From the NCBI GenBank assembly GCA_964491475.1, contig CAZBFO010000001.1, positions 8,605 to 72,604 on the forward strand: a stretch of DNA of 64,000 nucleotides, given 5' to 3'. The position numbers and the translations under genes were made by a program. The stretch is from an uncultured Gammaproteobacteria bacterium (GTDB taxonomy: Bacteria > Patescibacteriota > Patescibacteriia > SG8-24). Below, one piece after another: positions 1 to 64,000 of this stretch; positions within the stretch are counted from its first letter, which is position 1, and each line of letters begins with the position of its first letter. A model generated the notes under the pieces. That model was not told where the DNA came from. It saw only the letters and a list, made by a program, of their open reading frames with translations, and did no database searches.

Positions 1-856
1 CTTCGGCGGTGTGGGACAGCTGCTCGAATGCGAGATTCTCCTCCCTGACGGTTCGCGGCGGGTGGTCAACAAGACGCTGACCGTACCCCGGCGCGGGTTC
101 GCGGAGACGTTGAGCTACACGCTCACCAATGCAGACTCCATACAGTCCAACAAGATCTGGTATCTGGACGTCTGTCGCGTGGCCAGCGCCGCGCTGGGGG
201 CGGCCTGCGTCACCGATTCGACCTGCGCGCCGTCGGGCATCTGTGATGAGAGCATTTCCAGGTGCCGCCAGGTGGCCACGTCGTCGGCCAACCGCAAGCC
301 GATTTACACCCACGGCAACACCTGGACCGGACTGAACGCCTCGCAGGACCAGTACACCGCCGTGAAATGCAACGCCGGCTTCACCAACTCGTTCTTCAAG
401 AACGCCGCGCAGTGCGATTACACCGGCGACGCCTCCTTCGCGCTGGCGATGCGCCGCGGCATACCGGTGGAGGGCAAGTGCTCCGATCTGATGGACAACG
501 ACGGCAACGGGCAGACCGACTGCAACGACCGCTACTGCAAGGGCATTTCGTACCTGTGCCAGACGCTCGCCCGCACGAGTTGCACTTACGGCGTGGCCGG
601 CGACGGCGTCAACGACTGCACCGATCTCACCTACCAGTCGGGCGACCTGTGCTGCACCAAGCAGCCGAAGACGTACGGCAGCGCGGTCAACAGCGTCGTG
701 GACGGCCTCGAGTGCAGCTACCACAGCACCAACGACGGTTACTTTGACTGCGACTGCAACGCCGCCAAGTTCAACACCTACGCCGACTGCTACTCGCCGG
801 GCTACGCCTCCGGCGACCTGTGCTGCAGTTCGACCAACCAGGTGGAACGTCACTGA
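1..856 (+). CDS. Secreted Cys/Asp-rich repeat protein, 3' part (gene starts upstream of window)
   Basis: ORF open from window edge (frame 2). Very Cys-rich. Contains CSDLMDNDGNGQTDCNDRYC, the same C-x-D-G-x-D-N-D-x-D-G-x-x-D-C motif as the next gene. Stop at 854-856. Confidence 0.55.
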   Translation, partial: FGGVGQLLECEILLPDGSRRVVNKTLTVPRRGFAETLSYTLTNADSIQSNKIWYLDVCRVASAALGAACVTDSTCAPSGICDESISRCRQVATSSANRKPIYTHGNTWTGLNASQDQYTAVKCNAGFTNSFFKNAAQCDYTGDASFALAMRRGIPVEGKCSDLMDNDGNGQTDCNDRYCKGISYLCQTLARTSCTYGVAGDGVNDCTDLTYQSGDLCCTKQPKTYGSAVNSVVDGLECSYHSTNDGYFDCDCNAAKFNTYADCYSPGYASGDLCCSSTNQVERH

Positions 857-867
857 CCCTTTTGCCA

Positions 868-3800
868 ATGCGGTTTCTCAAGAAATTCCTTTCGGTGCGG
901 CCCGGCCTCGTTTTCGTGGCGGCGGCGTTGGCGCTGCTGACCGTCAGTCCGCAGCCGACCTCGGCCGTCGTGGCCAGTTCGCCGTGCACGGGCAACATCT
1001 GTACCGGCACGGTCACCGTCGGCAGCCAGGCGGTGCAGTATGCCTACACGCAGCACCTCTCGCCCAGCGGCCAGTTCCGCATCCGTTTTAACGGCGGCAG
1101 TTACAACACTTCGCAGCTGGTGTCGTTCATCCTGTCGAACATGCCGGCATTCGTCTCTACCGGGTACTTGGCCAATCCCACCAACGGTGCCACGGCCATG
1201 ACCGAGTCCAACGTCAACCCGGGCATGACCGCCTACGAGCGCCTGTCTTCGTCCGGCTGCCTCTCCTGCATCTACGATCACGTCATGTCGGTGCAGTACT
1301 CCGGACTTGCCGCAGGCGTTTACACCTTCAACTTCACCATCTTGCAGAACGGCAGTTCCGGCGGCATGGTGGCGGTGCCGTTCTACGTCGACGCGGGCGC
1401 CCCTTCGAACGGCAACGAGTCGACCGCCTGGAACGCGGGCAGCGCGGTCGTGCCCGGCATGGACTATCCTTGCGCCGACGCGACAGATAACGACTTGGAC
1501 TTCAGGCAGGACTGCGCCGACTCCCAGTGCGTCGGGCAGATCGGCAAGGTGGTCAGCGGCGCGCTGTGCCAGGCTGCCGAGACCTCCTGCAACGACGGCT
1601 TCGACAACGACGGCGACGGTCTCCTCGACTGCCTTGATCCCGACTGCAACGGCCGCGTCGGTCAGCCTTTCGGCACGGCGCTGTGCCAGTTCGGCAATGA
1701 AAAAAACGCCACTAGCTGCGCTGACGGCTTCGACAACGACGGCGACGGGCTGACGGACTGCGTCGACAACGTCGCCACCGACAGCAACCCTGCCAACACC
1801 TGCTGGAAGCAGTCCGGGTACGGCTGCCCGGCGACCGAGACCAGCTGCACCGACAGCATCGACAACGACAAGGACAAGAGCTACAGCTCCACTTGGGATA
1901 ACGCGCCTTCGACCGGCGTCGACTGCCAGGACTACGATTGCGTCGGCAACGCCGCCTGCCCCAGCAAGGAGAACCTCGACAGCTCCTCGGTGAACCATGA
2001 CGAGCAGTGCTTCAACGGCATCGACGACGACCTCGACGGGAAAGTCGACTGCGCCGATCCCGACTGCGCCAACGTGGTCAATCCGAGCAACCCCTCGCAG
2101 GCATGCTATTCGTCCGAGTTCGATTTCAGCCAGCACTACCAGTACTGCGCCAACGGCTTCGACGACAACGGCAACGGCGCGGCCGACTGCAGCGACTTGA
2201 GCTGCAAGCGGCAGTTCGGCAATTGCGGCCCCTGCCCCAGCCGCGAGGACCTCACCTGGAATTCCTGCGCCGACGGCAGCGACAACGACACTGACGCACA
2301 GACCGACTGCGCCGACACCGCCAACTGCAGCGACAAGGTGGGTTCGACCTCGCTCGGCGCCATCTGTTCTGCCACGGAAAACACCGACCGCGCCTGCGGC
2401 GACGGCTTCGACAACGACTTAGACGGGAAGATCGACTGCGCCGACTCGTCCTGCGCCGGACATCAGGGACCGCTGGGCGTCACTTGCCAGTCGCCGGGCG
2501 AGACTTCTTGCGGCGACGGGCTGGACAACGACGGCGACGGCCTGATCGACTGCGTCGATCCCGACTGCGCGGGCATAGGCAGCTGCTCGGCGGCATCATG
2601 GACGCAGGCGGCCGCCTGTCAGGTGGTACCGCTGTATTCGGGCCAGACTGCCTTCACCAGCGTCAGCCCGACCATTACCGCCAAGGTCCGCCTCACTACG
2701 CACGTCAGCGACGTCGACACCATCGAACTGGTCGGCAGTTCCACTTACACCTCGGTGACCGTGGTCATCGGCGACAACACCGCGCCGACGGCCTATTACC
2801 CGTACGCCGCGGCGTCGCCCACCTGCCAGTTAAGCGGCACGGGGGCGTCGTCGTTCGGCATGGTCGTGGCCAACAATCACGCTATCGAAATCTACGATAC
2901 CGGCGCTGCTGCGACCTTCGGTCCGTTCGACATCACCCTGACCTGCGCCACGCCGGCCACGCCCGCCTCGCAAGTCAGCTATCCCGTCAGCCTTTCCGCC
3001 CTTAAGCCGGGCGGCGTGCAGGAGTACGGTGACGTGAGCTTCTCGACGACTCTGCTTGAGGCTACGCCGCCGATCATGACCAAGGTCGAAGGCGAGGGCG
3101 TCATCGGAACGACCATCACCGTGCCGTATGGCGGCGTCAGCAACCCCGCCACCAGGCGTTTCCGGGGCGTTCCCAACGACCCCAATCCGTACCCCTCGGG
3201 CATCTGCCGCTGCGATCTTGACGTCGGCGGATCGGTTTTTCCCGGCGTGGCCGACTGCATCACGACGCCGATCGCCTTCCTTTCCGACGTTCCTTCCCTG
3301 GTCGTACAGGGCCGCGCGGAAGACGGCGCCGGCAACGTCGGCGCGTACGGCGCGAACACCACCTTCAGCGTGAACGTGACGCCGGTCAACAGCCAGCCGC
3401 TGGTCCTGTTGCCGACCACGCCGTTCTTCAATACCGCCAACGCGGCCGTCGGTCGCCTCACCGCCGGCTACGTCACCGGCGGCACCGACACTTTTTCTTC
3501 CGCCTGCGGCGTCTACCTGTACAACGACGCCGGCAGCCAGATTAACGGTCCCGGCGGCCCGTCGTACACGTTCCCGGGCGTCGCCGTCGGCAACACCTTG
3601 CTGTGCGACGTCACCGGCAGCACCTTGCCTGCGGGCCTGGCCGACGGCCGCTACTTCGTGAAGGTCCGCGCCACCGACAACGACGGCAACTTCGTTGATT
3701 CGAACGCCCAGGTGCTGTACGTCTGCAACACCGTGCCAGGTCCGAGCGATCCCGAACCTGCCAACGGCTGCCAATATGCCGACTTCGACCATGACGGGGC

Positions 3801-5088
3801 CGCCGAGGGCCTGTACACCAGCCTGTATTCCTCCAGCACCAAGTTCGCCTGCGACAACTGCGTCAACCTGTCCAATCCGACGCAGACCGACGCCAACGCC
3901 GACGGCATCGGCGACGTCTGCGAGCCCGCCAAGCAGTACGGCCGCTGCGAGATCGACACCGACATCGTCTGCCTGTACGACTCCGACAACCCCGTGCACT
4001 GCGCCGTCGCCTCTCCTGATCCGCTGTGCTGCCCCGGACCGTCGCACAAGAACGACCCGTCGACAGGCCTGCCCAAGAACCCGCAGCAGTGCAAGCTGAC
4101 TTGGGGTACCTGCATCCAGACCGGCGGCATCTGCTTCCAGAACTCACAGTGCCCGGGCGGGCCGGGCGCCTGTCAGGACACGGCAGCCGCCTGCTACACC
4201 GACGCCGACTGCCCGTCGTCGATCTGCGTCGGCGCCGACGCCTGTGACTACCGACTGTACCCCTGGATACAGACCATTTACGGCAACGTCTTCAGCAAGA
4301 AGAAGATCGACGTTCCGGACTTGCCGCCCAAGAACTTGTACAACGCCACCTACTGCGTGACCGCAAAGGAGACCATCGTGAACTTCATCACCGAAGGGAA
4401 GGGGAGCTGCGGCGCGCAGACCGACGCCGCCGCGCGTCTCGACTTCCCCAAGAGCGGCAACCGCTACACCTCGGTGCTCGGCAGCATCGACATCGCCGGC
4501 CTGCGCAACGGCAAGTACGGCACGGTCACGACGGTGTCGGGCGGCGCGCTCGATTCGGCATTGAGCTTGAGTTCGGAACGCCTGGGCGGAAGGGTCATCC
4601 GCGTCGCGGGCGACGCCACGATCAACGCGGCTCACCTCATCGCCAACGACTCCGCCAAGGGCGCCGGCACCATCTTCATCGACGGCGGCAACCTGACCAT
4701 CAACGGCGACATCAGCTACGACGCGCTCAACACCGTCGACGACCTCCGCAAATTGGCGTCGCTCGGCTGGATCGTCCTGGCTGACGGGTCTGGCAACGGC
4801 GGCAACGTCTATGTGGATAAGTCGGTCACCACGCTATCGGGGGCGTTCTACATCGGCGGATCGGGCGGCTTTAATTCGGTGGCGCCTCCCGAGCTCAACA
4901 GCATCACTCCGTTGACGGTCTACGGCCTGGTCATCGCTCATGAATTCCACCTGAACCGCGTGTTTAAGAGCTTGAGCAACGGTGCCGAGTCGTTCATTTA
5001 CGACGGACGCGCCGTCGTAAACCCGCCGCCCGGGTTCGCCGACGTCACCAAGGCCCTGCCCGCGTTGACCGACACCCCTGGTCCGTAG
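868..5088 (+). CDS. Giant secreted surface protein/adhesin with MopE-like and thrombospondin type-3-like Asp/Cys-rich Ca-binding repeats and a C-terminal beta-helix-like region
   Basis: ATG at 868 gives a classic signal peptide MRFLKKFLSVRPGLVFVAAALALLTVSPQPTSA; the ORF-track start at 820 overlaps the upstream stop. At least seven repeats of CxDGxDNDxDGxxDCxDxDC lie between about 1480 and 2600. A TSP3-like repeat DFDHDGAAEG...CDNCVNLSNPTQTDANADGIGDVCE lies at 3781-3925. The C-terminus carries repeated GG/NG-rich beta-strand repeats. Confidence 0.75.
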   Translation: MRFLKKFLSVRPGLVFVAAALALLTVSPQPTSAVVASSPCTGNICTGTVTVGSQAVQYAYTQHLSPSGQFRIRFNGGSYNTSQLVSFILSNMPAFVSTGYLANPTNGATAMTESNVNPGMTAYERLSSSGCLSCIYDHVMSVQYSGLAAGVYTFNFTILQNGSSGGMVAVPFYVDAGAPSNGNESTAWNAGSAVVPGMDYPCADATDNDLDFRQDCADSQCVGQIGKVVSGALCQAAETSCNDGFDNDGDGLLDCLDPDCNGRVGQPFGTALCQFGNEKNATSCADGFDNDGDGLTDCVDNVATDSNPANTCWKQSGYGCPATETSCTDSIDNDKDKSYSSTWDNAPSTGVDCQDYDCVGNAACPSKENLDSSSVNHDEQCFNGIDDDLDGKVDCADPDCANVVNPSNPSQACYSSEFDFSQHYQYCANGFDDNGNGAADCSDLSCKRQFGNCGPCPSREDLTWNSCADGSDNDTDAQTDCADTANCSDKVGSTSLGAICSATENTDRACGDGFDNDLDGKIDCADSSCAGHQGPLGVTCQSPGETSCGDGLDNDGDGLIDCVDPDCAGIGSCSAASWTQAAACQVVPLYSGQTAFTSVSPTITAKVRLTTHVSDVDTIELVGSSTYTSVTVVIGDNTAPTAYYPYAAASPTCQLSGTGASSFGMVVANNHAIEIYDTGAAATFGPFDITLTCATPATPASQVSYPVSLSALKPGGVQEYGDVSFSTTLLEATPPIMTKVEGEGVIGTTITVPYGGVSNPATRRFRGVPNDPNPYPSGICRCDLDVGGSVFPGVADCITTPIAFLSDVPSLVVQGRAEDGAGNVGAYGANTTFSVNVTPVNSQPLVLLPTTPFFNTANAAVGRLTAGYVTGGTDTFSSACGVYLYNDAGSQINGPGGPSYTFPGVAVGNTLLCDVTGSTLPAGLADGRYFVKVRATDNDGNFVDSNAQVLYVCNTVPGPSDPEPANGCQYADFDHDGAAEGLYTSLYSSSTKFACDNCVNLSNPTQTDANADGIGDVCEPAKQYGRCEIDTDIVCLYDSDNPVHCAVASPDPLCCPGPSHKNDPSTGLPKNPQQCKLTWGTCIQTGGICFQNSQCPGGPGACQDTAAACYTDADCPSSICVGADACDYRLYPWIQTIYGNVFSKKKIDVPDLPPKNLYNATYCVTAKETIVNFITEGKGSCGAQTDAAARLDFPKSGNRYTSVLGSIDIAGLRNGKYGTVTTVSGGALDSALSLSSERLGGRVIRVAGDATINAAHLIANDSAKGAGTIFIDGGNLTINGDISYDALNTVDDLRKLASLGWIVLADGSGNGGNVYVDKSVTTLSGAFYIGGSGGFNSVAPPELNSITPLTVYGLVIAHEFHLNRVFKSLSNGAESFIYDGRAVVNPPPGFADVTKALPALTDTPGP

Positions 5089-5106
5089 CGCCAGCCGCCT
5101 AAAACG

Positions 5107-5114
5107 TGTATACT
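5107..5114 (+). promoter_or_regulatory. Putative extended -10 promoter element (TGTATACT) upstream of pilM
   Basis: TGnTAnAnT-like element lies 36 nt upstream of the pilM ATG. The same motif class recurs upstream of the pilins, the tRNA and other genes. Confidence 0.35.
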
Positions 5115-5150
5115 TTCAACGTGAGAAGAATTGTGGACTGAACTTTGCCT

Positions 5151-6236
5151 ATGGGACTTTTTGGAAAGAAAAAGCAGAGCTACCTCGGCATTGACCTCGG
5201 TGCGGGGGGAGTGAAGCTGGTCGAGCTGCAGAACGAGAAGGGGAGAGCGCGGCTCTTCACCTACGCGTTCACCGAGCGCGGCCCCGAACAGCAGCCGATG
5301 TCGCTGGTCGACAACCCGCGCGAGACGGCGGAGCTGCTCCGCAAGATCGTCGCCAAGGCCAAGACCAGCACCAACAAGGTGATCGCCGGCTTGCCGATTG
5401 CCTCGATTTTCAGTTCGGTCATCACCGTGCCGAAGGGCAACGACCGTGAAGTCCGCGAGGCCATCCAGTGGCAGGCCAAGAAGCTGATTCCGGTGCCGCT
5501 CGAGGAAATGGTGCTCGATCCCAAGATCGTCACGGCCGTGCCCGACAAGAACAAGTCGGCCGAAGCGAAGAAGCTCGAAGAGAAGAGCGTGCAGGTGCTC
5601 ATCACCGGCGCGTCCAAGGCGATGGTCAGCAAGTACACCGCCGTCTTCCGCCAGGCCGGCCTCGACCTGTTCAGCTTGGAAACCGAAGCGTTTGCGCTGA
5701 TCCGCGCGCTGATCGGCAAGGACCGCACGGCCACCATGATCGTGGACATCGGTTCCATCCGCACCAACATCATCATCGTCGAGAACGGCATCCCTTACGT
5801 GACGCGCAGCCTCGACATGGGCGGCGTCACGCTCACCAAGGCGATGGCCAAGGCGCTGTCGATGGACCTGAAGGCCGCGGAACAGATGAAGACCGACATC
5901 AAGAGCGTCTCCAGCATCTATCCGGCCGACGGCATTCCTAAGATTTTCGAAGCGGCCGTTGCGCCGATGCTCACCGAGCTGCAGTACTCCATGAACCTTT
6001 ACGCGGGTCAGGGGGCCGAACGCGGCGGCAAGAACATCGAGAAGGTCGTGCTGACCGGAGGCTCTTCGGTCCTGCCGGCCATGGCCACGTTCTTCTCCAA
6101 GCAGCTCAACGTCAAAGTGTATGTCGGCGACCCATGGGCGCGCGTGGTGTATCCGGACGAGCTGCGTCCCGTGCTCGAGGAAATCGGTCCGCGGTTCGCG
6201 GTCGGCGTCGGGTTGGCGATGCGTGACATCGAGTAG
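5151..6236 (+). CDS. pilM: Type IV pilus assembly protein PilM (actin-like ATPase)
   Basis: MGLFGKKKQSYLGIDLGAGGVKLVELQ has the actin/FtsA-like fold signature of PilM. The ORF-track start at 5145 is a TTG, so the ATG at 5151 is preferred. First gene of the pilus cluster. Confidence 0.85.
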   Translation: MGLFGKKKQSYLGIDLGAGGVKLVELQNEKGRARLFTYAFTERGPEQQPMSLVDNPRETAELLRKIVAKAKTSTNKVIAGLPIASIFSSVITVPKGNDREVREAIQWQAKKLIPVPLEEMVLDPKIVTAVPDKNKSAEAKKLEEKSVQVLITGASKAMVSKYTAVFRQAGLDLFSLETEAFALIRALIGKDRTATMIVDIGSIRTNIIIVENGIPYVTRSLDMGGVTLTKAMAKALSMDLKAAEQMKTDIKSVSSIYPADGIPKIFEAAVAPMLTELQYSMNLYAGQGAERGGKNIEKVVLTGGSSVLPAMATFFSKQLNVKVYVGDPWARVVYPDELRPVLEEIGPRFAVGVGLAMRDIE

Positions 6237-6265
6237 CCTAGTCCCAGTCAAGTGAGACCAGCACC

Positions 6266-7216
6266 ATGAGCCTGCTCCAGCCGGAACAACCGAAAACCCC
6301 GAAAGGCGCAGGATCGCCTTCTTCGGCGTCTACGGCCGACATGGGTGCGGCGAAGTCCGCGGTTGCCAGGGCCGAAGCGGCCGCGTCCGGGATGCTTTCG
6401 AGCCTGCGAGTCTCGCTCATGCCGAGCGATCTGGAAGGGCGGCCTGCGCCGAATGTCGCCAGGGGACTGATCGTGTTGGCCGTCGTGCTGCTCGTGGAAA
6501 CCGCCATCATCGGCGTTCTGTACTTCATGACCAGCCGTTCGGTAAACGGCACCATCGCCCGGCGGGACAAGATGATGGCCGATATCCAGACGATCGACAA
6601 GCAGACTTCCGCGCTCGAAGCGGCCTCCATTCCGGCGGTGTCGTATGCCTATCAGGTGCAGGCGGCCAAGGAAACATTGGGCAAACACGTATACTGGACG
6701 CCGTTTTTCGCCCTGCTGGAAAAGAGCGCCCTCCCCGCCGTGAAATTCACGTCGTTCTCGGGTGACGCCACGACGGGGGTCATTACCGTCGACTGCGTCG
6801 CCGGCAATTATCTCGATGCCGCGCAGCAGATCGTCTCGCTGCGGGAATCCCCGATGATTCTCGAGGTGCGCTCCAATTCCGCAGCGGCCAAGGTCAACGA
6901 AAAGGGGGAAATCACCGGCATTTCTTTCAGCATGGTGATCAAGGTCAAACTTGACGCCTGGACTTTGCTGACCGCGCCTTCGTCCATGCCGGACCAGCAA
7001 GCCGCCCCCGCGTCGAATGCCGCTCCGACGGAAGCCGGCGGTCAGGCTCCGGCATTCATCGCCGCACCTGCCACGGAACCGGCCGCAGCGGGAACGTCCG
7101 CGTCCAGCACGCCGTCGCACGGCGCGTCAACAGGCACGAAAGTCCCGTCGTCGTCACCGTTCCCGGGCCCTTCGGTGACTCCGCCCACCCCGCCGCCTTC
7201 GCCGGCAAAGCCTTAA
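6266..7216 (+). CDS. pilN: PilN-like pilus assembly protein (single TM, P/A/S-rich C-terminal tail)
   Basis: Position after pilM. Single TM segment LIVLAVVLLVETAIIGVLYF followed by a periplasmic-type domain. The C-terminal 90 aa are Pro/Ala/Ser-rich low complexity. Confidence 0.6.
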   Translation: MSLLQPEQPKTPKGAGSPSSASTADMGAAKSAVARAEAAASGMLSSLRVSLMPSDLEGRPAPNVARGLIVLAVVLLVETAIIGVLYFMTSRSVNGTIARRDKMMADIQTIDKQTSALEAASIPAVSYAYQVQAAKETLGKHVYWTPFFALLEKSALPAVKFTSFSGDATTGVITVDCVAGNYLDAAQQIVSLRESPMILEVRSNSAAAKVNEKGEITGISFSMVIKVKLDAWTLLTAPSSMPDQQAAPASNAAPTEAGGQAPAFIAAPATEPAAAGTSASSTPSHGASTGTKVPSSSPFPGPSVTPPTPPPSPAKP

Positions 7217-7229
7217 CTGCGCTTTTCCT

Positions 7230-7874
7230 ATGCCGACTCCCGCACGCAAACCGGTCATGGCCGAAACGCTGGCAAAGATGCTTCCCGTCTTTACCGGCCT
7301 TGTCGCTTTCGGTTACGCGATGACTGCCTATGCCTTCCTGTTCATGCCCAAGCTGGGACGCACCGTTTCGGGCGGCGACCTCGACCTCAAGCCGTACCAG
7401 GACCGCATCGCCGAAGCTGCCGCCTACCAGACCCGCCTCAAGACCTTGCAGTCCGATTACGCTTCCGTGAACGCCGAGCGCCGCGCCCGCGTGCAGGAGA
7501 TCGTTCCCGACCGTCTCGATGCCGAAAGCCTGTACGTGCTGCTCGACGGCATCACGCAGGCGCATGGCGGCGTGCTGGGAAACATCGATACTTCGCCGGA
7601 CACCAAGCGCATAGCGGCAAACGGACGCCGCGCCGTGCGCGCGACGGTCAGCATCCGCAACGTCGACTATCAGGGACTTAAGCTGATTCTCACCGATCTG
7701 GAGCGATCGACGCGCGTGATGGACGTCCAGAGCGTCGTGTTCACTCCCGGCAGCAAGACCTACGGCATCGTCTTCCGTGCTTACGCCTTCGATCCGGAGA
7801 GACTCCGCACTGCGCCGTTCGCCGAAGGAGCGAGCGCCGGGGCCGCGGCAGGCGCGCCGGACCAGTCGCAATGA
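7230..7874 (+). CDS. pilO: PilO-like pilus assembly protein
   Basis: N-terminal TM segment LPVFTGLVAFGYAMTAYAFLF followed by a coiled region. Sits at the pilM-pilN-pilO position. Confidence 0.55.
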   Translation: MPTPARKPVMAETLAKMLPVFTGLVAFGYAMTAYAFLFMPKLGRTVSGGDLDLKPYQDRIAEAAAYQTRLKTLQSDYASVNAERRARVQEIVPDRLDAESLYVLLDGITQAHGGVLGNIDTSPDTKRIAANGRRAVRATVSIRNVDYQGLKLILTDLERSTRVMDVQSVVFTPGSKTYGIVFRAYAFDPERLRTAPFAEGASAGAAAGAPDQSQ

Positions 7875-7884
7875 TCGCCTTGCT

Positions 7885-8181
7885 ATGAATAAGCTGAAAG
7901 AAAAACAGCAGATCATCGCGTTGACGGCGCTTCTCGTGCTGATCGGCCTTGTTTTGCTGTATTTCTATCACGACAGGTTTCTGCCGAAACCGGTCGGGAA
8001 TCCGGTAGTGCTGACGCCGCCCCCGCGCCTCCTGCTGCCTTCAAAGTCCGCTGCCGACGCCGCCCTGTACCAGCAACCTGATTTTCAGGCTTTGCGCGAC
8101 CATGCGGGAGTGCCGGTAAAGCCGATGCAGCTCGACGGTTCTGGGAACCCCTTCCTCGAAGATGCCCAGAGCCTTCCCTAA
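7885..8181 (+). CDS. Small single-TM protein (possible PilP-like component)
   Basis: ATG at 7885 (MNKLKEKQQIIALTALLVLIGLVLLYFY). The ORF-track start at 7777 overlaps the pilO 3' end in another frame. Product assignment is by position only. Confidence 0.35.
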   Translation: MNKLKEKQQIIALTALLVLIGLVLLYFYHDRFLPKPVGNPVVLTPPPRLLLPSKSAADAALYQQPDFQALRDHAGVPVKPMQLDGSGNPFLEDAQSLP

Positions 8182-8192
8182 GTACTTCTGCC

Positions 8193-9971
8193 TTGATGCG
8201 GCGGTCACGGCGGCCTGCCGCAATGGTTATGCCAGAAAGCGCAACCGGAAACCCGATGATCGACTTGTTGGTGCAGTCCGGCCGCATCACCGCGGAGCAG
8301 TTTCGCGCCTACGAGGCCGAAGCCGCTGCCGCCGGGAAGCCGGTCGACGTCCTTTTGGTTGAGAAAAAGGTGGTCGACGAGGAGACCATGGCAAAGGCCA
8401 AGGCCGCGCAGCTCGGCCTGTCGTATGTCGATTTACAGGGCAGGGAAATCAAGGCGGAAACGCTGAACCTGATCCCCAAAAACGTCGCCGAAACCAACAA
8501 GGCGGTCCCTTTCGACCGCGACGAGGCGCACGTGAGCATCGGCATCGTCGATCCGCGCGACGCTCGCGCCATGCAGGCCATCGACTTCCTCGCCCAGACC
8601 GTCGGGTTCAGCCCCAAGTACTTCGTGATTTCGACGGCTTCGTTCAACGGCGCGCTCAAGAAGTACGCCACCATCGGCAAGGACGTGGCCGGAGCGCTCG
8701 AGGCGGCCAAAGAGCGCTTCGTCCCCGAAAAGAAGGTGGCGGTATCCGAGGAACGCATCGAGGAGGTCATCAAGGGGGCGCCCGTGTCGCGCATCGTCTC
8801 GGTCATTCTCCGCCACGCCGTCGACGGCGGCGCCTCCGACATTCACATCGAGCCGTTCGGCGAAGAGACTCGCGTCCGCTACCGCGTCGACGGCATGCTC
8901 CGCACCACCCTGACGCTGCCCAAGTACATCCATGCCTCGCTGGTCTCCCGCGTAAAGGTGCTGTCCAACCTCAAGCTGGACGAGACCCGCGTGCCGCAGG
9001 ACGGCCGCATCACCGAGAACTTCAGCGGCAAGGTGATCGACTTCCGCGTTTCCACCATCCCGCTGGCCGAAACCGAAAAGGTGGTGATGCGCATCCTCGA
9101 CACCACCCGCGGCGTGCCGACGCTCGAGCAGCTGGGCTTCCGGCCGCAATTCGTGGAAATCATCAAGCAGGAAGCGCGGAAGCCGCACGGCATCTTCCTC
9201 ATCACCGGTCCGACCGGCTCCGGCAAATCGACCACCTTGCTGACGGTGTTGAGCATGCGCAACGAGGAGGGCGTCAACATTTCCACCCTCGAGGACCCGA
9301 TCGAATACTTCATCAAGGGCGTCAACCAGTCGCAGGTGCGTCCCGAAGTCGGTTACACCTTCGCCAGCGGCCTCCGCGCGATGCTGCGCCAGGACCCGAA
9401 CGTGATCATGGTCGGCGAAATCCGCGACGGCGAGACCGGCGAGCTGGCCATTCACGCCGCGCTCACCGGCCATCTCATCTTCTCGACTCTGCACACTAAC
9501 GACGCCCTGGGCGTGGTGCCTCGCATGGTCGACATGCACGTGGAGCCGTTCCTGCTTTCGGCGACGCTCAACGTGGCCATCGCCCAGCGCCTGGCGCGCA
9601 AGATCTGCGAACGCTGCAAGGCGCCGACGACGCTGCCGCCGGAAATCGAGGAATCAGTCCGGGAGGAAATCGACGCCATCCCGGAAGTCTACAAGACCCA
9701 TCTCGACCTCGCTGCGCCGAAGCTGACGGTCTACAAGGGCATGGGGTGCGTGCGCTGCGGCAATAGCGGCTACATGGGCCGGGTCGCCTGCGCGGAGATG
9801 ATCGTCTACGATGAGGAGCTCCGCCTGCTGATTACCAAGGGTTTTCCCTCGGAGCAGGTCAAGAAAGAGCTGGTCAAGCAGAATGCCATCACCTTGCGCC
9901 AGGACGCTCTCTTGAAGGCTTTGGAGGGTTCAACTACAATTGAGGAAGTCATGCGGATTACCGCCGAATAA
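8193..9971 (+). CDS. pilB: Type IV pilus assembly ATPase PilB (GspE family)
   Basis: N-terminal GSPII_E-N-like domain, Walker A GPTGSGKSTT, Asp/His boxes, and the tetracysteine motif CERC...CVRCGNSGY. The start could be an internal Met (MIDLL...). Confidence 0.9.
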   Translation: MMRRSRRPAAMVMPESATGNPMIDLLVQSGRITAEQFRAYEAEAAAAGKPVDVLLVEKKVVDEETMAKAKAAQLGLSYVDLQGREIKAETLNLIPKNVAETNKAVPFDRDEAHVSIGIVDPRDARAMQAIDFLAQTVGFSPKYFVISTASFNGALKKYATIGKDVAGALEAAKERFVPEKKVAVSEERIEEVIKGAPVSRIVSVILRHAVDGGASDIHIEPFGEETRVRYRVDGMLRTTLTLPKYIHASLVSRVKVLSNLKLDETRVPQDGRITENFSGKVIDFRVSTIPLAETEKVVMRILDTTRGVPTLEQLGFRPQFVEIIKQEARKPHGIFLITGPTGSGKSTTLLTVLSMRNEEGVNISTLEDPIEYFIKGVNQSQVRPEVGYTFASGLRAMLRQDPNVIMVGEIRDGETGELAIHAALTGHLIFSTLHTNDALGVVPRMVDMHVEPFLLSATLNVAIAQRLARKICERCKAPTTLPPEIEESVREEIDAIPEVYKTHLDLAAPKLTVYKGMGCVRCGNSGYMGRVACAEMIVYDEELRLLITKGFPSEQVKKELVKQNAITLRQDALLKALEGSTTIEEVMRITAE

Positions 9972-9992
9972 CGACCTAACCACACGCAGGAT

Positions 9993-10376
9993 ATGGCAGA
10001 TGCCAAGGTCAAAGTGCTTATCGTAGATGACGACGCGTTTCTCTCCGGCATTTACGCGACCAAACTCGAACTGGAGGGATTCGAAGTGGCGTCCGCCCGC
10101 GATGGCGAAGAGGGACTGAAGGCGGCAATGAAGGAGAAGCCCGCGCTGATCCTTTTGGACGTGCTGATGCCCAAACTGGACGGTTTCGAGGTGCTCAAGC
10201 GCCTCAAGGCCGACGCGGAGACGAAAGACATCCCGGTCATCATGCTCACCAATCTCGGTCAGAAGGAAGACATCGAAAAGGGCCTCGCCGACGGCGCCGT
10301 CGACTATCTCATCAAGGCGCATTTCGTGCCCGCCGAAGCCGTCGAGAAGATCAAGAAGGTGCTGAATTTGCCGTAA
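9993..10376 (+). CDS. Single-domain CheY-like response regulator (PilH-like) embedded in pilus operon
   Basis: REC domain with VLIVDDD, phospho-acceptor D in LLDVLMPKLDG, T in MLTNL and K in YLIKA. There is no output domain. Confidence 0.8.
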   Translation: MADAKVKVLIVDDDAFLSGIYATKLELEGFEVASARDGEEGLKAAMKEKPALILLDVLMPKLDGFEVLKRLKADAETKDIPVIMLTNLGQKEDIEKGLADGAVDYLIKAHFVPAEAVEKIKKVLNLP

Positions 10377-10411
10377 CGTCCAAGACAAGAGAAGCGTTTT
10401 TCCCTTCGACC

Positions 10412-11617
10412 ATGCCACGATTTGAATATCACGCGCGGGACCCCAAAGGTCAGGCCGTCGAGGGCTTGGTCGAAGCCGACACCCTGGACATCGCCACCGA
10501 GACCCTTAAAGACAAGGGTCTCTTCGTGCTCTCCATCGATATCCACAAGGAGTCGGTGACCCAGTATGAGATTCCGTGGCTGAACCGCGTCGGTGCCAAG
10601 GATTTGGTGATCTTTTCCCGCCAGTTCTCGGTGCTGATGGGCGCGAAGGTGCCCTTGGTGCAGGCGTTAAGGACCACTGCGCGGCAGACGCAGCATAAGA
10701 GCCTGCAACGGATCATCTTGGACATCGCGTCCGACGTCGAGGCGGGAACCTCGATGTCCGTGGCCATGGCCAAGCACCCGCAGGCCTTCAGCTCGTTCTT
10801 CATCAACATGATCCGTTCGGGCGAGACCACCGGCAAGCTCGAGGAAATCATGAACTACCTGGCAGACCAGATGGAACGCGACTTCGACCTGATGACCAAG
10901 ATCAAGGGCGCGATGACCTACCCCATCTTCGTCATCGTCGCCATGACCGTGGTCGGCTTCGTCATGATGGTGTACGTGGTCCCCAAGCTGACCGCCACCC
11001 TGACCGAGTCGGGCACCGCCTTGCCGTGGACCACGAAAGCGCTGATTGCCGTGAGCGGTTTCATGCAGTCGCACGTGATTCAGATCGTCATCGGCGCGGT
11101 GCTGTTCGCCGCAGCTTTCCGTTGGTGGACTTCCACGCCCGGAGGTCGCGCCTTGTGGGATCGCATCAAATTGCGTGCCCCGGTGTTCGGCCCGCTGCTG
11201 CGCAACATCTACGTCGTGCGCTTCACCCGTTCGATGTCGACGCTGCTGTCCGGCGGCGTGGACGTGCCGCAGAGCCTGGACATCGCCGCGGACATCGTCG
11301 GCAACGAGTACTTCCGGCAGATCATCATGGAAACCCGCAAGGAGGTGTCGGACGGCAATTCGATCACGAGCGTCTTCATGAAGAGCAGCATCATGCCGGT
11401 GATGGTGCCGCAGATGATGTCGGTCGGCGAAGAAACCGGCCGTCTGTCCGAAGTGCTGGAACGCCTGACCGGGTTTTATTCTCGCGAGCTCTCCAACAGC
11501 GTCGCCAACCTGGTATCGGCCATAGAGCCGCTGATCATGCTGGCGATGGGCGGTGCGGTAGGCATCATGGTGTCCGCCATCATGCTGCCCATGTACAACA
11601 TGGCCAGCAACATGTGA
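10412..11617 (+). CDS. pilC: Type IV pilus inner-membrane platform protein PilC (GspF family)
   Basis: Two GspF repeats, three TM segments, and a typical N-terminus (FEYHARDPKGQAVEGLVEADTLDIATETLKDKGLFVLSI). Confidence 0.88.
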   Translation: MPRFEYHARDPKGQAVEGLVEADTLDIATETLKDKGLFVLSIDIHKESVTQYEIPWLNRVGAKDLVIFSRQFSVLMGAKVPLVQALRTTARQTQHKSLQRIILDIASDVEAGTSMSVAMAKHPQAFSSFFINMIRSGETTGKLEEIMNYLADQMERDFDLMTKIKGAMTYPIFVIVAMTVVGFVMMVYVVPKLTATLTESGTALPWTTKALIAVSGFMQSHVIQIVIGAVLFAAAFRWWTSTPGGRALWDRIKLRAPVFGPLLRNIYVVRFTRSMSTLLSGGVDVPQSLDIAADIVGNEYFRQIIMETRKEVSDGNSITSVFMKSSIMPVMVPQMMSVGEETGRLSEVLERLTGFYSRELSNSVANLVSAIEPLIMLAMGGAVGIMVSAIMLPMYNMASNM

Positions 11618-11708
11618 CTTGATTGCCGCCGGGCGCCGAAGAGGCGCCTTTTGCGTGCACGGGCCTGTTGACACGGCGACGGGGCCATGTGGCCTGCGGA
11701 AAAAGGAT

Positions 11709-11717
11709 GTGCTATAC
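11709..11717 (+). promoter_or_regulatory. Putative extended -10 (TGCTATACT) for pilin 1
   Basis: Extended -10 consensus TGnTATAMT. There is a weakly spaced TTGACA at 11668-11673, about 35 nt upstream, which is too far for a standard -35. Confidence 0.35.
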
Positions 11718-11815
11718 TCTGAAGGTCTAATATCATATGTGGATAAGGTTTTGCCCTGTCCGCGGCTTGGTTTCCGACGTTCGTCGGTCACACCTAAGCT
11801 TGTAACGACCAAACT

Positions 11816-12328
<513 letters not shown>

Positions 12329-12406
12329 AGAGAGAGGCGAGATCGGCATGCGCCGGTTGGCCGGAAAAGCGTCCCCAGGGGGACGTTTTTCTTTTGGTGA
12401 AAAATA

Positions 12407-12415
12407 TGCTATGCT
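12407..12415 (+). promoter_or_regulatory. Putative extended -10 (TGCTATGCT) for pilin 2
   Basis: Same motif class, about 31 nt upstream of the ATG at 12447. Confidence 0.3.
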
Positions 12416-12446
12416 GGTACGGTCTTACGGTTTTAAGCAACTCATA

Positions 12447-12962
12447 CAGCCAAACATGCCGCAGTCCACCTCGGTCAACAGCCAAGGCGCAAAACAGGGC
12501 GCATCGCAAAAGGGTTTCACGCTCATCGAGCTGCTCGTGGTCATCGCCATCGTCGGCCTGCTATCGGTCATCGCCATGGTCGGAATGACCGTCGCCCGTT
12601 CCAAGTCGCGCGACACCAAGCGCGTCGCCGACATTCGGCAAATTCAAAAGGGCCTGGAACTCTTCTATACGGACAATTTGGGCTATCCGACGGTGTCTTC
12701 GGCTGCCGTTCTGGGTCAGGGGACGGCACTTTCGCTCTGCGGTACCGCCTTGAGCGCGACGTGCAGCGGCACGGCCTATATTTCTCGGCTGCCGACGGCA
12801 CCAGACGTCGCCGAAAGCGGCTGCAGCGCCTCGACCTACAGCTACGTCTCGAGCGCCACTGCCGGAACCAGCAGCTCGTATTCGATCGTCTTCTGCCTGG
12901 GGAACAAGGTCGGGGAGCTGAACGCCGGCCTTCGCACGGCGACGCCTAGCGGCATTCAGTAG
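12447..12962 (+). CDS. Type IV major pilin paralog 2
   Basis: MPQSTSVNSQGAKQGASQKG|FTLIELLVVIAIVGLL. The ORF-track entry at 11895 is an artefactual upstream extension overlapping pilin 1 in another frame. Confidence 0.85.
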   Translation, partial: QPNMPQSTSVNSQGAKQGASQKGFTLIELLVVIAIVGLLSVIAMVGMTVARSKSRDTKRVADIRQIQKGLELFYTDNLGYPTVSSAAVLGQGTALSLCGTALSATCSGTAYISRLPTAPDVAESGCSASTYSYVSSATAGTSSSYSIVFCLGNKVGELNAGLRTATPSGIQ

Positions 12963-12967
12963 AAACG

Positions 12968-12976
12968 TGCTACAAT
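12968..12976 (+). promoter_or_regulatory. Putative extended -10 (TGCTACAAT) for pilin 3
   Basis: Lies only 8 nt before the ATG at 12984. This suggests either a leaderless transcript or use of the downstream ATG at 13023. Confidence 0.3.
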
Positions 12977-12983
12977 CCGAGCG

Positions 12984-13493
12984 ATGATTCGTAAGTCGGG
13001 TGTCCGCCCGTTCCGTAGACGTATGCGCCAGCACAACAAGAAGGGTTTCACGCTCGTCGAACTGCTCGTAGTGATTGGCATCATTGCCGTGTTGACGTCC
13101 ATCGCGGTTATCGCACTGGGGAGCGCCCGCAGGAAGGCGCGCGATGCAAAGCGTGTCGCGGACGTGAAGGCCATACAGAACGCGCTGGAACTCTACTATC
13201 AGGAATCGAACGGCTATCCTACGGAGTCGCCGGCAGTCGAACTGGGCCAGGGAAGTTACAAGGCCCTGTGCTCTACCGGCTTTGAGACCACCTGCGGCGG
13301 CACGGCCACCGAGTTCATGGGGCTGGTTCCGACGGCGCCTCTGCCGATGGATGGCGGCTGCTCGGCGGGTCAGAACCGCTACATGTATGCGGCTTCTGCC
13401 GGAGGCGCCTACGACATCACTTTCTGCTTGGGCGACAATTTCGGAGATTATCTGGGCGGCATGCGCACAGCGACCGAGGACGGCATCAATTAG
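12984..13493 (+). CDS. Type IV major pilin paralog 3
   Basis: ...MRQHNKKG|FTLVELLVVIGIIAVL. An alternative start at 13023 (MRQHNKKGF) gives a more typical short leader peptide. Confidence 0.85.
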   Translation: MIRKSGVRPFRRRMRQHNKKGFTLVELLVVIGIIAVLTSIAVIALGSARRKARDAKRVADVKAIQNALELYYQESNGYPTESPAVELGQGSYKALCSTGFETTCGGTATEFMGLVPTAPLPMDGGCSAGQNRYMYAASAGGAYDITFCLGDNFGDYLGGMRTATEDGIN

Positions 13494-13502
13494 CGGGAAA
13501 GA

Positions 13503-13529
13503 AAAAGGGCCCGAGGGCCCTTTTTCTGC
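13503..13529 (+). terminator. Rho-independent terminator after pilin array
   Basis: AAAAAGGGCCCGAGGGCCCTTTTTCT: a perfect GC hairpin followed by a T-run. Confidence 0.6.
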
Positions 13530-13615
13530 TCTTCGGACGGGATGGACAGCATCTGCCATTCGGCTTTCACCCGTGCTATCATTCAGGCAGGAATACCCAC
13601 ATTGACGCGCAAGGA

Positions 13616-14434
13616 ATGCCTGCCTGGTTTGCGGCAAATGACGGTTACGGCCTGACGCCGCTGCTCACGGCGTTCGTTTTCACGTTCGGCGCCATCATCG
13701 GCAGCTTCCTGAATGCGCTGCTGTGGCGGTTGCGGACGGGCGAGAGCATCGTCAGGGGGCGCTCGTACTGCCCCTGCTGTCACCATTCGTTGGCGGCGCG
13801 CGACTTGGTGCCGATTTTCAGCTTTCTGCTTTTGGGCGGGAAATGCCGCTACTGCCGGAAGGGGATTCATCCCTCGTACGTCATGGTCGAGCTGGCCGTC
13901 GGCATCCTGTTCACGCTTTTCGCCCGCAAGGCATTTGCCGCGGGCATGACGAGCACCGATGTCATGTTGGCCGGCCTGCTGCGTGACTGGTACGCGGCGG
14001 CGGTCCTGACGGCGGTGTTCGTGTTCGACCTCCGTTACATGATCATCCCGCGATCAGTGACGTTCCCGGCGAGCGTCATATTGGCGACTGCCGCCGTGCT
14101 GTTGGGCGCGAGCCTGACCAGCGTGGCACTGGGGCTGCTGGTTGGCGCAGGTTTCTTCAAGGTGCAGCACGTCGCGTCGCGCGGCCGCTGGATCGGCGGC
14201 GGCGACATCCACTTGGGAGCGCTCATGGGCGTGCTGCTGGGGTGGCCGCAGATTCTGGTGGCGCTTTTCCTGGCCTACGTCACGGGCGCGGCGGCAGGCG
14301 TGGCCATGCTGGCAGGAAAGCGCGTCGCCTGGAAGGGGCAGCTGCCGTTCGGCACTTTCCTTTCTGCCGCAACCGTCGTGACGATGCTTTGGGGCGACCG
14401 CCTGCTGCAGTGGTACCTGCACATCACCTTCTGA
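13616..14434 (+). CDS. pilD: Prepilin peptidase PilD (A24 family)
   Basis: N-terminal Zn-binding tetracysteine CPCCHHSL...CRYCRKGI. Multi-TM. Has the IGSFLNALLWRL motif typical of PilD/GspO. Confidence 0.88.
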   Translation: MPAWFAANDGYGLTPLLTAFVFTFGAIIGSFLNALLWRLRTGESIVRGRSYCPCCHHSLAARDLVPIFSFLLLGGKCRYCRKGIHPSYVMVELAVGILFTLFARKAFAAGMTSTDVMLAGLLRDWYAAAVLTAVFVFDLRYMIIPRSVTFPASVILATAAVLLGASLTSVALGLLVGAGFFKVQHVASRGRWIGGGDIHLGALMGVLLGWPQILVALFLAYVTGAAAGVAMLAGKRVAWKGQLPFGTFLSAATVVTMLWGDRLLQWYLHITF

Positions 14435-14438
14435 ACCT

Positions 14439-15080
14439 ATGCGAGCGAGATTGCACTCACTGCCGCAGGTGCGGCGCGCGGCGGCGTTCACGCTCGTCGA
14501 GCTTTTGATTTCCATCGCCATCATCTCGGTCATGACAGGCTACGTCGCGGCCAATTACCGCACGGCCCGGCAAAGCGACGAGTTGCGGCAGGGGGCGTCG
14601 CTTCTGGCCAGCAGCGTCCGTCGCGTGCAGACCATGGCTCTGGCCGGCGAGGGCGTGCTGACCTGTTCCGGCGGAGGCACCGTCAAGACCTGTACCAAGG
14701 ATGCCGACTGCAACGGCGGCGGCACCTGCGTGCGCAGCCTGCCGCACGGCTACGGAGTCCACTTGAGCACTGCCACTGCCGCTGCCAGCAGGCAGACCGT
14801 GATTTTTGCCGACCTGAACGGCGATCGGGCCTACCAGGCGGGCGAGGAAATCCGCACCGACAGCATATCCGCCGGCCCGTTCGTCGGCCTGACGTCGCTG
14901 GCGCCCATGACCGCCACGAAGTTCCTCGACATCGTGCTGGAGCCGCCGAAACCGACGGTGTGGTTCAACGCCTCCAACGCCCTGTCGGTATCGACCGTCG
15001 TGCTGACGCATTCGGCCACCGGCAAGACCCGATCGGTGACGATAAACCGCATCACCGGACAGGTGAGCGCGGACTACTGA
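14439..15080 (+). CDS. Minor pilin, GspH/FimT-like
   Basis: Prepilin-type N-terminus RRAAA|FTLVELLISIAIISVMTGY. Begins 5 nt after the pilD stop. Confidence 0.7.
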   Translation: MRARLHSLPQVRRAAAFTLVELLISIAIISVMTGYVAANYRTARQSDELRQGASLLASSVRRVQTMALAGEGVLTCSGGGTVKTCTKDADCNGGGTCVRSLPHGYGVHLSTATAAASRQTVIFADLNGDRAYQAGEEIRTDSISAGPFVGLTSLAPMTATKFLDIVLEPPKPTVWFNASNALSVSTVVLTHSATGKTRSVTINRITGQVSADY

Positions 15081-15088
15081 CCGCAGGT

Positions 15089-15745
15089 ATGCGCAAAGCG
15101 CCTTCCTCACGCAGGGGCCAAAGCATGATAGAAGTCATCATCGCTTCCGGCATCATCATGACGGCAGCTTCGGCTGCCCTGACGCTGGTGTCGTCTTCGA
15201 TCAACGCTGAAAAGAACAGCGAGGCGCAGATCGCCGCAGGCAACCTGGCGCGCGAGGGCATCGAGGCGGTGCGGTCCATCCGCGACACCAACTGGCTCAA
15301 GGGGCAGGCCTTCGATACCGGACTGACAGGCTCCGTGGCGCGGGACTATACCGGCGTGCCCGTTTTCGATCCCGCCGTCGGCACCTGGAGCTTCGATTTC
15401 TATCCCAACAACATCACCAATTTCATGGCGCGGGTGTACCGCTACGTCACGGGCGTCGGCAATGCCGTCGTCGGCCTGATGATTCAGGGCGAGCCGCGGG
15501 GCAGCGGCGTGACGCCGACAGGCGTCGTGCCGACGGGCGCGGTGGTCAGCCCTTACCGCCGGTTCATGGAGCTCGACCCGATGTGCGACAACGGCGCCGG
15601 CGGCTACACCATCGCCGTGCAGTGGACCAGCGACTGCGGCGTCAACAAGAAGATCGGCCTGCGCGTCATCTCGACCGTGCAATGGAAGGTGGCCGGCGCG
15701 ACCAGGAACCTGTCCGTCGAGGAACGGCTTTTTGACTGGCGCTGA
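15089..15745 (+). CDS. Minor pilin, PilV-like
   Basis: ATG at 15089 (MRKAPSSRRGQ|SMIEVIIASGIIMTAASA) with E at +5. The ORF-track start at 14960 overlaps the previous gene. Confidence 0.65.
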   Translation: MRKAPSSRRGQSMIEVIIASGIIMTAASAALTLVSSSINAEKNSEAQIAAGNLAREGIEAVRSIRDTNWLKGQAFDTGLTGSVARDYTGVPVFDPAVGTWSFDFYPNNITNFMARVYRYVTGVGNAVVGLMIQGEPRGSGVTPTGVVPTGAVVSPYRRFMELDPMCDNGAGGYTIAVQWTSDCGVNKKIGLRVISTVQWKVAGATRNLSVEERLFDWR

Positions 15746-15748
15746 CCT

Positions 15749-16378
15749 ATGCTGCACATCCGCGCACACCGCCGCACGACCGCTCCGTCCAAGGGCTTCA
15801 CGCTCATGGAGCTTTTGGTCGTAATGTCGCTGTTCACCACCGTCGTGCTGATCGCCTCGGACATCTTCCTGTTGAGCAACCGCGCTTCGCGCAAGGTGTT
15901 CGGCCTGGAGCGCACGCAGGCCGACGCCCGCTACACCATGGAGGCGATCACCCGCGAGATTCGCACCGGCGTCCTCGACTACGCCTACTATGCCGGCCGC
16001 GGTTCGGCCATCGGCACGCCAGAGCCCGAATTGGCGCTGATCGAGAGCGACAACACGCCCATCAAGTTCAAGGTCAGCGACTCCGCGAACGCCGGCCTGT
16101 GCGCCGATGCCAACAGTTCGCCCTGCCTTCTGGTGACCGTAGGCGCGGCTTCGCCCGCAGCGGTCACTCCCAAGAACGTGGCGGTGATTTCGGCGAAGTT
16201 CTACATCTCGCCGGACGTAGACCCGACCGTGTTCAATACCGCCACGGGCGCATATAATTCGGACATCCAGCCGCACGTGACGGCGGTGCTGGTGCTCCAA
16301 AGCAAGGGCGGCGCGGCGGCGGAACAGTCGGTCATTTACCTGCAGACGACGGCCACCAACCGTTCGTACCGTCGCTAG
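15749..16378 (+). CDS. Minor pilin, PilW-like
   Basis: TAPSKG|FTLMELLVVMSLFTTVVL prepilin N-terminus. Confidence 0.7.
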   Translation: MLHIRAHRRTTAPSKGFTLMELLVVMSLFTTVVLIASDIFLLSNRASRKVFGLERTQADARYTMEAITREIRTGVLDYAYYAGRGSAIGTPEPELALIESDNTPIKFKVSDSANAGLCADANSSPCLLVTVGAASPAAVTPKNVAVISAKFYISPDVDPTVFNTATGAYNSDIQPHVTAVLVLQSKGGAAAEQSVIYLQTTATNRSYRR

Positions 16379-16380
16379 CT

Positions 16381-17193
16381 ATGCACACTCATCTCCACAA
16401 TCCGAGAGGCGCGCGGCAGCGCGGCACGGTGCTGCTGATGGCCTTGATCATCATGTCCGGCGTGGTCATCTCCTCGATGGGCGTCGGTTCGCTGATCGTC
16501 AGCTCTCTGCAGCAGTCCCGGTCGCTGGACAACGGCATCACCGCCTATTACGCGGCCGAGTCCGGCGTCGAGGACGGGCTGTACGCGGTGCGCCATCAGG
16601 ACACTTTGCCGGCATCGGTGACGACGGCAAGGACGCTGGGCAACAACGCGACCTGGACCCGCACCGTGACCAGCAGCGAGTCGGTGGTGTACGCCGGCAC
16701 CATCAGCCAGGACGCGGTCTACGAAATCGCCCTGTACGATCCGGAAGCGTCCACGACTTCGCTGAACATCGGCAGCCTGCAGGTTACCTGGAGCGATTCG
16801 TGCAGCGGATGCAGCGTGGTGCAGACCTCGCTGGTCGGCTGGAAGTCCGGCGGTCCGGTGCTGTGGGATCCGAACGCCACCGTCAACCTTTACACCTGGA
16901 GCGGCAGCGGCGTGGCCATCGCGGTCCCCGACACCACCAAGCTGTACCGATTCCGCATGACGGCCAAGAACGCCGACATGCAGAACGTGCAGATACGGGC
17001 GCTCGACACGGGCGGTGCGCCCACGAACGTCCCCGGACGCGTGCGCATCGACGGCCTCGGCACCTTCAACCAGAACACCCAGAAACTGACCGCCACCCTG
17101 CCTCGCGGCGTGCCCCTTTCCGGCATCTTCGACTTCGTGGTGTTCAGCGAGTGCTCGCTGGTGAAGGGGGGCGCGAGCGGGTCATGCCCGTAA
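16381..17193 (+). CDS. PilX-like pilus assembly protein
   Basis: The N-terminus QRGTVLLMALIIMSGVVISSMGVGSL...AYYAAESG matches the PilX N-terminal domain pattern. Last gene of the pilus block. Confidence 0.6.
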   Translation: MHTHLHNPRGARQRGTVLLMALIIMSGVVISSMGVGSLIVSSLQQSRSLDNGITAYYAAESGVEDGLYAVRHQDTLPASVTTARTLGNNATWTRTVTSSESVVYAGTISQDAVYEIALYDPEASTTSLNIGSLQVTWSDSCSGCSVVQTSLVGWKSGGPVLWDPNATVNLYTWSGSGVAIAVPDTTKLYRFRMTAKNADMQNVQIRALDTGGAPTNVPGRVRIDGLGTFNQNTQKLTATLPRGVPLSGIFDFVVFSECSLVKGGASGSCP

Positions 17194-17227
17194 CGGAAGA
17201 AAGGGATAAACGGATGCACATGCCGAT

Positions 17228-19306
17228 ATGACCATCACGGAAGCGAAAGCGCGCATTGCCGCACTCAAGAAGGAAATCGACCGCCAGCGCTACCTGTATC
17301 ACGTCGAGGACCGTTCGGAGATGTCCGACGCGGCGCTCGATTCGCTCAAGCACGAACTGTATCGGCTGGAGCAGGAATTTCCGTCGCTGATCACGCCGGA
17401 CTCCCCGACGCAGCGCGTCGGCGGCAAGGCGCTGGCAAAGTTCGAGAAAGTCACCCACGCCGCCCCCATGCTCTCCATGGAGGACGTTTTCGCGCCCGAG
17501 GAATTCGACGAGTGGCACGCGCGCGTCGCCAAGCTGCTCGGACGGGAGAAGTTCGACCTGTTCTGCATGGTCAAGGTGGACGGGTTGGCCACCAGCATAA
17601 ATTACGACGACTCCGCCCTGGCGTTCGCGGCGACGCGCGGCGACGGCAGGGTGGGAGAGAACATCACCGAGAACGTCAAGACCATCGAGGCGGTGCCGTT
17701 GGCGCTGCGGGAACCGACGGAGCGCGAGATCGACGCGTTCTGCGCCAAGCACCGCGGCGGCATCGACGAGAAGAAGGTCCGCAGGGCGCTGGAGCGGCGC
17801 AACGGCCGCATCGAGGTGCGCGGCGAAGTCTACATGACGCAGAAGGCCTTCGATGCCCTCAACGCCGAGCAGAAGCGTAGGGGCGAAGAGGCCTACGCTA
17901 ATCCCCGCAATCTCGCCGCAGGAGCAGTGCGCCAGCTTGACCCCAAGATCACCGCCAGCCGCAAGCTGTCGTTCTTCGCCTGGGACCTGGTGACCGACCT
18001 CGGGCAGCGCAGGCATTCGCAGGAGTGGGAGCTGCTGCGGCTTTTCGGCTTCAACGCCAACCGCGAGAGCGTGCTGGCGCACTCGGTGGGCGACGTGCAC
18101 GCCTTTTGGAAGCGGACCCAGGAGCGACGCGCCGAGCTGGGCTATTGGATCGACGGCAGCGTGATACGCGTAGACGACAACGACGCCTACGAACGGCTGG
18201 GCGTCGTCGGCAAGACGCCGCGGGCGATGGTCGCCTGGAAGTTCCCGGCAGAGGAAGTCACCACGGTGGTGGAAGGCGTCTCCTGGCAAGTGGGCCGCAC
18301 CGGCGCGTTGACGCCGGTGGCGCACCTGAAGCCGGTGTGGCTGGGCGGCACTACGGTCAAGAACGCCACGCTGCACAACGCCGACGAGATCAAGCGGTTG
18401 GACCTGAAGATCGGCGACACCGTGGTGCTGTTCAAGGCCGGCGACATCATTCCCAAGGTGAAGGAGGTCATCAAGGCGCTGCGGCCGAAGGGCGCCAAGG
18501 CGGTGCCGTTGCCGCGCGTCTGTCCGGCTTGCGGCGAGCGCGTCGCGCGGCGCGAGGGCGAGGTGGCCATCGTCTGCGACAACCGCGGCTGTCCCGCCAA
18601 GCATGTCGAGTTCATGGCCAACTTCGTTTCCAGGCGCGCCTTCGACATCGACGGTCTGGGCTACAAGGTGGTCGAGCAGCTGATGGACGGCGGCCTGCTG
18701 TCGCGGCCGTCAGACCTGTTCCGGCTCAAGAAGGAGGACTTGATCGACTTGGAACGGTTCGGCGAGAAGTCGGCCGAGAACCTGATCGCCGCCATTCATG
18801 CGCGGCGGCAGGTGTCGCTGCCGCGGTTCATCATCGCGCTCGGCATCACCCATGTGGGCGACGAGACCGCCGTTGATCTGGCGCAGCACTTCGGCACCCT
18901 GGAGAAGCTCCGTCATGCCGCCAAAGAGCAGCTGGAAGCCGTGAACGGCATCGGCGACGTCGTCGCGGAGTCGGTGTTGAAGTGGTTCGCCGACAAGAAG
19001 CATCAGGCCATGGTCGACGACCTGCTGGAGGCGGGCGTGAAGCCGGAGCGCACGGTCAAGCCGGCCAGCGCGCCCTGGCAGGGGATGACCATGGTGTTCA
19101 CCGGCGCGATGGAAGCGATGACCCGCGACGAGGCCAAGGACAAGGCGCGGGCGATGGGGGCGACGGTCAGCGAATCAGTCTCCAAGAAGACCACCTACGT
19201 CATCGCCGGACCCGAGGCGGGTTCCAAGCTGGAGAAGGCCAAAAAACTGGGCGTGACCGTCTTGAACGAAGCGGAGTTCCTCGCTATGCTGGGCAAGAAG
19301 TCCTAA
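17228..19306 (+). CDS. ligA: NAD-dependent DNA ligase LigA
   Basis: Adenylation-site region KVDGLA. Zn finger CPACGERVARREGEVAIVCDNRGCPAK. HhH repeats. C-terminal BRCT (WQGMTMVFTG...VIAGPEAGSKLEKAKKLGV). Confidence 0.92.
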   Translation: MTITEAKARIAALKKEIDRQRYLYHVEDRSEMSDAALDSLKHELYRLEQEFPSLITPDSPTQRVGGKALAKFEKVTHAAPMLSMEDVFAPEEFDEWHARVAKLLGREKFDLFCMVKVDGLATSINYDDSALAFAATRGDGRVGENITENVKTIEAVPLALREPTEREIDAFCAKHRGGIDEKKVRRALERRNGRIEVRGEVYMTQKAFDALNAEQKRRGEEAYANPRNLAAGAVRQLDPKITASRKLSFFAWDLVTDLGQRRHSQEWELLRLFGFNANRESVLAHSVGDVHAFWKRTQERRAELGYWIDGSVIRVDDNDAYERLGVVGKTPRAMVAWKFPAEEVTTVVEGVSWQVGRTGALTPVAHLKPVWLGGTTVKNATLHNADEIKRLDLKIGDTVVLFKAGDIIPKVKEVIKALRPKGAKAVPLPRVCPACGERVARREGEVAIVCDNRGCPAKHVEFMANFVSRRAFDIDGLGYKVVEQLMDGGLLSRPSDLFRLKKEDLIDLERFGEKSAENLIAAIHARRQVSLPRFIIALGITHVGDETAVDLAQHFGTLEKLRHAAKEQLEAVNGIGDVVAESVLKWFADKKHQAMVDDLLEAGVKPERTVKPASAPWQGMTMVFTGAMEAMTRDEAKDKARAMGATVSESVSKKTTYVIAGPEAGSKLEKAKKLGVTVLNEAEFLAMLGKKS

Positions 19307-19314
19307 CGTTTCCT

Positions 19315-19608
19315 ATGAAGCTCACCCCCGAACAGGTTGAAAAGATCGCCACGCTGTCGCGGCTGTCGGTATCCGAAGAAGAACGCGAGACGTTCAGCAG
19401 GCAGCTGTCCTCGATTTTGGAATGGGTCGACATGATGTCCAAGGTGGATACCGAAGGCGTCGCGCCGATGCAGCACGCCGCGCAGCTCGTCAACGTCTTC
19501 GGCACCGACGTCCCCGCGCCGACCGACGCCGAGACGCGCGCCCGCCTGCTGTCGCAGTTCCCCGAGCGCGAAGGCGACTTGCTCAAGGTGAAAGCCGTGT
19601 TCTCGTAA
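19315..19608 (+). CDS. gatC: Asp/Glu-tRNA(Asn/Gln) amidotransferase subunit C
   Basis: MKLTPEQVEKIATLSRLSVSEEERETFSRQLSSILEWVDMMSKVDTEGV is a typical GatC. The ATG at 19315 lies 6 nt after the ligA stop. The ORF-track start at 18982 is an out-of-context extension. Confidence 0.8.
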   Translation: MKLTPEQVEKIATLSRLSVSEEERETFSRQLSSILEWVDMMSKVDTEGVAPMQHAAQLVNVFGTDVPAPTDAETRARLLSQFPEREGDLLKVKAVFS

Positions 19609-19611
19609 GCT

Positions 19612-21087
19612 ATGGATTTGTCACGCGCATCCCTCAAGGAAGTCATGGACGGACTGGCCAAGGGCGCGTTCAGCTCACGCGAAGTGACTGACGCCTGCCT
19701 TGCCGTCGCCGCCAAGAACGCCGGCACCACCCACGCCTACGTCTCGCTGCTCGACGACGCCGCCCGCAAGGCCGCCGACGAGTCCGACGCGCGCCGCTCC
19801 GTCGGCGCCGCCAAGTCGCCGTTCGACGGCGTGCCCGTGGCGGTGAAGGACAACATGCTGCTGGTCGGTTCCAAGACCACCGCCGGATCCGAAATCATCC
19901 GCAACTACGAATCTCCCTATGACGCCACGGTGGTCGCCCGTTTGCGCGCGGCAGGCGCCGTGTTCCTGGGCAAGCTGAACCTTGACGAGTTCGCCATGGG
20001 CGGCTCGACCGAGACCTCCTGCCACGGACTGACGCGCAACCCCTGGGACTTGAGCAAGATCGCCGGCGGCTCTTCCGGCGGCAGCGCCGTGTCCGTGGCC
20101 GAAGGTTCGGCGACGGTCTCGCTCGGCTCCGACACGGGCGGCTCCATCCGCCAGCCGGCGGCCATGTGCGGCGTGGTCGGCCTCAAGCCCACCTACGGCC
20201 GTGTCTCGCGCTACGGGCTGATGGCCATGGCATCGAGCCTCGATCAGATCGGACCGCTTGCCCGCACCGTCGAGGATGCCTCGTTGCTGCTGGGGGCCAT
20301 CGAAGGGCGCGACATGATGGACTCGACCAGCGTCGATCTGAAAGAGGACTGGGCGCTGCCGAAGTCTTTCGACGCGGGTTCATCGCAGCCGCTCAAGGGC
20401 ATGCGCATCGGCATGCCGAACGAGTACTTCGTCTCGGGCATGGATACGGAAGTGAACGCCGCAGTGCGCGGCGCCATCAAGACGTTGGAAGGCCTCGGCG
20501 CGGAGATCAAGGAAGTGTCGTTGCCGCACTCCGAATACGCTCTGGCCGTCTACTACGTGCTGATGCCCTCGGAGGTGAGCGCCAACCTGTCGCGCTACGA
20601 CGGCATCCGCTACGGCGTGCGCAAGGCGGGGGAGACGCTGGAGCAGACCTATCGTCAGTCGCGCGGCCAGGGTTTCGGCAAGGAAGTGCGCCGCCGCATC
20701 ATGCTGGGCACCTACGCGCTCTCCTCTGGCTACTACGACGCCTACTACCTCAAGGCGCTGAAGGTCCGCCGGCTGATCGCTGACGATTTCAGGGCGGCCT
20801 TCAAGGACGTGGACGTCATCGTCACGCCGACGTCGCCCGTGCCGGCCTGGAACATCGGCGAACGCACCGACGATCCGCTGTCGATGTACCTGGCGGACAT
20901 CTACACGGTCGGCGTCAACGTCGCCGGGCTGCCCGGCATCAGCGTGCCCTGCGGATTCGCCAAGGGTTTGCCGGTAGGCCTGCAGCTGATCGGCGATCAT
21001 TTCCGCGAAAAGACGATTCTCTTCGCGGCGCACGCCTACGAGACCGCCGCCGGACTCAAAGACAAGCTGCGACCTCCGCAAGCATAA
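19612..21087 (+). CDS. gatA: Glutamyl-tRNA(Gln) amidotransferase subunit A (amidase signature family)
   Basis: Amidase signature GGSSGGSAVSVAEGSATVSLGSDTGGSIRQPAAMCGVVGLKPTYGRVSRYG with the Ser-cisSer-Lys triad context. Starts 4 nt after gatC. Confidence 0.9.
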   Translation: MDLSRASLKEVMDGLAKGAFSSREVTDACLAVAAKNAGTTHAYVSLLDDAARKAADESDARRSVGAAKSPFDGVPVAVKDNMLLVGSKTTAGSEIIRNYESPYDATVVARLRAAGAVFLGKLNLDEFAMGGSTETSCHGLTRNPWDLSKIAGGSSGGSAVSVAEGSATVSLGSDTGGSIRQPAAMCGVVGLKPTYGRVSRYGLMAMASSLDQIGPLARTVEDASLLLGAIEGRDMMDSTSVDLKEDWALPKSFDAGSSQPLKGMRIGMPNEYFVSGMDTEVNAAVRGAIKTLEGLGAEIKEVSLPHSEYALAVYYVLMPSEVSANLSRYDGIRYGVRKAGETLEQTYRQSRGQGFGKEVRRRIMLGTYALSSGYYDAYYLKALKVRRLIADDFRAAFKDVDVIVTPTSPVPAWNIGERTDDPLSMYLADIYTVGVNVAGLPGISVPCGFAKGLPVGLQLIGDHFREKTILFAAHAYETAAGLKDKLRPPQA

Positions 21088-21098
21088 CCTCTCACCCT

Positions 21099-21557
21099 AT
21101 GGCCAAGATCACGCGCATCATCACCAAGAAGACCTCCGGCAAGAACCCTTCCATATCAAAAGTGAAGCCGGCAAACGAGTCCGGTTCGTCGTACGGCAAG
21201 AAGCCGCGCCATGACGGTTCCGGCACGCGCGCACGCGACGGCAAGAAGCCGGTGCCGCCGATGAGTGCCCGCGACTGCAAGGGCGAGCTGCTGATCGAGG
21301 GGAAGCTCACGCCCGCCGAGAAGGCCGAAATCATGTCGATCGCCCGCAACACCGGCAAGACCGGCCCGCGCGACGCCGACGAACAGGTGCTACGCATCGA
21401 CGACAAGGCCGGCAAGCTCCGCATCTTCACCTCCGGCCACGAGCTGGCCGTGTCCATCGGCAAGCGCGTGCATCATTCGCACAAGGGCGGCAAGCTGACC
21501 ATCGTCTGGGCGTCGGACGAACTGCCGGTCCGCGTGCACTGGACCAGGAAGGCGTAA
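21099..21557 (+). CDS. Hypothetical basic (K-rich) protein
   Basis: ORF with correct strand polarity and tight spacing. No recognisable motif. Confidence 0.4.
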   Translation: MAKITRIITKKTSGKNPSISKVKPANESGSSYGKKPRHDGSGTRARDGKKPVPPMSARDCKGELLIEGKLTPAEKAEIMSIARNTGKTGPRDADEQVLRIDDKAGKLRIFTSGHELAVSIGKRVHHSHKGGKLTIVWASDELPVRVHWTRKA

Positions 21558-21572
21558 TCATTTTTCATCGGT

Positions 21573-22031
21573 ATGCAGGTCACCATCGACATCGGCAGCG
21601 CCTTGCAGACGATCGGCATCGTCGTCTTTGCGCTGCTCGTCGTCGGCACCTGCGTGCTGCTGGTCAACCGCGTGCGCCGGTTTTTCGCCTCGCGCAGCTT
21701 CGACGTGCGCGACCGCAAGGGCATGCAGCGCCGCTGGGCGGAAATCGCCGTCATGCTGGATCAGCCCGGCGAGCTCAACCGCAAGATGGCCGTGCTCGAA
21801 GCCGACAAGCTGCTCGACACCGCGCTCAAGTCGCTGGCCATGAGCGGCGAGACGCTCGGCGAACGCCTCAAGTTCGCGCAATACAAGTATCCGGAGCTGC
21901 GCGACGTCTGGTGGGCGCACAAGGTGCGCAATCAGCTGGCGCACGAGGCCAGCTACCATCTTGATGCCGGTCTGGCCAAGAGCGCGTTGAGGGCCTTTGA
22001 AAAAGCGCTCAAGCGCCTCGGCGCCATCTGA
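21573..22031 (+). CDS. Hypothetical N-terminally membrane-anchored protein
   Basis: A single TM segment ALQTIGIVVFALLVVGTCVLLV followed by a helical soluble domain. No motif recognised. Confidence 0.4.
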   Translation: MQVTIDIGSALQTIGIVVFALLVVGTCVLLVNRVRRFFASRSFDVRDRKGMQRRWAEIAVMLDQPGELNRKMAVLEADKLLDTALKSLAMSGETLGERLKFAQYKYPELRDVWWAHKVRNQLAHEASYHLDAGLAKSALRAFEKALKRLGAI

Positions 22032-22035
22032 TCGC

Positions 22036-22848
22036 ATGATTCCGTATTTCCAAATCACCTTCCTGCCGATCGGTCCCGTGCACATCCAGGTATGGGGCCT
22101 GATGGTGGCGCTCGGCATGGTCGCGGCCATCGCGCTCGGTAGCCGCGAGGCCAAACGACGCGGCCTCGACCCCAACGTGTTTTTCGATTTCGCCTCCTGG
22201 ATCATGGCCTTCGCCCTGATCGGCGGTCGGCTGTTCTTCGCGCTGGCCTACTCGCCCGCGGCGTATCTGGCCCATCCGCTGCGCCTGCTGTACGTCTGGG
22301 AAGGCGGCATGTCCAGCATCGGCGGCTTCATCGGCGCCGGCCTCGGCGCCTGGCTGTTCGTCCGCCGCCGCAAGATTTCCTTCACGCGGTACGGCGACGT
22401 GGCCTGCTACGCGCTGCCTCTGGGCTACGGCGTCGGCCGCATCGGCTGCTTCCTCATCCACGACCATCCGGGCACCTTGTCGCACGGCCTCTTGGCCGTG
22501 CAGTATCCGCGAGGCGCGCGCCTCGATCACGGCCTGCTGCTGTCGCTCACGGGTTTCGCCATCTTCATCGCCTTCTGGTGCATCAACCGTCGCAAGTCCG
22601 GTGCTGCAGCGCTTTCCGCGGACAAGGGTTTCCTGCCGCTGTTCATGCTTTCCTATGGCGTGATCCGTTTCTTTCTGGACTTTTTTCGGGCAGCCGACCT
22701 CTCCGGTTCCGACGTCCGTTACTTTCATCTGACGCCTGCCCAGTACGCCACGGCACTCATGGCGCTGGGCGGCGCCTTCCTGCTCATGAGGCGCATGCGG
22801 GCGCAGCGCCGCAGTGCCGCCGCTTCGGGACAGGCGAGCGTCGCGTAA
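22036..22848 (+). CDS. lgt: Prolipoprotein diacylglyceryl transferase
   Basis: MIPYFQITFLPIGPVHIQVWGLMVALGMV and the GYGVGRIGCFLIHDHPG region match the Lgt signature. The ATG at 22036 lies 5 nt after the previous stop. Confidence 0.8.
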   Translation: MIPYFQITFLPIGPVHIQVWGLMVALGMVAAIALGSREAKRRGLDPNVFFDFASWIMAFALIGGRLFFALAYSPAAYLAHPLRLLYVWEGGMSSIGGFIGAGLGAWLFVRRRKISFTRYGDVACYALPLGYGVGRIGCFLIHDHPGTLSHGLLAVQYPRGARLDHGLLLSLTGFAIFIAFWCINRRKSGAAALSADKGFLPLFMLSYGVIRFFLDFFRAADLSGSDVRYFHLTPAQYATALMALGGAFLLMRRMRAQRRSAAASGQASVA

Positions 22849-22855
22849 GCCACGC

Positions 22856-24400
22856 ATGAGCATGCGCATTCCCTTTTTCGGACAACATGCCAAGCGGGAG
22901 GAGCGCCGTCTTGCCGCCGCGACTTTCGTAATCGGCATCGGCGTCATGGCCGTGGAAATTACCGCATCGCGCCTGCTTGCGCCGTACTTCGGGGCGAGCA
23001 TGTACGTCTGGACCAGCCTGATCGTCACCGTGCTGCTGGCGCTGTCGTTCGGCTACCACCTGGGCGGAAACGCCGCCGCCAAGGGCGTCAACGACGAGGC
23101 TGTCGGTTTTCTGTGCTGCGTGGCCGCTGCGCTGCTGGTGCTCGGCATGGTGGTCATTCCGCATTTTTCCGGCGCCGTTTCCGGATTGCTGGTCGGCGTG
23201 TCCAGCGCAACCGTGGCGCTGTTCGTCGGCTCGTTGATGGTGGCCATGGTGGTGTTCGCCACGCCGGTGTTCCTCATGGCCATGGCCGCGCCGATCATCC
23301 TCAAGGAATGGTCGGCATTGGGCGACGTCGGCGCGGTCTCCGGCCGATACTTTGCGATCTCCACCGCAGGCAGCGTCATCGGCACCGTCGCGCCCACGCT
23401 GGTGCTGGTGCCGCTTTTGGGCGCGCGCAGCACCATGTACGCGGTGGCCGCGATGTTCATGCTGCTGGCGGCATTCCTGCTGCCGCTGCGTCGCAGGCTG
23501 GTGGCGGCGCTGGCCGCCTCGCTGGTGCTGGCGGCGATGGTGATGCCGCACGGAAGCCCCAAGAGCCTGGTGATGGAGCGCGAGTCTCCCTACCAGCTCA
23601 TCCGCGTGGCCCAGACCGGCGACGGCCGGCGTTTGCTGGTCTTCAACGAGGGGTCGGGCATCCAATCGGTCTACGTCCCCGGCGGCGGCAGGACCGATTT
23701 TTATTTTGATTACGCCGGACTCCTGCCGCTGCTTCGGCCGGCGGGAAAACGGACGCACAAGGCGGTGATTGTCGGTTTTGCCGGCGGATCGGTGGCCGCT
23801 CGCTACCGCAGTTTCGCACCGGACCGCGACGTCAGCATCACGGGCGTGGAAGTCGATCCGGCGGTGATCGACACTGCCCGTAAGTACTTCGGCGTGAACG
23901 ACGCCGACGTGCGCCTGGTGAACGAGGACGGCAGGATGTTCTTCGCCAACACGCGCGAGACCTTCGACGTCGAGTTCATCGACGCCTACAGCACGCAGCT
24001 GTACATCCCGCCGCACTTGGCCACTGGCGAGTTCTTCGCCTTGGCGAAGAGCAGGCTGGTCAAGGACGGTGTCTTTTCGATGAATGTCAACGCGCCCAGC
24101 GAGGACTCGCGGCTGCTCAAGGCCATGGCCAACACCGTCGCGAGCCAGTTCCGTCACACCTTGGTAATACCCATCGGGCATAGCTGGAACCACATCATCG
24201 TGGCCAGCGATGCGCCCTTCGACCTGGCCAACGTGGCCTACCACGTCCCGGATCAGTACTCCGACGTCAAGGCTTCGTTGCTCAATTCGTACGAAGTCAC
24301 CTACGACGCGCGTGCCGAAGTCTTCACCGATGACCGCTCGCCCATCGAGTACCTGACCGACGGCATGATCCTGCAGCAGGCCTGGCAGAAGAGCTACTAG
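22856..24400 (+). CDS. Membrane-fused spermidine synthase-like (polyamine aminopropyltransferase) protein
   Basis: About 7 N-terminal TM helices. The C-terminal domain has a SpeE-like fold (VIVGFAGGS, FDVEFIDAYSTQLYIPPHLATGEFF, DGVFSMN). Confidence 0.7.
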   Translation: MSMRIPFFGQHAKREERRLAAATFVIGIGVMAVEITASRLLAPYFGASMYVWTSLIVTVLLALSFGYHLGGNAAAKGVNDEAVGFLCCVAAALLVLGMVVIPHFSGAVSGLLVGVSSATVALFVGSLMVAMVVFATPVFLMAMAAPIILKEWSALGDVGAVSGRYFAISTAGSVIGTVAPTLVLVPLLGARSTMYAVAAMFMLLAAFLLPLRRRLVAALAASLVLAAMVMPHGSPKSLVMERESPYQLIRVAQTGDGRRLLVFNEGSGIQSVYVPGGGRTDFYFDYAGLLPLLRPAGKRTHKAVIVGFAGGSVAARYRSFAPDRDVSITGVEVDPAVIDTARKYFGVNDADVRLVNEDGRMFFANTRETFDVEFIDAYSTQLYIPPHLATGEFFALAKSRLVKDGVFSMNVNAPSEDSRLLKAMANTVASQFRHTLVIPIGHSWNHIIVASDAPFDLANVAYHVPDQYSDVKASLLNSYEVTYDARAEVFTDDRSPIEYLTDGMILQQAWQKSY

Positions 24401-24450
24401 GGTTGACCTTCGGACGAAAAAATGCGGAAATGGACCGGACACGAAACGCT

Positions 24451-25593
<1,143 letters not shown>

Positions 25594-25609
25594 CCGGAAC
25601 GGCCGCAGT

Positions 25610-26650
25610 ATGGACTTCGAAGCCTTGCTCAAGCAATACGACTACCAGTTTCCGGAGAGCGCCGTCGCGCTCGCCCCGGCCGTGCCGCGCGATTCCGCAC
25701 GGCTTTTGGTTTTGCGTCCGGACGGGAGCGAGGGCGACGACGTGTTTCGCAACCTTGCAAGGCAGCTGCCGCCGAAGTCGGTGCTGGTGATGAACGAGAC
25801 CAAGGTGATTCCCGCGCGGGTGGAAGCCGCCAAGGCCAGCGGCGGCAAGGTGCGCGTGCTGTTCGTGCGCGAGGCGGGCGCAAAACGCTTTTACGCGCTG
25901 GCCGATCGGATGCTCGATGAGGGTTCGACGCTCGCGGTCGCCCCGCGCGTCACGTTCAAGGTGATTCGCCGCGAAGGCGCCGAGTGGCTGATGACAGCGC
26001 ACGGCGCAGCTTCACCGATCGCGGCGTTCAAGAAGTTCGGCCGCACGCCGATACCGCCGTACTTGAAGGCGACTCCGCTCAAGGAGCGAAGTCTGCGCAA
26101 AAAATATCAGACGGTGTTTGCCAGGCATGAAGGGTCGGTGGCCGCGCCGACGGCCTCTTTGCATTTCACGCCCGCGCTGCTGAAAAAAATCCGCGCTGCC
26201 GGTCACACGATAGTCAAAGTCACGCTGCATGTCGGGCTGGGCACCTTCGCGCCGCTGACGTCGCGGCACGTTGCCGAGGGCAAACTGCACGAGGAACGTT
26301 TCGAGATTTCCGCGGCGACTGCCAAGGCGCTCACCGGTGCCAAGAAACAGGGCAGACCGATCATTGCCGTCGGCACCACCGCCTGCCGTGCCGTCGAATC
26401 CGCCGCAAATGCCAGGGCGGCGATCACGAAACGCTCGGGCAAGACGCGTCTGTTCGTCACGCCGGGTTATCATTTCAAAATCATCGACGGTCTCATTACT
26501 AATTTTCATGTCCCCAAGTCCAGCCTGCTGATGCTGGTCTCCGCGTTCGTGGGACGTGAGCGTCTGCTCGCGGCTTATCGCCGCGCCATCGCCCGCGGCT
26601 ACCGCATTTTCTCCTTCGGCGACGGCATGCTCATTTTGCCCAAAAAATAA
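25610..26650 (+). CDS. queA: S-adenosylmethionine:tRNA ribosyltransferase-isomerase
   Basis: LKQYDYQFPESAVALAP...RDSARLLVL N-terminus. VGTTACRAVESAA. Typical C-terminus ...FSFGDGMLI. Confidence 0.88.
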   Translation: MDFEALLKQYDYQFPESAVALAPAVPRDSARLLVLRPDGSEGDDVFRNLARQLPPKSVLVMNETKVIPARVEAAKASGGKVRVLFVREAGAKRFYALADRMLDEGSTLAVAPRVTFKVIRREGAEWLMTAHGAASPIAAFKKFGRTPIPPYLKATPLKERSLRKKYQTVFARHEGSVAAPTASLHFTPALLKKIRAAGHTIVKVTLHVGLGTFAPLTSRHVAEGKLHEERFEISAATAKALTGAKKQGRPIIAVGTTACRAVESAANARAAITKRSGKTRLFVTPGYHFKIIDGLITNFHVPKSSLLMLVSAFVGRERLLAAYRRAIARGYRIFSFGDGMLILPKK

Positions 26651-26765
26651 GGCCAATTTCGACCATTCAGAAGGCGGGGATATCTCTGGGGCTGACTGCT
26701 TGTCGGTATCTCGACGGTCGGGTAAGGTCGAAAAAGTCGTAAGTTCTTTGCAAAAGGAGAAACCC

Positions 26766-27275
26766 ATGCAAGGCAAAAGCCTGTTCCTGCGCTGGACGCT
26801 GTTCATGTGTCTGGTGGTCATCGCCGCGTTCATCGGCCTCGCCCTCGGCGGGGGCGATCACCTCGCGAGCGACCCCACGCACATCACGTACCTGACGCTG
26901 ACGGTCTTCGCGCTCGCATCCCTGTGGTGCGGCCGCTGCGCGTGGAAGCTCTCCAACGGCAGCGATCCGACGGCGGTCGAGGAAGACCTGGCCCACGGCT
27001 GGTTCGCCTCGAGCCTGTGCGTCACCATCGGCCTGATCGGCACGGCCGTCGGTTACTACATCATGCTCAAGAACGGCAACGCCAGCGGCGACCCCAGCGA
27101 GGTCATCCGCAGGGCTTTCGCCAACACCAGCATCGCCATCGTCAACACCATCTTCGGTGCGGTCGGCGGCGCGCTGGTGGAGCTGCAGAGCCATTTCGTC
27201 GGCACGGCCGTCGCCAAGGCCAAGCGCCTGGCGGCCAAAGACGCCGAAGACGCCGAAGAAGGCGAGAAGTCATGA
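26766..27275 (+). CDS. Minimal MotA/TolQ/ExbB-family proton-channel-like membrane protein
   Basis: ATG at 26766 is preceded by AAGGAG. Four predicted TM segments. TM3 GLIGTAVGYYIM resembles the GLLGTVxG signature of ExbB/TolQ. Only about 169 aa. Confidence 0.5.
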   Translation: MQGKSLFLRWTLFMCLVVIAAFIGLALGGGDHLASDPTHITYLTLTVFALASLWCGRCAWKLSNGSDPTAVEEDLAHGWFASSLCVTIGLIGTAVGYYIMLKNGNASGDPSEVIRRAFANTSIAIVNTIFGAVGGALVELQSHFVGTAVAKAKRLAAKDAEDAEEGEKS

Positions 27276-27880
27276 AGCAGCGCCCGCAGCTCTTCGGCAA
27301 GACCCTGTTCGTGGACCTGATGATGAGCACGCTCGTGGTCATCACGGCCCTCCTGATGGCTTCCAACGCCGTCGAGAAGAACAAGAAGCAGGTCGAAGAG
27401 GCCGGTCTCGCCACCGAAGGGAAGTTCGCCGTCATCATGGACTGGCCGAACGACTCCGAGGACGACGTCGACCTCTACGTGCGCGACCCCAACGGCAACA
27501 TCGCCTTCTTCCAGGGGCGCGACACCGGACTGATGCACCTCGAGCACGACGACCGCGGCGTTCGCGGCGACAAGGTCACGGCCAACGGCAACACCGTCGC
27601 CGTCGACAAGAACGAGGAGCGGACCATCATTCGCGGCATCATCCCCGGCGAGTACACCGTGAACGTGCACATGTTCAGCAAGCACGGACGCGGCGACGTG
27701 CCGGTGACGGTGCGTCTGGTGCGGCTCAAGGGCATGGACGCCGACGTGATTAACCGCGTGCGCGTGCTGTCCCGCAATGGGCAGCAGGCGACCGCCTTCC
27801 GCTTCACGCTGGCCGAAGACGGGTCCGTTTCGGACATCAACGAACTGCCTGCGTCTCTCGTGGGCGAAGGAGGTCGGTAG
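27272..27880 (+). CDS. ExbD/TolR-like single-TM protein with unrelated C-terminal domain
   Basis: The start overlaps the previous stop (ATGA). The N-terminus KTLFVDLMMSTLVVITALLM resembles the ExbD/TolR TM, including a TM Asp. The C-terminal roughly 160 aa have no recognised motif. Confidence 0.4.
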   Translation: MKQRPQLFGKTLFVDLMMSTLVVITALLMASNAVEKNKKQVEEAGLATEGKFAVIMDWPNDSEDDVDLYVRDPNGNIAFFQGRDTGLMHLEHDDRGVRGDKVTANGNTVAVDKNEERTIIRGIIPGEYTVNVHMFSKHGRGDVPVTVRLVRLKGMDADVINRVRVLSRNGQQATAFRFTLAEDGSVSDINELPASLVGEGGR

Positions 27881-27882
27881 CC

Positions 27883-28497
27883 ATGGAAGACAGGACTCTG
27901 GCGATCCCCGTCGCCTTCATCCTGCTCGCCGCTCTGCTCTGCTGGATGCTCATCGGCGCCAAGGGAAAGTGGTGGCTCAAGCTGCTCACCATCCTGATCG
28001 TGCCGAGCTTCGGCCTGGCCGTCTGGGCGTCGATTTCCAGCTACAAGGGCTGGCCCACGACCGACGAGCCGCCGGAAAAGGCGCTGCTGGTCTGGGGCGT
28101 CGTGCACGAGCCGGACCCCCGCACCGGAAATCCCGGCGTCATCTACCTGTGGCTCACGCCGATCAGGGAAGACAGCGGCGGCACGCTCAATCCTCTCGGG
28201 TACGAGTCGAGAAACGGCGAACCGCGCGCGTATCGGCTGCCGTATTCGCGGCAGCTGCATGACGCCTTGACCGGCGCACAGGCCGCTGCCAAGGAAGGCC
28301 GTCCGATGATGTTCGGCAAGGGCAAAAGGGGCCGTCGCTCCGACGGCTCGCGGCGCGAGGAGGACGGCGAACCCGTCGAGGGCGAAGGCGACGCTCGGCC
28401 CGGAGGGGTCGGCGGAGCCCGCGGCGACGGAGAGCGAGAGCAATATCAGTTCTACGATCTTCCGCCGGCTGCCCCGTTCAAGCCGAGCGAACAGTAG
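27883..28497 (+). CDS. Hypothetical 2-TM membrane protein with Gly/Arg/Glu-rich C-terminal tail
   Basis: Starts 3 nt after the previous stop. Two N-terminal TM segments. The C-terminus is charged low-complexity. Confidence 0.45.
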   Translation: MEDRTLAIPVAFILLAALLCWMLIGAKGKWWLKLLTILIVPSFGLAVWASISSYKGWPTTDEPPEKALLVWGVVHEPDPRTGNPGVIYLWLTPIREDSGGTLNPLGYESRNGEPRAYRLPYSRQLHDALTGAQAAAKEGRPMMFGKGKRGRRSDGSRREEDGEPVEGEGDARPGGVGGARGDGEREQYQFYDLPPAAPFKPSEQ

Positions 28498-28503
28498 ACC
28501 CGA

Positions 28504-28532
28504 CCCGTCTCATGATGAGGCGGGTTTTTCAT
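28504..28532 (+). terminator. Rho-independent terminator
   Basis: CCCGTCTCATGATGAGGCGGG + TTTTTCATT. Confidence 0.5.
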
Positions 28533-28601
28533 TGGCTTGCCGTGTTGACGCGAGGCGCATTCGGTGTTACGGTGGCGTTCGGTTTCTGCAAGGAGAACAG
28601 G

Positions 28602-29267
28602 ATGACACCCGAAGAGTTCAAACGTGTCGGCTGGCACGTCGAGGATCGCGTCGTCGGCCCGCTGAAGGCCCGACTGCAGCAGTTCAAGGAGCAGTTTGAG
28701 GGCACCCAACGGGTGCTCAGGCAGCACGAGCGATTCATGGAGTGGCATGCGTTCCTCTCCAACGGCATCACGCCGACCGGTTTTCTCGGTGCCTACGAAA
28801 CCTGCGGCCTGTTCGTCCGCAAGTGCCGATCGGAGCCTGCACGGCACGCCGGTGACAAGGCCAAGCTGGTCGAAGTCGACCTGGTCATCGTGCCCGAGGT
28901 GCTGGTCGGGCACCGATTGCGGGTGACCGTGCCGCATCCCGAAAAGCCGAACGTCGTCACCAACACCTCGAAGCATGTGGACGTCCCCGGAATCGTGGAG
29001 CGCATGCTGGAACATTCCGGTCATGCCCAAAACGTGGCTGTCGGCAGTTTCGCGGAGGTCATGTCCGTGACCTGCACGTCGTGCGACGGGCCGGCGATCG
29101 TCGCCGCCCTTGACGAATACCTGGACGAGAGCACTGGTTCCGAGTTCACGGTAGGTCTGCTCTGCGAGGCATGCGCCACGGTGAACGAGGTCGCTTCGTT
29201 CTCCGAGGCAGCAGCGGAAAATGACCAGTATGGCCTCACCCGCGGCATCTACAGGAGGAAACCATGA
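28602..29267 (+). CDS. Hypothetical protein with C-terminal CxxC...CxxC Zn-ribbon
   Basis: ATG at 28602 follows a strong RBS AAGGAGAACAGG. Contains VTCTSCDG...LCEACATV. No other motif. Confidence 0.5.
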   Translation: MTPEEFKRVGWHVEDRVVGPLKARLQQFKEQFEGTQRVLRQHERFMEWHAFLSNGITPTGFLGAYETCGLFVRKCRSEPARHAGDKAKLVEVDLVIVPEVLVGHRLRVTVPHPEKPNVVTNTSKHVDVPGIVERMLEHSGHAQNVAVGSFAEVMSVTCTSCDGPAIVAALDEYLDESTGSEFTVGLLCEACATVNEVASFSEAAAENDQYGLTRGIYRRKP

Positions 29268-29665
29268 CGGAGGAAGTAGAGAAGCAGCTCGTTCGCGACG
29301 CAATCGTCTCGACCGCAGGAGGCTACGCGTCGCGGGCCCGTTCGCAGGGCCGCGCGGCCAAAAAGAATCGCGTGCCGACCAAGATTTCCCTCGCGGAGTT
29401 TCACCGGGCCTTGAAGTCGCGGCTCGACGGCCTCGCCGGACATTTTGCGAAGGACGACGATGGCCGCGATGTCGGGTTCGACGAGTCGGATGCGGATTTT
29501 TCCGAGACCGTTGAGGCCGTCAATGTGGCGACCCCTTCAGTCGAGGAGCTGCGCGACGAATGGTTGCCCGAGGTGCTCGGCGATTGGCCGGGCTTCGTCA
29601 TTACCGGCGACTACGTCGGATTCGACGTCGAGGTGCCGCCGCCGCGAAAGGCGCACTCGAGATGA
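29264..29665 (+). CDS. Hypothetical acidic protein
   Basis: The start overlaps the previous stop (ATGA). No motif. Confidence 0.4.
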   Translation: MTEEVEKQLVRDAIVSTAGGYASRARSQGRAAKKNRVPTKISLAEFHRALKSRLDGLAGHFAKDDDGRDVGFDESDADFSETVEAVNVATPSVEELRDEWLPEVLGDWPGFVITGDYVGFDVEVPPPRKAHSR

Positions 29666-29675
29666 CCTTACGACC

Positions 29676-29740
29676 GATCCCGTTACGGGGTCGGTTTTTC
29701 TTTTGCAAAGAAAACCCCTCCGTGGGGGAGGGGTTTCCAG
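29676..29740. terminator. Bidirectional pair of rho-independent terminators
   Basis: CCGATCCCGTTACGGGGTCGG+TTTTTCTTTT serves the + strand. AAAGAAAA+CCCCTCCGTGGGGGAGGGG serves the minus-strand subtilisin. Confidence 0.6.
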
Positions 29741-29756
29741 GGCGTCGTTGCCGAGA

Positions 29757-31115
29757 CTAGAGCGCGTTCGCTTGCTCCACGCTCTCGGGATGCTTGCCGG
29801 ACGGATCGGTGTGGCCGGCGCCGAGCGCCTCGCCTGCGGCCTTGAGGCCGTCGCGCACTTGCGTCCAGGTCGATCCAGGATGCGACTTGATGTACAAGGC
29901 GGCGCCTCCTGCCACGTGCGGGCTGGCCATGCTGGTGCCGCTGATGGTGCTGTATCCTCCGGAGAGCCAGGTCGATCGGATGTTCACGCCCGGCGCGCCA
30001 AGGTCGACGATCGAACCGTAGTTGCTGAAGGTGGCGAAGGTGTCGTCCTTGCCGTACGAAGTGGTCGGGCCGAGGCCTCCGGACTTGCCGTCGGAGTCGG
30101 CCAGCGCCGAGACGGTGATGACGGCGTCGTCGTAAGCGGCAGGCACGGAAGTGGAGGCGTCGGCGGTGGAGTTTCCGGCGGCGACGACTATGGTCACGCC
30201 GGCGTCGCGAGCGCGGCAGATGGCCTTATGCAGGGCGTCGCCGTTCTTGTTGCCACAGGCGTTGTCGCTGGTGCCGGCACCGCCGAGAGACAGGTTGGCG
30301 ACCTTGATGTTGTACTTGGCCGCATTCGCGGTGACCCAATCAATGCCGCAGATGACCTGGGACCAGGTGCCGGAGCCGCTGCTGTCGAGCACCTTGACCG
30401 CCGCGAGCTTCGCCTGCGGCGCGACGCCGACGACGCCGATGGCGTTGTCCAGCGCGGCAATGGTGCCGGCCACGTGCGAACCGTGGCCGTTGTCGTCTTG
30501 GCCGGTCGTCTTTCCCTTGACGCAGCTGCTGTTGGCGACGATGTTGGCGGCGAGGTCGGGATGCGTCAGGTCGATGCCGGTGTCGATGACGGCGACGCCG
30601 ATTCCCGCGCCCTTGTTGGTCAGCGCGGTCGCCTTGATGCGGCCGATGCCGGTAGGCAGCGCCTGCGTCGGCTGTGCGGCGGCCACGGCTTCAGTCTTCG
30701 CAGCAGTGTCATGCATCACGAGCGCCTGCACCATGCGGTCCTCGCTCACGAAGGCCACGCGGGGATCGGAGGAGACCTGCGCGAGCTTGTCTTGGGAGAT
30801 CGTCGCGGCAAACCCCTTCATGGAGTGCCGGTAGGACTGCAGTGACCCGAGACCGTGCTTTTTTACCAGGTCCTGTTCCGCGTTGTCCGCGTCCGACACG
30901 TCATCCTTGAAGACGACGATGTATTGGCCCGGCACCTTGTCGTCGCCTCTGTCGGATCCGGGCGGGGCGTCTTTCTTCGGCTGCGCGGCGGCGGCCGGCG
31001 ATACCGCCTGTAATCCGCCCGTCGAATCGAAGGCGGAAGGACCTGGCGAGGAAGAGCAGCCGGCTCCGACCAGGAGCAGCGCGCCGACCGCCATGACGTG
31101 CACGAATCGTTTCAT
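29757..31115 (-). CDS. Subtilisin-like S8 serine protease (lipoprotein signal, I9 propeptide), paralog 1
   Basis: MKRFVHVMAVGALLLVGAGC lipobox. Catalytic D (VAVIDTGID), H (DNGHGSHVAGT) and S (GTSMASPHVAG). Confidence 0.85.
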   Translation of the reverse strand: MKRFVHVMAVGALLLVGAGCSSSPGPSAFDSTGGLQAVSPAAAAQPKKDAPPGSDRGDDKVPGQYIVVFKDDVSDADNAEQDLVKKHGLGSLQSYRHSMKGFAATISQDKLAQVSSDPRVAFVSEDRMVQALVMHDTAAKTEAVAAAQPTQALPTGIGRIKATALTNKGAGIGVAVIDTGIDLTHPDLAANIVANSSCVKGKTTGQDDNGHGSHVAGTIAALDNAIGVVGVAPQAKLAAVKVLDSSGSGTWSQVICGIDWVTANAAKYNIKVANLSLGGAGTSDNACGNKNGDALHKAICRARDAGVTIVVAAGNSTADASTSVPAAYDDAVITVSALADSDGKSGGLGPTTSYGKDDTFATFSNYGSIVDLGAPGVNIRSTWLSGGYSTISGTSMASPHVAGGAALYIKSHPGSTWTQVRDGLKAAGEALGAGHTDPSGKHPESVEQANAL

Positions 31116-31315
31116 ATGGTCATGAAATTTAGTGTTCGTAAACTCCTCCATCGTACACCGCGTTTGCCCCTGCCGCAACGGCCGGTCACGCCACGGAGTG
31201 CGCCCGCGCACGCAAAAACAAAACGTCCCGTTGAGGACGTTTCGTCACGGCGACAAGGCCCTACCGCCGTCCCGCGTGCCCAAAGGCATCGGAGTCGAAC
31301 GGTAAGAAGCTGTCG

Positions 31316-31403
31316 TGGCGGAGAGGCAGGGATTCGAACCCTGGATACCTTTCGGTATACTCGCTTTCCAAGCGAGCGCACTCGACCACTATGCGACCTC
31401 TCC
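31316..31403 (-). tRNA. tRNA-Ser(GGA)
   Basis: The reverse complement folds as GGAGAGG-U-CGC-AUAGUGGUCGAGU-GCG / CUCGC-UUGGAAA-GCGAG / long variable arm / CAGGG-UUCGAAU-CCCUG / CCUCUCC-G-CCA. Anticodon is GGA and CCA is encoded. Confidence 0.85.
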
Positions 31404-31544
31404 GTGGGCGTGGCCGATTGTTGGTGCATAGTACCCGAATTGCCGCCAAATGCAAGAGTGATTGACCTGCAGGGCTTTTTGTGCTTATATGGCCGGTCGG
31501 GGATGCCTCGGCAAGAGGTGCTCAACGACGAAAGGAGGCCGAAA

Positions 31545-32366
31545 ATGGCCGCATCAGGGCAAAGTTTCATCAGCATCATCAGCTACAACGTGCTGTGCGA
31601 CGCCTACATCAGGCCCGAGTTCTATCCCAAGTGCGATCCGTCGGCGTTCCTGCCGGAGCGCCGCCATCCGTTGCTCTTGGACCGCATCGCCGCATTCTAC
31701 ACCGACGTCATCTGCCTGCAGGAGGTGGACGCCGCGATGTTCGACCGGGTGCAAAAGCGCCTGCAACCGCAGCAATACGTCGGGCATTGGGCGAAGAAAG
31801 GCGCGGGCAAGCCCGACGGCTGCGCCACCTTCGTTCGTCTCCCGCTTGAGGGGAAGCGCAGGGGCCTTCTGGTGGCCGGGTACGACGTCCATTCCTACGA
31901 GGATGGCGACGGCACTCGTGCCGCATCAGGCCATCTGCTGCAGAACACCATGGTGGTCACGCCGGAAGGCCGCGCCGTCATGGTCATCAATACCCACCTC
32001 AAGTGGGACCCGCCCGCAGCCCCGTCAGAAAAGCGCGTGGGACTGGCGCAGGCGAGGCAGCTGGCCGCCATGCCGGCGTCGCCGACGGCCACGATCATCT
32101 GCGGGGACTTCAACGCCGAGCACGGCAGCGACGTCATGAAAGCGCTGGCCGAAAAGGGCTACCAGGACGCGCACCTGACGGCCATGGAGCCGACCTGCAT
32201 GCCCGATGGCGAGCTCAAGAAGATCGATGCCATCCTCTGCAACGACCGGCTGCTGGTGCACGATTTCGGCACCACCCCTCTCTGCCCGCAGGCGCCGCCG
32301 CCGTCGACGGATGAACCGTCGGACCACGTGCCGATAGGCGCCACGTTGGTCACCGTGGCCTACTGA
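31545..32366 (+). CDS. Endonuclease/exonuclease/phosphatase (EEP) family protein
   Basis: ATG after AAAGGAGG. Motifs ISYNVLCDAY, DVICLQEVD, GDFNA and SDHVPI. Confidence 0.75.
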   Translation: MAASGQSFISIISYNVLCDAYIRPEFYPKCDPSAFLPERRHPLLLDRIAAFYTDVICLQEVDAAMFDRVQKRLQPQQYVGHWAKKGAGKPDGCATFVRLPLEGKRRGLLVAGYDVHSYEDGDGTRAASGHLLQNTMVVTPEGRAVMVINTHLKWDPPAAPSEKRVGLAQARQLAAMPASPTATIICGDFNAEHGSDVMKALAEKGYQDAHLTAMEPTCMPDGELKKIDAILCNDRLLVHDFGTTPLCPQAPPPSTDEPSDHVPIGATLVTVAY

Positions 32367-32471
32367 CTTCTTCGCCGCCCGAACACCGGGCGGCTTTTTC
32401 GTCCGTTGACATTTCGCCGAAACGTGAGACTCTGGGCGAAGCTCCTTTCCTGACGCAGGAGAAAATTCGTC

Positions 32472-33131
32472 ATGACCAAAGCGCGATTGCAGGGGAACAA
32501 GGCGGTCTTCGTGGGCAACGCCTACGATCTCAAGAAAACCGTCACCACGCTTCACGGGGTGGTCTGCGCGGCGATGGACGCCTTCGGCGTCAAGACGGGG
32601 AAGGTCGGCACCATCTACCCGCACCTGTCGACTGCGGTCCTGCCGCATCCCGGGCTCGAGCAGACCGAAAAGGTCTGGCAGCGTGTCGCCCAGGAGTATC
32701 AGGTGGTCGATTGGAAGATGATTTACGACATCGGTCCGGTCACCTTCTCCGCGCAACTTTTCGGCCGGAGCTGGTGCGTGTATCGTCCCGACAGGGGAGA
32801 CATCGTCACTCCGGACGGGCTGCCGCTGGCGCATCTCAACAACGCGCCGATCGTCACCGTCGGGGGCGAGCGGCAGGCGGACGGTTCCTGTGCGCTGCTT
32901 TCCACGGCCAAGATGGACGTGATGGACGAAGTGCTGCTGCCGTTCGGTCTGACCGTCGATGGCGTCAACTGCAACGCCGAAGAGGGCCATTCCGCGGCGC
33001 AAAAACGGTACCTGGCCTACATTTCTTTCCCCTATGCCGCCTACGGCGCGGGACGAAAGGAACTGCAGGCGCGTTGCGCATTGCCTGACGGCAGCGAGAT
33101 CAAAGTCGCGCCGTTCAGCCGCCTGAACTGA
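32472..33131 (+). CDS. Hypothetical protein
   Basis: An ORF in the codirectional series. No motif. Confidence 0.45.
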   Translation: MTKARLQGNKAVFVGNAYDLKKTVTTLHGVVCAAMDAFGVKTGKVGTIYPHLSTAVLPHPGLEQTEKVWQRVAQEYQVVDWKMIYDIGPVTFSAQLFGRSWCVYRPDRGDIVTPDGLPLAHLNNAPIVTVGGERQADGSCALLSTAKMDVMDEVLLPFGLTVDGVNCNAEEGHSAAQKRYLAYISFPYAAYGAGRKELQARCALPDGSEIKVAPFSRLN

Positions 33132-33199
33132 CCGCTTTCCTTGCCGCAAGGCGGGGCAGGTGCTACGTTCAGCCCAGTCTTCGTTCACGGAGGTAAGCG

Positions 33200-33511
33200 A
33201 TGAACGTCAAACAGGCTCTTATCGGTCTTTTGCTGCTGATTGCCAGCGGTGCGGGCTTCGGCATCATCTTCCATCTCGGCGGCCATTACGTCTGGAAGGA
33301 AAACGTCGCCCAAGCCCAGACGCCGCCGCAGGTGCAGACCGTCACTCTGGCCAAGGATCAGAAGCTCAAGGACGCCAACTGGCATTGCTGGGCCGGCGGC
33401 AGCTGCGAGCTGTGGCTGCTGACCAAGCCGCGCAAGGCCGACGACAAGCCGGAGACGTACGTCTTCCAGAACGCCGACGGCACCAGGAAATACGTCATCA
33501 AGGAACAATAA
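33200..33511 (+). CDS. Small secreted/membrane-anchored hypothetical protein
   Basis: N-terminal hydrophobic segment ALIGLLLLIASGAGFGIIF, and a conserved Cys pair HCWAGGSCELW. Confidence 0.4.
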   Translation: MNVKQALIGLLLLIASGAGFGIIFHLGGHYVWKENVAQAQTPPQVQTVTLAKDQKLKDANWHCWAGGSCELWLLTKPRKADDKPETYVFQNADGTRKYVIKEQ

Positions 33512-33514
33512 AAG

Positions 33515-33545
33515 CCCGAGCCTGCTTGGCCGGGCTTTTTTCTTA
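33515..33545. terminator. Rho-independent terminator (bidirectional)
   Basis: AAAGCCCGAGCCTGCTTGGCCGGGCTTTTTTTC lies between convergent genes. Confidence 0.55.
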
Positions 33546-33556
33546 TGCTCGCGAGG

Positions 33557-35773
33557 TCATTCACTGTCGATGCGCAGGAGGCGGTAGGGGTCGATGTGAC
33601 CTTGCTCGTCGCCGACTTCGGTCATGCCTTCGTGCGCCAAGTTGGCGATGTCGATGGCCATTAAGAGCGGGTGGTCGGGTATGATCTTCCTGATGGCCTC
33701 GCGGAGTTCCGCCAGATCCTTTGGCCGTGAGGCGGTATCAAAGAGGTAGTGCCTGTTGTCGAGCAGCTCGGGATGCCGGGCCAGGCTTTCCTGGTAGACG
33801 TACGCGGGCATCAGCACTTTTCCTTTGGTCTTGCCGTAGAGGAGATAGCCGTCACGGTCCACCCGTTTGCCGTTGTCCTCGCCCTTATAGAAATAATTCA
33901 TGTTCGGCATGACGACCGTCTTGTCGTCCGGCATGTCGCGGATGACCTCGGCGACTTTCTCGAAGTCGCCGAGAGACACGTCGCTGATGTCGACGGTTCG
34001 CCGCCCTTCTCCCGAAAGAATCGCGCGCAGGTCGTCAGCGTCCACCTCTCCCGTGTACTTGGTGTTGTCCTTGCCGAGTTCCAATTTGATGCTGGGAAGG
34101 TCTGCGTTTCCCTTCGTTTCGGCGCTAAAGCCGCGGAGGAAGGCTTCGGAAAGGCGCCCTTGCTGGCCCATCGCCACGGTGATGCTGCGATTGCGGTTTC
34201 GCAGCGCCTGGCTTACGGCCTCGGGTCGCCAATTCTCCATCGTGCCATAATTCACGCGCCAGGCTCTTCTGCCCTCGGCGCTGTCGGGGAGAGGCTCGTC
34301 GAAGACGGCAACGGTCTCGGGCGACGGGGCATCCAGGTCTCTCGCGTCCACGGAGACGGAGTTTTTGGACCTCGCTCCCGTCCACGGATCGACCCTCTCC
34401 AGCCGCGGCGCGCTCTGCAGGCGAAGTCGGGCGCCGGCAGGATCGACGTCGACAAGAATCTCGATCTCCGTCACCTGGCCTTCCAGTTTCTTCTCCTGCT
34501 CTCGGGAAACGGCGATTTGGGCGGCGATTTGCTCGTCGGTCATCTTTTCCGGCTCCAGCCCCTCGCGCTTTGCCTCCTGCATGACGAATTCCGACCCCTT
34601 CAGTTTTCCCACAACCCTGACGTTCAGCTTGGCCGGTTCGTCTGTGACGACGTCGATGTCCGCGCTGTTTTTCACTTCGCCGGGGTTGCCCGCCGCCTTC
34701 GCTTCGACGGGCTTGCTGCTGACCAGCGCCTTCTTGACCTCGGTCATCGGCAACGTCACCGTGCCGGGTTCTGCCTCGGTGCCTGCCCACTTTCTGGTGT
34801 TGCCGCCCTCGAGGATGTAGAGCGCATCGCGATTGCCGTTGTCGTCGAGGTGCTCGACCGCCGCCATTTCGTGCTGCTTCACCATTTGCGTCGCCGGCCG
34901 CCAATGGACGCGCTTCTCCGGCGGCAGGTGCGCCAGCACGCCTTCCATCACGATGCCCTGCGCGCGTGAGATGGCCACGCAGTTCCTGTCGCCGCCGTTG
35001 AAGTAGCGCGTGGTCGAGGCTTGCTCCCACTTGTACGACGAGTCAGGTCCGTACATTTCCGTGCTGATGCGCTTGATCTCGTCGGCGGTCAGGTCGTCGC
35101 CGACTTCTGACGAATACTTGGCGATCATCTCGTCGGCGCGTTTCTCGGCAGACTCCACTTCGGCTGCCGGTATGCCGCCGAGTTTTTCCAAATCAAACTG
35201 CATCCGCTTGAGCGAGGGCGGTTCTCCGCCCTCCAGACGCTTGGCGGCCTCGGTTTTGTAAGCCTCGCGTGCCGCCGCGTCGACGTTTTTTCCCCGCTCG
35301 GCGACCCTGGCGCTGACCTGCGCCTGCTGCTCCTTGCTCTGCGGGTGCAGCACCATGTGCTCCTTCTCCCAGGTATTCTTTACGGATTCGGCAATGGCGT
35401 GGCCGGCGGACTCAATGGCGTTTCCGACGCGCTCGTTCAACGGCAAATGCAGCGCACCGGCCACCAATAGCGGCTTGGCCAACGGGTGCCGAGCAAGCCT
35501 TTTGAGCAGGCTTTGCTTCGGTTCCGTCACCGTGTTTTCCTGGATGCGTTTCTTGGAGGCTTCGCTGACGTCGCCTAGCGCTTCTTCGATTTTTTGAACG
35601 GCGGAATCAGCTTCGGCCTGCCTGGCGGCCTGCTGGGTGTCGATCGCTTCGATTTGAGCCGCAATATCTTCCGCAGACAACTGTTCTTGGGCTGACTCCG
35701 AATCCTGCGGCTGCTTGGGCACCTCGCTCTTTTCGGCTGGCGTTGGCGGAAGCTCTCTTTTCTTGGGGAACAT
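33557..35773 (-). CDS. Large hypothetical protein (738 aa), coiled-coil/charged N-terminus
   Basis: Long uninterrupted minus-strand ORF in a region otherwise coded on +. The ATG at 35773 (MFPKKRELPP) is preferred. No catalytic motif recognised. Confidence 0.55.
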   Translation of the reverse strand: MFPKKRELPPTPAEKSEVPKQPQDSESAQEQLSAEDIAAQIEAIDTQQAARQAEADSAVQKIEEALGDVSEASKKRIQENTVTEPKQSLLKRLARHPLAKPLLVAGALHLPLNERVGNAIESAGHAIAESVKNTWEKEHMVLHPQSKEQQAQVSARVAERGKNVDAAAREAYKTEAAKRLEGGEPPSLKRMQFDLEKLGGIPAAEVESAEKRADEMIAKYSSEVGDDLTADEIKRISTEMYGPDSSYKWEQASTTRYFNGGDRNCVAISRAQGIVMEGVLAHLPPEKRVHWRPATQMVKQHEMAAVEHLDDNGNRDALYILEGGNTRKWAGTEAEPGTVTLPMTEVKKALVSSKPVEAKAAGNPGEVKNSADIDVVTDEPAKLNVRVVGKLKGSEFVMQEAKREGLEPEKMTDEQIAAQIAVSREQEKKLEGQVTEIEILVDVDPAGARLRLQSAPRLERVDPWTGARSKNSVSVDARDLDAPSPETVAVFDEPLPDSAEGRRAWRVNYGTMENWRPEAVSQALRNRNRSITVAMGQQGRLSEAFLRGFSAETKGNADLPSIKLELGKDNTKYTGEVDADDLRAILSGEGRRTVDISDVSLGDFEKVAEVIRDMPDDKTVVMPNMNYFYKGEDNGKRVDRDGYLLYGKTKGKVLMPAYVYQESLARHPELLDNRHYLFDTASRPKDLAELREAIRKIIPDHPLLMAIDIANLAHEGMTEVGDEQGHIDPYRLLRIDSE

Positions 35774-35879
35774 ACGCGAAAATACTATCACGTGCGCTTT
35801 TATGATGGAGATGGTCTGTGGATAACCGGGCATTTTCGAACGATGTTTGTGCGAAGACGGTCCAATGCCGTCTTTTTTG

Positions 35880-35888
35880 TGCTACACT
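35880..35888 (+). promoter_or_regulatory. Putative extended -10 (TGCTACACT), 8 nt before ATG 35897
   Basis: The same 12-mer GCTACACTGTG occurs upstream of the intron-containing tRNA at 44661-44672. Implies a leaderless or very short leader. Confidence 0.3.
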
Positions 35889-35896
35889 GTGCCTGT

Positions 35897-37015
35897 ATGG
35901 CAAGGTCCGTTCAGAGAAAAACCGTTAAGTCCCGGCGGCCGACGATGAGGCCTGCACCGGTTTCGCGTCCTGCCGAAAGCGATGCAGCGCAGCAGTTTCG
36001 AAGCGCCCTTTACTTCGCCTGCGGCATCGTCGGCATTGCCGTCCTGCTGTTTTTTGCCGTGCGCCAGACGCCGTCGGCAAAGAGGCTGGCGAAGGAAAGC
36101 GGAGCAGCTGCTGATTCGACCTTAGCCGCGTTCACCGCTGCGCCGGACTTCGTCACTTGGCTAGGTCAGTGGCAGAAGGTCGACGCCTATGTCGGACAGT
36201 CCGAATTTACTCGGGCCGAAGTTGCCGCCTTGGTACCGACTGACCCGTTCTCCCCGCCGGCGTCGTCGCTGCAGCCGCCGCAGGCCAACCGCTTTGCGTG
36301 GTCGCCCGACAAGTCCAAGTTCGTCGACTTCCTTTCGAACTACGGCGACCCGGATTCGAAGCTGACCGTATTCAACCGGGCGGGCAGCGCCCAAACCGAG
36401 ACGATCGATTTTTGCGGCACTCCCTGCAGGTTTGATTCCGCGTTCTGGCTCGATGATTCGCGGGCCGTAGTGCTGGGTCGCGCAGAAGGAACCAAGGCCG
36501 ACGGCACGCCGCTGTGCATCGGCGCTGCGGGCGATGCGAACAAGTGCTATTCCCATCTGACGGTAACCGTGTACGATTTCGGCAGGGCGACGAAACAGAG
36601 GTACCTTTCCGACAATCATCTTTTTGCCAGCGATCCGATGGCCCAGACGGTCCATGATCGCTGGATTTCCGGTCTCTCGCAGCAGGAACGCGAGGCGTTG
36701 GGCGAAGCGCCCACGGGCGAATCCATCAACGTCCGGGGAAAGATCATCGACCTCGTCCCGTCCAGCCGAATCCTTTCCATCGCCACCGATGCCGGCACCC
36801 AGCGCTTCGTGACGCTGGTTCCCTCGGCGGTGATTCGCGGCATCGACGGCATGCAGGGTCCGATTGAAGCGTTGCGCAAGGGCGCTGCCGTGGAAGTGGC
36901 CGCCATCCGTTCTGCGGACGGTACGGTGATGGCGCTGTCCGTGAGGGTGACGTCGGAGCCTCCGGCCGAAACTCCTCCAGCACCCACGCCGAAGAAGAAA
37001 AAAAGCGCACGCTAA
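35897..37015 (+). CDS. Hypothetical membrane-anchored protein
   Basis: The ATG at 35897 follows the promoter-like element. TM segment ALYFACGIVGIAVLLFFAV. Beta-rich extracytoplasmic domain. Confidence 0.5.
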   Translation: MARSVQRKTVKSRRPTMRPAPVSRPAESDAAQQFRSALYFACGIVGIAVLLFFAVRQTPSAKRLAKESGAAADSTLAAFTAAPDFVTWLGQWQKVDAYVGQSEFTRAEVAALVPTDPFSPPASSLQPPQANRFAWSPDKSKFVDFLSNYGDPDSKLTVFNRAGSAQTETIDFCGTPCRFDSAFWLDDSRAVVLGRAEGTKADGTPLCIGAAGDANKCYSHLTVTVYDFGRATKQRYLSDNHLFASDPMAQTVHDRWISGLSQQEREALGEAPTGESINVRGKIIDLVPSSRILSIATDAGTQRFVTLVPSAVIRGIDGMQGPIEALRKGAAVEVAAIRSADGTVMALSVRVTSEPPAETPPAPTPKKKKSAR

Positions 37016-37028
37016 GTTTTGAACGCAC

Positions 37029-37991
37029 ATGAGACGTTTCATCGACAGTCCTGAAAAGTTCGGCGCGGCCGTGGTCGCGCTTTTGGCGTTTGCCGGCTTA
37101 GCCGCGTTCGCCGCAGGCAACGGCGGGGGAGGAACGCCGGTGCCGCCGCCCGCACCCGCCTGCGCCCAAGATATCTGGGACTGCGGCAATTGGAGTGCCT
37201 GCACCGATGGTCACCAGGATCGTACCTGCACCTTGACCTTTGATTGCGCTGGCACCGACACGCCTAAGCCGGCCGTTCGTCAAAGCTGTGCCACGCCCGC
37301 GGCCTGCACCGGCGCAAACTGGCGCTGCAGCGACTGGCACGCCTGCAATGCCGACGGCTTGCAGCTGCGCGACTGCCGGCACACCAACGAGTGCCCCGAT
37401 CAGCAGTCCGAGAAGCCGGAAGGCGCCCGCCTGTGCCCCACGTTGCAGTGCGACCAGGCGACGCTCGCCGAGCGCGTGGCCTGCCGCCTGAACCTGTCCG
37501 AAGCCGGCATGGCCCGCGAGAACCAGATTCGCTATCTGCCCGAGTTGTGCCGCACCATGACCGATGCCGCCGAGCAGGCCGCCTGCATCGCCAAGTACAA
37601 GTCGTTTGACCCCTGTTGGTCCGCTGCCGTTCCCGCCGAGCGCCTGGCTTGCGCCCGCACCGTCCTGGGCGTCAGCTCCGACGTGAAGACGCAGGCGGGG
37701 GATTGCGACGCCTTGCCGTTCAAGGATCGCAAGGCCTGTCACGCCTCGCTGCTTGCGAAGGTCAGCGACCTGGTGCTGTTCAGGATGTATGACCTGGAGG
37801 AACGGGCCGAAGACGCGCGCGAGACGGGGGCATCGAATGCCGACGTTGCCATCCTCGCGGTGGGCATCGAGGAATCGAAAGTCGAGTTCGTGAAGGCGAC
37901 CAGCAGCCAGGCGCGCAAGGCCGCCATCCTGAATGCCCGAACGGCCTGGCAGGCTTTCCTCAAAGCTACCGATTCCCAAGGCTCGCACTAA
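37029..37991 (+). CDS. Secreted Cys-rich hypothetical protein
   Basis: Signal peptide AAVVALLAFAGLAAFA. More than 25 Cys, many in CxxW/CxDW spacing. Confidence 0.5.
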   Translation: MRRFIDSPEKFGAAVVALLAFAGLAAFAAGNGGGGTPVPPPAPACAQDIWDCGNWSACTDGHQDRTCTLTFDCAGTDTPKPAVRQSCATPAACTGANWRCSDWHACNADGLQLRDCRHTNECPDQQSEKPEGARLCPTLQCDQATLAERVACRLNLSEAGMARENQIRYLPELCRTMTDAAEQAACIAKYKSFDPCWSAAVPAERLACARTVLGVSSDVKTQAGDCDALPFKDRKACHASLLAKVSDLVLFRMYDLEERAEDARETGASNADVAILAVGIEESKVEFVKATSSQARKAAILNARTAWQAFLKATDSQGSH

Positions 37992-38001
37992 CTTTTTCCT
38001 T

Positions 38002-38235
38002 ATGCGCAACCGCCTCATCGTCGTGACCGCCCTTTTCGCCCTGCTGCTCGTGGGCGCGGGCTGCGATGCCAACAAGAAGAATACGAAGCCCGCACCGGCC
38101 CCGATGGACCGCAACGGCCCGCCCAACGCCGTCAAACCTCCGGAGACGCCCGTCAACGAGCCTGCTGCCAAACCTACCGCCACCCAGGACGACGGACTCG
38201 ACGGCGCCCTCAACGATTTGAGCGCAGCGGAATAG
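38002..38235 (+). CDS. Small lipoprotein
   Basis: MRNRLIVVTALFALLLVGAGC lipobox. Pro-rich. Confidence 0.4.
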   Translation: MRNRLIVVTALFALLLVGAGCDANKKNTKPAPAPMDRNGPPNAVKPPETPVNEPAAKPTATQDDGLDGALNDLSAAE

Positions 38236-38301
38236 GCCCGAGCGCCATTTGCACAAGGCCGTCGTTGCGGTTAAGGTGCGCCGGTAAGCCAGAGCACCCC
38301 T

Positions 38302-39111
38302 ATGAAACGACTGATCACCCACATCCGCCCGCACCTCGACGACATTTGCGCGCTTTGGCTGTTCAAGCGCTACCTGCCCGAAGCCAAGGATGCCGAGATC
38401 AGTTTCGTGGCCACCAACGCCAAGGGCGGCGACACCCATGACGATGCAGACACGGCTTGCATCGGGGTCGGCCGCGGCAAGTACGACGAGCACAAGGGCG
38501 ACATCGACGACTGCTCCACCACTCTGGTCTGGAAGGACATCCTCACCAAGGTGCAGTTCGACCCAGCAGAACAAAAAGCCGTCCAAAAAATCGTGGACTG
38601 GGCTTTCTTGGAAGACACCGGCAGGCTCGGCGCGGAAGCGCGCCGTTCTTTTGCGGTTCCGGCGATGATCGAAGGCTTCTACGACGGTCACAGCCGCGAC
38701 TCGCTCCAAGTCACCGTGTTCGGCTTCACCATGCTCGACGCCATCGTGGTGGCGCAACGCAACGAGGTAAAAATCGAGAACGCCTGGGCCACGCGCAAGG
38801 AGTTCACTTCGCGCTACGGCAAGACGGTGGCCGTCGTCGGCGATGCCCGCGGTCTCGACGCCTACGCCTACGGCCGCGGCTTCGACCTGATCGCCATCAT
38901 GGACACCAGCGGCAAGTACCACACCTACCGTGCCAACGCCACCTCGACCATCGACCTCACGACCACGCGCGACCTGCTCGCCAAGATCGACCCCACCGCC
39001 GAGTGGTACTTCCACCACTCCAAGAAGATGCTGATCTGCGGCGGCGACCATTCTCCCCACACGCCCACCTCCAAGTTGAGCTTCGAGCAGTTCATCGAGG
39101 CCATCATGTAG
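38302..39111 (+). CDS. Hypothetical protein, possibly MYG1/UPF0160-like metal-dependent hydrolase
   Basis: The N-terminus ITHIRPHLDDICALWLFKRY resembles the MYG1 motif THSGTFHCDEALACFLLR. This is a weak, pattern-level call. Confidence 0.4.
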   Translation: MKRLITHIRPHLDDICALWLFKRYLPEAKDAEISFVATNAKGGDTHDDADTACIGVGRGKYDEHKGDIDDCSTTLVWKDILTKVQFDPAEQKAVQKIVDWAFLEDTGRLGAEARRSFAVPAMIEGFYDGHSRDSLQVTVFGFTMLDAIVVAQRNEVKIENAWATRKEFTSRYGKTVAVVGDARGLDAYAYGRGFDLIAIMDTSGKYHTYRANATSTIDLTTTRDLLAKIDPTAEWYFHHSKKMLICGGDHSPHTPTSKLSFEQFIEAIM

Positions 39112-39119
39112 CGCGCAAC

Positions 39120-40946
39120 ATGTCGACCAGCTCGTACGGCGCAAAAGAAGAGATCAAGCTGAAGACCGACATCGTCGCGCTGATTTCGGAGTACGTCAAA
39201 GTGAAGAAGGCCGGCGCCAGTTTCATGGCGGTCTGCCCGTTCCATTCCGAAAAGACGCCCTCGATGCACGTCTCGCCCGACAAAGGCATGTGGTACTGCC
39301 ACGGCTGCGGCGAGGGCGGCGACGCCTTCGGTTTCGTGATGCGCATGGAAGGGTTGGACTTCATGGACGCCATGCGCTTCCTGGCCAAGAAAGCCGGCGT
39401 GCAGCTTTCGGAACAGGAGACGCGGGAACAAAGCGATCGCAGCACGCTCGCCAAGATCAACGGCGCGGCCGCCAAGTTCTACCATGAAGTGCTCAAGAAG
39501 TCGCCCCAGGCCGAAGTCGCCCGCGCGTATGCCAAGAAGCGCCAACTCTCCGACGATACGGTCGAAGAATGGTCCATCGGTTTTTCGCTGGACGCCTGGG
39601 AGGGCCTGCTGGGTTTCCTTCGCCAGAAAGGCGTCACCGACGACCAGGCCTACCGCGCCGGCCTGGTCTCCAAGAGCACCCAGGGCCGAGGATACTTCGA
39701 CCGCTTCCGCGGCCGCCTGATGTTCCCCATCGTCGACCATAACGGCAACGTGGTCGGCTTTACCGCGCGCATCATGCCCGGACCGGACGGCAAGGATCCC
39801 AAGGAAGAAGCCAAGTACGTGAACACCTCGCAGACCCTCATCTACAATAAGAGCAACGTCCTGTTCGGCCTGCACTTGGGCAAGCAGGAGATCAAGAAGA
39901 AGAACCAGGCCGTGGTGGTCGAGGGCAACATGGACGTTATCGCTTCGCATCAGGCCGGGGTCAAGAACGTGGTCGGCAGCTCGGGCACGTCATTTACGGG
40001 TGAGCAGCTTGCGCTGCTCAAGCGCTTCACCGACAGGCTGGTGCTGTCGTTCGACAACGACCCGGCGGGGGAGACCGCCGCTCGGCGCAGCATCGACTCC
40101 GCGGTCGCGGCCGGCTTCACCGTGCGCGTCCTGCGCCTGCCGGATGGAATAAAAGACCCGGACGACTGTATCAAGAAGGGCGTGGAGGTCTGGACCAAGG
40201 CCATCGGCGACGCCGTGCCCTATATGGAGTGGTACATCGACCTGGCCAAAGCCCGCACCGACTTCCATAATCCCGAATCGGTCCGCGCGGCCTCGGATTC
40301 GCTGCTCAAGGAAATAGCCAAGTTGGCGTCGCCCGTTGAGCAGGCCTATTGGATTCGCACCCTGTCGCAGCTGTTCGAAACGCCCGAATCGACCCTTTTT
40401 GAGGCTGTGCAACGGATGGCCCGCGGCGTTTCGCGGCCCAGCGGCGACCTTCGTGCGCCCGAAGCCGCCCGTAGGCCCGCCCTGCCGCAGAAACCGCGCC
40501 TTTCGCGCGAGGGGATCGTCTCCCAGAACGTCATCGGGCTGGGGCTTTCGTGGGCAGACCTGGGCGCGGCCGTGGTCGCGGCCATCGTCCCCGAAGCCGT
40601 CGACGAGGAGTTTCGCCCGCTTTACACGGAATTCGTTCTCTTTTATACTGCTAACCGTAACGGCGGCACCTCCGCCTCGGCATTCAGGCAGTCTCTCGAC
40701 CACCAAGGTTCCCGCGAACTCGCGGACCGGGCAGCCGCGCTCGAACTTCTTGCAGAGCAGGAGTTCGGCAGCATGACCCACGAAGAGCGACGAGACGCCT
40801 TAGCGAGGCTTATCGGAGAACTCAAACAACTCCACAGGGCACGCCGACAAAAAGAGCTCACGCAAGCCATGGCACAGGCGGAGAAATCCGGCGACATGGC
40901 GACAATTGAAGCCGTCCAGAAACAACTTAGTGAACTCATCGTCTAG
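39120..40946 (+). CDS. dnaG: DNA primase
   Basis: CHC2 Zn finger CPFHSEKTPSMHVSPDKGMWYCHGCGEGGD. TOPRIM EGNMDVIA...DNDPAG. The ATG at 39120 is preferred; the ORF-track start at 38457 overlaps the upstream gene in-frame by accident. Confidence 0.9.
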   Translation: MSTSSYGAKEEIKLKTDIVALISEYVKVKKAGASFMAVCPFHSEKTPSMHVSPDKGMWYCHGCGEGGDAFGFVMRMEGLDFMDAMRFLAKKAGVQLSEQETREQSDRSTLAKINGAAAKFYHEVLKKSPQAEVARAYAKKRQLSDDTVEEWSIGFSLDAWEGLLGFLRQKGVTDDQAYRAGLVSKSTQGRGYFDRFRGRLMFPIVDHNGNVVGFTARIMPGPDGKDPKEEAKYVNTSQTLIYNKSNVLFGLHLGKQEIKKKNQAVVVEGNMDVIASHQAGVKNVVGSSGTSFTGEQLALLKRFTDRLVLSFDNDPAGETAARRSIDSAVAAGFTVRVLRLPDGIKDPDDCIKKGVEVWTKAIGDAVPYMEWYIDLAKARTDFHNPESVRAASDSLLKEIAKLASPVEQAYWIRTLSQLFETPESTLFEAVQRMARGVSRPSGDLRAPEAARRPALPQKPRLSREGIVSQNVIGLGLSWADLGAAVVAAIVPEAVDEEFRPLYTEFVLFYTANRNGGTSASAFRQSLDHQGSRELADRAAALELLAEQEFGSMTHEERRDALARLIGELKQLHRARRQKELTQAMAQAEKSGDMATIEAVQKQLSELIV

Positions 40947-40960
40947 CTTTTTGAGTTGTT

Positions 40961-42217
40961 ATGCCAAAGAAGCCCGCCAAGAAACCCGCAACCAAAAAGC
41001 CGGCCAAGAAGTCCGCCGCCAAGAAGCCGGCTGCTTCGAAGAAGGCTCCTGCCAAGAAGTCCGCCGCCAAGAAGGTCGCTCCCAAAAAGTCTTCGGCCAA
41101 GGAGTCGCGCCCCGCGCGCATCAAAGCCATCGCGCCCGAGCAGTCCGAGATCGACTTGCTGCTCAAAAAGACCCGCATGCGCGGCTTCGTCACCGAAGCC
41201 GAGGTGCTTTCGGTTTTCCGCGACCTCGAGGAGTACGTCCCGCTGTTCGAGGAGTTCCTGGCCGCGCTCGACCACATGGGCGTGCAGATCATCGAAATGA
41301 AGGAGGGCATTCTGGGCCGCGCCGAAGAGCGTGAGCAGATGCTCAACTCCGTCCGCGCCACCAAGGAAAAGAAGCGCTTTGATTTGACGGACATCTCTGC
41401 GGATTCCATCCAGATGTACCTGCGCGAAATCGGCAAGATTCCGCTGCTTACCGGCGAAGAAGAAGTCGCCCTGGCCAAGCGCAAGGAGCGCAACGACCGC
41501 GAGGCCGAACGCCGCCTGATCGAAGCCAACCTCCGCTTGGTCGTCTCCATCGCCAAGAAGTTCGTCGGCAAGTCGCTGTCGCTCCTGGACCTGATTCAGG
41601 AGGGCAACATCGGCCTGTTCCGAGCGGTCAAGAAGTTCGAATACCGCAAGGGCTACAAGTTCTCCACCTACGCCACTTGGTGGATCCGCCAGGCCATCAC
41701 CCGCGCCTTGGCCGACCAGTCCCGCACCATCCGCATTCCGGTGCACATGGTCGAGACTATCAACCGCTTCCAGCAAGTGGAGCGCCAGCTGATCCAGGAC
41801 CTCGGCCGCGAACCGCTGCCAGAAGAGATCGCTTCTGAAATGGGCGAGGACATCGACAAGGTCCGCCACATCATCCAGATTTCGCAGGACACCGTCTCGC
41901 TCGAGACCTCGGTGGGCGAGGACGACGAAGACAGTACGCTGGTGGACTTCGTGGAGGACGTCAAGAACGTCGCGCCGGACCGCGCCGCCGCCTTGCAGCT
42001 GCTCCGCGACTACGTCCGCGACGTCATCAAGGACCTCTCGCCGCGCGAACAGAAGATCCTCGAGATGCGCTTCGGCCTGACGGACGGCGTCGGCCACACG
42101 CTCGAGGAAGTCGGCCAGGAGTTCGACGTCACCCGCGAGCGCATCCGCCAAATCGAGGCCAAGGCCCTCGAAAAGATCCAAAACCACCAGGGCATCCTGC
42201 GCCTGCGCGACTACTAG
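40961..42217 (+). CDS. rpoD: RNA polymerase sigma-70 (RpoD) with H1-like K/A-rich N-terminal tail
   Basis: Regions 1.2-4 are present, including the rpoD box [13 protein letters not shown], region 2.4 and the region 4.2 HTH. The N-terminal roughly 50 aa are [21 protein letters not shown] repeats. Confidence 0.92.
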
Positions 42218-42227
42218 CCAAAAGAAC

Positions 42228-42262
42228 AGGGGACCGCTAAGGTGAAACCTAGCGGTCTTTTG
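42228..42262 (+). terminator. Rho-independent terminator after rpoD
   Basis: GACCGCTAAGGTGAAACCTAGCGGTC + TTTTGCATT. Confidence 0.5.
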
Positions 42263-42285
42263 CATTCAGCGATTCGGAGTCTCCC

Positions 42286-42840
42286 GTGGAATTCAACAGC
42301 CAAGGCTCGCCCTTCCGGCAGTACGTGCGCAGCATGTTTGCCGCATTCGGTTCCGCGTGGCTGTGGGTTTCCGCAGTCACCCTTCTGCTCACGCTGATGT
42401 TCAGCGGCGGCACCATCGGCCTGCCCGAAATGACGGTCACGCACCGGCTCATCTCGGCCGTGCCGGCGCTGCACGGCATGCTGGCCGCGCGTCCGACGGT
42501 TTCGTTGTTCGCCACGCTGGTGTTCGCCCCGCTGTTCGAGGAAGCGCTGTTCCGGATGCTGCCGCTGTCGCTGGCCCTGGTACTGGGTGGCCTGCTGCAC
42601 GACCGGTTCGCGCACCACTCGCGCAACCTCATCCGTTCGGTGCTGATCGTGGTCTGCTGCCTGATCTTCGGCATCATGCATGGCAGCGTCCTGAACGTCT
42701 TCATCCAAGGCATGGTCGGCCTGGTGCTGGGTCGGCTCTACCTGCGCCACTCCGAGCACCAGGGCCGCGCCTACCTGGCGTGCGTCCTGGTCCACGCGAT
42801 GTACAATTTTGCGGTGCTCTGCGCGGCCAACATCGGTTAG
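42286..42840 (+). CDS. CPBP-family (CAAX) intramembrane metalloprotease
   Basis: EEALFRMLPL, FGIMHG and HAMYNF motifs. Multi-TM. Confidence 0.75.
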   Translation: MEFNSQGSPFRQYVRSMFAAFGSAWLWVSAVTLLLTLMFSGGTIGLPEMTVTHRLISAVPALHGMLAARPTVSLFATLVFAPLFEEALFRMLPLSLALVLGGLLHDRFAHHSRNLIRSVLIVVCCLIFGIMHGSVLNVFIQGMVGLVLGRLYLRHSEHQGRAYLACVLVHAMYNFAVLCAANIG

Positions 42841-42964
42841 TCTTCTTTGCCTCCCGTCACGGGAGGCTTTTTCGTACGTGCGAGCCGGCCCGACACCCTT
42901 GCCACGGGCGTCGTTTTGCGCTATCCTGTCCGGACTCTCATCTGTGAGAGCCAAGGAGGACATC

Positions 42965-44581
42965 ATGAGCGTGCACATTCATCGTTTCCCGTGGGGTTTC
43001 GGCGAAGACGCGCAGGTATGGATCGTGCAGTTCGGTTCCAAATCGACGCCGCTCATCGCGCAGTTGTGCCGCGAAGTGACGCTGCGCAGCCGCATCGTTT
43101 CGTGGCAGGCGTTTCCGGAAGCGTGGCGTACCAAGTCAGCGACGCCGCGGCTGGTCATCCTGTCCGGCGGCGACCAAAGCGTCACCGATGCGGATGCGCC
43201 CAGTCTGCCGAAAGAGCTGTACCTTCAACTCGTGCGGGAGACGGTAGTGCTCGGCATCTGCTACGGCGCGCAGCTGTTGGCTCATTTTGGCGGCGGCGCG
43301 GTCCGCCGGGCAGAAAAGCCCGAGTTCGGCACCGTGAACGTCACGAGCAAGCCGTTCGGCAACTATTCCGGAGGTCAGGCGGTGATGAATCACCGCGATG
43401 AAATCGTGACGCTCCCCAAGTTCTGGGAGAGAATCGCCTCGACCGAGCGTTGCGCCAACGCCCTTTGCGGAGACCGCAACGTCTGGGCCGTGCAGTTCCA
43501 TCCCGAGATGGACCACACCGAGAACGGAGAGGCGATCCTGAATCACCTCGCTTTCGACATCGCACGGTGCCAGTCCGACTACGACTTCGACCCGAACGAG
43601 TACGTCGCGCGGTGCGGACAGTGGCTGACCGAAGTGGCGCCGCGGGGCGACGTGCTCTGCGGCCTGTCCGGCGGCGTCGATTCCGCAGTGGCCATGACGA
43701 TCGCGCGGCAGCCGCTGCGACGGCGGCTGCGCGGCATCTTCATCGATACCGGCTGGATGCGCGAAGGGGAGCTGGAAGAGGTCCGCTCCGTCTTCGGAGA
43801 CAAAGGCGTGGCCTACGAGCGCGCGGGCGAGGCATTCTACGATGCCGTCGAAGCCGTACCGTACCCGGAGGGCGGTACCGCCTCCGAAAACGAGTACCGC
43901 TACTACGACGCGGTGCGCAAGACCATCGGCCAGAAGTTCATCGACCAGTTCCTTGCCACCGCAAAACGGCTGTCACTGCGGCCGTCGGCGCTGATCCAGG
44001 GCACCAACGCCGCCGACATCGTCGAATCGGAGACCGGACTGAAGGCTCACCACAACGTCGGCGGGCTGCCGGCACGACTGGGCGTGGACATCGTCGAGCC
44101 GCTGGCCGGACTGTTCAAGTTCGAAATCCGCAAACTGGCGCGTGCGCTCGGCTTGCCCGAGAGCATCGCCGCGCGCCAGCCTTTTCCCGGCCCCGGTTTG
44201 GCCGTGCGTTCCTGGGGCAAGCTGACGCGCCAAGACGCGCCGCCTCTGGCTCGCGCCAACCGCATTCTGGAAGAGGTGATATGCCGGCATTGTCACCCGG
44301 CTCTTCGTCCAAGCCAGTACTATGTGGCCCTCGCCAAGTTTCCGAGCACCGGCATCATGGGCGACGCGCGGGTCATCGGCTATTCTTGGGTCGTCCGCAT
44401 GGTCACCTCGCGGCAACGTGAAAGCTACAGCACGCTCGGCGTCTTTCGTCCCAGCCCGGAGTGCCTCGACGAGCTGGCGCATCGGCTGACGACGGAAGTC
44501 ACCATGCCCGACGGCACCCCGTTCGTTCGCGTCTTCTACGAGATCACCGGCAAGCCTCCGTCGACGACGGAGCCGCACTAA
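42965..44581 (+). CDS. guaA: GMP synthase (glutamine-hydrolysing)
   Basis: ATG after AAGGAGG. GATase (GICYGAQLL, VQFHPE). PP-loop SGGVDSAVA. HHNVGGLP. C-terminus ...FYEITGKPPSTTEPH is like the GuaA dimerisation domain. Confidence 0.88.
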   Translation: MSVHIHRFPWGFGEDAQVWIVQFGSKSTPLIAQLCREVTLRSRIVSWQAFPEAWRTKSATPRLVILSGGDQSVTDADAPSLPKELYLQLVRETVVLGICYGAQLLAHFGGGAVRRAEKPEFGTVNVTSKPFGNYSGGQAVMNHRDEIVTLPKFWERIASTERCANALCGDRNVWAVQFHPEMDHTENGEAILNHLAFDIARCQSDYDFDPNEYVARCGQWLTEVAPRGDVLCGLSGGVDSAVAMTIARQPLRRRLRGIFIDTGWMREGELEEVRSVFGDKGVAYERAGEAFYDAVEAVPYPEGGTASENEYRYYDAVRKTIGQKFIDQFLATAKRLSLRPSALIQGTNAADIVESETGLKAHHNVGGLPARLGVDIVEPLAGLFKFEIRKLARALGLPESIAARQPFPGPGLAVRSWGKLTRQDAPPLARANRILEEVICRHCHPALRPSQYYVALAKFPSTGIMGDARVIGYSWVVRMVTSRQRESYSTLGVFRPSPECLDELAHRLTTEVTMPDGTPFVRVFYEITGKPPSTTEPH

Positions 44582-44582
44582 A

Positions 44583-44622
44583 AGGCGCTAGCCCCCCGAC
44601 GTACGTCGGGGGGCCTTTTTTG
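44583..44622 (+). terminator. Rho-independent terminator after guaA
   Basis: GCCCCCCGACGTACGTCGGGGGGC + TTTTTT. Confidence 0.6.
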
Positions 44623-44640
44623 TGGCCCGCTGTCTTAATC

Positions 44641-44668
44641 TTGCATATTTTTAGAAGATTGCTACACT
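44641..44668 (+). promoter_or_regulatory. Sigma70-like promoter (TTGCAT-16nt-TGCTACACT) for the intron-containing tRNA
   Basis: -35 TTGCAT at 44641-44646. Extended -10 TGCTACACT at 44660-44668. About 24 nt upstream of the mature tRNA 5' end. Confidence 0.45.
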
Positions 44669-44698
44669 GTGGACACCTCAAATCAGAGAGGCCCATAT

Positions 44699-45037
44699 TC
44701 CGAGGTAGCTCAGTTGGTAGAGCAGAGGACTGTCAAACTGACATGGCCTGCAAAGGTCAAAGCGGACCCGTCGCGCGAGCGGCGGTCAGGCAGCGCCCCG
44801 CGGTAACGCGAGGATGTAAAACTGGGTGAATTCGGCGAACGTTGTCCAACCAACGCCGAGCCAAGCCTCGCCACAAGCGAGGAAGGTGTAGAGACTATCC
44901 CGCAAGGGAGTAGGGGTCCGAGCAATCGGACTTCGAAGCGCCCGGCCCCGCCGGCAACAGCCGGAGGGTGATGACATAGTCCAGTAGTCAGAACTGTAAT
45001 CCTTTGGTCCTGGGTTCGAGTCCCAGCCTCGGAGCCA
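44699..45037 (+). tRNA. tRNA interrupted by a group I intron in the anticodon loop (mature 76 nt; Asn(GUU) favoured, Asp(GUC) possible)
   Basis: 5' half TCCGAGG-TA-GCTC-AGTTGGTA-GAGC-A-GAGGA-CTGT.. and 3' half ..TAA-TCCTT-TGGTC-CTGGG-TTCGAGT-CCCAG-CCTCGGA-G-CCA. The acceptor, D, anticodon and T stems pair perfectly across a roughly 263-nt insert. Confidence 0.8.
44734..44996 (+). ncRNA. Group I self-splicing intron (approximate boundaries)
   Basis: The intron core contains an R-like GUAGAGACUA (44888-44897) and an S-like GACAUAGUCC (44973-44982) able to form P7. Under the boundary choice used here, the intron ends in G (omegaG 44996) and the 5' exon ends in U. The terminal CUGAC...GUCAG can pair. 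The exact junction is ambiguous by up to 3 nt. Confidence 0.65.
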
Positions 45038-45043
45038 TGAAAG

Positions 45044-45082
45044 ACGCGCGTCATTTTGACGGGCGTTTTTCATTTGTGTCGC
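45044..45082 (+). terminator. Terminator after tRNA
   Basis: GACGCGCGTC/CGCGTCATTTTGACGGGCG hairpin region followed by TTTTTCATTT. Confidence 0.4.
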
Positions 45083-45240
45083 GCCAACCTTTTCAGGTTC
45101 GAACGGGACGCTCTCCGCACCGACTGAAGACGTTTTAATCGCGCTAAGGGAGGCACGTAAATTACTGTTATCGCCGCGTGCGCCTGTGAAGATTCATTTC
45201 GCCGGATAGACAAATTGACTAATTCTCCTAAGATGACAGC

Positions 45241-45813
45241 ATGGAACCCCTGAAAACAGGTCCCGATACAAAAATAATTGCCTTCATGCTTGCAATCGGC
45301 AACGCACGTCAATCGTATATTTTGGCGCGCCTTGGTTTATTGGAGGCCTTATTTGTGCCCTCATGTTTGTTGGCGCAGCAGAGTTTAGAATACTGCATCA
45401 AGGCCACTGCCAGAATATATTGGCATGAGATTGAAAGCAGGACTGGGAAAAAGATTGATAGGTTTTTGGAAGGTCATCACCTGGTCTCCTTGATGAGGCG
45501 AGCAGCGCCTTATGTGCCCCAGTACAATGCGATTCTTAATGACCACACTAAAAAAGAATTTTTGAAAGAACTGTCCGAAGTCTATAGATCTTCTCGTTTT
45601 GGAGAGACCGGTCTTAGCATCGATGGTCAGAAGAGCATAGGACTCCTTGACGATCTGTTCGCGACCTTGTTTCAAATTTATCGAGACTGCCTGAAGTTTC
45701 CGAAATACAAGCTCTTTGTCCCAAAAAATCTGCAAACTGCATTTTTATTTGGAAATGCAAATTTTAAAACCGAGGATATATCACACAATATTCTTGAAAC
45801 ACTCGGCTCATAG
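45241..45813 (+). CDS. Hypothetical protein encoded in low-GC islet
   Basis: 190-aa ORF in AT-rich DNA (the rest of the window is about 65% GC). No recognisable motif. Confidence 0.45.
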   Translation: MEPLKTGPDTKIIAFMLAIGNARQSYILARLGLLEALFVPSCLLAQQSLEYCIKATARIYWHEIESRTGKKIDRFLEGHHLVSLMRRAAPYVPQYNAILNDHTKKEFLKELSEVYRSSRFGETGLSIDGQKSIGLLDDLFATLFQIYRDCLKFPKYKLFVPKNLQTAFLFGNANFKTEDISHNILETLGS

Positions 45814-45965
45814 ACAGCCGAGCGCTGCCTTTGGTTTCCTTGGAAACACAACAAAAACCGCAAGAACAAAAGCTCGCGGCTACACTCTACGAATATTATA
45901 TTCTTGAAATCGAAACGACAGGCTCTTTGTCACCCGCTAGGCTTACACTTGAGCCTGTGGTCAAG

Positions 45966-46163
45966 ATGTGGTACACTGTTATCGATTATATAAGGCCATA
46001 TCTTATGCTCAAGCAGCTTAAAAAGAAGCCAATTAGCCATAAGCTCTTAATCACAGCTATTTCGCGATCTTCAAAGATTGAGGGTCTGAGTTTGAGTCGG
46101 GCGCTAAAGAATACTTCAGTTATTAAGAAACTTAGAGTGCATGGGCGAGCCTTCTCGTTATAA
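45966..46163 (+). CDS. Putative FicA/VbhA-like antitoxin (small protein with S-x-x-x-E-G inhibitory motif)
   Basis: The ORF is open from 45831. The internal start at 45966 gives about 65 aa. Contains SSKIEG, matching the [S/T]xxxE[G/N] Fic-inhibitory motif. Overlaps the Fic gene start by 23 nt. Confidence 0.4.
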   Translation: MWYTVIDYIRPYLMLKQLKKKPISHKLLITAISRSSKIEGLSLSRALKNTSVIKKLRVHGRAFSL

Positions 46164-46731
46164 GGTAAGTGACGATGATGCCGGCGTTGAAGGTGGAATT
46201 CTGATAAACAAATTGGGAATTAAGAATCAGAGAGACTTGGACGATGCCGAGACGTTGCTTGTTGCAGATTCGTATAAACATTTTTTTGAAGAGCTGGCGC
46301 AGGGAAAGATTACCTTTGATCTCTCCTTGCTTTTTGTAATCCATGCGTATTGCTTTGAGACACTGTATGCATGGGCTGGCAAAGTCCGGACCATTGACTT
46401 GTCCAAGGACGGGGTACTGTTTGCGAGTGCGCAATTTCTACCGGCAACCATAGGGGAGCTAAGAAACATTGTGACAGACAATTTCCCCCGAGGTTCTGAT
46501 TCTAAACGAACGATCGCCGAGAAACTCGCGCTGATCCACAATGAAATCAACATCGTACACCCCTTCAGAGAGGGGAACGGTCGAACCCTGCGTTTATTTA
46601 TTGATTTAATTGTAAACAGCCTAGATTTGCCCGCCGTGAACTGGGATGTTCCGAATTACCTCGACGAATGCAAGAAGGGCATAACGGGCGATAATTCGGG
46701 TATTGAGAAAATTATTCACGACAGCATCTGA
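46141..46731 (+). CDS. Fic/Doc-family protein (FicT-like AMPylation toxin)
   Basis: Canonical Fic active-site motif HPFREGNGRTLR, i.e. HPFx[DE]GNGRxxR. About 196 aa. There is no internal inhibitory helix motif. Confidence 0.85.
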   Translation: MGEPSRYKVSDDDAGVEGGILINKLGIKNQRDLDDAETLLVADSYKHFFEELAQGKITFDLSLLFVIHAYCFETLYAWAGKVRTIDLSKDGVLFASAQFLPATIGELRNIVTDNFPRGSDSKRTIAEKLALIHNEINIVHPFREGNGRTLRLFIDLIVNSLDLPAVNWDVPNYLDECKKGITGDNSGIEKIIHDSI

Positions 46732-46806
46732 GGATAAGGTCGTCGTCATTAAGTCATTGTGGGCAAAGAGGTCGAATAAAAAGCCCCGCTGCTATCATCC
46801 ACGCAT

Positions 46807-47256
46807 ATGCTTACCATCATCCTCCTTTCGCTCGGCGGCGCGGTCATCGCGGCAATTGTCGGCACGTTCTGGTATTCGAACGCCACTCCTATGGGGCGGC
46901 TGCACATGCGCTATCTCGGATTCGACAAGCTCACGGAGGCAGAGAAGAAGGCCAAGATGCAAGAGGGCAAGGCGATGATGGGCAAGATGTACGCCTCGCA
47001 GCTCGCGCTTTCCTTCCTCACCGCTTTCGCCACGGTCTTCATCGTGACCATGAGCATGCGCAACGGCCTGTCTTTCGGCGCTGCGCTCGGGTTCGTGGTA
47101 CTGAACTGGCTGTGCTTCGTCGTGCCGACTATCGGCCAGTCGATCCTTTGGGGCAACTGCGATCCGAAGATCGCCAAGATGAAGTTCGTTTCGGACAGCC
47201 TGTCGAACCTGGTGACGCTGCTTCTGGTCGCCGCGCTCGCCAGCGCGTTCGTCTAG
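46807..47256 (+). CDS. Small multi-TM membrane protein (DUF1761-like)
   Basis: Four hydrophobic helices. GC content returns to the genomic level. Followed by a hairpin+T-run terminator at about 47286-47325. Confidence 0.5.
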   Translation: MLTIILLSLGGAVIAAIVGTFWYSNATPMGRLHMRYLGFDKLTEAEKKAKMQEGKAMMGKMYASQLALSFLTAFATVFIVTMSMRNGLSFGAALGFVVLNWLCFVVPTIGQSILWGNCDPKIAKMKFVSDSLSNLVTLLLVAALASAFV

Positions 47257-47439
47257 GCCTTGGACTTGCCCGCTTGTCCGGAAAAGAGCAGGCCAGCAAA
47301 TTGGCCGGCTCTTTTTGAAAGCACGCGACGACATTTTTGTCCGGTCGGTTTTTTATCGAAACTGTAGTATTCTTTGCGGGATATGGTCGGTGCGGATATG
47401 TCGCCCGTTCCGACGGCATTCTCACGACCCGTTACGCCT

Positions 47440-47862
47440 ATGGCCGAACTAAGAATCCAACCCACCAAGAACTCCGTCGTCGCATTCCTCAAGACCGTCG
47501 AGCCTGCAGGCAAGCGCAAAGACGCGCTGACGCTCCTCGCGCTTTTCAAGAAGATCACCGGCCAGAAGCCGGTGCTGTGGGGCGCGTCCATCGTCGGTTT
47601 CGGCAGGTTCCGTTACAAGTCCGGCAGCAGCGAAGGGGAGTGGTTCCGCACCGGCTTCTCGCCGCGTAAAGGCAACTTCTCGCTGTACATCCTGGAGTGG
47701 CAGGCAAAGCCGTCGCCGCACCTCAAGAAGCTCGGCAAGTACAAGGCCGGCGGCGGCTGCCTTTACGTCAACAAGCTCGCCGACATCGATTTGAAAGTCC
47801 TGGCGCTTCTCATCAAGGAGTCGAGCAAGCGGAAGCATCGGAACGAAGTGCACGCATCTTGA
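47440..47862 (+). CDS. DUF1801/YdhG-like domain protein
   Basis: ELRIQPTKNSVVAFLKTVEPAGKRKDALTLLALFKKITGQKPVLWGASIVGFGRFRYK matches the DUF1801 pattern. The ATG at 47440 is preferred. Confidence 0.55.
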   Translation: MAELRIQPTKNSVVAFLKTVEPAGKRKDALTLLALFKKITGQKPVLWGASIVGFGRFRYKSGSSEGEWFRTGFSPRKGNFSLYILEWQAKPSPHLKKLGKYKAGGGCLYVNKLADIDLKVLALLIKESSKRKHRNEVHAS

Positions 47863-47874
47863 TCAAAAAAGCCT

Positions 47875-49392
47875 ATGACGTCGACCCGAGCCAGAAAGGA
47901 TTTCTCAAAGACGATGCGCGACGGGTTCGATTGGTTTTTTAATCTCCCTTCCGTGAAGCGGTGGCGTGAGGCGCATCCGACACTGGTCGCCTACGCCGAA
48001 CGACGGCTGTCGCCCCAAGGATTCGCGGGCCTGCCCCTCACTCTTCTTGCCGCCGCTTTTCTGTACACGGTCGTCCTCTTCCTGGGGCTCGTTGAAGACT
48101 ACCTTTCGCACGACCCGCTCATTCTGGCCGACGTGCGTATCGCCAACTTGCTCTTCTACTTTCGCAATGATCATCTTCTGCGATTCTCGTATTTCGTCAC
48201 GTTGCTTGCCGAAGCGGGCGTGATCATCGCGGTCGCTGTCGGGCTTTCCGCGCTCTTTTGGTTTCGACGCCAACGCATCTTCATCGTGACGCTTTGGCTC
48301 ACCTTGATCGTTGCGGAAGGCACGACGTTCGCCGGAAAGCTGGTCTTTCACCGTGCGAGGCCGGACGAGCTTCTCCGCGCAGTGAGCGAAGATTCCTTCT
48401 CGTTTCCGAGCGGGCATGCGACAGGTGCCGCGGCCTTTTACGGCCTTCTTGCCTACCTGTTGCTGCGCTCCGTCAAATCATTGAGAACGAGAATCTCGGT
48501 CGTATTTTCCTTCGCGGTCCTGGTGCTGCTCGTTGACTTCAGCCGCTTGTATCTCGGCGTGCATTACCTAAGCGACGTTTTGGCCGGAAATCTCGTCGGA
48601 TTGGCGAGTTTGCTTTTTGCCGTCGGTCTCACGGAATGGATGATTTCCCGCAATCCGGCCGAGGGGCCAGTGCGCTTCTCGTGGACTGATCTTGGGATGA
48701 CGGCAGTCGGCACGTCCGTCGTCGTTTCGACTTTTTTCTTCGTGATCGCGCGGCTCCCTCCGGCCCATCTTTCGGAAGCAACGCCGAAAAACGTCGGTGA
48801 CGAAGCCGTTTTGGGGCTGTTCGAGAGCGGAGCATTGCCTCGGTATACCGAAACCTTGACCGGTGTAACGCAAGAGCCGGTGAACGTTGTCATCGTCGCG
48901 TCGGAGAAATGCTTCGAGAACGACGTGGCTTCCGGCGGCTGGACCCTGGCCGAAAGCGTTTCACCGTCGTCTGCGGAGCGCATCGCCAAAGCTGCGTTGT
49001 TCAATGACGAATATCCGACGGCACCGATGACCCCGTCGTTTTACCATGCAAAGCCCAACGATTACGGTTTTGAGAAAGAAACGGACAGAAAAAGCGTCCG
49101 GAGCCGCCATCATGCGCGTTTCTGGCGGTCCGGCTACGTGACGCCCCAAGGAGAGCTTTTTGTCGGCACTGCCAGTCTCGACACGGGCCTCAAATGGGGT
49201 ATCACCCACGCCATCGCGCCCGACATCGATACCGAGCGCGACGTCTTCGTCGCCGACATGGAGAAGGCGGGTATCGTGGCGGAAAAGCGGCTCGTCCCCT
49301 TCGTGCAGCCGATTCTCGGTCAAAATTTCGCAAGAGACCCATTCTTCACGAATGGTCAGGCTGCGATTCTGACATTTAAGAAGTGTTTTTGA
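47875..49392 (+). CDS. PAP2-family membrane phosphatase with C-terminal extracytoplasmic domain
   Basis: PAP2 motifs KLVFHRARP, PSGHA and SRLYLGVHYLSDVLAG. About 6 TM segments, then a roughly 230-aa soluble domain. Confidence 0.75.
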   Translation: MTSTRARKDFSKTMRDGFDWFFNLPSVKRWREAHPTLVAYAERRLSPQGFAGLPLTLLAAAFLYTVVLFLGLVEDYLSHDPLILADVRIANLLFYFRNDHLLRFSYFVTLLAEAGVIIAVAVGLSALFWFRRQRIFIVTLWLTLIVAEGTTFAGKLVFHRARPDELLRAVSEDSFSFPSGHATGAAAFYGLLAYLLLRSVKSLRTRISVVFSFAVLVLLVDFSRLYLGVHYLSDVLAGNLVGLASLLFAVGLTEWMISRNPAEGPVRFSWTDLGMTAVGTSVVVSTFFFVIARLPPAHLSEATPKNVGDEAVLGLFESGALPRYTETLTGVTQEPVNVVIVASEKCFENDVASGGWTLAESVSPSSAERIAKAALFNDEYPTAPMTPSFYHAKPNDYGFEKETDRKSVRSRHHARFWRSGYVTPQGELFVGTASLDTGLKWGITHAIAPDIDTERDVFVADMEKAGIVAEKRLVPFVQPILGQNFARDPFFTNGQAAILTFKKCF

Positions 49393-49509
49393 TCGATTTT
49401 GGGAGAACGAACGGCCGCTGACTACGCCGGTGGTTTTGTTTCCGCCCGTGCTTGCCGCGCGCCCATAGTTCACCTACACTACAAGGCGTAATGCACCCTA
49501 TCCCAAGCC

Positions 49510-50796
49510 ATGTCCCAAACCGCACAGCCGACGACGCTCGCCTCGAACGCGGGGAAAATCGCGCAGATGCTCAACAAGGTCCCCGAAGTGACAATCTACT
49601 TTTGGGTCATCAAGGTGCTCTGCACCACGGTCGGCGAAACCGCCTCGGACTTCCTCAACGTCAACTTGAACTTCGGCTTGGTGAAGACTTCCGTGGTGAT
49701 GGGCCTGCTCTTCGCCGTCGCGCTCTTCTTTCAGATGCGCATGAAGAAGTACGTGGCCGGACTGTATTGGGCGACGGTGGTGCTCATCAGCGTGTTCGGC
49801 ACGCTGGTCACCGACAACCTTTCTGACAGCATGCACGTGCCGCTGGAATACAGCACCGTCGCTTTCAGCGCGCTGCTGGCGCTCACTTTCGGCATCTGGT
49901 ACGCGAACGAGAAGACGCTCTCGATGCATTCCATAGTCACGACGCGGCGCGAGAGCTTCTATTGGCTGGCGATTCTCTTCACCTTCGCGCTGGGTACCGC
50001 ATCGGGCGACCTCATGGCCGAGAGCCTCGGTCTCGGCTACGCCACGACCGGTCTCATCATCTGCGGCGTCGTCGCCGCGCTGGCGATCGCCTGGCGCCTG
50101 GGCCTCAACTCGATCCTGTCGTTCTGGCTCATCTACGTGATGACGCGGCCGCTCGGCGCCTCGTTGGGCGACTACCTTTCGCAGCCCGCAAAATACGGCG
50201 GGCTCGGGCTCGGTGCGACGGTCACGAGCGCGGTTTTCGTCGCGGCCATCATCGCGACAGTCGTGTTCCTGACGCTCACGCGACGCGATGTCGTCTCCGC
50301 GTCCGTCGCAAACGCGGAAGCGGAAGAAGAGAAGGCCGAACGGGGAGGGCTGTGGCAGACGGCCGTCGTCCTCGCGATCCTTCTGTTGGCATCCGGCCTC
50401 GGTTATTCCTCCAGGCGTGCCGCGCTGATGGCACCGGCGAATGACGCGCCGAACCCGGGCACGGCCGCAGCGGGCGCAGGTTCGGAAGTGAGCGCAGGCA
50501 AGGACGCCCGCACGCGGCCGCTCGGCGACCTCTCAAGTTTCCGGGCCATCGTGCAGGACTCGCACGACCTGGTCGTCGCAGGCAAGCTGTCCGATGCCAA
50601 GACGCGCATCGCCGACCTTGAATTCGAATGGGACAACGCCGAAGCGCGGCTCAAGCCGATGAACCCGGCAAAATGGACCGAAATGGACGGCGCCATCGAC
50701 CGCGTGTTGCGGGACTTGCGCGCAGTCAATCAGGACGGGGCGGCTTGCAAGGCTTCGCTCGAGAAGCTGCTGTCGGTTATCGAGGGTGATTCGTAG
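49510..50796 (+). CDS. Multi-TM membrane protein with internal duplication (COG4705-like)
   Basis: Repeated motif VIKVLCTTVGETASDFL / LAILFTFALGTASGDLMAESL. C-terminal soluble helical domain. Confidence 0.55.
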   Translation: MSQTAQPTTLASNAGKIAQMLNKVPEVTIYFWVIKVLCTTVGETASDFLNVNLNFGLVKTSVVMGLLFAVALFFQMRMKKYVAGLYWATVVLISVFGTLVTDNLSDSMHVPLEYSTVAFSALLALTFGIWYANEKTLSMHSIVTTRRESFYWLAILFTFALGTASGDLMAESLGLGYATTGLIICGVVAALAIAWRLGLNSILSFWLIYVMTRPLGASLGDYLSQPAKYGGLGLGATVTSAVFVAAIIATVVFLTLTRRDVVSASVANAEAEEEKAERGGLWQTAVVLAILLLASGLGYSSRRAALMAPANDAPNPGTAAAGAGSEVSAGKDARTRPLGDLSSFRAIVQDSHDLVVAGKLSDAKTRIADLEFEWDNAEARLKPMNPAKWTEMDGAIDRVLRDLRAVNQDGAACKASLEKLLSVIEGDS

Positions 50797-50821
50797 GGCG
50801 GAAAGCTGATCTAATAAAAAC

Positions 50822-50850
50822 GGCGCCCGTCGATGGGCGCCGAAAGTCAG
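50822..50850 (-). terminator. Rho-independent terminator for mgtC-like gene
   Basis: Minus-strand GGCGCCCATCGACGGGCGCC + GTTTTTATT. Confidence 0.5.
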
Positions 50851-51536
50851 TGGTTCTTGTTTTCCCGCTGTTCCGGTGGCGGCGCCTGCTCGTCCACGCC
50901 GTGACTGTGGTGAGGAGGGTACTTTTTGGAGTATTCCTCGATTTTCCGCGTCAGCCGGTTGAGCGTGTAGAACGTGACGAAAACCATGATGGTGGTCACG
51001 ATGGCTTCCGCGTAGAAACCCAGGCCGACGGTGATGCCGAGGCCGCAGACCAGCCAGAGGGTCGCGGCGGTGGTCAGGCCAACGATGTGGTTGCCGCCGT
51101 TGGTGGGGCGGAGGATCACGCCGGCGCCGATGAAGCCGATGCCGGTGATGATCTGGCCTACGATGCGGGTCGGGTCGATGCGTAAGGTGGGGTATACGTC
51201 GACGATCAGCACTGCCGCGCAGGTCATCAGGCAGGCACTTAGCCCCACGACCGCGTTGGTACGCAGGCCGGCGGGTTTGCCGTGATACTCCCGTTCCGCG
51301 CCGATGAGCGTCGACAGCGTCAGAGCGACCAACAGGCGAAGGAACACGTCGATGCGCGAGATCGAGCCTTGGCCGTTCGCGGGCCTGCCGGCAGGACTCG
51401 TCGCGCCGATCAAGCCTCCCAACCGATGGAGGAGACTGGACGCGTCGGTGGCGGGACCGTGACCGACCAGGCAGCTGGCGACCATCAGGGAAAGGAACAG
51501 GACGGCGATGACCGCCAGGAACGTACGAGGACGCAT
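50847..51536 (-). CDS. mgtC: MgtC/SapB-family membrane protein
   Basis: IGAEREYHGKPAGLRTNAVVGLSACLM and GIGFIGAGVI motifs. Four or five TM segments. Acidic C-terminus. Confidence 0.7.
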   Translation of the reverse strand: MRPRTFLAVIAVLFLSLMVASCLVGHGPATDASSLLHRLGGLIGATSPAGRPANGQGSISRIDVFLRLLVALTLSTLIGAEREYHGKPAGLRTNAVVGLSACLMTCAAVLIVDVYPTLRIDPTRIVGQIITGIGFIGAGVILRPTNGGNHIVGLTTAATLWLVCGLGITVGLGFYAEAIVTTIMVFVTFYTLNRLTRKIEEYSKKYPPHHSHGVDEQAPPPEQRENKNH

Positions 51537-51673
51537 GGCGTGGTCCTTCTTTGCTCGGGTGTAGGTCGAGCTAAACAGGTTCTCGCGCGGAAGTCAACGG
51601 CAGGAGGTACCGTTGGCCGACTGCACGGCGGTGTGGTAGCATTTCGCCGTAACTCACCCAAGCAACCAAAAAC

Positions 51674-52012
51674 ATGAAGAAGTTTCTCGCGTTGTACATG
51701 GCCCCCGTCGGTTCCATGGACGAGATGATGAAGAACATGACTCCCGAAATGAAGGAGCAGCAGAACGCCTCTTGGAAGACTTGGATGGAAGCCAAGAAGG
51801 ACTCCATGGCCGAGATGGGCGCACCTGTCGGCAAGAACATGCGCGCACGCGCTTCGGGCGTCGAGGCGGTCCGCAACGAGGTCGGCGGCTATTCCATCGT
51901 CCAGGCCGAGACCCAGGAAGAGGCGGCCAAGCTGTTCATGGACAACCCGATGCTCATGGGCATGCCCAGCGCCTACGTCGAGGTGCTCGAGATCATGCCG
52001 ATGTCGATGTAA
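51674..52012 (+). CDS. YciI/DGPF-like small alpha-beta protein
   Basis: MKKFLALYMAP...W..W.....M.E.GAPVG....R.....V...VGGYSIVQAETQEEA matches the YCII-related/DGPF pattern. Confidence 0.45.
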   Translation: MKKFLALYMAPVGSMDEMMKNMTPEMKEQQNASWKTWMEAKKDSMAEMGAPVGKNMRARASGVEAVRNEVGGYSIVQAETQEEAAKLFMDNPMLMGMPSAYVEVLEIMPMSM

Positions 52013-52093
52013 CCGATGAAAGGCGGTCCGATGAACCTCGGGCCGCTTTTGCTTTTCGGGCTCTCGAGCGAACCTCTGCTATACTGTTGGCAT

Positions 52094-53002
52094 ATGAAAA
52101 AAATCATCCCACATCTTTGGTTCGACAAGCGGGCGAAGGAAGCGGCGGAGTTCTACGTGACCGTCTTTCCCAACGCCAAAGTCACGCACGCGTCGGTCAT
52201 TCACGACACGCCGTCCGGCGACAGCGAGATCGTGTCCTTTGAGATCGAAGGCCAGCCATTCATGGCCATCAGCGCCGGACCGTACTTCAGGATCAACCCC
52301 TCCATCTCGTTCATGGTCAACTATGACCCCTCACGCGACGCCGAGGCCGAAGCGCACCTGAACGCGGCCTGGGCCAAGCTGGCCGAGGGCGGCAAGGCGC
52401 TGATGCCGTTGCAGGAGTACCCATTCAGCAAGCGCTACGGCTGGATTCAGGACCGCTTCGGCGTTTCCTGGCAGCTTATCCTCACTAACCCGGCGGGGGA
52501 GCCGCGGCCGTTCATCACGCCGTCTCTGATGTTCACGGGAGCGGTCACCGGCAAGGCCGAAGAGGCGACCGACTTCTACATGTCGCTGTTCGCCGATGCC
52601 AAGCGCGGCACCGTGGCGCGCTACCCCGCGGGAATGGAGCCCAACAAGGAGGGTACGCTGATGTTCACCGACTTCACGCTGGCCGGGCAATGGTTTGCCG
52701 CCATGGACGGCGGCACGGTCCACGACTTCGGCTTCAACGAGGCGGTCTCGTTGCTGGTGAGTTGCGACACGCAGGAAGAAATAGACAAGTACTGGGCGGC
52801 GCTTTCGGCCGTGCCGCAGGCCGAACAGTGCGGCTGGTGCAAGGACAAGTACGGCGTCTCCTGGCAGATCGCCCCTGCGGCCATGCAGGAGATGATGACC
52901 AAGGGCACGCCGGAGCAGATGGCCCGCGTCACCAAGGCCTTCATGCAGATGAAGAAGTTCGACCTGGCCAAGCTGCAGCAGGCCTACGACGGGAAGAGCT
53001 GA
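52094..53002 (+). CDS. Tandem PhnB-like/VOC-family (3-demethylubiquinone-9 methyltransferase-like) protein
   Basis: Two repeats of IIPHLWFD...A.EA.EFY..VF....V...S.......V.F.L.GQ.FMAI.... The ATG at 52094 is preferred. Confidence 0.75.
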   Translation: MKKIIPHLWFDKRAKEAAEFYVTVFPNAKVTHASVIHDTPSGDSEIVSFEIEGQPFMAISAGPYFRINPSISFMVNYDPSRDAEAEAHLNAAWAKLAEGGKALMPLQEYPFSKRYGWIQDRFGVSWQLILTNPAGEPRPFITPSLMFTGAVTGKAEEATDFYMSLFADAKRGTVARYPAGMEPNKEGTLMFTDFTLAGQWFAAMDGGTVHDFGFNEAVSLLVSCDTQEEIDKYWAALSAVPQAEQCGWCKDKYGVSWQIAPAAMQEMMTKGTPEQMARVTKAFMQMKKFDLAKLQQAYDGKS

Positions 53003-53147
53003 TTTTTTGCCGTGATTCGTTATGCCAATGACCGTTTGCAGCCGTGGACATCGTTTTCTGAAAAGCGCCGCGCGACCGACCTGCCCGAAGTGCTGGCCGG
53101 GGCGGTATCGCAAGACCGGCAAGAAGCCTGCGGCGAAATCCCGGTAA

Positions 53148-53185
53148 CGAAAAAGCGCCGGTCAGACCGGCGCTTTTCTTTTTCC
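53148..53185. terminator. Bidirectional rho-independent terminator
   Basis: AAGCGCCGGTCAGACCGGCGCTT is flanked by A-run and T-run, between convergent genes. Confidence 0.5.
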
Positions 53186-53190
53186 GCGGG

Positions 53191-54027
53191 CTACTGGCCG
53201 CTGATTGACTTGGCGACAACCGTGGTGGTCGTGTTTTGGCTGACCGTCACGCTCTTCACCACGCCCGCGCCCTTGGCCCACCATTCGGTCGTGGTGGTAG
53301 TCGACGGGGGAGGCGTGGGTATCTTCATGCCCGGCGGCAGTTTCATGCCGGAGGGCATGCCGGAAAGTTCGACGGTGCTGGTGCGCTTCACTTCGACTTT
53401 GACCGCGTCGAAGGTGCCGGCCGGCACGGTCACCGATTCTTTGGCGACCGCCTTGCTTTCGGTGGCGACGGTTGCGGTCACCGGTCCCATGCCGGCGGCG
53501 GCGCCCCCGCTCATTTCCATCCTGATTTTCTGTTCGCTCTTCCAGTCCGTGCCGACGGCCACGTTCTTCGGCAGGAAGGTGCCGCTGGAGGAGAGCACTT
53601 CGGTCTTCACCTTGGTTCCTTGCATGGCAGAGCCGAGATCGAAGGTGCCTTTCAGGGCCACCGTCCCGTCGGCGCAGTCGGCGGTCAGGTCGGCGGTGAT
53701 GCCGCCGTCAACCGCGGTGCGGAGCGTTGCGGTAGTGCCGCTGACGCTCAAGACGCTCAAAGTGTAGTCGGGCAACGGCTTGGCGCTGGGCGCGGAGGTC
53801 ACGCCGTAGGTGACGGTGAACCCGGCATGCAGCGGGTAGTAGGGGTTGCCGCAGGCGTCGCCAGACATGGCCTTCCGTTCCGGCGCCGCAGCCGGAGCCT
53901 TGTTTTCGTTTTTCGGAGCTGCGGGCTGTGCGGCCGACGGTGCGGGGGCGGGTTGGCCGCAGCCGGCGCCGACGAGCAGCAGTGACGCCGCCAAGATGAG
54001 CAGCGACGCGGAACGTTTTCCTGTCAT
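53191..54027 (-). CDS. Secreted lipoprotein, hypothetical
   Basis: MTGKRSASLLILAASLLLVGAGC lipobox. Beta-rich. The overlapping + strand ORF 53012-53767 is rejected. Confidence 0.55.
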   Translation of the reverse strand: MTGKRSASLLILAASLLLVGAGCGQPAPAPSAAQPAAPKNENKAPAAAPERKAMSGDACGNPYYPLHAGFTVTYGVTSAPSAKPLPDYTLSVLSVSGTTATLRTAVDGGITADLTADCADGTVALKGTFDLGSAMQGTKVKTEVLSSSGTFLPKNVAVGTDWKSEQKIRMEMSGGAAAGMGPVTATVATESKAVAKESVTVPAGTFDAVKVEVKRTSTVELSGMPSGMKLPPGMKIPTPPPSTTTTTEWWAKGAGVVKSVTVSQNTTTTVVAKSISGQ

Positions 54028-54180
54028 AGTGCGAAGGGGTGAATGAGACTTTATGCGGACATGATAACAACGCCTGGGACGCGGCGCAAACGGGCGGGAA
54101 TACCGGTTTTCCTTTGGAACCGCCCCCGCTCTGTGCTATCCTGACCGCGAAGCGGCCCCGATTGTCGGGAGCCCAATGAC

Positions 54181-54699
54181 TTGTCGCATCCTATGCCGAG
54201 TGTCGCGCCCATGAGCGCGCGTGGCGGCGCCGAGAAGTCCGGACGGACCTCGGGCTGGTACGTGCTGTTGCTCGCGTGGATCATCTACGCGGCGACGTAT
54301 TTTTTGGTGTTTAAGAAGATGGTCAAGGACGTGCCGGACGTCACCAACTGGCAGCTGCTGGATATCGCCCACAAGTACGGGCCGTTCATCGGCGCGGCGC
54401 TGGGGCTGGCGGCGTTTTTGGCGACGGAGATCGTCTACGTCTTCGCGCTGCTCTTCAGGGTGAAGGCGCGACGCGGCATGGCGTTGCTGCTGACCATTCC
54501 CGCCTACGCGGTTTGGGCGGCGTTCGGTTACGACCTGACGTACCGCGAGCCGCGCTACGCGGAAGTGGCCAAGGCCATCATTACCTACACGGGCAAACCG
54601 ATGCTGTACGCCGCCGTGGCCGTCATGGGCCTCGCCGCGCTCGGTCTGCTGCTGTCCCTCGGCGCGGCGCTTTTCAAGAAACGCGCACCCTCGCAATGA
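54181..54699 (+). CDS. Hypothetical 4-TM membrane protein
   Basis: Hydrophobic helices. The stop overlaps the next start (ATGATATGA). Confidence 0.45.
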   Translation: MSHPMPSVAPMSARGGAEKSGRTSGWYVLLLAWIIYAATYFLVFKKMVKDVPDVTNWQLLDIAHKYGPFIGAALGLAAFLATEIVYVFALLFRVKARRGMALLLTIPAYAVWAAFGYDLTYREPRYAEVAKAIITYTGKPMLYAAVAVMGLAALGLLLSLGAALFKKRAPSQ

Positions 54700-54700
54700 T

Positions 54701-55993
54701 ATGAAACACCTCCGCAACGCGCTCTTCGCCGTCAGCCTGCTGCTCCTTCCCGGCTGCAGCTTGGGCAGCATCATCTCGTTCAGCTGTTCCTTCATGGACG
54801 ACAGCGAGCATTGCTACCAGAGCGCCGCCGTCCAGAACGCCGACCCGCAGGAATGCGAAAAGGTCACCGGCAAGGATTTCGGCGGCGGGTCCAATCCGCC
54901 GCGCGACAAGTGCTACCTGATGATTGCCGAGAACACCGACAACTATTCGGTTTGCAAGGATATCCAGGGCGGCTTCATGTCGTACACGCAGGAGCAGTGC
55001 GTGACCGACATCGTCAAGAAGAACGGCGACCCCGACGGCTGCAACAACTTGGAAGGCACGGCCGTCGAAACCTGCAAACGGAATTTCGCCGCAACCATCA
55101 CCGCCGACAGCCTGACCGCCGTCAACGAGGAGGTCGAGAAGGCCAAGAGCGAGGCCGGTGCCAACCCCAACGACCCCGACGCGCAGGACAAGCTCAAGAA
55201 GCTGCTGGCCAAGCAGGCGGCGCTGTTCGAGAACGCCCCCGAAGCCGCCAAGAGCGCCTTCATGAAGAGCTCGCGCGAGGCGCTGCTGGCCGACATCGAC
55301 GACGCCGACGTGAAGGCCGAGATCGTGCGGCAGACCTTGGCCGCGCGAGATTCCAGCGGAGGCATGAGCCTGAACGACCAGCTGGCAAAGATGGCGGAAA
55401 TCAAGGAGCAACAGGAAACGGTCAAGCGCCTAGACGAGCAGGCTAACACGCTGATGGACCAGATCAAGTCGGGCGCCACCGACGTGGCCACCGACGCCTT
55501 CAACGAGAAATACGGCGGCGACATCGAGAAGTACAAGGCCGCCATGGCCCAGAAGGGCCGCGAGTACCTGGAGGCCAACGGGGGAGAAAAAGTGAAGAAC
55601 GGCATCGCCCAGCTGGAGAGCCTCAAGGAAAAGTACGACAAGGCTTCCGAGCAATACGAGAAGATTTCCGAACAGATCGACAAGCTGAAGAAGGTCTACG
55701 ACGAAGTCTCCGAGGTGTACGCCAAGGTCGACGAGGTCAACAAGCTGGTCGGCGCGGGCAAGATCGACCCGGGCAAGGCGCAGGCGCTGTACGGCGCCAT
55801 CTACCTGGGCAAGGGGCTCGAGTACGCCACCAAGTACATCCCGGTCTTCGGCAGCACCGCCTCGACCGTCAGCAAGGAAGTGATGAACGCCACCGTGAAG
55901 TTCGCCACCAAGCGGGCAGCGCGCACCACGGCCATCGACAAGTGCATCGACGACCCCGAACATTGCGACCCTAACGGCATTACGCCATACTAG
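54701..55993 (+). CDS. Lipoprotein with Cys-rich N-domain and long coiled-coil
   Basis: MKHLRNALFAVSLLLLPGC lipobox. Six Cys in the first 120 aa, then Lys/Glu/Ala-rich heptad repeats. Confidence 0.55.
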   Translation: MKHLRNALFAVSLLLLPGCSLGSIISFSCSFMDDSEHCYQSAAVQNADPQECEKVTGKDFGGGSNPPRDKCYLMIAENTDNYSVCKDIQGGFMSYTQEQCVTDIVKKNGDPDGCNNLEGTAVETCKRNFAATITADSLTAVNEEVEKAKSEAGANPNDPDAQDKLKKLLAKQAALFENAPEAAKSAFMKSSREALLADIDDADVKAEIVRQTLAARDSSGGMSLNDQLAKMAEIKEQQETVKRLDEQANTLMDQIKSGATDVATDAFNEKYGGDIEKYKAAMAQKGREYLEANGGEKVKNGIAQLESLKEKYDKASEQYEKISEQIDKLKKVYDEVSEVYAKVDEVNKLVGAGKIDPGKAQALYGAIYLGKGLEYATKYIPVFGSTASTVSKEVMNATVKFATKRAARTTAIDKCIDDPEHCDPNGITPY

Positions 55994-56000
55994 GCAGGTC

Positions 56001-56711
56001 ATGTTACGCGCCCGAACACTTCTCATCGCGGCGGCAGCCCTGGCCCTTGTGCCGGCTGCCGCCGGTGCCGTTACGAACCTCAACGCCGACGTCGAGGCGC
56101 AGGTTCGGGCGGCTTTTGCCGACGCTCCCGACATGATCGCCGCGGCCAAGTGCGAGTCCGGCTACCGCCAGTTCAACGACGACGGCTCGCCGTTGCACGG
56201 GGGCTGGGGCGGCAAGTACGTCGGCATCTTCCAGATCAGCGAGGAGGTACATTCGGCCGAAGCAGCGCGGCTGGGCGACGACATCAGCACTGTCGCAGGC
56301 AATATCGCCTACGCCCGCCACCTGTACGACCGCGAGGGGACAGTGCCGTGGGTCTCGTGCGTGCCGAAGAAGGTTGCGGCGGCAGCGGCGGCGCCCGCGC
56401 CGGCCTCCGTATCGAACGCTCTTTCCGGCGCAAGCTCCGACGCGCTGACCCTCACGCTCCGCACGGGCATGTCCGATCAGCAAGTAAAGACGCTGCAGCA
56501 GACGCTGAACGCCGCGGGCTATGCGGTCGCGGCCAGCGGTCCCGGCTCATCCGGCAGCGAAACCGAGCGCTTCGGCGCCCTGACGCGCGCGGCCGTCCGC
56601 AAGTTCCAGTGCGACAAAGGCATCGTCTGCCAAGGAGACGAGGACTCGACCGGCTACGGACTGGTCGGCAGACGGACTCGCTCTGCCTTGAACGCCCTGC
56701 TCGCGCATTGA
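56001..56711 (+). CDS. Secreted Rpf-like transglycosylase domain protein with C-terminal peptidoglycan-binding domain
   Basis: Signal peptide. AAKCESGYRQFN...GGWGGKYVGIFQIS resembles the Rpf/transglycosylase-like CESGGNW...GLYQFS. The C-terminal PG_binding_1-like LQQTLNAAGYAVAASGPGSSGSETERFGALTRAAVRKFQ. Confidence 0.6.
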   Translation: MLRARTLLIAAAALALVPAAAGAVTNLNADVEAQVRAAFADAPDMIAAAKCESGYRQFNDDGSPLHGGWGGKYVGIFQISEEVHSAEAARLGDDISTVAGNIAYARHLYDREGTVPWVSCVPKKVAAAAAAPAPASVSNALSGASSDALTLTLRTGMSDQQVKTLQQTLNAAGYAVAASGPGSSGSETERFGALTRAAVRKFQCDKGIVCQGDEDSTGYGLVGRRTRSALNALLAH

Positions 56712-56730
56712 TTCGCCCACCTCACACGTT

Positions 56731-58041
56731 ATGCCCACCCACGAACAAAAAGTCGCGCGCATCGCCGCGCAGCTCAAGGCGCATGTCAGCGGCAAGCCGG
56801 TGTCGTTCAAGAAGAAGGCCGTCTCTCACGAGGTGCCCAAGCTCTCCGACAAGCGCGTCGGCGACGAGAAGATCGACCTTACCGACCTCAACGCCATCTT
56901 GAGCATCGACCCGGAAAAGCGCATCTGCGTTGCCGAGCCGGGCGTCACTTTCGTGGACCTGGTCAATGCCACCATCAAGCACGGGCTGGTGCCCATCGTG
57001 GTGCCCGAGCTCAAGACCATCACCATCGGCGGCGCCGTGGCCGGCTGCTCCATCGAGTCGATGTCCTACGTTTACGGCGGCTTCCACGACACCTGCCTGG
57101 AGTACGAAGTCATCACGGCGAAGGGGGAGGTGCTGACCTGCACTCCCGACAACCAGCATCAGCTGGTGTTCCAGATGATGCACGGCACTTTCGGCACGCT
57201 CGGCGTCATCGCCAAGCTCACTTTCAAGCTGATTCCTTCCAAGCCGTTCGTGAAGGTCACTTACGAAAAGTACGCCGATCTGGAGTCCTACAAAGCCGCG
57301 ATCTGGAAGCGCTACCAGGCGCGCGATACGGACTTCATGGACGGCATCATCCACTCGCCGACCGAGCTGGTGTTGAGCCTGGGCCAGTTCGTCGACCAGG
57401 CACCGTATACGCACCGCTACGACTGGATGCGCGTCTACTACTTGAGCACCAAGACGCGCAAGGAGGATTACCTGCGCACGCCGGATTATTTTTTCCGCTA
57501 CGACAAGGGCGTCACCAACGTCACGCCGCGCTCGTTCCTGGGGCGCCTGTTCCTGGGCAAGTTCGTCGACTCCACCGTGGTACTGAAGTTCGCCAACAAG
57601 TTCCGCCGCTGGCTGCCCGCCTCGGCCATTCCCGTCACGCTCGACACCTTCATCCCGTTCTCGAAGATGACGGAGTTCATGGGCTGGTACGTGAAGGCCG
57701 TCGACCACTTCCCGCTGTGGATGGTGCCGTACAAGCGCGTGCGCACCTACGAATGGATCAACGACGACTTGGCGAAGAAAACGCCTGACGACCTTTACCT
57801 GGACATCGCCATCTACGGCCTGCGCCGCAACGACGGCAAGAACTACTACAAGATGTTCGAGGACGAGCTGCTGCAGATCGGCGGGCTCAAGACGCTCATC
57901 ACCCCGAACTTTTACACCGAGGAGGATTTTTGGAAGGTCTGGAACAAGCCGAACTTCGACGCCGCCAAGAAGGTCACCGACCCGGACAATATTTTCCGCG
58001 GCTTGTACGAGAAGACTTGCAGGGCGACGCGCGGGTTGTGA
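56731..58041 (+). CDS. FAD-binding (PCMH-type) oxidoreductase
   Basis: ICVAEPGVTFVDLVNATIKHGLVPIVVPELKTITIGGAVAG FAD-binding domain. C-terminal oxidase domain. Confidence 0.75.
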   Translation: MPTHEQKVARIAAQLKAHVSGKPVSFKKKAVSHEVPKLSDKRVGDEKIDLTDLNAILSIDPEKRICVAEPGVTFVDLVNATIKHGLVPIVVPELKTITIGGAVAGCSIESMSYVYGGFHDTCLEYEVITAKGEVLTCTPDNQHQLVFQMMHGTFGTLGVIAKLTFKLIPSKPFVKVTYEKYADLESYKAAIWKRYQARDTDFMDGIIHSPTELVLSLGQFVDQAPYTHRYDWMRVYYLSTKTRKEDYLRTPDYFFRYDKGVTNVTPRSFLGRLFLGKFVDSTVVLKFANKFRRWLPASAIPVTLDTFIPFSKMTEFMGWYVKAVDHFPLWMVPYKRVRTYEWINDDLAKKTPDDLYLDIAIYGLRRNDGKNYYKMFEDELLQIGGLKTLITPNFYTEEDFWKVWNKPNFDAAKKVTDPDNIFRGLYEKTCRATRGL

Positions 58042-58113
58042 GCCGTGCGGGCGCGTTGCGCGGGTGCGCCGGGGAGGTGTATCCTTTGGGCATTATCCTT
58101 TGCCGCGCTACGC

Positions 58114-59487
58114 ATGCATCGCCATTCTTTTGCCGTCAATTTGGCCGCCGCCTTCGTTTTTGCCGGTGCCGGAGTCAGCTTTGCCGTCATGCAGGCGCAT
58201 TGGATGAACGGGGCTTCAACCGCCGAGGCCGTCGAGGCGGCACAGGCCGCCAGGGAAAACGCCGCCTTGCTGCCGACCCCAGCTCCCGATGAGGGAAGGG
58301 CAGGAAAGTTCATCGTCGTCTTCAAGGACGAGGTTTCAGACGTCGACTTGGCCGAGGAAAATCTCGTTTCAACCCACGGTCTGGGCAAGACCCATTCGTT
58401 CCGAAACGCCGTGCGCGGTTTTTCGGCCGACTTTCCGGCGGGCAAGCTTGCCAAGATCAAGGCCGATCCCCGCGTGGCTTTCGTGAGCGAAGACCTTCCG
58501 GTGCAGGCGGAAATGATGCCGCAGGCGGGAGGAAATGCCGGACCGAAGGCCGATGCCCTGGTGGTCACGCAGCCGGCACAGTCGTCCCCGACGGGCATCG
58601 CGCGCATCGGCGCCGGCAAGCTGGCCAACAAGGGGACCGGCATCGGCGTGGCGGTGATCGATACCGGCATCGACCTTTCCCACCCGGACCTGGCCGCCAA
58701 CGTCGTAGCCAACGTCAACTGCCTCAACAGCAAGAAGTCCGGACAAGACGACAACGGCCACGGTTCGCACGTTGCCGGCACCATCGCCGCGCTGGACAAC
58801 GCCATCGGCGTCGTCGGCGTCGCGCCGGAAGCGAAGCTGGCCGCGGTCAAAGTGCTCGACAGCGCCGGGTCGGGCAGCTGGTCCTCGGTCATCTGCGGCC
58901 TGGATTGGGCCACCGCCAACGCCGCGCGCTACAACCTCAAGGTCGTGAACATGAGCTTGGGCGGCAGCGGCAGCAGCGACAACAACTGTGGCAACACCAA
59001 CAACGACGCTTTGCACAAGGCTATCTGCCGGGCGCGAAACGCGGGACTCACCGTGGTGGTCGCCGCCGGCAACAGTGCCGCAGACGCGGCGACGTCCGTT
59101 CCTTCCGCCTATGACGATGCGGTCATCACCGTCTCGGCGCTGGCCGACTCCGACGGCAAACCGGGCGGGCTTGGCGCGGCCACTTCGTACGGCAAGGACG
59201 ACAGCTTTGCCAGCTTCAGCAACTACGGGGCGGCGGTCGACATCGGTGCGCCCGGCGTGAATATCCTTTCGACTTGGCTGGGCGGCAAGTACAACACCTT
59301 GAGCGGCACCAGCATGGCGACGCCGCATGTGTCCGGTTCGGCCGCGCTGTACATCAAGTCGCATCCCGGATCTACCTGGTCGCAGGTGCGCGACGGACTC
59401 CGTGCCGCAGGTGAGGCGCTCAACGCGGGACACTCGGACACGTCCGGGAAACATCCGGAACCTGTCGTGAATGCCTCCGCGCTCTAG
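58114..59487 (+). CDS. Subtilisin-like S8 serine protease with I9 propeptide, paralog 2
   Basis: The ATG at 58114 gives signal peptide MHRHSFAVNLAAAFVFAGAGVSFA. The D/H/S triad blocks are nearly identical to paralog 1 (GQDDNGHGSHVAGTIAALDNAIGVVGVAP). Confidence 0.85.
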   Translation: MHRHSFAVNLAAAFVFAGAGVSFAVMQAHWMNGASTAEAVEAAQAARENAALLPTPAPDEGRAGKFIVVFKDEVSDVDLAEENLVSTHGLGKTHSFRNAVRGFSADFPAGKLAKIKADPRVAFVSEDLPVQAEMMPQAGGNAGPKADALVVTQPAQSSPTGIARIGAGKLANKGTGIGVAVIDTGIDLSHPDLAANVVANVNCLNSKKSGQDDNGHGSHVAGTIAALDNAIGVVGVAPEAKLAAVKVLDSAGSGSWSSVICGLDWATANAARYNLKVVNMSLGGSGSSDNNCGNTNNDALHKAICRARNAGLTVVVAAGNSAADAATSVPSAYDDAVITVSALADSDGKPGGLGAATSYGKDDSFASFSNYGAAVDIGAPGVNILSTWLGGKYNTLSGTSMATPHVSGSAALYIKSHPGSTWSQVRDGLRAAGEALNAGHSDTSGKHPEPVVNASAL

Positions 59488-59489
59488 TC

Positions 59490-59525
59490 ATAAAACTCCC
59501 TCGGAAACGGGGGAGTTTTTGTGTG
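59490..59525 (+). terminator. Rho-independent terminator after subtilisin 2
   Basis: AACTCCCTCGGAAACGGGGGAGTT + TTTGTG. Confidence 0.5.
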
Positions 59526-59655
59526 GGTAAGTGGTATACGCGGAATCGTAAAAAAGGTATACTTTCGCCGAAGTACCGGAACGGCGTGGTGAGCTTATTT
59601 GCACGCCTGACCTGTGCATAACTTTTTAATTACTCAGTTAAGTTTCACTTTTTTT

Positions 59656-61704
59656 ATGAAACTTCGACTATCGCTCGCGGCTGCAGCCGCCGGCATCCTG
59701 TTCGTGGCCAGTTCGGCCTTCGCGCAGGTGGCACCTCCGGTCGTCACCGGCTTAAGTGACGATTTTACGCCGCATCGCAGCAAGACCTGGACGTGGTCTT
59801 CGACGCCGTCCGCCGGTGCCACGTATCGCTTCAAGATCGACAAGACGCCGCACTACGACACTTGGCCGGCGACGTGCGTCAACCATGATCACGACCACGA
59901 TCAGGGTTATGACGACGAGCACCATGTCGGCCACTTCCGCGAGGGCCACTGGGGAAATTTCTTCGGTTGCGATGACGCCTTCGGCAACAAGACGCACGCC
60001 ACCAAGCACTCCGGCAACGGCCACTATTGGCTGCACGTCCAGGCGCACACCGATGACGGCGGCGACGGCCCTATCGTCGACGTCGAGGCCGTTCTCGACA
60101 ACGAGAGGCCGAAAATCGCCAAGCATCCCGATCTCCTGGTCGATCAGGCCGGTGACCTGACGACGGTCCTCTACGACCTGCCGACCGCCACCGACAACAT
60201 CGATCCGGCAGTGACGGTCAGCTGTTTGCCGGCTTCTGGCAGCGGTTTTGCGCCAGGTCGTCACTACGTGCTCTGCACCGCCACGGACACGGCGGGCAAC
60301 AAGGCGCGCAGCAAGTTCAGGGTGACGGTCCGCAACTACGAGAATCCCGTCATTACCTTGGCATTCGACACGGCCCCTTGCGGGACCGATCCCGAATGCG
60401 TGCTTGATGCCACGCAGACCGGCGGCGCCACCGTCGCGTACCATGTCGTGTCGGTCGTCGATCCCGGTCATCTCTACACACCGGACCAGGTCAGCTGTTC
60501 CCCCGCTTCGCCGTTCCTGTTCCCGAACAACGTGACGACGCCGATCATCTGCTCGATCAACGTCAATCATCACAAGGTGTTCGAGGAAACTCCGGCAAGC
60601 GTGACAGTCAACAACACCGCGCTGCCGATCATCCACCTTCACGGCAACGCCTCGGTCTCGCTGGCGGTGAACGGCATCTACTTCGAGCAGGGCGCCCTCG
60701 TCACTGACGTCATCGACGCTTCCGTCGACACCACGGTGGACTCCACTGACGGCCCGCTCAAGGTGACCATCTCCGGCAACGTCGACACGCATCACTCCGG
60801 CGTCTACTACGTCCACTACAACGCCACCAACTCCAACGGCCTTGATGCCACCGAAGTCATCCGCACCATTACCGTCGGTGCGGGCGGCACGACGGGGGGC
60901 AGCGGTAGCGGAGGCGGGGGAGGCGGGGGAGGCGGTGGGGGCAGCAGCAGCGGCTCCAACACCACCGGCCAGTCGTTTGCTCCTATCGACAACAGCAAAC
61001 CGCCGACCACTTCTGGCGGTGAGAACAAGCCCAAGACGAACAACGACAACGGCTGCACCAGCACGAACCCGATCCTGTTCACGCGCAGCCTGCGCCTGGG
61101 CTCGACCGGCGACGACGTCAGGCGCCTGCAGCAGTTCCTGAACACCCACGGCTTCCCGGTCGCCGCCTCCGGCCCCGGTTCCGCGGGCAATGAGACCAAC
61201 CAGTACACGGATGCGGTCGCCGCGGCAGTCAAGAAGTTCCAGGAGGCTCACCCCAAGGAAATCCTGATTCCGCAGCACATCACCGTCGGTACGGGCCACT
61301 TCCTCTCCTTCACGCTCCGCTACGCGAACAGCGTGCTCAAGGCCGAGGCCACCGTCTGCCCGACGACGACCCCTCCGCCGACCACCACTACGCTGCCGCC
61401 GGTGACACCGACCGCGAAACCGATCCTGTTCACGCGCAGCCTGCGCCTGGGCTCGACAGGCGACGACGTCAGGCGCCTGCAGCAGTTCCTGAACACCCAC
61501 GGCTTCCCGGTCGCCGCCTCCGGCCCCGGCTCCGCGGGCAACGAGACGACTACGTTCACCCAGGCCGTGAAGGACGCGCTGATCAAGTTCCAGGAGGCCC
61601 ACCCGAACGAGATCCTGATTCCGCAGGGCATCACGGCGGGAACCGGCAACTTCTACTCCTTCACCAGGAGCTACGTCAACTCGCTCCTTCAGGCAGGTCA
61701 ATAA
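59656..61704 (+). CDS. Secreted surface protein with Ig-like (HYR/DUF5011-like) domains, poly-Gly linker and two tandem peptidoglycan-binding modules
   Basis: Signal peptide MKLRLSLAAAAAGILFVASSAFA. His/Asp-rich region. Linker GGTTGGSGSGGGGGGGGGGGSSSG. Two nearly identical repeats PILFTRSLRLGSTGDDVRRLQQFLNTHGFPVAASGPGSAGNET. Confidence 0.7.
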   Translation: MKLRLSLAAAAAGILFVASSAFAQVAPPVVTGLSDDFTPHRSKTWTWSSTPSAGATYRFKIDKTPHYDTWPATCVNHDHDHDQGYDDEHHVGHFREGHWGNFFGCDDAFGNKTHATKHSGNGHYWLHVQAHTDDGGDGPIVDVEAVLDNERPKIAKHPDLLVDQAGDLTTVLYDLPTATDNIDPAVTVSCLPASGSGFAPGRHYVLCTATDTAGNKARSKFRVTVRNYENPVITLAFDTAPCGTDPECVLDATQTGGATVAYHVVSVVDPGHLYTPDQVSCSPASPFLFPNNVTTPIICSINVNHHKVFEETPASVTVNNTALPIIHLHGNASVSLAVNGIYFEQGALVTDVIDASVDTTVDSTDGPLKVTISGNVDTHHSGVYYVHYNATNSNGLDATEVIRTITVGAGGTTGGSGSGGGGGGGGGGGSSSGSNTTGQSFAPIDNSKPPTTSGGENKPKTNNDNGCTSTNPILFTRSLRLGSTGDDVRRLQQFLNTHGFPVAASGPGSAGNETNQYTDAVAAAVKKFQEAHPKEILIPQHITVGTGHFLSFTLRYANSVLKAEATVCPTTTPPPTTTTLPPVTPTAKPILFTRSLRLGSTGDDVRRLQQFLNTHGFPVAASGPGSAGNETTTFTQAVKDALIKFQEAHPNEILIPQGITAGTGNFYSFTRSYVNSLLQAGQ

Positions 61705-61771
61705 GGCGTACGTCACCCCTTCCATCACGGCATCCTTCGGGGTGCCGTGATGGATGCGATAAGAGAACCCT

Positions 61772-62986
61772 ATGAAAGCCGATGCTGTTGAACAGGAACT
61801 TGCGCGCGGTCAGGGACTTTCGATCATAGCTCTCGTCGACGGCCTCATTCAGAAGGCGAAAACGCTCAACGCATCCGACATCCACATGGATCCCACCAAG
61901 GAGGGGATTCACGTCCGATATCGCGTTGACGGCATCCTCCAGGACATCTACCACCTCCCGACCTCGGTGCAGGCCGAGGTGGTCGCCCGCGTCAAGGTGC
62001 TCGCGAGCCTGCGTACGGACGAGCATCAGCTGACGCAGGACGGTCGCTTCCGGCATCGGCTGCCCGACGGGGAATCCGTCGACCTCCGCGTGTCCATCGC
62101 GCCGACGTACCGCGGCGAGGACGTGGAGATGCGCATCCTGGTCGAAGACACCGTGCCCATGACCTTGGAGGGTCTGGGTTTCAGCAAAAAGGACAGGGAG
62201 AAAATCGAGGCGACGCTCAACGAGTCCAGCGGCATGATTTTGGCGACCGGGCCGACCGGCTCCGGCAAGACCACCACGCTGCACACGCTGCTGCGGATGC
62301 TCAACAAGCCCGAGGTGGCCATCATCACGCTCGAAGATCCCATCGAGTACGCCGTCGACGGCGTCGAGCAGATTCAGGTCAACGCTTCTGCCGGCCTCAC
62401 TTTCGCCAACGGCCTGCGCAGCATCCTGCGCCAGGACCCCAACATCATCATGGTCGGCGAAATCCGCGACATGGAAACCGCCGGCATCTGCATCAACACG
62501 GCGCTGTCGGGACACTTGCTGCTCTCCACGCTGCACACCAACGACGCGGCCACGACCTTGCCGCGCCTGCTCGACATGAAGGTCGAGCCGTTTCTCCTTT
62601 CTTCGACCATCCGCCTGGCCATCGGCCAGCGCCTGGTGCGCAAGGTCTGCGCGAGCTGCAGGAAAAAGGAGACGGTCACCGAGGCGATGGCCGAGGGCCT
62701 CAAGGAGCTGCCGCTGGTCAGTCCCGTGAAGGCCGGCGAGACCTTCTATCGCGGCAGCGGCTGCGACGACTGCGAGAAGAGCGGTTACCGCGGGCGCACC
62801 ACCATCTGCGAGGTGCTGGTGGCGGACGAGGGCATCCGCGACGCCATCCTGAACCGCGTCTCCGCTGCGGAACTGAAACGGCTGGCAATGCAGAACGGCA
62901 TGACCACCATGATCGATGACGGCTTCGAAAAGGTCCGGTCCGGCCTGACCACGACGGAAGAAGTACTTCGCGTCATCCATGACTAA
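61772..62986 (+). CDS. Short GspE/PilB-family ATPase lacking N1 domain (ComGA-like)
   Basis: Walker A GPTGSGKTTT, Asp/His boxes, and tetracysteine CASC...CDDCEKSGY. It is 404 aa, against 592 aa for pilB. Confidence 0.85.
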   Translation: MKADAVEQELARGQGLSIIALVDGLIQKAKTLNASDIHMDPTKEGIHVRYRVDGILQDIYHLPTSVQAEVVARVKVLASLRTDEHQLTQDGRFRHRLPDGESVDLRVSIAPTYRGEDVEMRILVEDTVPMTLEGLGFSKKDREKIEATLNESSGMILATGPTGSGKTTTLHTLLRMLNKPEVAIITLEDPIEYAVDGVEQIQVNASAGLTFANGLRSILRQDPNIIMVGEIRDMETAGICINTALSGHLLLSTLHTNDAATTLPRLLDMKVEPFLLSSTIRLAIGQRLVRKVCASCRKKETVTEAMAEGLKELPLVSPVKAGETFYRGSGCDDCEKSGYRGRTTICEVLVADEGIRDAILNRVSAAELKRLAMQNGMTTMIDDGFEKVRSGLTTTEEVLRVIHD

Positions 62987-64000
62987 CCCCACGCCATCAA
63001 AGAACCCCGGTGCCGCGCTCCCCCGGAAGGCGCGCTCGCTTGAGGATGCCCCCGCATTCAAGGGCGTGAAGGGCTTTTTCCTCAATGCGTATTATCGGCT
63101 GGAAGACTTCAACGGCGCGCACCTGTCCGCGCGCGACCGCGCCTTCTTCGCCAAGCGGCTGGCCTTCCTGATCAGCGGCGACGTGCCGCTCTTGGAGAGC
63201 CTCAAGATGATGCGCGGGCAGTCGCACGTCAACAAGTACAGCCGCGTGCTCGATACCATCATCGCGGACGTTTCCAACGGGCAGGAGGTCTCGCAGAGCA
63301 TCCGGAAGTTCCCCGGCATGTTCGACGACTTCGCCATCAACATCATCAAGGTGGGGGAGAGCAGCGGCATCTTGAGCCAGAACCTCAACTACCTTTCCGA
63401 CGAGCTCAAGAAGAAGAGCGCGCTGCACGGCAAGCTGATCGGTTCGCTGATCTATCCCGCGCTGGTGACCGTCGCGACCTTGGGCATCACCGTCTTCCTG
63501 ACGGTCTACCTGTTTCCCAAGATCATGCCGGTGTTCTTGAGCCTCAACATGAAGCTGCCGTTCAGCACCCGGGTGCTGATTGCCGTCAGCATGTTCGTGC
63601 GAAAGTGGGGGCTGCAGATCTTGGGCGTGGTCGTCGTGACCGGCACCGTCTCGGCCGTGCTGTATCGGCGAGTGCGCGCCTATCGCATGTTCATGGAGCG
63701 GATGCTGCTGCGTCTGCCCGGCATCGGCATAATGGTCGAGTACTACAACTTGGCGAACTTCTGCCGCACGCTGGGGCTGCTGCTCAAGAGCGGACTGACC
63801 TTGAGCATGGGCCTGACCATCGCCTCGGAAACCAGCGGCAATTTGGTGTACAAGAACCAGTTCAACCGCATGCGCGAGGCGATCGCGCGCGGCGAAACGC
63901 TGGCCGCCTACCTGAACGCCAATCCCGGGCTTTTTTCGGACGTCCTGTCGCAGATGGTCGCGGTGGGCGAGCGCAGCGGCAACTTGGCCAACGCGCTGCT
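62979..64000 (+). CDS. GspF/PilC-family platform protein (ComGB-like), 5' portion; runs off window end
   Basis: Hand-translated: ATG at 62979 overlaps the upstream stop (ATGACTAA). The GspF domain FFAKRLAFLISGDVPLLESLKMMRG... is followed by TM segments LIYPALVTVATLGITVFLTVYLF. It is absent from the ORF track because no stop falls inside the window. Confidence 0.75.
   Translation, partial: MTNPTPSKNPGAALPRKARSLEDAPAFKGVKGFFLNAYYRLEDFNGAHLSARDRAFFAKRLAFLISGDVPLLESLKMMRGQSHVNKYSRVLDTIIADVSNGQEVSQSIRKFPGMFDDFAINIIKVGESSGILSQNLNYLSDELKKKSALHGKLIGSLIYPALVTVATLGITVFLTVYLFPKIMPVFLSLNMKLPFSTRVLIAVSMFVRKWGLQILGVVVVTGTVSAVLYRRVRAYRMFMERMLLRLPGIGIMVEYYNLANFCRTLGLLLKSGLTLSMGLTIASETSGNLVYKNQFNRMREAIARGETLAAYLNANPGLFSDVLSQMVAVGERSGNLANAL

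Follow-up and report, generated by a model that had tools for sequence, protein, structure and literature searches.

The stretch at 5151-17193 on the plus strand of the analyzed window (the whole 64 kb stretch of DNA under study) encodes PilM, a PilN-like and a PilO-like protein, a small bitopic protein, PilB, a stand-alone receiver domain (REC), PilC, three tandem pilins, PilD, and four pilin-like minor subunits. The evidence supports a complete type IVa-like pilus assembly set, without a pilT or a secretin gene in the cluster, and in the clade to which the window belongs pilT has been lost from exactly its position after the REC gene and before pilC. We regard it as probable that this is the chromosomal pilus operon of a Ca. 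Uhrbacteria-related CPR bacterium lacking an outer membrane, which has lost pilT and would assemble its fiber by the mechanism proposed below.

All 16 genes, with the upstream repeat-protein gene counted in, lie on the plus strand (Table 1). The gene order given in the original prediction (pilM-N-O-x-pilB-RR-pilC-three pilins-pilD-minor pilins) was borne out by HMMs, motifs, and positions, as was the full assembly set including the prepilin peptidase and the platform. PilD and PilC passed their HMM tests. PilM, PilB, REC, and the pilin N-termini also passed, whereas the PilN-like protein and the fourth small gene did not. The intergenic gaps, predicted to be tiny, are 2-62 nt for the most part but reach 198, 127, and 122 nt around the pilin genes.

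Table 1. Genes of the pilus locus and its upstream neighbor in the 64 kb window
Product	Coordinates	Strand	Evidence and remarks
Secreted 1406-aa protein, acidic double-disulfide repeats	868..5088	+	NF033662 at 203 bits, 8 repeats
PilM, cytoplasmic actin-like alignment-complex protein	5151..6236	+	PF11104 5e-37; TIGR01175 151.7 bits
PilN-like bitopic protein	6266..7216	+	Predicted fold, LRVSLMP motif, position
PilO-like bitopic protein	7257..7874	+	Profile match to M. xanthus PilO 3jc8; alternative start 7230
Small 98-aa bitopic protein, "P-like" position	7885..8181	+	One N-terminal membrane helix; conserved in 4 loci
PilB extension ATPase	8229..9971	+	T2SSE 393 bits and MshEN; start uncertain (8193, 8229, or 8256)
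Stand-alone CheY-like receiver domain (REC)	9993..10376	+	PF00072 at 7e-25
PilC platform protein	10412..11617	+	T2SSF 200 bits, two stretches
Pilin 1, orthologue of the single major pilin of relatives	11816..12328	+	N_methyl 6.7e-9
Pilin 2, lineage-specific paralogue	12456..12962	+	N_methyl 1.1e-8; 55% identity to pilin 1
Pilin 3, lineage-specific paralogue	12984..13493	+	N_methyl 1.5e-8; 55% identity to pilin 1
PilD prepilin peptidase / N-methyltransferase	13616..14434	+	A24_N_bact 1.1e-27; Peptidase_A24 4.4e-13
Minor pilin 1, GspH/FimU-like position	14439..15080	+	N_methyl 1.9e-6, above cutoff; A|FTLVE
Minor pilin 2, PilV-like position	15089..15745	+	G|QSMIE; N_methyl 0.0063, below cutoff
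Minor pilin 3	15749..16378	+	N_methyl 3e-6, above cutoff; G|FTLME
Minor pilin-like protein 4, PilX/GspK-like tip-subunit position	16381..17193	+	Hydrophobic N-terminal helix, G|TVLLM

PilT was sought by tblastn with PilB across the 64 kb window, and no PilT-type ATPase was found; besides PilB the search gave a single T2SSE-type ATPase (61772-62986), which is of the GspE/PilB type. The remaining large ORFs of the window, apart from an S8 paralogue (58045-59487), gave no secretin domain in Pfam scans. The predicted lack of PilT and PilQ in the cluster was confirmed within the reach of these searches. The comparison of operons localized the missing gene. Fifteen metagenomic operons have the order PilB-REC-PilT-PilC with pilT at one fixed position, and the window and its 10 nearest relatives have PilB-REC-PilC; in the window, the REC gene and pilC are only 35 nt apart. 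The identity of PilT was confirmed in three of the operons checked (TIGR01420 422-442 bits, cutoff 319 bits). In a neighbor-joining tree of a single protein (PilC), the pilT-less loci and one locus with a degenerate PilT formed a clade with 100% bootstrap support. The PilT-like protein of this one member is catalytically degenerate: the Lys of Walker A, the Glu of Walker B, and the His of the His box are each replaced.

These observations bear on whether the pilus is a normal retractile one whose pilT was relocated outside the 64 kb window, the gap in the operon being functionally meaningless. The genes of the pilus machinery, pilT among them, are reported to be well conserved in most classes of Patescibacteria (PMC12206443), and of the MAG the window covers only 64 kb, all from one contig of 402,943 bp. 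We consider relocation somewhat unlikely. It sits poorly with the fixed place of pilT in the 15 orthologous operons, with its absence there from a whole clade, and with the replaced residues in the one remaining PilT-like protein. The clade-wide absence together with this degenerate protein points to a relaxation of selection on retraction and not to a move of the gene. Among the 120 best homologues of the degenerate protein, none is on a contig of 402,943 bp, which speaks weakly against relocation as well. With pilT lost from its place in the operon of this lineage, the fiber is most likely static or retracts slowly and independently of PilT.

PilB scored 507 bits with TIGR02538 versus 175 bits with pilT_fam and carries the Walker A motif GPTGSGKST, LEDPIE (Asp box), IMVGEIRD (Walker B), TLHTN (His box), and two CxxC pairs (CERC and CVRC). 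PilC has three hydrophobic regions and scored 368 bits with NF052607 and 344 bits with GspF, each under its equivalog cutoff. The REC gene is located between pilB and pilT or pilC in all syntenic loci and is a conserved member of a PilB-REC-(PilT)-PilC operon type; 23 operons have in common the acidic pair, the phospho-acceptor Asp, and the Thr/Ser and Lys positions, together with the signature motif [ST]N[LI]GQ(K/R)(E/D)(D/Q)(I/V). PilG and PilH of the Pil-Chp system are CheY-like single-domain regulators of pilus motors. Like them, the REC of the window is a stand-alone receiver with all phospho-acceptor residues and is tied genetically to motor genes, but no chemosensory or kinase genes lie near it, and family-specific HMMs assigned it to neither PilG nor PilH.

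PilM exceeded the TIGR01175 cutoff (133 bits), and a concordant gene call of 361 aa was present in Logan contig L011. The PilN-like protein has a cytoplasmic LRVSLMP motif, a single membrane helix (residues 60-91), a coiled coil, a ferredoxin-like domain, and a Pro/Ala/Ser-rich tail. Although Pfam, NCBIfam, and PDB sequence searches were all empty, its AF2 model (pLDDT 71.8) matched the periplasmic domains of EpsL/XcpY/PulL best in a Foldseek search of the PDB (E 1e-4 to 9e-4), followed by PilO and then T. thermophilus PilN (4bhq), and LRVSLxP ahead of the membrane helix was invariant in 4-6 orthologues. The label PilN thus found no family match, and we use "PilN-like" for what the predicted fold, conserved motif, and position suggest. 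For the proposed PilO, Pfam and NCBIfam gave a weak GspM match only (NF040576 at 1.5e-4), but a profile built from five orthologues matched M. xanthus PilO (3jc8) over nearly the full length (E = 1.5e-6). The label "P-like" for the fourth protein was unsupported: Pfam and NCBIfam HMM searches gave no match, and neither a lipoprotein signal nor PilP similarity was found. Distant CPR operons have a third small bitopic gene at the same position before pilB.

The three tandem pilins all have the cleavage-site motif G|FTL(I/V)E, which in pilin 1 (G|FTLIE) follows a leader of eight residues. Relatives have one pilin where the window has three, and pilin 1 is 64-74% identical to that of L004, L006, and L007, with the Cys pair conserved; the major pilin is triplicated in the lineage of the window. 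PilD has the motifs CPCC/CRYC, FDLR, and GGGD. Among the minor pilins, the first scored 28.8 bits with GspH (cutoff 80 bits) at the N-terminus only, its PDB matches being confined to the pilin N-terminal helix, and the second scored 19 bits with the PilV model TIGR02523 (cutoff 52 bits) and has orthologues in L004, L006, and L007. Family HMM and PDB searches gave no specific family match for the third. The fourth lacks Glu at +5, had no match in HMM and PDB searches, and has orthologues in L004 and L006. For the names GspH, PilV, PilW, and PilX given to these genes, the support is the gene order and sub-threshold N-terminal matches.

Established type IV pilus biology suggests the following mechanism. 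PilD would cut the leaders of the three pilins and minor pilins 1-3 after Gly/Ala(-1) and methylate residue +1. The conserved LRVSLMP motif of PilN would serve as the docking site for cytoplasmic PilM, and PilN, PilO, and the small third bitopic protein would surround the PilC platform as a membrane alignment complex. At the expense of ATP, hexameric PilB would lift pilins out of the membrane and add them to a priming complex made up of the four minor pilins, with the last of these, which lacks Glu5, as the putative tip subunit. The fiber would exit without needing a secretin, and REC may act as a phosphorylation-competent regulator of the motor, with its kinase encoded outside the window.

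In the systems studied, retraction is needed for efficient DNA uptake, and the missing retraction ATPase argues against a mainly DNA-uptake (competence) pilus that would supply nucleotides or DNA to a cell incapable of synthesizing them. PilM, PilN, and PilO are present here and are not known from Com systems; ComGA (229 vs. 300), ComGB (131 vs. 240), and ComGC (33 vs. 75 bits) were all below cutoff; and Pfam scans of the window found no comEC, comEA, or dprA domains. We therefore hold an uptake function to be unlikely, even with ligA directly downstream in nearly all orthologous operons, recAX carried by locus 2 of Nanosynbacter lyticus TM7x (PMC12206443), and CPR genomes enriched in pilus and competence families, for which a link has been proposed (PMC6744442). 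The fiber is most likely a static, or slowly and PilT-independently retracting, adhesive pilus for contact with host cells or surfaces and not a twitching organelle. In cryo-TEM images, pili link ultrasmall cells to their hosts (PMC7906910), and TM7x locus 2, which like the pilus locus of the window lacks a retraction ATPase, makes a pilus for host binding, not motility (PMC12206443).

A third reading, in which a T2SS-like pseudopilus pushes proteins such as the adjacent large repeat protein through the wall without forming a long fiber, would account for the lack of a retraction ATPase, which is typical of T2SS, and for the conserved large secreted neighbor. The pilins scored best with GspG (52, 44, and 44 bits, though below cutoff), the GspE and GspF models gave PilB and PilC scores close to those from the PilB and PilC models, and the PilO-like protein matched GspM weakly. 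Nevertheless, all Gsp equivalogs were below cutoff (GspE 501 vs. 630, GspF 344 vs. 424, and GspG 52 vs. 89 bits), GspD, GspC, and a fused GspL are missing, PilM is encoded separately and exceeds the cutoff of its own model, the orthologous operons have PilT, which is not known from T2SS, and CPR cells have been seen bearing pili (PMC7906910). Such a pseudopilus is very improbable. The repeat protein itself has a hydrophobic signal-like segment at the N-terminus and no match in a Pfam scan. Its orthologue directly precedes pilM in L003, L004, L005, and L006, with weak matches in L019 and L020, and this synteny suggests that it may take part in pilus function.

The best syntenic relatives were contigs labeled Ca. 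Uhrbacteria or "Patescibacteria group bacterium" and contigs of unclassified MAGs. Synteny spans the whole block in L003-L007, from the repeat-protein gene upstream to ligA and gatA downstream; L006 is labeled Ca. Uhrbacteria and L007 Patescibacteria. Two relatives bear conflicting labels (Vicinamibacterales and Acutalibacteraceae), which are probably binning errors. From the labels of the related MAG contigs, the host of the operon would belong to the Patescibacteria (CPR) and be related to Ca. Uhrbacteria. In CPR operons, PilM/N/O/B/C/D and pilin genes are co-localized as in the window, there is no PilQ, and the envelope, which is not of the Gram-negative kind, is read, as here, as lacking an outer membrane (Meheust et al. 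2019, PMC6744442). The predicted fit with such an envelope is supported by the CPR relatives and this published pattern; since secretin-less operons are already documented in Patescibacteria, the monoderm interpretation has support without being novel. The published description lists PilT as co-localized, whereas the window lacks it, and makes no mention of the embedded REC gene, the conserved fourth gene for a small bitopic protein, or the repeat protein encoded upstream of pilM. What goes beyond the known CPR pattern is the clade-wide absence of pilT at its fixed position and the conservation of REC in the operon.

The locus shares with the diderm T4aP of Myxococcus xanthus (3jc8) and Pseudomonas aeruginosa the PilM-PilN-PilO set, PilB, PilC, PilD, a major pilin, four core minor pilins, and a PilO whose profile matches that of M. 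xanthus. In contrast, it lacks the PilQ secretin, the PilP lipoprotein, TsaP, and PilT/PilU, and its REC gene is part of the structural operon, where the diderm systems have a distinct Pil-Chp cluster. The window organism is Parcubacteria-like and TM7x belongs to the Saccharibacteria; in both, some minor pilins lack a PilD site (PMC12206443). The content of the locus (pilD and a minor-pilin set) resembles that of TM7x locus 1, which has pilT. A second filament locus starts at 61772 with a short GspE-like ATPase and a GspF-like protein. Its relatives lack PilM/N/O, in which it differs from TM7x locus 2, and the window resembles TM7x in having two separate filament machineries, which TM7x carries within one small genome (PMC12206443).

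Fifteen co-directional genes make up the pilus locus on the forward strand, and its predicted ends fell exactly on the pilM start codon (ATG) and on the stop codon that closes the last minor pilin gene. The intergenic gaps, described originally as tiny, measured 2–62 nt over most of the operon, but gaps of 198, 127, and 122 nt occurred around the pilin genes. The G+C content of the window was ~63%, and third-codon-position G+C in real genes was near 0.87. Promoter and terminator sites were no commoner in the scan than in shuffled sequence. The coordinates of the locus and of other features in the window are listed in the table below.

Features of the window and their coordinates
Feature	Position	Strand	Remarks
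Partial ORF at window start	2-856	+	Same repeat type as the 1406-aa protein
Secreted 1406-aa repeat protein	868-5088	+	Eight acidic double-disulfide repeats, NF033662
Pilus locus	5151-17193	+
Tandem pilin genes	11816-13493	+
ligA, often gatA	17228-21087	+	Downstream of minor pilin genes
Secreted S8 subtilase with I9 propeptide, first	29757-31211	-	Closely similar to the second; Pfam scan on this one only
Low-G+C island	44600-46800		G+C 0.53-0.54 vs 0.63 in flanks
Fic/DOC-domain protein	46141-46731
Secreted S8 subtilase with I9 propeptide, second	58045-59487	+
Second type IV filament locus	61772-64000	+	Cut by window end
Further T2SSE ATPase gene	61772-62986

Pfam and NCBIfam profiles recognized PilM, PilB, the stand-alone CheY-like receiver protein (REC) encoded between pilB and pilC, PilC, PilD, and the pilins, but returned no match for the PilN-like gene following pilM or for the small fourth gene. 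PilM matched PF11104 at 5e-37 and TIGR01175 with 151.7 bits (cutoff, 133 bits). PilB contained an MshEN domain and a T2SSE domain (393 bits); its TIGR02538 score of 507 bits was below the equivalog cutoff of 676 bits but far above its pilT_fam score of 175 bits, and the Walker A, Walker B, Asp box, and His box motifs were seen together with two CxxC pairs (tetracysteine motif). REC (127 aa) matched PF00072. The platform and the prepilin peptidase, which had been claimed as part of the assembly set, passed the HMM tests: PilC matched PF00482 (T2SSF) in two stretches with 200 bits, and PilD comprised A24_N and Peptidase_A24 domains, in which the cysteine pairs of the methyltransferase domain and two Asp motifs were found. 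This gene set would suffice to build a type IVa-like pilus through an envelope that has no outer membrane.

The third gene, for which the profiles gave no Pfam match and only a weak GspM match, is accepted as the PilO it was predicted to be, as a profile of five orthologues matched Myxococcus xanthus PilO (3jc8_O, E = 1.5e-6) over residues 30–191 of 209, which is nearly the whole length. The PilN-like profile had no meaningful sequence match in the PDB, only four homologues of its core were found in 5.8 billion proteins, and hhalign related it weakly to the PilO-like protein, with a probability of only 2.7%; judged by sequence, the protein evolves too fast to be assigned to a family. An invariant LRVSLxP motif lies directly before its single membrane helix, and the PilM-binding motif of PilN has the same arrangement, just before the membrane helix. 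In its AlphaFold model (pLDDT 71.8), a long helix leads into a beta-beta-alpha-beta-beta domain; among PDB structures, Foldseek ranked GspL periplasmic domains first (EpsL, XcpY, and PulL; E 1e-4 to 9e-4), followed by PilO and then Thermus PilN. By predicted fold and by position, the gene is read as a putative PilN, which the topology and the LRVSLxP motif fit. The fourth gene had been labelled P-like. Its product, 98 aa long and with a single membrane helix, is conserved in relatives, and distant CPR operons carry a small bitopic gene at its place; neither PilP similarity nor a lipobox was found, and as nothing from the HMMs or the orthologue comparison ties the protein to PilP, the label is unsupported.

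The three pilin genes of the window stand at a place where relatives have a single one, whose orthologue is pilin 1 (64–74% identity). Identity to pilin 1 is 55% for both pilin 2 and pilin 3. The G+C content is slightly lower (0.59–0.61) over the tandem stretch. All three pilins have the sequence G↓FTL(I/V)E and N_methyl matches, and the class III signal peptide motif (G↓FxxxE type) was found in them and in minor pilins 1–3, while the fourth minor pilin has a hydrophobic N-terminus without Glu5. The names GspH, PilV, PilW, and PilX proposed for the minor pilins fit the gene arrangement, in that the count, the order, and the Glu5-less last gene agree with a GspH/FimU-PilV-PilW-PilX set. In sequence comparisons, the scores for GspH (28.8 bits) and PilV (19 bits) were sub-threshold and N-terminal only, and the remaining two proteins matched no core minor pilin family. 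The names are unconfirmed because PDB searches with profiles of the minor pilins reached no further than the N-terminal helix that pilins have in common.

As predicted, neither PilT nor a secretin was found in the pilus cluster, and this extended to the scanned ORFs of the 64 kb window. PilT was absent by tblastn with PilB and by HMM scoring, and no scanned ORF contained a secretin domain (PilQ). The other large ORFs of the window encoded housekeeping and surface proteins in the Pfam search, with no secretin, PilT, or histidine kinase among them. The tblastn search retrieved one further T2SSE ATPase, which was rejected as the missing PilT, as it scored 473 bits for GspE versus 167 bits for pilT_fam and has CxxC pairs typical of extension ATPases.

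A diderm type IVa pilus has a PilQ secretin and a PilP lipoprotein, neither of which was found for this locus in the scanned ORFs. In CPR genomes, PilB, PilT, PilC, PilM, PilN, PilO, and PilD are co-localised without PilQ, which fits a non-Gram-negative envelope (PMC6744442), and the secretin-less locus, read originally as belonging to a cell without an outer membrane, matches this known pattern (PMC6744442). The original observation is confirmed and its interpretation supported, and the window locus is the expected CPR pilus operon. A secretion role remains as a rival explanation; the scores for equivalogs of the type II secretion system were all below cutoff (GspE 501 vs 630, GspF 344 vs 424, GspG 52 vs 89, and GspM 21.5 vs 60 bits), and the GspD secretin expected of such a system was not found in the scanned window ORFs. 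A DNA-uptake role also remains as a rival; the ComG equivalogs were again all below cutoff (ComGA 229 vs 300, ComGB 131 vs 240, and ComGC 33 vs 75 bits), and the ComG pilus is defined without PilM/N/O, whereas the window locus has PilM and PilO.

When the locus order was compared with those of CPR type IV pilus loci, a PilB search of species-representative genomes found this order at five loci, starting at the upstream repeat protein and running to ligA and gatA; two of the five are labelled Patescibacteria or Ca. Uhrbacteria. When metagenomes were searched with REC, 80 loci were obtained and annotated by tblastn, using the proteins of the window together with a PilT sequence as queries. Four of the genes detected with the PilT sequence were checked against NCBIfam; three scored 422–442 bits for TIGR01420 (cutoff, 319 bits), and the fourth, at metagenomic locus L038, scored 279 bits, below the cutoff. 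The order PilM-...-PilB-REC-PilT-PilC-pilin-PilD-minor pilins(-LigA) was found in 15 complete operons, and REC was followed by PilT in six contig fragments. The order PilB-REC-PilC was found in six metagenomic loci, four genome loci, and the window, where only 35 nt lie between the REC gene and pilC.

The L038 gene (L038:5059-6126) and proteins P0135-P0206, labelled Komeilibacteria and Patescibacteria, form a conserved PilT-like family of about 357 aa whose genes occupy the operon site of pilT. Among these proteins, Arg mostly stands in for the Walker A Lys, most members have lost the Walker B Glu, and Asp or Asn takes the place of the His-box His; such proteins are probably pseudo-ATPases kept for a role in structure or regulation. 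A neighbour-joining PilC tree with Geobacter as the root grouped L038 and the pilT-less loci into one clade with 100% bootstrap support. The fixed position of pilT, the clade without it, and the degenerate form inside that clade argue that pilT was lost in this lineage specifically, from a constant place in the operon. Relocation of pilT within the genome remains as a rival to such a loss.

The REC gene was found in all compared operons, with the acidic pair and the phospho-acceptor Asp, Thr/Ser, and Lys positions conserved and with the signature motif [ST]N[LI]GQ(K/R)(E/D)(D/Q)(I/V). A response regulator in CPR pilus operons is not mentioned in the published CPR pilus studies PMC12206443, PMC9894109, and PMC6744442, nor was a mention found by targeted text search. 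Related RECs also recur in another context on many metagenomic contigs (loci L022, L026, L028, L029, L041, L042, L047, L058, and L061), mostly as two tandem REC genes (one in L022); there, a PilB-like ATPase is encoded 2.6–7.4 kb upstream on the other strand.

From established knowledge of the family, PilD would process the pilins, PilM-PilN-PilO would form the scaffold and PilC the platform, PilB would be the motor, and the minor pilins would prime assembly; REC would probably gate the motor. The lack of PilT in the operon and the decay of PilT in related lineages favour an adhesive fibre, static or retracting independently of PilT, as the most likely product. The closest precedent is TM7x locus 2, which is without a retraction ATPase and serves host binding, not motility (PMC12206443). 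Saccharibacteria have two pilus systems, one of them without a retraction ATPase (PMC12206443; PMC9894109), and in groundwater, pili link ultrasmall cells to hosts (PMC7906910). A fuller scenario, which we offer tentatively and hold to be possible though rather doubtful as a whole, is that the Uhrbacteria-like clade gave up PilT-driven retraction; a related lineage, with one member nested in the clade in the PilC tree, would keep a conserved, catalytically dead PilT-like protein encoded at that site of the operon, the gene would be gone in the lineage of the window, and the phosphorylatable REC next to PilB would be the sole motor switch, either gating the assembly of a static adhesive fibre or making PilB alternate between extending and disassembling the pilus, in the manner of a bifunctional Tad-type ATPase.

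The general picture of secretin-less pili without an outer membrane gains nothing new from this locus. Modest additions are that the clade no longer has pilT at its usual place in the operon, that REC is conserved, that the pilin gene is triplicated, and that a repeat protein is a conserved neighbour. Pili are regarded as the chief means with which ultrasmall CPR bacteria locate, grip, and exploit their hosts. The same operon with an intact, a degenerate, or no PilT is a natural experiment that could be used to ask whether the episymbiotic lifestyle needs retraction, and also what role is played by the conserved, so far undiscussed receiver protein.

PilB of the window is 85%, 83%, and 65% identical to that of the loci labelled "bacterium nzgw371", "Patescibacteria group bacterium", and Ca. 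Uhrbacteria, respectively. From the labels of the syntenic contigs and the hosts of the second ATPase family (Nomurabacteria, Kaiserbacteria, Vogelbacteria, and Paceibacterota), we infer that the window belongs to the Parcubacteria within Patescibacteria, on contig labels rather than a phylogeny. The window contained no rRNA in the Rfam scan, and the Rfam and tRNA scans gave only a tRNA-Ser. The other two of the five loci, L004 (JBAIXY010000122.1) and L005 (JBAIWZ010000035.1), are labelled Vicinamibacterales and Acutalibacteraceae; their pilus operon is fully syntenic with that of Patescibacteria, with PilB and PilC identities of 65–70%, and they are probably mis-binned or mislabelled.

Immediately before pilM, in the window as in all close relatives, comes the gene of the secreted repeat protein, whose repeats have the motif CxDGxDNDxDGxxDCxDxxC. 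The ligA gene, often with gatA, follows the minor pilins in close relatives and in pilT-bearing distant CPR operons (L032, L038, L060, L066, L085, and L090), and its presence in many such distant operons suggests that the pilus-ligA linkage is old. The second filament locus encodes a short GspE/PilB-type ATPase of 404 aa, which a GspF/PilC-like platform gene overlaps by 8 nt; the ATPase family shows about 62% identity across many Parcubacteria. In the relatives L012-L014, the corresponding locus continues with pilin-like genes and then very large surface proteins (SpaA_2, VWA, and CARDB), with no PilM/N/O and no PilT. The low-G+C island, in which the ORFs are without the high third-position G+C of the host genes, was probably acquired horizontally; the Fic/DOC-domain protein inside it has the motif HPFREGNGRT. 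The two S8 subtilases are almost identical over long stretches that surround their catalytic Asp and His residues.

Follow-up and report, generated by a model that had tools for sequence, protein, structure and literature searches.

Membrane motors with a 5:2 architecture fall into few known classes, namely flagellar stators, the Ton and Tol systems, gliding motors and Zorya, and each of these classes has a clear client. The described systems closest to the locus reported here are TolQRA and ExbBD–TonB, which share its gene order of an A subunit, a B subunit and a third subunit (g1–g2–g3, comparable to tolQ–tolR–tolA). In the structure of TolQ5–TolR2–TolA2, Thr145 and Thr178 of TolQ form a polar ring beside Asp23 of TolR (PMC12215075). 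These residues are the pore threonines of the helix hairpin of this family, with Thr148 and Thr181 as their equivalents in ExbB, and the helices of TolA and TonB are bound at the periphery of the ring (PMC12215075).

Here we examine three consecutive genes, g1, g2 and g3, located in a 64,000-nucleotide stretch of DNA (hereafter the window) from an uncultured bacterium, very probably a member of the Patescibacteria. The trio contains two partner proteins that are not seen in Tol, Ton or flagellar-stator systems. We found no described function for it, and full-text searches and papers provided no report of the trio in CPR bacteria (Patescibacteria) or phages.

Results and Discussion

The three genes constitute one compact operon on the forward strand. 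The features that carry the following analysis are listed by their position in the window.

26754–26759, + strand: Shine–Dalgarno sequence AAGGAG of g1, 6 nt upstream of the ATG, read from the sequence
26766–27275, + strand: g1, open reading frame of 169 amino acids
27030–27053, + strand: g1 motif GLIGTAVG, residues 89–96, from alignments
27147–27149, + strand: codon of g1 Thr128 in the last membrane helix, aligned with TolQ Thr178
27272–27880, + strand: g2, open reading frame of 202 amino acids
27305–27361, + strand: predicted membrane helix of g2, residues 12–30, the single one of this protein
27314–27316, + strand: GAC codon of g2 Asp15, within the membrane helix
27419–27847, + strand: outer domain of g2, a predicted TerD/DUF2135/PPC-like beta-sandwich (AF2 model, acidic residues)
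27867–27873, + strand: Shine–Dalgarno sequence AAGGAGG of g3, read from the sequence
27883–28497, + strand: g3, open reading frame of 204 amino acids
28444–28482, + strand: C-terminal motif YQFYDLPPAAPFK of g3, residues 188–200, from conservation
28502–28526, with a T run to 28531, + strand: terminator-like hairpin directly 3' of the g3 stop codon; end of the operon

The original prediction had described three coupled genes at these positions. This description stands, including the ATGA sequence at 27272–27275 in which the stop codon of g1 overlaps the ATG of g2, except that the spacing between g2 and g3 is 2 nt (CC, 27881–27882) and not 3 nt. Public gene calls on a contig of identical sequence predict these three proteins as well, and the GC3 values of 0.83–0.91 in g1–g3 favor their reading frames. 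The terminator-like hairpin, detected by a pattern scan, comprises 11 pairs, six of which are G–C; as RNA it folds with −19.7 kcal/mol (z = −2.2). The gene following the operon probably starts at 28602 and is preceded by AAGGAG at 28590–28595. An open reading frame at 28512 was considered as a fourth member of the operon and rejected: its start falls within the terminator hairpin, it has no family matches, and its adjacency to the trio is not kept in other genomes. Type IV pilus genes are found about 15 kb upstream within the window.

The expectation that these genes form one module was borne out by the neighbors of their homologues. About 60 of 76 species-representative genomes and 39 of 48 viral contigs preserve the order g1–g2–g3, which also persists in CPR loci despite unrelated flanking genes. 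With the three genes kept together across dozens of genomes, the trio is not a chance arrangement. Its hosts are Patescibacteria, Gaiellales (actinobacteria), alpha- and gammaproteobacteria and bacteriophages, with a patchy distribution across phyla. Some carriers are in culture, among them the bacteria Maritimibacter alkaliphilus HTCC2654 and Azospirillum brasilense as well as Sinorhizobium phage 16-3; among isolated Rhizobium and Sinorhizobium phages, at least four rhizobiophage lineages, that of phage 16-3 included, encode the trio. In phage genomes the module lies among early and middle genes, in the temperate phage 16-3 it sits downstream of the immX immunity region, and lytic phages are also among the carriers. 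The CPR copies adjoin housekeeping genes (ribosomal proteins, EF-Tu, tgt/queA, ScpAB) and not defence islands.

Since the trio occurs in CPR bacteria, actinobacteria, diderm Proteobacteria and phages, it is not a monoderm speciality. The earlier argument that a monoderm locus would offer no outer-membrane client to a Tol- or Ton-like energizer thereby loses force, given how common the trio is in diderm Proteobacteria and their phages. Across phyla, we found no fourth gene conserved beside the trio and no linked nuclease or other effector gene; in other genomes we found no linked pilus or flagellar gene. PADLOC matched none of five proteins tested (the trio and two downstream proteins), and the trio is not Zorya. 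No PHROGs family covers the phage copies; the only match there was at domain level, between g2 and phrog_1735 (function unassigned).

The placement of g1 near MotA, ExbB and TolQ, first suggested by its GLIGTAVG signature, was strengthened by comparison with its relatives. The window protein itself scores 16.9 bits (E = 0.0056) against Pfam MotA_ExbB (PF01618), below the cut-off of 22.9, but 20 of 25 relatives match this model at E ≤ 0.01 (best E = 1e-14), and the Maritimibacter orthologue exceeds the cut-off with 31.5 bits. In a profile search against the PDB the top 10 matches are all MotA, PomA or TolQ and cover the same helix hairpin, with E-values of just 0.05–0.4. By alignment, g1 possesses the hairpin of the family with both pore threonines: Thr93 matches TolQ Thr145 as well as the threonine in PomA's GMIGTLVG motif, and Thr128 occupies the position of TolQ Thr178. 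In 94 sequences, G89, G92, T93 and G96 are conserved to 96–99% (T93 to 96%), T128 to 99% and G131 to 100%. These comparisons support the assignment of g1 as a minimal MotA/ExbB/TolQ member at the family level.

The predicted length of 169 residues is correct, and the predicted four membrane helices are likely: hydrophobicity indicates three strong segments (12–30, 83–101 and 122–140) and a weaker one (about 40–58), which would place both termini inside. In contrast to TolQ and ExbB, which have three helices and a large cytoplasmic domain, g1 probably has four helices and almost no cytoplasmic part; its cytoplasmic loops are short.

The second protein begins with a positively charged N-terminus and one membrane helix, from which a short linker leads to an outer beta-sandwich. 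It has 361 detected homologues and matches 1468 clusters at 50% identity (E ≤ 1e-10). The helix motif FVDLMMSTLVVITALLM (residues 13–29) contains Asp15, which is invariant in 43 CPR-type sequences and was also present in every one of 19 CPR-type and of 31 alignable viral sequences. The single helix and the conserved Asp had thus been recognized correctly. The proposed kinship with ExbD and TolR was not supported by sequence: the window protein has no match to ExbD (PF02472), TolR or MotB models, none of 43 members matches them at E ≤ 1, and a membrane-helix profile searched against the PDB returned a chance transporter match without ExbD, TolR or MotB. What the sequences do support is a resemblance to a B subunit, namely one membrane-spanning helix that contains a conserved Asp, as in TolR and ExbD, encoded by a gene coupled to g1.

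This Asp is not universal. In 19 Rhodobacterales sequences Ala stands in its place, and the versions from Rhodobacterales and Xanthobacteraceae-like bacteria have Ala or Val at this position. In 11 genomes with such Asp-less versions g2 stands alone, with no adjacent g1 or g3, which suggests that g2 can work without ion coupling at least in these lineages. A compensating Gln-to-Glu exchange at the end of the last g1 helix was considered and discarded, as the pattern is inconsistent across clades.

The outer domain of g2 had been described as novel and roughly 160 residues long. It measures about 140 residues (50–190), and its predicted structure is not a new fold. The AF2 model (pLDDT 85.6) consists of a helix (8–43) and a beta-sandwich (52–190) whose best structural matches are calcium-binding TerD proteins. 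Weak sequence matches to DUF2135 (PF09906) and PPC point in the same direction, although the TerD sequence model (PF02342) gave no match and Foldseek returned no PDB match for the g2 model at E ≤ 0.001. The domain contains six invariant acidic residues (D65, D67, D72, D93, D94 and E116) and has acidic loop motifs in common with TerD, DUF2135/YfaP and PPC sandwiches. We therefore assign it, from the model, to the TerD/DUF2135/PPC type of beta-sandwich, probably of the calcium-binding kind. TerD proteins are soluble and cytoplasmic, whereas the g2 domain is anchored by a membrane helix and is probably external. This sandwich takes the place of the periplasmic domain of ExbD and TolR, which is missing from the g2 model, as is an OmpA-like peptidoglycan-binding domain.

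As a pair, g1 and g2 also recall MotAB and PomAB in the family of the A subunit, in the probable arrangement of four helices with both termini inside, in the coupling of the A and B genes and in the membrane Asp of the B subunit. They differ in lacking a cytoplasmic torque-generating loop and the OmpA-like domain just mentioned, in being joined by a third subunit and in having no linked flagellar genes.

For g3, the two predicted membrane helices (6–24 and 34–52) were confirmed, but the predicted charged tail is only part of what follows them. The remainder comprises a folded ectodomain (about 56–146) with the strand order of an OB fold, a disordered linker rich in Gly and charged residues (about 147–185) and a C-terminal strand. 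In the AF2 model (pLDDT 70) we find strands at 66–75, 86–93, 115–120, 142–146 and 188–192 and a helix at 123–137, with the C-terminal motif forming the last strand of the ectodomain. This motif follows the consensus [FY]x[FY][ED]LPPPxLPxK with a PPxLPxK core and is shared by the versions from CPR bacteria, Gaiellales, Proteobacteria and viruses.

DUF4131, the N-terminal module of ComEC, is defined by a pair of membrane helices and an extracellular OB fold with predicted DNA-binding function (PMC5031224). According to the AF2 model, g3 fits this build, in that its two membrane helices precede an outer domain of OB-fold order. Sub-threshold matches to DUF4131 (PF13567) recur in 18 of 25 g3 members (E ≤ 1, best 0.005) and are colinear; the Gaiellales orthologue reaches 20.1 bits (E = 5.5e-4) over positions 7–146 of the 165 in the profile. 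The window protein scores 15.6 bits, below the Pfam cut-off of 31.6, and g3 profiles found no backing for this likeness in the PDB. We conclude that g3 weakly resembles DUF4131. It differs by its long disordered insert ahead of the last strand, by its own C-terminal motif and by the absence of a competence-channel or nuclease domain. The sole PDB profile match of g3, to the RNA-recognition motif of U1-70K, weakened when the profile was broadened (E = 0.02 before, E > 1 after) and was dismissed as chance.

Like TolA and TonB, g3 is membrane-anchored and combines an outer domain with a flexible linker. However, it has no Pfam or NCBIfam match to TolA or TonB and a different domain order, with two helices and an OB-fold-like domain in place of a single SHLS helix and a C-terminal domain. 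The trio also differs from Tol and Ton in having no outer-membrane partner and in occurring in bacteria that lack an outer membrane and in phages.

By analogy with these systems, we consider it somewhat probable that the trio forms a three-subunit complex in the cytoplasmic membrane, an ion-driven transducer of the 5:2 type that acts at the outer face. In such a complex g1 would form the ring and provide, with the conserved Gly and Thr motifs of its last two membrane helices, the ion pathway. Two copies of g2 would sit within the ring, where Asp15 could bind and release the ion; the calcium-type sandwich, placed about 20 residues beyond the helix, would lie near the outer face. On the exterior of the ring, g3 could be held by its two membrane helices in the manner of TolA and TonB and display its ComEC-like domain. 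Ion flow, perhaps by way of rotation, would then cause movement or remodelling at the outer face of the membrane, for which an outer membrane would be dispensable. Because g1 has nearly no cytoplasmic part, the work would be delivered outside the cell membrane. Most plausibly, its object is a component of the envelope or else a bound polymer, either DNA or glycan.

The same proteins could instead make up a gated ion channel or a membrane-stress sensor and not a motor, an explanation that we judge possible, if unlikely. Here g1 and g2 would provide a regulated proton or cation leak controlled by calcium or another ligand at the TerD-like domain; in cells this leak would serve envelope-stress responses, and in phages it would adjust the membrane potential of the host, for instance to time lysis or to bring about takeover. 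The calcium-binding nature of the closest structural matches of g2, the position of the phage module among early and middle genes, the lineages in which the Asp is lost or g2 stands alone, and the missing cytoplasmic domain of g1 are all consistent with this idea. However, the conserved residues are those by which TolQR and ExbBD convert ion flow into movement, and a simple channel poorly explains a third subunit whose ectodomain is conserved and whose C-terminal motif is tethered. Moreover, we know of no member of the MotA/ExbB/TolQ superfamily that is a plain channel.

Returning to an ion-driven transducer, the likeness of g3 to the extracellular DNA-binding module of ComEC raises two more specific proposals. 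One is that the trio represents a class of 5:2 motor new to science, common to CPR bacteria, actinobacteria, proteobacteria and tailed phages, in which the ion gradient is coupled to a ComEC-like outer OB-fold subunit that pulls, feeds or blocks a polymer, notably DNA. We think this clearly unlikely as it stands; if true, the motor would aid uptake in nucleotide-scavenging CPR bacteria and block entry in phage-infected cells. The other, which we find very doubtful, is protection against phage entry, as superinfection exclusion where the module is phage-borne and as a defence module where it is cell-borne. Incoming DNA would be intercepted with the help of the ion gradient and of a DNA-binding OB fold on the outside, a scheme compatible with the motor mechanism. 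The rhizobiophage lineages that carry the module, its location downstream of immX in 16-3 and its patchy spread would fit this function, but the negative PADLOC result, the housekeeping surroundings of the CPR copies and the absence of an effector gene linked across phyla do not.

The original suggestions of a Zorya-like defence or a motility stator (flagellar, gliding or pilus-linked) are extremely improbable: although g1 is weakly similar to MotA/MotP and ZorA models (E = 0.03–0.12, with NCBIfam ZorA_4 at 0.12), the trio resembles ZorAB as a MotAB-like pair of patchy spread outside motility, Tol and Ton contexts, and the window contains the pilus genes mentioned above, the trio matches no PADLOC or ZorA/ZorB model, lacks the long ZorA tail, ZorC/D and other effector genes and any peptidoglycan-binding ZorB/MotB domain, is unlinked to pilus or flagellar genes elsewhere and is carried by phages themselves, lytic ones included, while g1, with nearly no cytoplasmic part to push with, has loops too short for a torque interface.

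Conclusions

As an ion-driven transducer, the trio would add a branch to the 5:2 motors, one whose ring subunit is the smallest to date and whose two partner domains are unseen in the other branches. Since it is found in bacteria that have an outer membrane, in bacteria that lack one and in phages, its client should be one that all of these settings share, on the outer side of the cytoplasmic membrane. The existence of cultured carriers makes this function genetically testable, even though the window derives from an uncultured bacterium. If the connection to DNA holds, the trio would bear on the long-standing question as to how the ion gradient contributes to the transit of DNA across membranes.

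Gene Organization and Host

Three consecutive genes, here called g1, g2 and g3, are arranged head to tail on the + strand:

26766–27275, +, g1, ORF of 169 aa
27272–27880, +, g2, ORF of 202 aa
27883–28497, +, g3, ORF of 204 aa
28502–28526, hairpin and T run after the g3 stop

An AAGGAG stands upstream of g1, the g1 stop and the g2 start overlap in ATGA, and g3, with a separate AAGGAGG, follows after 2 nt rather than the 3 nt of the original prediction. With such small corrections the predicted trio was confirmed in place, together with its quoted motifs. GC3 is 0.83–0.91 in the three frames, and public gene calls on a contig of identical sequence agree on all three products. For the gene downstream of the trio, 28602 is a more likely start than 28512, where the mechanical ORF begins. 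Because the best g2 homologues are labelled Parcubacteria and Patescibacteria group, and because of the gene content of the window (tgt, queA, lgt, dnaG, rpoD, ligA and the type IV pilus genes pilB and pilC), the host is very probably a member of the Patescibacteria (CPR) with high GC. Other features of the window are:

8193–9971, type IV pilus assembly ATPase (T2SSE and MshEN)
10412–11617, platform protein (T2SSF)
29757–31211, −, subtilisin-like S8 protease with I9 propeptide
31316–31403, −, tRNA-Ser (GGA)
46141–46731, Fic/DOC family protein
47374–47862, DUF1801 protein
47875–49392, PAP2-LssY_C protein
58045–59487, +, subtilisin-like S8 protease with I9 propeptide

The pilus genes are located upstream of the trio, at a distance of about 15 kb, and no link between such genes and the trio was seen in other genomes. 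The Fic/DOC, DUF1801 and PAP2-LssY_C genes belong to a stretch of low GC (44000–48000; 0.53 vs about 0.63) that is possibly a horizontally acquired island. The tRNA is the sole RNA gene found in the window; since the mechanical 5′ extension of ORF 31098–32366 runs into it, the true start of this ORF is probably further downstream. Pfam at the thresholds used gave no match for the ORFs at 820–5088 (+, 1422 aa) and 33557–35833 (−, 758 aa).

Composition of the Trio

By itself, g1 scores 16.9 bits against Pfam MotA_ExbB, below the cut-off of 22.9, but its predicted kinship to MotA and ExbB is recovered at the family level: 20 of 25 relatives match the model (best E 1e-14), and the Maritimibacter orthologue exceeds the cut-off. 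The ten best PDB matches of the g1 family profile are all MotA, PomA or TolQ chains, and in each case the match falls on the last two membrane helices. Profile alignment to TolQ places Thr93 and Thr128 of g1 exactly on Thr145 and Thr178, which in the E. coli TolQ5–TolR2–TolA2 complex form a polar ring beside the essential Asp23 of TolR (PMC12215075). Residues G89, G92, T93, G96, T128 and G131 are 96–100% conserved in 94 non-identical cellular and viral sequences. Three of the four membrane segments originally predicted are strong, but the fourth is weaker; the distribution of charges suits a topology like that of MotA, both ends presumably being inside, and the cytoplasmic portions amount to just a few tens of residues.

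The g2 protein begins with a positively charged N-terminus and a single membrane helix containing Asp15, which is invariant in 43 CPR-type sequences and kept in every alignable viral g2. The proposed likeness to ExbD/TolR holds for this helix and for the layout, but not for family membership: models of ExbD, TolR and MotB matched neither the window protein nor any of the 43 members, and a profile of the membrane helix alone found none of these proteins. In its layout and in a single key residue g2 thus resembles a B subunit, yet it cannot be assigned to any of the three families. Its AlphaFold2 (AF2) model (pLDDT 85.6) comprises a helix (8–43) and a beta-sandwich (52–190), joined by a short linker of low confidence. 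Foldseek returned no significant match. Recurrent weak Pfam matches in the family are PPC (18/43) and DUF2135 (9/43), with one distant relative above the DUF2135 cut-off. The invariant acidic residues D65, D67, D72, D93, D94 and E116 fit a putative metal site.

The g3 protein has membrane helices at 6–24 and 34–52, and since the loop between them is positively charged, both ends are predicted to lie outside. Its AF2 model (pLDDT 70) contains strands 66–75, 86–93 and 115–120, a helix (123–137), a strand (142–146), a disordered Gly/charged stretch (about 150–183) and a final strand (188–192), in the model the element order of an OB fold. The final strand lies within the motif [FY]x[FY][ED]LPPPxLPxK, which is kept in viruses and in every phylum, while the preceding linker varies freely. 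The only recurrent Pfam match is DUF4131 (18 of 25 members, best E 0.005); a Gaiellales orthologue matches it with E 5.5e-4, colinear over positions 7–146 of 165. In ComEC, the DNA-uptake channel, DUF4131 makes up the N-terminal module. It has been described as two paired membrane helices joined to an OB fold that is extracellular and predicted to bind DNA, and it also exists in stand-alone form (PMC5031224).

Distribution in Cells and Phages

Five CPR loci share the order of the trio and differ in their neighbours (ribosomal proteins and EF-Tu; ScpAB; tgt/queA; EF-P). When one genome per species was scanned, 76 loci came up; about 60 of them have g1, g2 and g3 in order, which bears out the co-occurrence of the three genes. 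Carriers are Patescibacteria, Gaiellales, some Gammaproteobacteria and many Alphaproteobacteria, including the cultured Maritimibacter alkaliphilus HTCC2654, Flavimaricola marinus, Alexandriicola marinus and Mesobacterium pallidum; g2 also occurs on Azospirillum replicons in the plasmid database. The full HMM search gave 1468 clusters (50% identity, E ≤ 1e-10), nearly all of about 200 aa. No further gene conserved beside the trio across phyla was found.

In Rhodobacterales, a second alphaproteobacterial group (loci L033–L037) and a Gaiellales MAG, several other putative genes lie beside the trio. They seem to encode a PQQ-dependent dehydrogenase (with pqqB/pqqC in L035), a cytochrome c or cupredoxin, a pentapeptide-repeat protein and a secreted nuclease-like protein, the PQQ assignments having been made by eye from motifs:

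L035, 117–1056 and 6252–7918
L021, 1237–3281
L060, upstream of 3208

This PQQ-type link is absent from CPR genomes and phages. The sponge symbiont Ca. Spongiihabitans carries a variant trio (L082, 2834–5579) of a 264-aa MotA_ExbB protein (E 1.8e-8), a protein that combines a membrane Asp with a long coiled coil and the beta-sandwich of g2, and a third protein whose KRKAEA repeats are reminiscent of TolA domain II.

In 11 Xanthobacteraceae-like genomes g2 lacks adjacent g1 and g3 (L024, L025, L028, L029, L032, L038, L039, L041, L048, L064 and L065). In these copies, which have a Lys in the helix (FTVVLFKAL), and in Rhodobacterales, Val or Ala takes the place of the membrane Asp. Loss of the Asp in some lineages agrees, as does the TerD-like domain of g2, with a gated channel or sensor, a reading we consider unlikely; it leaves the conserved coupling residues unexplained and does not account for g3.

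Matches to g2 occur in 28–29 records of isolated Rhizobium/Sinorhizobium phages, from at least four lineages:

T4-like, about 155 kb (P10VF, RHph_N34)
RHph_I1_18, 171 kb
RHph_N3_13 type, 68 kb
16-3 group, temperate

In RHph_N34 and RHph_N3_13, g2 lies within replication genes between a g1 homologue of 141–148 aa (E 5.5e-15 and 3.7e-13) and a weakly g3-like two-helix protein. In phage 16-3, p038 (g1, E 2e-14), p040 (g2, 2e-28) and p042 (g3, 6e-9) are downstream of immX. A trypsin-like protease gene close to the trio in phage 16-3 (p036), RHph_N3_13 and the CPR locus L003 may be a coincidence. The phage trio genes have no PHROG family. In IMG/VR the complete ordered trio is present on 39 of 48 g2-bearing contigs, an upper bound since at least one contig (L100) looks cellular. 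By its g2 domain, the window groups with CPR, Gaiellales and three viral contigs, apart from the proteobacterial and remaining viral groups.

Proposed Function

On balance, with confidence little better than even, we regard the trio as an ion-driven 5:2-type complex whose three-part layout resembles that of Tol/Ton. We infer the 5:2 assembly, ion flow, rotation and a target: g1 would form the ring, g2 the inner dimer carrying the ion-binding Asp, and g3 a third subunit at the ring periphery. Work would be delivered on the outer side of the cytoplasmic membrane, because g1 lacks a cytoplasmic domain and the domains of its two partners are predicted to lie outside, near the membrane. Blocking of phage entry would be compatible with this mechanism and with the trio being phage-borne, but the CPR copies lie outside defence islands and we hold this role to be rather improbable. 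The originally suggested Zorya-like system or motility stator is very improbable: PADLOC gave no hit, and in other genomes no Zorya effector, pilus or flagellar gene is linked to the trio.

For an ion-driven complex, the occurrence of the trio in phages, and in bacteria whether or not they have an outer membrane, excludes a client in the outer membrane and favours a target common to all carriers. The most interesting candidate, speculatively, is a polymer such as DNA, because g3 resembles the DNA-binding module of ComEC. Full-text search found no literature on the trio; CPR bacteria go unmentioned in a 2025 survey of MotAB and its non-flagellar relatives. The trio is a known ring family combined with two partner domains absent from described systems, and its host range is unexpected.

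Follow-up and report, generated by a model that had tools for sequence, protein, structure and literature searches.

Group I introns in bacterial tRNA genes were extended from four classical types to 21 by Williams (2020, bioRxiv 10.1101/2020.01.27.920355), whose tFind types, as stated by Nakagawa et al. (preprint 2025; mSystems 2026, PMC13011429), included 'Asn.4Ug'. The introns from GCA_016700035.1 (tRNA-Asn) and GCA_001029755.1 (tRNA-Asp) have been shown to self-splice in vitro precisely between anticodon positions 35 and 36, with an ωG-to-C control, and sequencing of the spliced product of the GCA_016700035.1 intron placed its junction at 35/36 (PMC13011429). Subgroup IA was assigned to 25 of the 28 introns at this site; the 35/36 introns of Patescibacteria belong to it, and four of them carry HNH genes (PMC13011429).

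We analyzed a 64-kb stretch of DNA (the window) with a split tRNA-Asn gene that is another member of this described and experimentally validated class, since it has the same P1 (CUGU↓...GGCAGC, with the arrow at the splice site) and the same 3' junction (...GUG↓UAA) as the validated GCA_016700035.1 tRNA-Asn intron (PMC13011429). It shares with the Patescibacteria tRNA-Asn 35/36 introns the host tRNA, insertion site, phylum, P1, ωG↓UAA and the J6/7-P7 and J8/7-P7' cores, as well as the extra hairpin or hairpins between P7 and P3' (subgroup IA) and the same tool failures and miscalls; HNH open reading frames (ORFs) are found in the P1 loop of some members of the class (PMC13011429). Unlike the window and its closest relatives (the window clade), the published members in the accessible parts of Tables S3-S5 all carry P9 as a local hairpin, and their P1 loops are mostly short (PMC13011429). 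The strings 'actgtaatcc' and 'ggactgtcaaa' were not found in the accessible part of the PMC13011429 supplement. This kind of intron was first listed in 2020 and its splicing was shown in 2025-26, so that the locus is not a new discovery; the new element may at most be a pseudoknot that joins the P1 loop to the 3' tail. The tRNA-Asn(GUU) 35/36 introns of Nitrospirota and Bipolaricaulota (IA1, Table S5, PMC13011429) also resemble the window intron in site, P1, ωG, P9.0 and core, but they occur in other phyla and differ in having a P9 hairpin and one long element between P7 and P3'.

The classical IC3 tRNA introns, such as those of Azoarcus tRNA-Ile(CAU), cyanobacterial tRNA-Leu(UAA) and Agrobacterium tRNA-Arg(CCU), lie in the anticodon loop as well, with the anticodon stem holding the exons. 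The core strings AAUUCGGCGAA, GCCGAGCCAAGC and AAGGUGUAGAGACUA are very similar in the window intron and in these introns, with Azoarcus as the point of comparison. However, IC3 introns run from P7 straight to P3' without P7.1/P7.2, use sites 33/34, 34/35 or 36/37, and have a P9 hairpin whose tetraloop is docked on the core. The motif aaggtgtagagacta is also present in IC3 tRNA-Leu introns (Table S5, PMC13011429). By architecture, the window intron can further be likened to the phage introns T4 td and Twort orf142-I2, although these interrupt protein-coding genes and possess P10 and P9-P9.2 peripheral domains. Such phage subgroup IA introns carry P7.1/P7.2 between P7 and P3', and their P9.0 positions ωG.

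The split tRNA-Asn gene and its ribozyme core

Positions 44699-45037 on the forward strand hold a 76-nt tRNA-Asn(GUU) gene that is split between anticodon positions 35 and 36. We are confident that this locus is a functional Patescibacteria gene and that its ORF-less group I intron between positions 35 and 36 is of the subgroup IA type. The gene and its surroundings are as follows.

44591..44622, + strand: terminator-like hairpin and T-run at the end of the upstream guaA-like gene
44699..44733, + strand: tRNA-Asn 5' exon, positions 1-35 (35 nt); the last base, U35, is the second anticodon base
44734..44996, + strand: group I intron, 263 nt, without an ORF, ωG at 44996; identified by Rfam RF00028 (36.2 bits) and the counted structure
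44997..45037, + strand: tRNA-Asn 3' exon, positions 36-76 (41 nt), with discriminator G and CCA (45035-45037), ending GCCA
45049..45071, + strand: terminator-like hairpin and T-run directly 3' of the tRNA gene

When the exons are joined, ARAGORN draws a perfect 76-nt cloverleaf of tRNA-Asn(GUU) with the 7-nt loop CUGUUAA, in agreement with the original prediction of a canonical 76-nt tRNA, encoding its discriminator G and CCA, divided by an insert of about 263 nt. The 5' exon has a 17/17a-type D-loop, and 5' halves of like layout ending in GGACUGU are found in 16 relatives; both U1:A72 and the body of the tRNA fit tRNA-Asn. Gene order at the locus is dnaG, rpoD, the guaA-like gene and the tRNA, and the terminator-like hairpin upstream implies separate transcription of the tRNA gene. 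The locus gave no blastn match to PLSDB plasmids, and a repeat of the tRNA 3' end, a mark of integrated islands, was sought downstream and not found within the window. Judged from one marker protein, RpoD, the host would be a member of Patescibacteria. RpoD is 418 aa long with a Lys/Ala-rich N-terminus, and its best named matches, 78-92% identical, are from Candidatus Parcubacteria, Patescibacteria group and Uhrbacteria. The host is high-GC (63%).

Relatives were sought in genomes and metagenomes. A scan of one genome per species, with a pattern that combines P7 region and 3' junction, found 13 loci: nine tRNA-Asn genes with the same intron and four related introns in another tRNA, apparently tRNA-Phe(GAA). 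The metagenome pattern ATAGTCCAG-N8-12-TGTAATCC retrieved real tRNA-Asn introns in 7 of the 120 matches listed, the rest being mostly chance matches; one metagenome intron (L116) is identical to a recovered one (L012). Genomes and metagenomes together provided at least 16 related tRNA-Asn introns with lengths of 230-580 nt, and at every recovered tRNA-Asn locus the 5' half ends in GGACUGU and the 3' half starts with UAAUCC.

The intron can be folded into the following core elements, described here with their variation among 13 aligned sequences.

44796..44813, + strand: P2 hairpin, CCCCGCG-GUAA-CGCGAGG; a hairpin directly follows the guide sequence in every relative
44822..44828, + strand: P3 5' strand, CUGGGUG; two compensatory pairs
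44832..44859, + strand: P4-P5 domain; P4 is 44832-37 with 44854-59, P5 is 44841-43 with 44848-50
44861..44886, + strand: P6, proximal and distal; the distal part is compensatory in 6 of 6 pairs
44893..44898, + strand: P7 5' strand, GACUAU; invariant and preceded by the conserved J6/7 GUGUAGA
44899..44931, + strand: P7.1 (44899-44908) and P7.2 (44916-44931), GCAA-capped hairpins between P7 and P3'
44939..44945, + strand: P3 3' strand, CGCCCGG
44947..44968, + strand: P8 hairpin; five compensatory pairs
44976..44981, + strand: P7 3' strand, AUAGUC, forming a 6-bp P7 with GACUAU

The Rfam Intron_gpI model (RF00028) matches positions 44777-45002 over its whole length with 36.2 bits (E = 1e-7 when 501 nt are searched and 1.3e-5 over both strands of the 64-kb window). 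Its alignment orders P3, P4, P5, P6, P7, P8 and P7' canonically, with a 39-nt insertion between P7 and P3'. Although the E-value is significant, the score is below the Rfam gathering score of 50 and a default Rfam run therefore misses the intron. This gathering threshold is a curation choice rather than a structural criterion. No Rfam seed sequence is bacterial, and cut-offs of 18-20 bits have been used (Williams 2020, bioRxiv 10.1101/2020.01.27.920355). The check proposed originally, namely that a missing Intron_gpI hit would speak against an intron, would have given the wrong answer at the default threshold.

Covariation was counted in an alignment of 13 sequences (type A, alignment A2), whose columns were kept in register by taking out the variable insert of the P1 loop and a single unpaired base of the linker. 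P2 was left out of the pair count, as its hairpin lengths differ and bring the columns out of register. Standard pairs fill 95.4% of the 779 cells of the structure model, compared with 32-42% after a shift of the 3' partners by 1-3 columns, and 25 of the 63 pairs show compensatory changes on both sides; none of 500 shuffles reached any of the observed measures. Beyond the pairs listed above, there is one compensatory pair each in P5, P7.1 and the anticodon stem (AU/GC/UA), while P7.2 is compensatory in 6 of 6 pairs. P4, P7 and P1 are invariant or nearly so, and covariation neither supports nor contradicts them.

The Rfam alignment and the 13-sequence count both contain the core helices P3-P8 with the P3/P7 pseudoknot, and the earlier identification of the insert as a group I intron, which had been based on two core-like elements able to form P7, is confirmed: GUAGAGACUA (44888-44897) and GACAUAGUCC (44973-44982) are both present. 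The presence of P7.1/P7.2 between P7 and P3' is a hallmark of subgroup IA, and it is seen here as the 39-nt insertion with seven covarying pairs. Based on this architecture and on the classification of the relatives in PMC13011429, the intron would belong to subgroup IA.

Splice sites, anticodon and rival readings

Three short elements define the ends of the intron.

44730..44733, + strand: exon strand of P1, CUGU, with U44733 in a U·G wobble at the 5' splice site
44790..44793, + strand: internal guide sequence of P1, GCAG, inside the invariant AGGCAGC directly 5' of P2
44983..44984, + strand: 5' strand of P9.0, AG, pairing with CU (44994-44995) just before ωG

We compared 22 sequences at the splice sites, five of them from published tables (PMC13011429). 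The P1 pairing CUGU/GCAG with U44733·G44790 at the cleavage site, a G at the ωG position (G44996 in the window) and UAA as exon positions +1 to +3 are found in all 22. P1 has only 4 bp and never varies, and covariation therefore cannot test it; its support is conservation and a position before P2, as in other tRNA introns. P9.0 is invariant in the window clade and covaries across the wider family (AG/CU, AC/GU, AU/AU, AA/UU and GA/UC). A P10 helix is lacking: only U+1·G could form, which limits P10 to one wobble pair at most because an invariant AG precedes GCAG. In other tRNA introns P10 is dispensable, and it is the anticodon stem that holds the exons.

Two other pairings at the splice sites were considered. 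GUAGUC (44985-44990) could serve as a guide sequence by pairing with exon GACUGU over 6 bp, yet this pairing is broken in four relatives (L008, L010, L011 and L012), in which a CUGRC/GYCAG pairing of the intron ends is kept. It was therefore rejected, and so was a hairpin across the 5' splice site, UGUCA-AAC-UGACA, which lacks conservation and would put no U·G at the site.

The junction is fixed at 35/36, with anticodon GUU, by three independent lines. Position 35/36 is the sole placement that combines U(-1), ωG and a 7-nt loop. The bases that follow CUGU differ among relatives (CAA, CGA, AGA or GAA), so GUU alone is common to all of them. Finally, the tRNA-Asn gene downstream of rpoD is uninterrupted in two genomic contexts (L135 and L136/L137, with RpoD about 85% identical). 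These intron-less syntenic genes read ...GGACUGU↓UAAUCCUUU..., which is the predicted ligation product, and their junction is ...GGACUGUUAAUCC...; the predicted spliced product is identical to them at 70 of 76 (L135) and 68 of 76 (L136/L137) positions. The original prediction had derived GUU from the group I rules and noted a resemblance of the mature sequence to tRNA-Asn. The resemblance holds in these comparisons, and the anticodon is borne out by the U·G of P1, the invariant ωG, the intron-less syntenic alleles and the spliced homologue (PMC13011429).

Annotation software reads the gene differently. Default ARAGORN run on the window did not detect a tRNA gene here, and its intron mode returns tRNA-Thr(UGU), moving the 263-nt insert upstream by two bases to 33/34, so that the exons would be ...GGACU and UGUAAUCC... 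and a spliced read would be ...ACUUGUAAUCC... The UGU repeated at both borders permits such a call. We nevertheless regard a tRNA-Thr as highly improbable: the insert would end in C (…GAAC) and not in ωG, P1 gives no U·G wobble at 33/34, and the exons share 92% identity with the uninterrupted tRNA-Asn genes of the same locus. tRNAscan-SE, ARAGORN and tFind are reported to miss or miscall genes of this kind, typically as Thr(UGU) at 33/34, and the call is a systematic 2-nt-shift error disproved by sequencing of a spliced product (PMC13011429). The original prediction had taken the direct repeats CUGUCAA/CUGUAA to leave the choice between tRNA-Asn and tRNA-Asp ambiguous. The repeats are indeed present at the borders, but the trap that they set for software is the shift to tRNA-Thr and not tRNA-Asp. 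Reading straight through the CUGUCAA of the 5' border would give tRNA-Asp(GUC) with the loop CUGUCAA(A) and removal of the insert after position 37 or 38, and ARAGORN called one published homologue in this way (Table 1, PMC13011429). We find this scarcely credible for the window gene, even less so than tRNA-Thr, since it requires an abnormal 8-nt loop with a shifted stem and an insert ending in A instead of G, while the AGA, GAA or CGA after CUGU in relatives leaves GUU as the only anticodon consistent across the family and U1:A72 and the tRNA body fit tRNA-Asn.

A different kind of doubt concerns function. The gene could be a tRNA-Asn whose intron, or which as a whole, has decayed, with another tRNA-Asn serving the cell. 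An intron without a homing endonuclease and the single mismatches of the window copy, one C·A in P2 and one G·A in P8, would fit this possibility, and our view covers 64 kb of the genome, such that a second, intron-less tRNA-Asn may lie elsewhere. We consider decay unlikely, given that all core helices are intact, all family-invariant positions are kept and the exons form a perfect cloverleaf with CCA; moreover, a copy with an intron and one without, for the same anticodon, seldom occur together in a genome (PMC13011429). A functional tRNA-Asn(GUU) gene remains our preferred reading, and by analogy with the homologue on which others have shown 35/36 self-splicing, the window copy would be expected to splice at the same site.

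A long-range helix linking P1 loop and 3' tail

The P1 loop of the window intron is 56 nt long and contains two GNRA-capped hairpins in addition to one strand of a long-range helix.

44738..44742, + strand: 5' strand of the long-range helix, CUGAC, four bases after the 5' splice site
44745..44758, + strand: hairpin 1, GGCCU-GCAA-AGGUC, with a GNRA tetraloop, read from the sequence
44765..44787, + strand: hairpin 2, with a GCGA tetraloop; relatives have variable hairpins or an HNH ORF there
44987..44991, + strand: 3' strand of the long-range helix, GUCAG, located where relatives have a P9 hairpin

An equivalent of hairpin 1 is present in all nine ORF-less relatives, with a GNRA cap in seven and with AUAA or GUUAA in the remaining two (L010 and L127, respectively). 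Pairing of the intron ends as CUGAC...GUCAG, already noticed in the original prediction, recurs in relatives with covariation. Among 13 sequences the five core pairs are formed in 64 of 64 cells, with one alignment gap, and the helix occurs as CUGAC/GUCAG, CUGGC/GCCAG, CUAGC/GCUAG, UUGAC/GUCAA and CUGGU/GCCAG. It covaries at three positions and is extended by a sixth pair in four sequences. The helix is pseudoknotted with both P1 and P9.0.

The window clade (13 distinct sequences) lacks a P9 hairpin and has nine bases, UA-GUCAG-AA, between the P9.0 strands. An ordinary P9 hairpin lies between these strands in three of the recovered relatives (L002, L005 and L006) and in all of the published tRNA-Asn introns from the accessible portion of the PMC13011429 tables. 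It is conceivable, although we lean slightly against it, that the clade lost P9 and closes the ribozyme by a pseudoknot in which the first five bases of the P1 loop's pairing strand pair with the nine-base P9.0 loop as a substitute for P10 and P9, clamping the splice sites together. A pseudoknot architecture without P9 may be undescribed for group I introns; no 35/36 intron in the portion of the PMC13011429 data considered here shows it. Because P10 is at most one wobble pair, we infer that the long-range helix and the anticodon stem could hold the 3' splice site next to P1.

These elements suggest the following course of splicing. The gene would be transcribed as a 339-nt precursor, and the core would form P3-P8, including the P3/P7 pseudoknot, as well as the hairpins P7.1 and P7.2. 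CUGU, the final four bases of the exon, would pair with GCAG located 57-60 nt into the intron, forming P1 with U35·G at the cleavage site, and an external guanosine would then attack after U35. ωG (44996), positioned by the 2-bp P9.0, would enter the G-site, and the freed 3'-OH of U35 would attack before U36, ligating the exons and generating the loop CUGUUAA. Essentially without P10, the exons would be held by the tRNA's own anticodon stem. In the window clade, the 5-bp helix 44738-44742/44987-44991 would replace the P9 hairpin and tie the splice sites together.

Relatives, mobility and implications

Long introns among the relatives contain an ORF of approximately 120 aa with the pattern CxxC...HH...CxxCH. 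Such HNH-like ORFs lie in the P1 loop of seven relatives (L011, L012, L098, L123, L002, L006 and L134), and their matches to Pfam HNH (PF01844) are weak, 17-20 bits against a cut-off of 21.4. In the window gene, stop codons occur in all three forward frames and there is no ORF of the size of the HNH ORFs of the relatives. Since two GNRA-capped hairpins occupy the P1 loop of the window copy where relatives hold an HNH ORF, it is probably a derivative of a once mobile intron that is now immobilized.

The linkage of rpoD and tRNA-Asn recurs in most recovered loci. Among genomes with 85-90% identical RpoD, the intron is ORF-less in the window and four others (L008, L010, L013 and L022), ORF-bearing in one (L134) and missing from two (L135 and L136). 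Gain, decay and loss of a mobile intron would be expected to leave such a sporadic distribution. At one syntenic locus, alleles without the intron, with an ORF-less intron and with an HNH-carrying one provide material for studying intron gain, loss and decay.

In genome annotation, default tRNA and Rfam searches overlook the gene, and ARAGORN labels it tRNA-Thr when introns are allowed. A tRNA-Asn would thus be scored as missing from the genome, which would distort completeness estimates and the inferred codon capacity of CPR genomes, a point that has also been made in the 2026 paper (PMC13011429). The window intron changes nothing that is known of group I introns in general. It does extend the 35/36 intron class to a high-GC Patescibacteria lineage, and its covarying helix poses the question of how the 3' splice site is aligned in a group I ribozyme that has neither P10 nor P9.

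Gene neighborhood of the tRNA-Asn gene

The sequence directly 3' of tRNA-Asn has a GC content of 0.53-0.58, down from about 0.63 (window 44000-50000), and this lower-GC region, which holds the last three of the genes listed below, may be an old island inserted beside tRNA-Asn. A second copy of the tRNA-Asn 3' end, sought downstream as a mark of an island, was not found in the window, and no integrase was seen with the possible island (window 44000-50000).

Features of the window discussed here
31316-31403, minus strand: tRNA-Ser(GGA), detected by default tools
40961-42217: RpoD gene
42809-44581: guaA-like ORF between rpoD and tRNA-Asn, with GATase and GMP_synt_C domains at weak scores
46141-46731: Fic/DOC gene
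47875-49392: PAP2 plus LssY_C
49510-50796: DUF347 gene

The true start of the guaA-like gene probably lies well within the 590-codon ORF, and a counterpart is absent from the syntenic loci of relatives. The N-terminal tail of RpoD resembles histone H1: it is rich in Lys, Ala and Pro, has about 50 aa of PAKK-type repeats, and is weakly matched by Pfam HC2. Besides tRNA-Ser(GGA), default tools detected no other tRNA in the 64-kb window, and a tRNA-Ser(GGA) is likewise located upstream of dnaG in L135, a relative with an intron-less tRNA-Asn.

Related introns in a probable tRNA-Phe

Four other loci from the pattern scan (L001, L003, L007 and L009), from Patescibacteria and other MAGs, contain a different tRNA split by related group I introns, for example at 7454-7556 of L003 (minus strand). 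Their loop sequence, CU|...|GAAAA, implies that the predicted host is tRNA-Phe(GAA) with insertion at 33/34. The GGAGUAAUCCAAG in P9 of these introns is an accidental match to the scan pattern. A Phe(GAA) 33/34 intron has one entry in the published Table 1 (Nakagawa et al., mSystems 2026, PMC13011429).

Taxonomic labels and gene calls in relatives

The MAGs of L008, L011 and L001 bear the title "uncultured Gammaproteobacteria bacterium". L008 RpoD is 90% identical to the Patescibacteria-type RpoD of the window and the tRNA-Asn exons differ by a single D-loop base; the labels of these three binned assemblies are probably wrong.

In another relative, L134, gene callers have overlaid the intron-containing tRNA-Asn (8309-8943) with three small CDSs (68, 69 and 92 aa) that overlap and occupy both strands. 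This case shows that such tRNA introns give rise to spurious protein annotations.

Follow-up and report, generated by a model that had tools for sequence, protein, structure and literature searches.

An islet of low GC content was located at positions 45038–46806 of a 64,000-nt stretch of DNA (the window) from a GC-rich host, probably a Patescibacterium. It contained a terminator-like hairpin with a T-run (45049–45073) behind a tRNA gene, a solo gene for a 190-aa HEPN-domain protein (45241–45813), a ficA-like gene for a 52-aa antitoxin (46005–46163) and a ficT-like gene for a 196-aa class I Fic protein (46141–46731), all on the + strand. These three were the only ORFs of the segment supported as genes.

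Composition of the islet and the adjacent tRNA-Asn gene

A ~1.7-kb AT-rich segment in GC-rich surroundings had been described here in an earlier note on this DNA, and the GC profile was indeed strongly deviant: the islet had a GC content of 0.448, compared with a mean of 0.630 (sd 0.018, minimum 0.572) for all other 1769-nt segments of the 64-kb window (z = −10.1). GC3 was 0.455 in the HEPN gene, 0.453 in the small ORF and 0.513 in the Fic gene, compared with 0.69–0.87 in the genes flanking the islet. The left edge was gradual (~45130–45200) and the right edge sharp (~46780–46806), and a core of foreign composition (45150–46790, on neither strand in particular) showed GC values of 0.31–0.53 in 100-nt windows. 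The right boundary was marked by a DUF1761 gene (46807–47256, + strand, GC3 0.86), the first native gene past the islet and outside it.

Directly upstream of the islet lies the intron-containing tRNA gene that the earlier note had recognized, and its identity can now be given as tRNA-Asn(GUU). It was found by ARAGORN with the -i option (44699–45037, with a 263-nt intron) and missed by ARAGORN at default. On the basis of this call and a splice model, the 5′ exon was placed at 44699–44733 (ending in GGACUGU, U35), a group I intron at 44734–44996, interrupting the anticodon loop at position 35/36, and the 3′ exon, with an encoded CCA, at 44997–45037, all on the + strand. In the splice model a U ends the 5′ exon, a G ends the intron, and the spliced tRNA forms a canonical Asn(GUU) cloverleaf. 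Its U1-A72 pair and discriminator G73 would suit a bacterial tRNA-Asn. The Rfam group I model RF00028 matched 44777–45002 over the full model length at 36.2 bits (E = 2e-6); its gathering score, 50, was not reached. A tRNA-Thr(UGU) call by ARAGORN was rejected, since the intron would then end in C, and this mis-call is documented (PMC13011429). A further Rfam match, anti-hemB at 44555–44623, was rejected as the terminator of the guaA-like gene.

Recently, tRNA-Asn genes of Patescibacteria with a group I intron at position 35/36 were described (Nakagawa et al. 2026, PMC13011429). These introns were recognized by a 5′ exon ending in uridine, an intron ending in guanine and a canonical spliced tRNA with anticodon GUU; introns in Patescibacteria were mostly of group IA, and self-splicing in vitro was shown for two other introns (PMC13011429). 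The present intron resembled them in the tRNA, the insertion site, the misreading by ARAGORN as Thr(UGU) at 33/34, the U at the exon end and the G at the intron end, but differed in its unusually GC-rich host (63%) and in an RF00028 score under the gathering threshold.

The Fic protein and its antitoxin

The Fic protein matched Pfam Fic (5.4e-14). Its residues 140–151 (H140 to R151, including R148; 46558–46593, + strand) were HPFREGNGRTLR, which carries the AMPylation-competent signature HxFx(D/E)GNGRxxR and was invariant in 32 of 32 homologues. In an AF2 model (pLDDT 88.7) the protein consisted of only seven core helices, the fourth and fifth of which flank the motif. An internal [ST]xxxE[GN] motif was present in none of the Fic homologues of two sets (0/32 and 0/31). 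A perfect motif and the lack of an internal inhibitory helix, both claimed in the earlier note, were thus borne out for the window protein, and its homologues likewise carried no inhibitory motif of their own. An N-terminal S5-R6-Y7 was also invariant in this Fic subfamily.

In a profile search of the PDB the best match was VbhT (E = 9e-33), followed by Fic-1 (8wt0, 4e-27) and EcFicT (5jff, 8e-24). Foldseek with the Fic model likewise gave VbhT as the best match (3shg_A, TM 0.78; Fic-1, TM 0.72). The class III proteins EfFic and NmFic scored similarly to class I in these profile and fold comparisons, in which likeness alone does not discriminate class. Matches to the NCBIfam VbhT, NmFic and EcFic models were all far under the equivalog cut-offs (e.g. 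PRK10347, with 63 of the required 181 bits); as every such score was below its cut-off, the target is not transferable by orthology. The closest Fic relatives were ≤57% identical, and the few with a source name were mostly called Patescibacteria or Komeilibacteria; eight loci of close relatives had a GC content of 36–53%. When genome contigs were scanned with the Fic alignment and the pattern HPFREGNG, the matches listed were distant relatives (27–40% identical), the close subfamily being absent among them. In a simple scan, a motif-bearing ORF lay upstream in 20 of 80 of these distant loci, ~18 of which were plausible antitoxins.

The small ORF upstream of the Fic gene encodes a lysine-rich N-terminus (MLKQLKKK), the motif SSKIEG (S22 to G27, with E26; 46068–46085, + strand), which conforms to the inhibitory-helix consensus [S/T]xxxE[G/N], and a C-terminal HGRAFSL. 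As judged from homologues of 43–55 aa, its realistic start was the ATG at 46005. The earlier note had claimed that this ORF overlaps the Fic start, and the overlap was found to be 23 nt (46141–46163, + strand), a stretch that is read in one frame as the end of the antitoxin (HGRAFSL*) and in another as the start of the toxin (MGEPSRY). The consensus arose by chance in 1% of peptide shuffles, but was invariant in 57 of 57 homologous small ORFs (8 at close loci and 49 at metagenome loci); S22, E26 and G27 were unchanged across 27 distinct antitoxin homologues.

Conservation of the small ORF upstream of Fic homologues was examined in both directions. It was present upstream of the Fic gene in all eight close loci, with overlaps of 8–35 nt (8–53 nt across a wider set of homologous loci). 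In the reverse test, a search seeded with the antitoxin gave 50 loci, and a Fic gene or its remnant lay directly downstream in 40 of the 43 that had enough downstream sequence. At homologous loci ficT was often found decayed, either frameshifted or truncated, next to a retained antitoxin gene. No gene was called at the antitoxin ORF on the source contig, and the exact antitoxin sequence was not found in a collection of 15 billion proteins.

The antitoxin family had no match in the PDB and no Pfam family, and single members gave weak Pfam matches to DUF4172 (E = 0.03) and YhfG (E = 0.016). Alignment with VbhA by hhalign covered 19 columns around the motif, with a probability of 25%, and outside these ~19 residues no likeness to VbhA, YhfG or AntF was detectable. 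As a positive control, classical FicA sequences matched VbhA at E = 2e-4.

Placement of the inhibitory motif, conserved pairing and the VbhT profile and fold matches all support the VbhT/VbhA-type architecture proposed in the earlier note, and the islet pair is of the class I Fic toxin-antitoxin kind, as defined previously (PMC5033356). Like VbhT of Bartonella schoenbuchensis (3SHG, 3ZC7, 3ZCB), the window Fic has the canonical motif and no internal inhibitory helix, and as with VbhA the [S/T]xxxE[G/N] motif is on a small protein encoded just upstream. The window Fic differs from VbhT in its sequence (~26% identity), in having no C-terminal BID secretion domain and in having no link to a plasmid or T4SS. 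Antitoxins of the window type are shorter than VbhA (about 49–52 aa compared with 62), resemble it only in the ~19 residues around the motif, and combine the lysine-rich N-terminus with a conserved C-terminal [HY]GRAFS that is absent in VbhA; the 23-nt gene overlap is a further listed difference.

A stand-alone Fic of ~200 aa with an antitoxin of ~50 aa is shared with Fic-1/AntF (Pseudomonas bijieensis 2P24, 8WT0), YeFicTA and PaFicTA, in which GyrB is AMPylated (PMC5675462, PMC13327609). Fic-1 and the window Fic were only ~21% identical in a structural alignment, and the window antitoxin family had no detectable sequence similarity to AntF. EcFicT/EcFicA (Fic/YhfG, Escherichia coli, 5JFF) has the same class I arrangement, and both Fic proteins have a conserved N-terminal tyrosine (SRY in the window Fic, DPY in EcFicT). 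Unlike EcFicT, whose motif is degenerate and whose inheritance is vertical (PMC5033356), the window Fic has a complete motif and foreign composition.

The HEPN gene and acquisition of the islet

The 190-aa product of the first gene, listed as unknown in the earlier note, was identified as a HEPN-domain protein by a Pfam HEPN match. The fold resembled those of HepT, AbiV, HepS and Csm6, and the protein is probably defence- or RNA-related. Its family was very small. H79 was invariant, and the window protein has R73-x4-H78, with an arginine that was unconserved across 31 family members. HEPN/MNT systems (HepT/MntA; PF05168-type 1WOL, 1UFB and 4NQF) share the Pfam HEPN domain with the window protein. 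Unlike these systems, the window protein had no adjacent MNT partner (its gene is flanked by the tRNA and ficA, and a nucleotidyltransferase ORF was absent), possessed a C-terminal extension of ~60 residues, and belonged to a family in which the canonical Rx4-6H arginine was not conserved.

The only close HEPN homologue was found at locus L085, where the surrounding patch is low in GC and also carries an NYN nuclease gene and restriction-modification genes of the Dcm/Vsr/MutH type. Of two further HEPN family contexts, one lacked Fic and the other lay on a contig too short for a judgement. Among the loci compared, the HEPN gene matched only L085, and ficA-ficT matched only Fic loci, at both DNA and protein level. 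The HEPN gene and the Fic pair are thus independently distributed units: similarity to other loci was confined to coding sequences and fell on separate loci for each, and the Fic pair has no conserved partner in the HEPN protein.

No integrase or recombinase gene was present among the ORFs of 45038–46806. A partial repeat of the tRNA 3′ end was sought, and no second copy at ≤3 mismatches was found in the whole 64-kb window; direct and inverted repeats over 44600–50600 gave chance-level short matches only. These searches agree with the earlier note, in which neither an integrase nor an att repeat was seen. In blastn comparison of 45000–46850 with 58 related loci no conserved island ends were found, similarity lying inside coding sequences only. 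The sole non-coding exception was the tRNA 3′ end in locus L104, where the last 32 nt of the tRNA-Asn 3′ exon were 90.6% identical to an intron-less tRNA-Asn followed by ficA-ficT. A tRNA within ~200 nt occurred at ~3 of 58 module loci, near the expectation for these small genomes, and tRNA proximity was therefore rejected as a general property of the module. The islet is thus linked to a tRNA by position and deviates in composition, but has neither integrase nor att repeat.

On plasmids and phages no Fic relative was closer than ~36% identity, and no match to the HEPN protein was found in phages; a phage or plasmid origin was rejected on these grounds. The closest guaA relatives (L090 and L091, 60–64% identical) were non-syntenic, without a nearby tRNA. 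No close relative showed an empty site, so it is from composition alone that we infer an insertion. The islet may be a degenerate island or may have arrived by another route, the two options named in the earlier note. Very probably, then, this is a small horizontally acquired islet with a class I Fic toxin-antitoxin operon and an independent solo HEPN gene.

Predicted action and alternative readings

By analogy with the systems above, the 52-aa antitoxin would supply the inhibitory helix to FicT. A Glu-R2 salt bridge is known from class I systems (PMC5033356), and Glu26 of FicA (S22xxxE26G27) is predicted to contact Arg151, the last arginine of HPFREGNGRTLR, in the same way, so that productive ATP binding would be blocked. 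The 23-nt overlap would couple translation of antitoxin and toxin. On depletion of the antitoxin, the FicT-like enzyme would AMPylate an essential target, leading to growth arrest. FicT toxins AMPylate gyrase and topoisomerase IV (PMC5675462), and AMPylation of GyrB/ParE or antitoxin-reversible toxicity is known for VbhT, BtrFicT, YeFicT, PaFicT and Fic-1 (PMC5675462, PMC13327609). GyrB/ParE would be the most likely targets here because of the analogy with VbhT, YeFicT, PaFicT and Fic-1, and the residue modified would be the ATP-lid tyrosine (Tyr109 in E. coli GyrB numbering). The Fic-1-AntF complex, in which AntF is a 47-residue two-helix protein, is a deAMPylase (PMC13327609), and a FicT-FicA complex may likewise reverse the modification.

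An anti-phage abortive-infection or defence islet formed by the Fic pair, maybe with HEPN, rather than a plain addiction module, is a tentative alternative that we hold to be rather unlikely, and one compatible with the toxin-antitoxin reading. The PADLOC candidate family PDC-S04 matched FicT over its full length (E = 1.3e-42), and SoFic is also a PADLOC family, but PDC-S04 is an unvalidated family that showed no defence activity in one direct assay. The restriction-modification and NYN nuclease genes around the sole close HEPN homologue, and the likeness of the HEPN fold to HepT, AbiV, HepS and Csm6, would fit defence, as would the presence of HicAB, SIR2 or additional Fic genes next to some other FicTA loci. 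Many FicTA loci of the subfamily, however, lie among housekeeping genes (recA, efp, hflX and hisS), and a phage-sensing component was not evident in the islet.

It is improbable that the Fic protein is a regulated AMPylase/deAMPylase, or an enzyme for another substrate, with a physiological role rather than a growth-arresting toxin. Such a role has been proposed for the EcFicT-like subfamily. EcFicT/EcFicA provides the precedent, being a class I pair with no demonstrable AMPylation or toxicity (PMC5033356), and S5-R6-Y7 could be an autoregulatory N-terminal-lock tyrosine like the DPY of EcFicT. However, EcFicT has Leu for the first motif arginine, whereas the window Fic keeps R148, R151 and the full signature. 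The patchy distribution, the foreign composition and the decayed toxins with antitoxin kept form the pattern of a mobile toxin-antitoxin pair and not that of a housekeeping enzyme passed on vertically.

MNT antitoxins AMPylate HepT toxins. HEPN, FicA and FicT might by comparison form one three-component system, the Fic AMPylase modifying and so neutralizing HEPN, or acting on its RNA-related pathway, and such a system would be run by a Fic-fold instead of an MNT-fold enzyme, on one low-GC mobile cassette in GC-rich Patescibacteria. We regard this as very improbable. The three genes lie on the same strand with similar GC3 (0.45–0.51) and no predicted + strand terminator between HEPN and ficA, but a gap of 190 nt separates HEPN from ficA, and a HEPN homologue was found by tblastn in none of 57 other FicTA loci. 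The close HEPN homologue at L085 does lie 1.1 kb from another Fic gene; this Fic, however, is another protein, 351 aa long and encoded in the opposite orientation with host-like GC, and a 38%-identical HEPN relative follows secA with no Fic nearby.

Least credible is a reading of the low-GC patch as a chimera of the assembly or as an ancestral region whose AT-richness reflects functional constraint, and it can hardly be right. The source contig is metagenome-derived, no empty-site relative is at hand, and the order tRNA-Asn, ficA-ficT at L104 in another genome could mean an old linkage, but a separately built Logan contig from a second assembly (L001) was identical over 44703–49378 (4676/4676 nt) and spanned both junctions, GC3, which is largely free of protein constraint, fell by 0.3–0.4 exactly at gene boundaries, and L104 belongs to a genome of 43% GC whose module matches its own composition and shares with the islet, the tRNA end apart, no DNA similarity outside coding sequences.

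The horizontally acquired islet would be a clear case of genes transferred recently into a genome that is unusually rich in GC and probably patescibacterial. A distinct subfamily of FicA-type antitoxins was identified with it, which has no Pfam family and was missed by gene callers at several loci, including the source contig; it is tightly paired with a Fic subfamily in ~57 metagenomic or genomic loci besides the window, of which the named sources are mostly Patescibacteria. The toxin-antitoxin biology of these bacteria with tiny genomes has apparently received little attention in print: no paper combining Patescibacteria, toxin-antitoxin and Fic turned up in a full-text literature search. 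The biology of the pair is of a well-known type with a mechanism well established elsewhere; the finding refines annotation and leaves that understanding unchanged. Should gyrase be the target, as it is for related toxins, the pair would serve in that phylum as a compact tool and as a marker for mobile DNA.

Composition of the low-GC islet and its flanking tRNA

Mean GC of the window was 62–63%, and the sole 1-kb bins below 0.57 lay within 45001–47000 (0.453 and 0.476). GC of the islet (45038–46806) was 0.448, against 0.630 ± 0.018 (minimum 0.572) across the remaining segments of equal length (z = −10.1). Third-position GC (GC3) also fell, to 0.455 in the 190-aa HEPN ORF (45241–45813, + strand), 0.453 in the small ORF ficA (46005–46163, +) and 0.513 in ficT (46141–46731, +), against 0.81 in the guaA-like gene upstream, 0.86 in DUF1761 directly downstream and 0.69–0.87 in the remaining neighbours, indicating that the drop was not an amino-acid effect. 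Thus, the AT-rich segment on a GC-rich background described in an earlier note from the sequence alone was borne out both by sliding GC and by the third codon positions of all three ORFs. The left edge was gradual (~45130–45200) and the right edge sharp (~46780–46806). Run SRR12313480 yielded a separately assembled Logan contig, possibly from the same reads as the window contig, that was identical to 44703–49378 over 4676/4676 nt with both islet junctions inside; this argues against a chimeric join. In the 3 kb after the islet (47001–50000) GC was slightly low (0.574–0.584), and the PAP2-LssY_C gene (47875–49392) had a GC3 of 0.69 versus 0.80–0.87 in its neighbours; this region may have been acquired earlier and since ameliorated in part.

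The tRNA at 44699–45037 (+) was not reported by default ARAGORN. With intron search it was detected with a 263-nt intron and called Thr(UGU), insertion 33/34, and the Rfam group I intron model RF00028 matched 44777–45002 end to end (E = 2e-6; 36.2 bits, below the gathering score of 50). The Thr(UGU) 33/34 call was rejected, as the intron would then end in C. On moving the boundaries two bases, the 5′ exon ended in U, the intron (44734–44996, at 35/36) ended in G and the spliced product was a canonical tRNA-Asn(GUU) cloverleaf. Its U1-A72 pair and discriminator G73 likewise suit a bacterial tRNA-Asn. Group I introns at 35/36 of tRNA-Asn, enriched in Patescibacteria, were described by Nakagawa et al. 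2026 (PMC13011429), who showed self-splicing in vitro and reported that standard annotation tools overlook such genes or, in the case of ARAGORN, mis-call them as Thr(UGU) 33/34. The window tRNA shares the tRNA, the site and the artefact with these, so the intron-containing tRNA of the earlier note is real and of an already known kind. A weak Rfam “anti-hemB” match at 44555–44623 (+; 20 bits, E = 0.5) was accounted for by the guaA-like gene’s strong intrinsic terminator (a stem at 44591–44614 plus T-run).

The few named relatives of the guaA-like protein were mostly “Patescibacteria group bacterium” (54–58% identical) or Sungbacteria, with one Entotheonellaceae; the nearest relative (64% identical) was on a 60% GC contig. 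With these relatives, and with the 35/36 intron, which fits the phylum, the evidence points to a probably patescibacterial host of unusually high GC. Also counted towards this were the type IV pilus PilB/PilC-type genes of the window (8193–9971 and 10412–11617) and its large ORFs, among them ORFs of 1422, 758 and 430 aa (820–5088, +; 33557–35833, −; 54701–55993, +) without any Pfam match at E ≤ 1e-5.

The Fic protein and its predicted upstream antitoxin

FicT (196 aa) matched Pfam Fic (E = 5.4e-14) and contained the full AMPylation-competent signature, H140-P-F-R-E-G-N-G-R-T-L-R151. An internal [ST]xxxE[GN] was absent from its homologues (0/32 and 0/31 in two sets), in agreement with the claim of an intact FIC motif and no inhibitory motif of its own. 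Invariant in a 32-sequence alignment were M1, S5-R6-Y7, a W-A-G-x-x-R segment and the FIC motif. NCBIfam matches to VbhT (81 bits), NmFic and E. coli Fic were all far under equivalog cut-offs, indicating that FicT is an orthologue of none of them. Searching PDB with the FicT-family profile gave VbhT as best match (E = 9e-33), followed by Enterococcus Fic, Fic-1 (8wt0), EcFicT and NmFic; an AlphaFold model (pLDDT 88.7; seven helices, with the FIC motif between helices 4 and 5) was closest to VbhT (3shg_A, TM 0.78). Among 5.8 billion protein clusters the sole identical sequence was its own record, the next relatives being ≤57% identical, and the few named ones were mostly Patescibacteria or Komeilibacteria.

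The inhibitory motif SSKIEG was encoded at 46068–46085, in a frame ending at 46163. Because homologues were 43–55 aa with an M-K-K-like start, FicA almost certainly starts at ATG 46005, giving a predicted 52-aa peptide, MLKQLKKKPISHKLLITAISRSSKIEGLSLSRALKNTSVIKKLRVHGRAFSL. This exact peptide was absent from a 15-billion-protein collection, and ficA was uncalled in the source’s Logan contig; gene callers also missed it in three of the loci compared with the window (L003, L004 and L089). By chance the motif arose in 1% of shuffles of the peptide.

The claim that the small ORF is conserved upstream of Fic homologues was examined from both sides. Starting from Fic, an SS[KR]xEG...[HY]GRAF[ST]x ORF was found upstream in 8/8 loci (the window, L002, L003, L005 and L086–L089; Fic 40–57% identical), overlapping it by 8–35 nt. 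Starting from a 5-sequence antitoxin alignment, a metagenome scan gave 50 loci, 43 of them with at least 600 nt downstream; a Fic ORF with H.F.[DE]GNGR..R followed in 37, a frameshifted or truncated Fic in 3 and none in 3, so that 40/43 had Fic or its remnant, and the claim held. S22, E26, G27 and L43 were invariant in 27 distinct antitoxins. Intact antitoxins accompanied frameshifted or truncated Fic in metagenomic loci L092, L100, L101, L115, L128, L140 and L141 (in the last two the Fic alignment ended after residue 112), and L112, L121 and L124 had orphan antitoxins without Fic. This suggests Fic decay with antitoxin retention, although some cases may be assembly errors, and matches the way in which mobile toxin-antitoxin modules typically decay.

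Neither the FicA peptide nor the 27-sequence profile matched any PDB chain; a control profile of 13 classical FicA-type peptides, taken from upstream of distant Fic homologues, found VbhA (E = 2e-4). In Pfam, only single members gave hints of YhfG (E = 0.016) and DUF4172 (E = 0.03), the latter being the inhibitory domain at the N-terminus of class II Fic proteins. Profile–profile comparison with the classical set aligned only 19 columns around A-x-S-x-x-x-E-G (probability 25%); judged by sequence, the inhibitory segment therefore appears to be common to both, the remainder being that of a distinct subfamily, marked by a lysine-rich N-terminus and then A-K-K-N-x-x-x-I-x-x-L-K-x-[HY]-G-R-A-F-S. 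In size FicA resembled AntF, a 47-residue two-helix bundle (PMC13327609).

The two genes overlapped by 23 nt (46141–46163) in different frames, and this stretch (29, 35 or 53 nt in relatives) encoded both the antitoxin C-terminus [HY]GRAFS and the toxin N-terminus M-x-E-x-S-R-Y. As the same bases encode both, the conserved antitoxin C-terminus and the invariant S-R-Y may constrain each other. By analogy, the tyrosine of S-R-Y could act as does that of the DPY motif in EcFicT, for which an “N-terminal lock” has been proposed (PMC5033356).

Further Fic genes, different from ficT, lay just upstream of FicA-FicT in L087 (1455–2537, Fic_N+Fic) and L003 (2717–3703, RhuM+Fic), both loci being related to the named patescibacterial Fic sequences; in L087 there was also a tyrosine recombinase, 2.7 kb upstream.

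The HEPN gene and possible routes of acquisition

The earlier note had listed a 190-aa unknown protein. The ORF was present; “unknown” did not stand. A single-sequence search gave a weak Pfam HEPN match (E = 0.003), and an exhaustive HMMER search of 1.84 billion proteins gave a small family of 57 representatives, of which all aligned members (31/31) matched HEPN (best E = 1.7e-14). Its sole close homologue (L085, 5752–6321; 61% identical over 189 aa) was intact at 190 aa but under-called as 106 aa; on a contig of 62% GC it occupied a patch of 43–50% GC, with genes for NYN, Vsr, a Dcm methylase and a MutH-like endonuclease as neighbours. There, a 351-aa Fic gene lay 1.1 kb away on the opposite strand. 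Every other FicTA locus compared lacked a HEPN homologue, and a 38%-identical family member followed secA with no Fic nearby; we therefore regard HEPN as cargo in its own right, distinct from the Fic pair and probably linked to defence or RNA.

As noted earlier, the interval 45038–46806 contained no integrase. The tRNA 3′ end did not recur anywhere in the window with up to 3 mismatches, and searches for direct and inverted repeats across 44600–50600 yielded nothing above chance. The islet had no non-coding similarity to the related loci compared, and no close relative with an empty site was found among the guaA-like relatives in searchable data. A tRNA lay beside the FicTA module in ~3/58 loci, near expectation, so tRNA adjacency does not characterise the module in general. 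In L104 (FLOH01000012.1, 976 kb, 43% GC; 2266–3227), an intron-less tRNA-Asn(GUU), with acceptor, D and T arms in common with the window tRNA, preceded ficA-ficT, from which a terminator and an AT-rich spacer of 150 nt separated it; the pair lay on the same (3′) side as in the window. These arrangements are compatible with the 3′ flank of tRNA-Asn as a recurrent landing site, and with the conserved tRNA as a homology anchor for recombination.

Predicted action of the pair

In class I Fic proteins the inhibitory helix comes from a small upstream-encoded antitoxin, whose glutamate salt-bridges the last FIC-motif arginine (PMC5033356). With its FIC motif, no internal inhibitory motif and a separate upstream SSKIEG ORF, the FicA-FicT pair agrees at the level of sequence with this definition in every respect, as had been proposed. 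FicA Glu26 would lock FicT Arg151, the gene overlap would couple translation of both, and free FicT would AMPylate its target and stop growth. Because VbhT, BtrFicT, YeFicT, PaFicT and Fic-1 modify GyrB and/or ParE (PMC5675462, PMC13327609), gyrase/topoisomerase IV is the leading candidate target, tentatively so, at ~20–30% identity of FicT to characterised toxins, by analogy and not orthology. A defence role of FicA-FicT is possible, given the match of FicT to PADLOC candidate family PDC-S04 (E = 1.3e-42); that family is unvalidated, however, and one gene tested directly had no defence activity. Such a role would not conflict with a toxin-antitoxin function.

What the earlier note observed and how it read this are both sound: the islet is compositionally foreign DNA with a class I Fic toxin-antitoxin pair, holds a solo HEPN gene and adjoins a tRNA-Asn whose group I intron is of a type described before. 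Nothing in it would surprise a specialist, the systems being of known kinds, with an antitoxin subfamily that is divergent and often uncalled.
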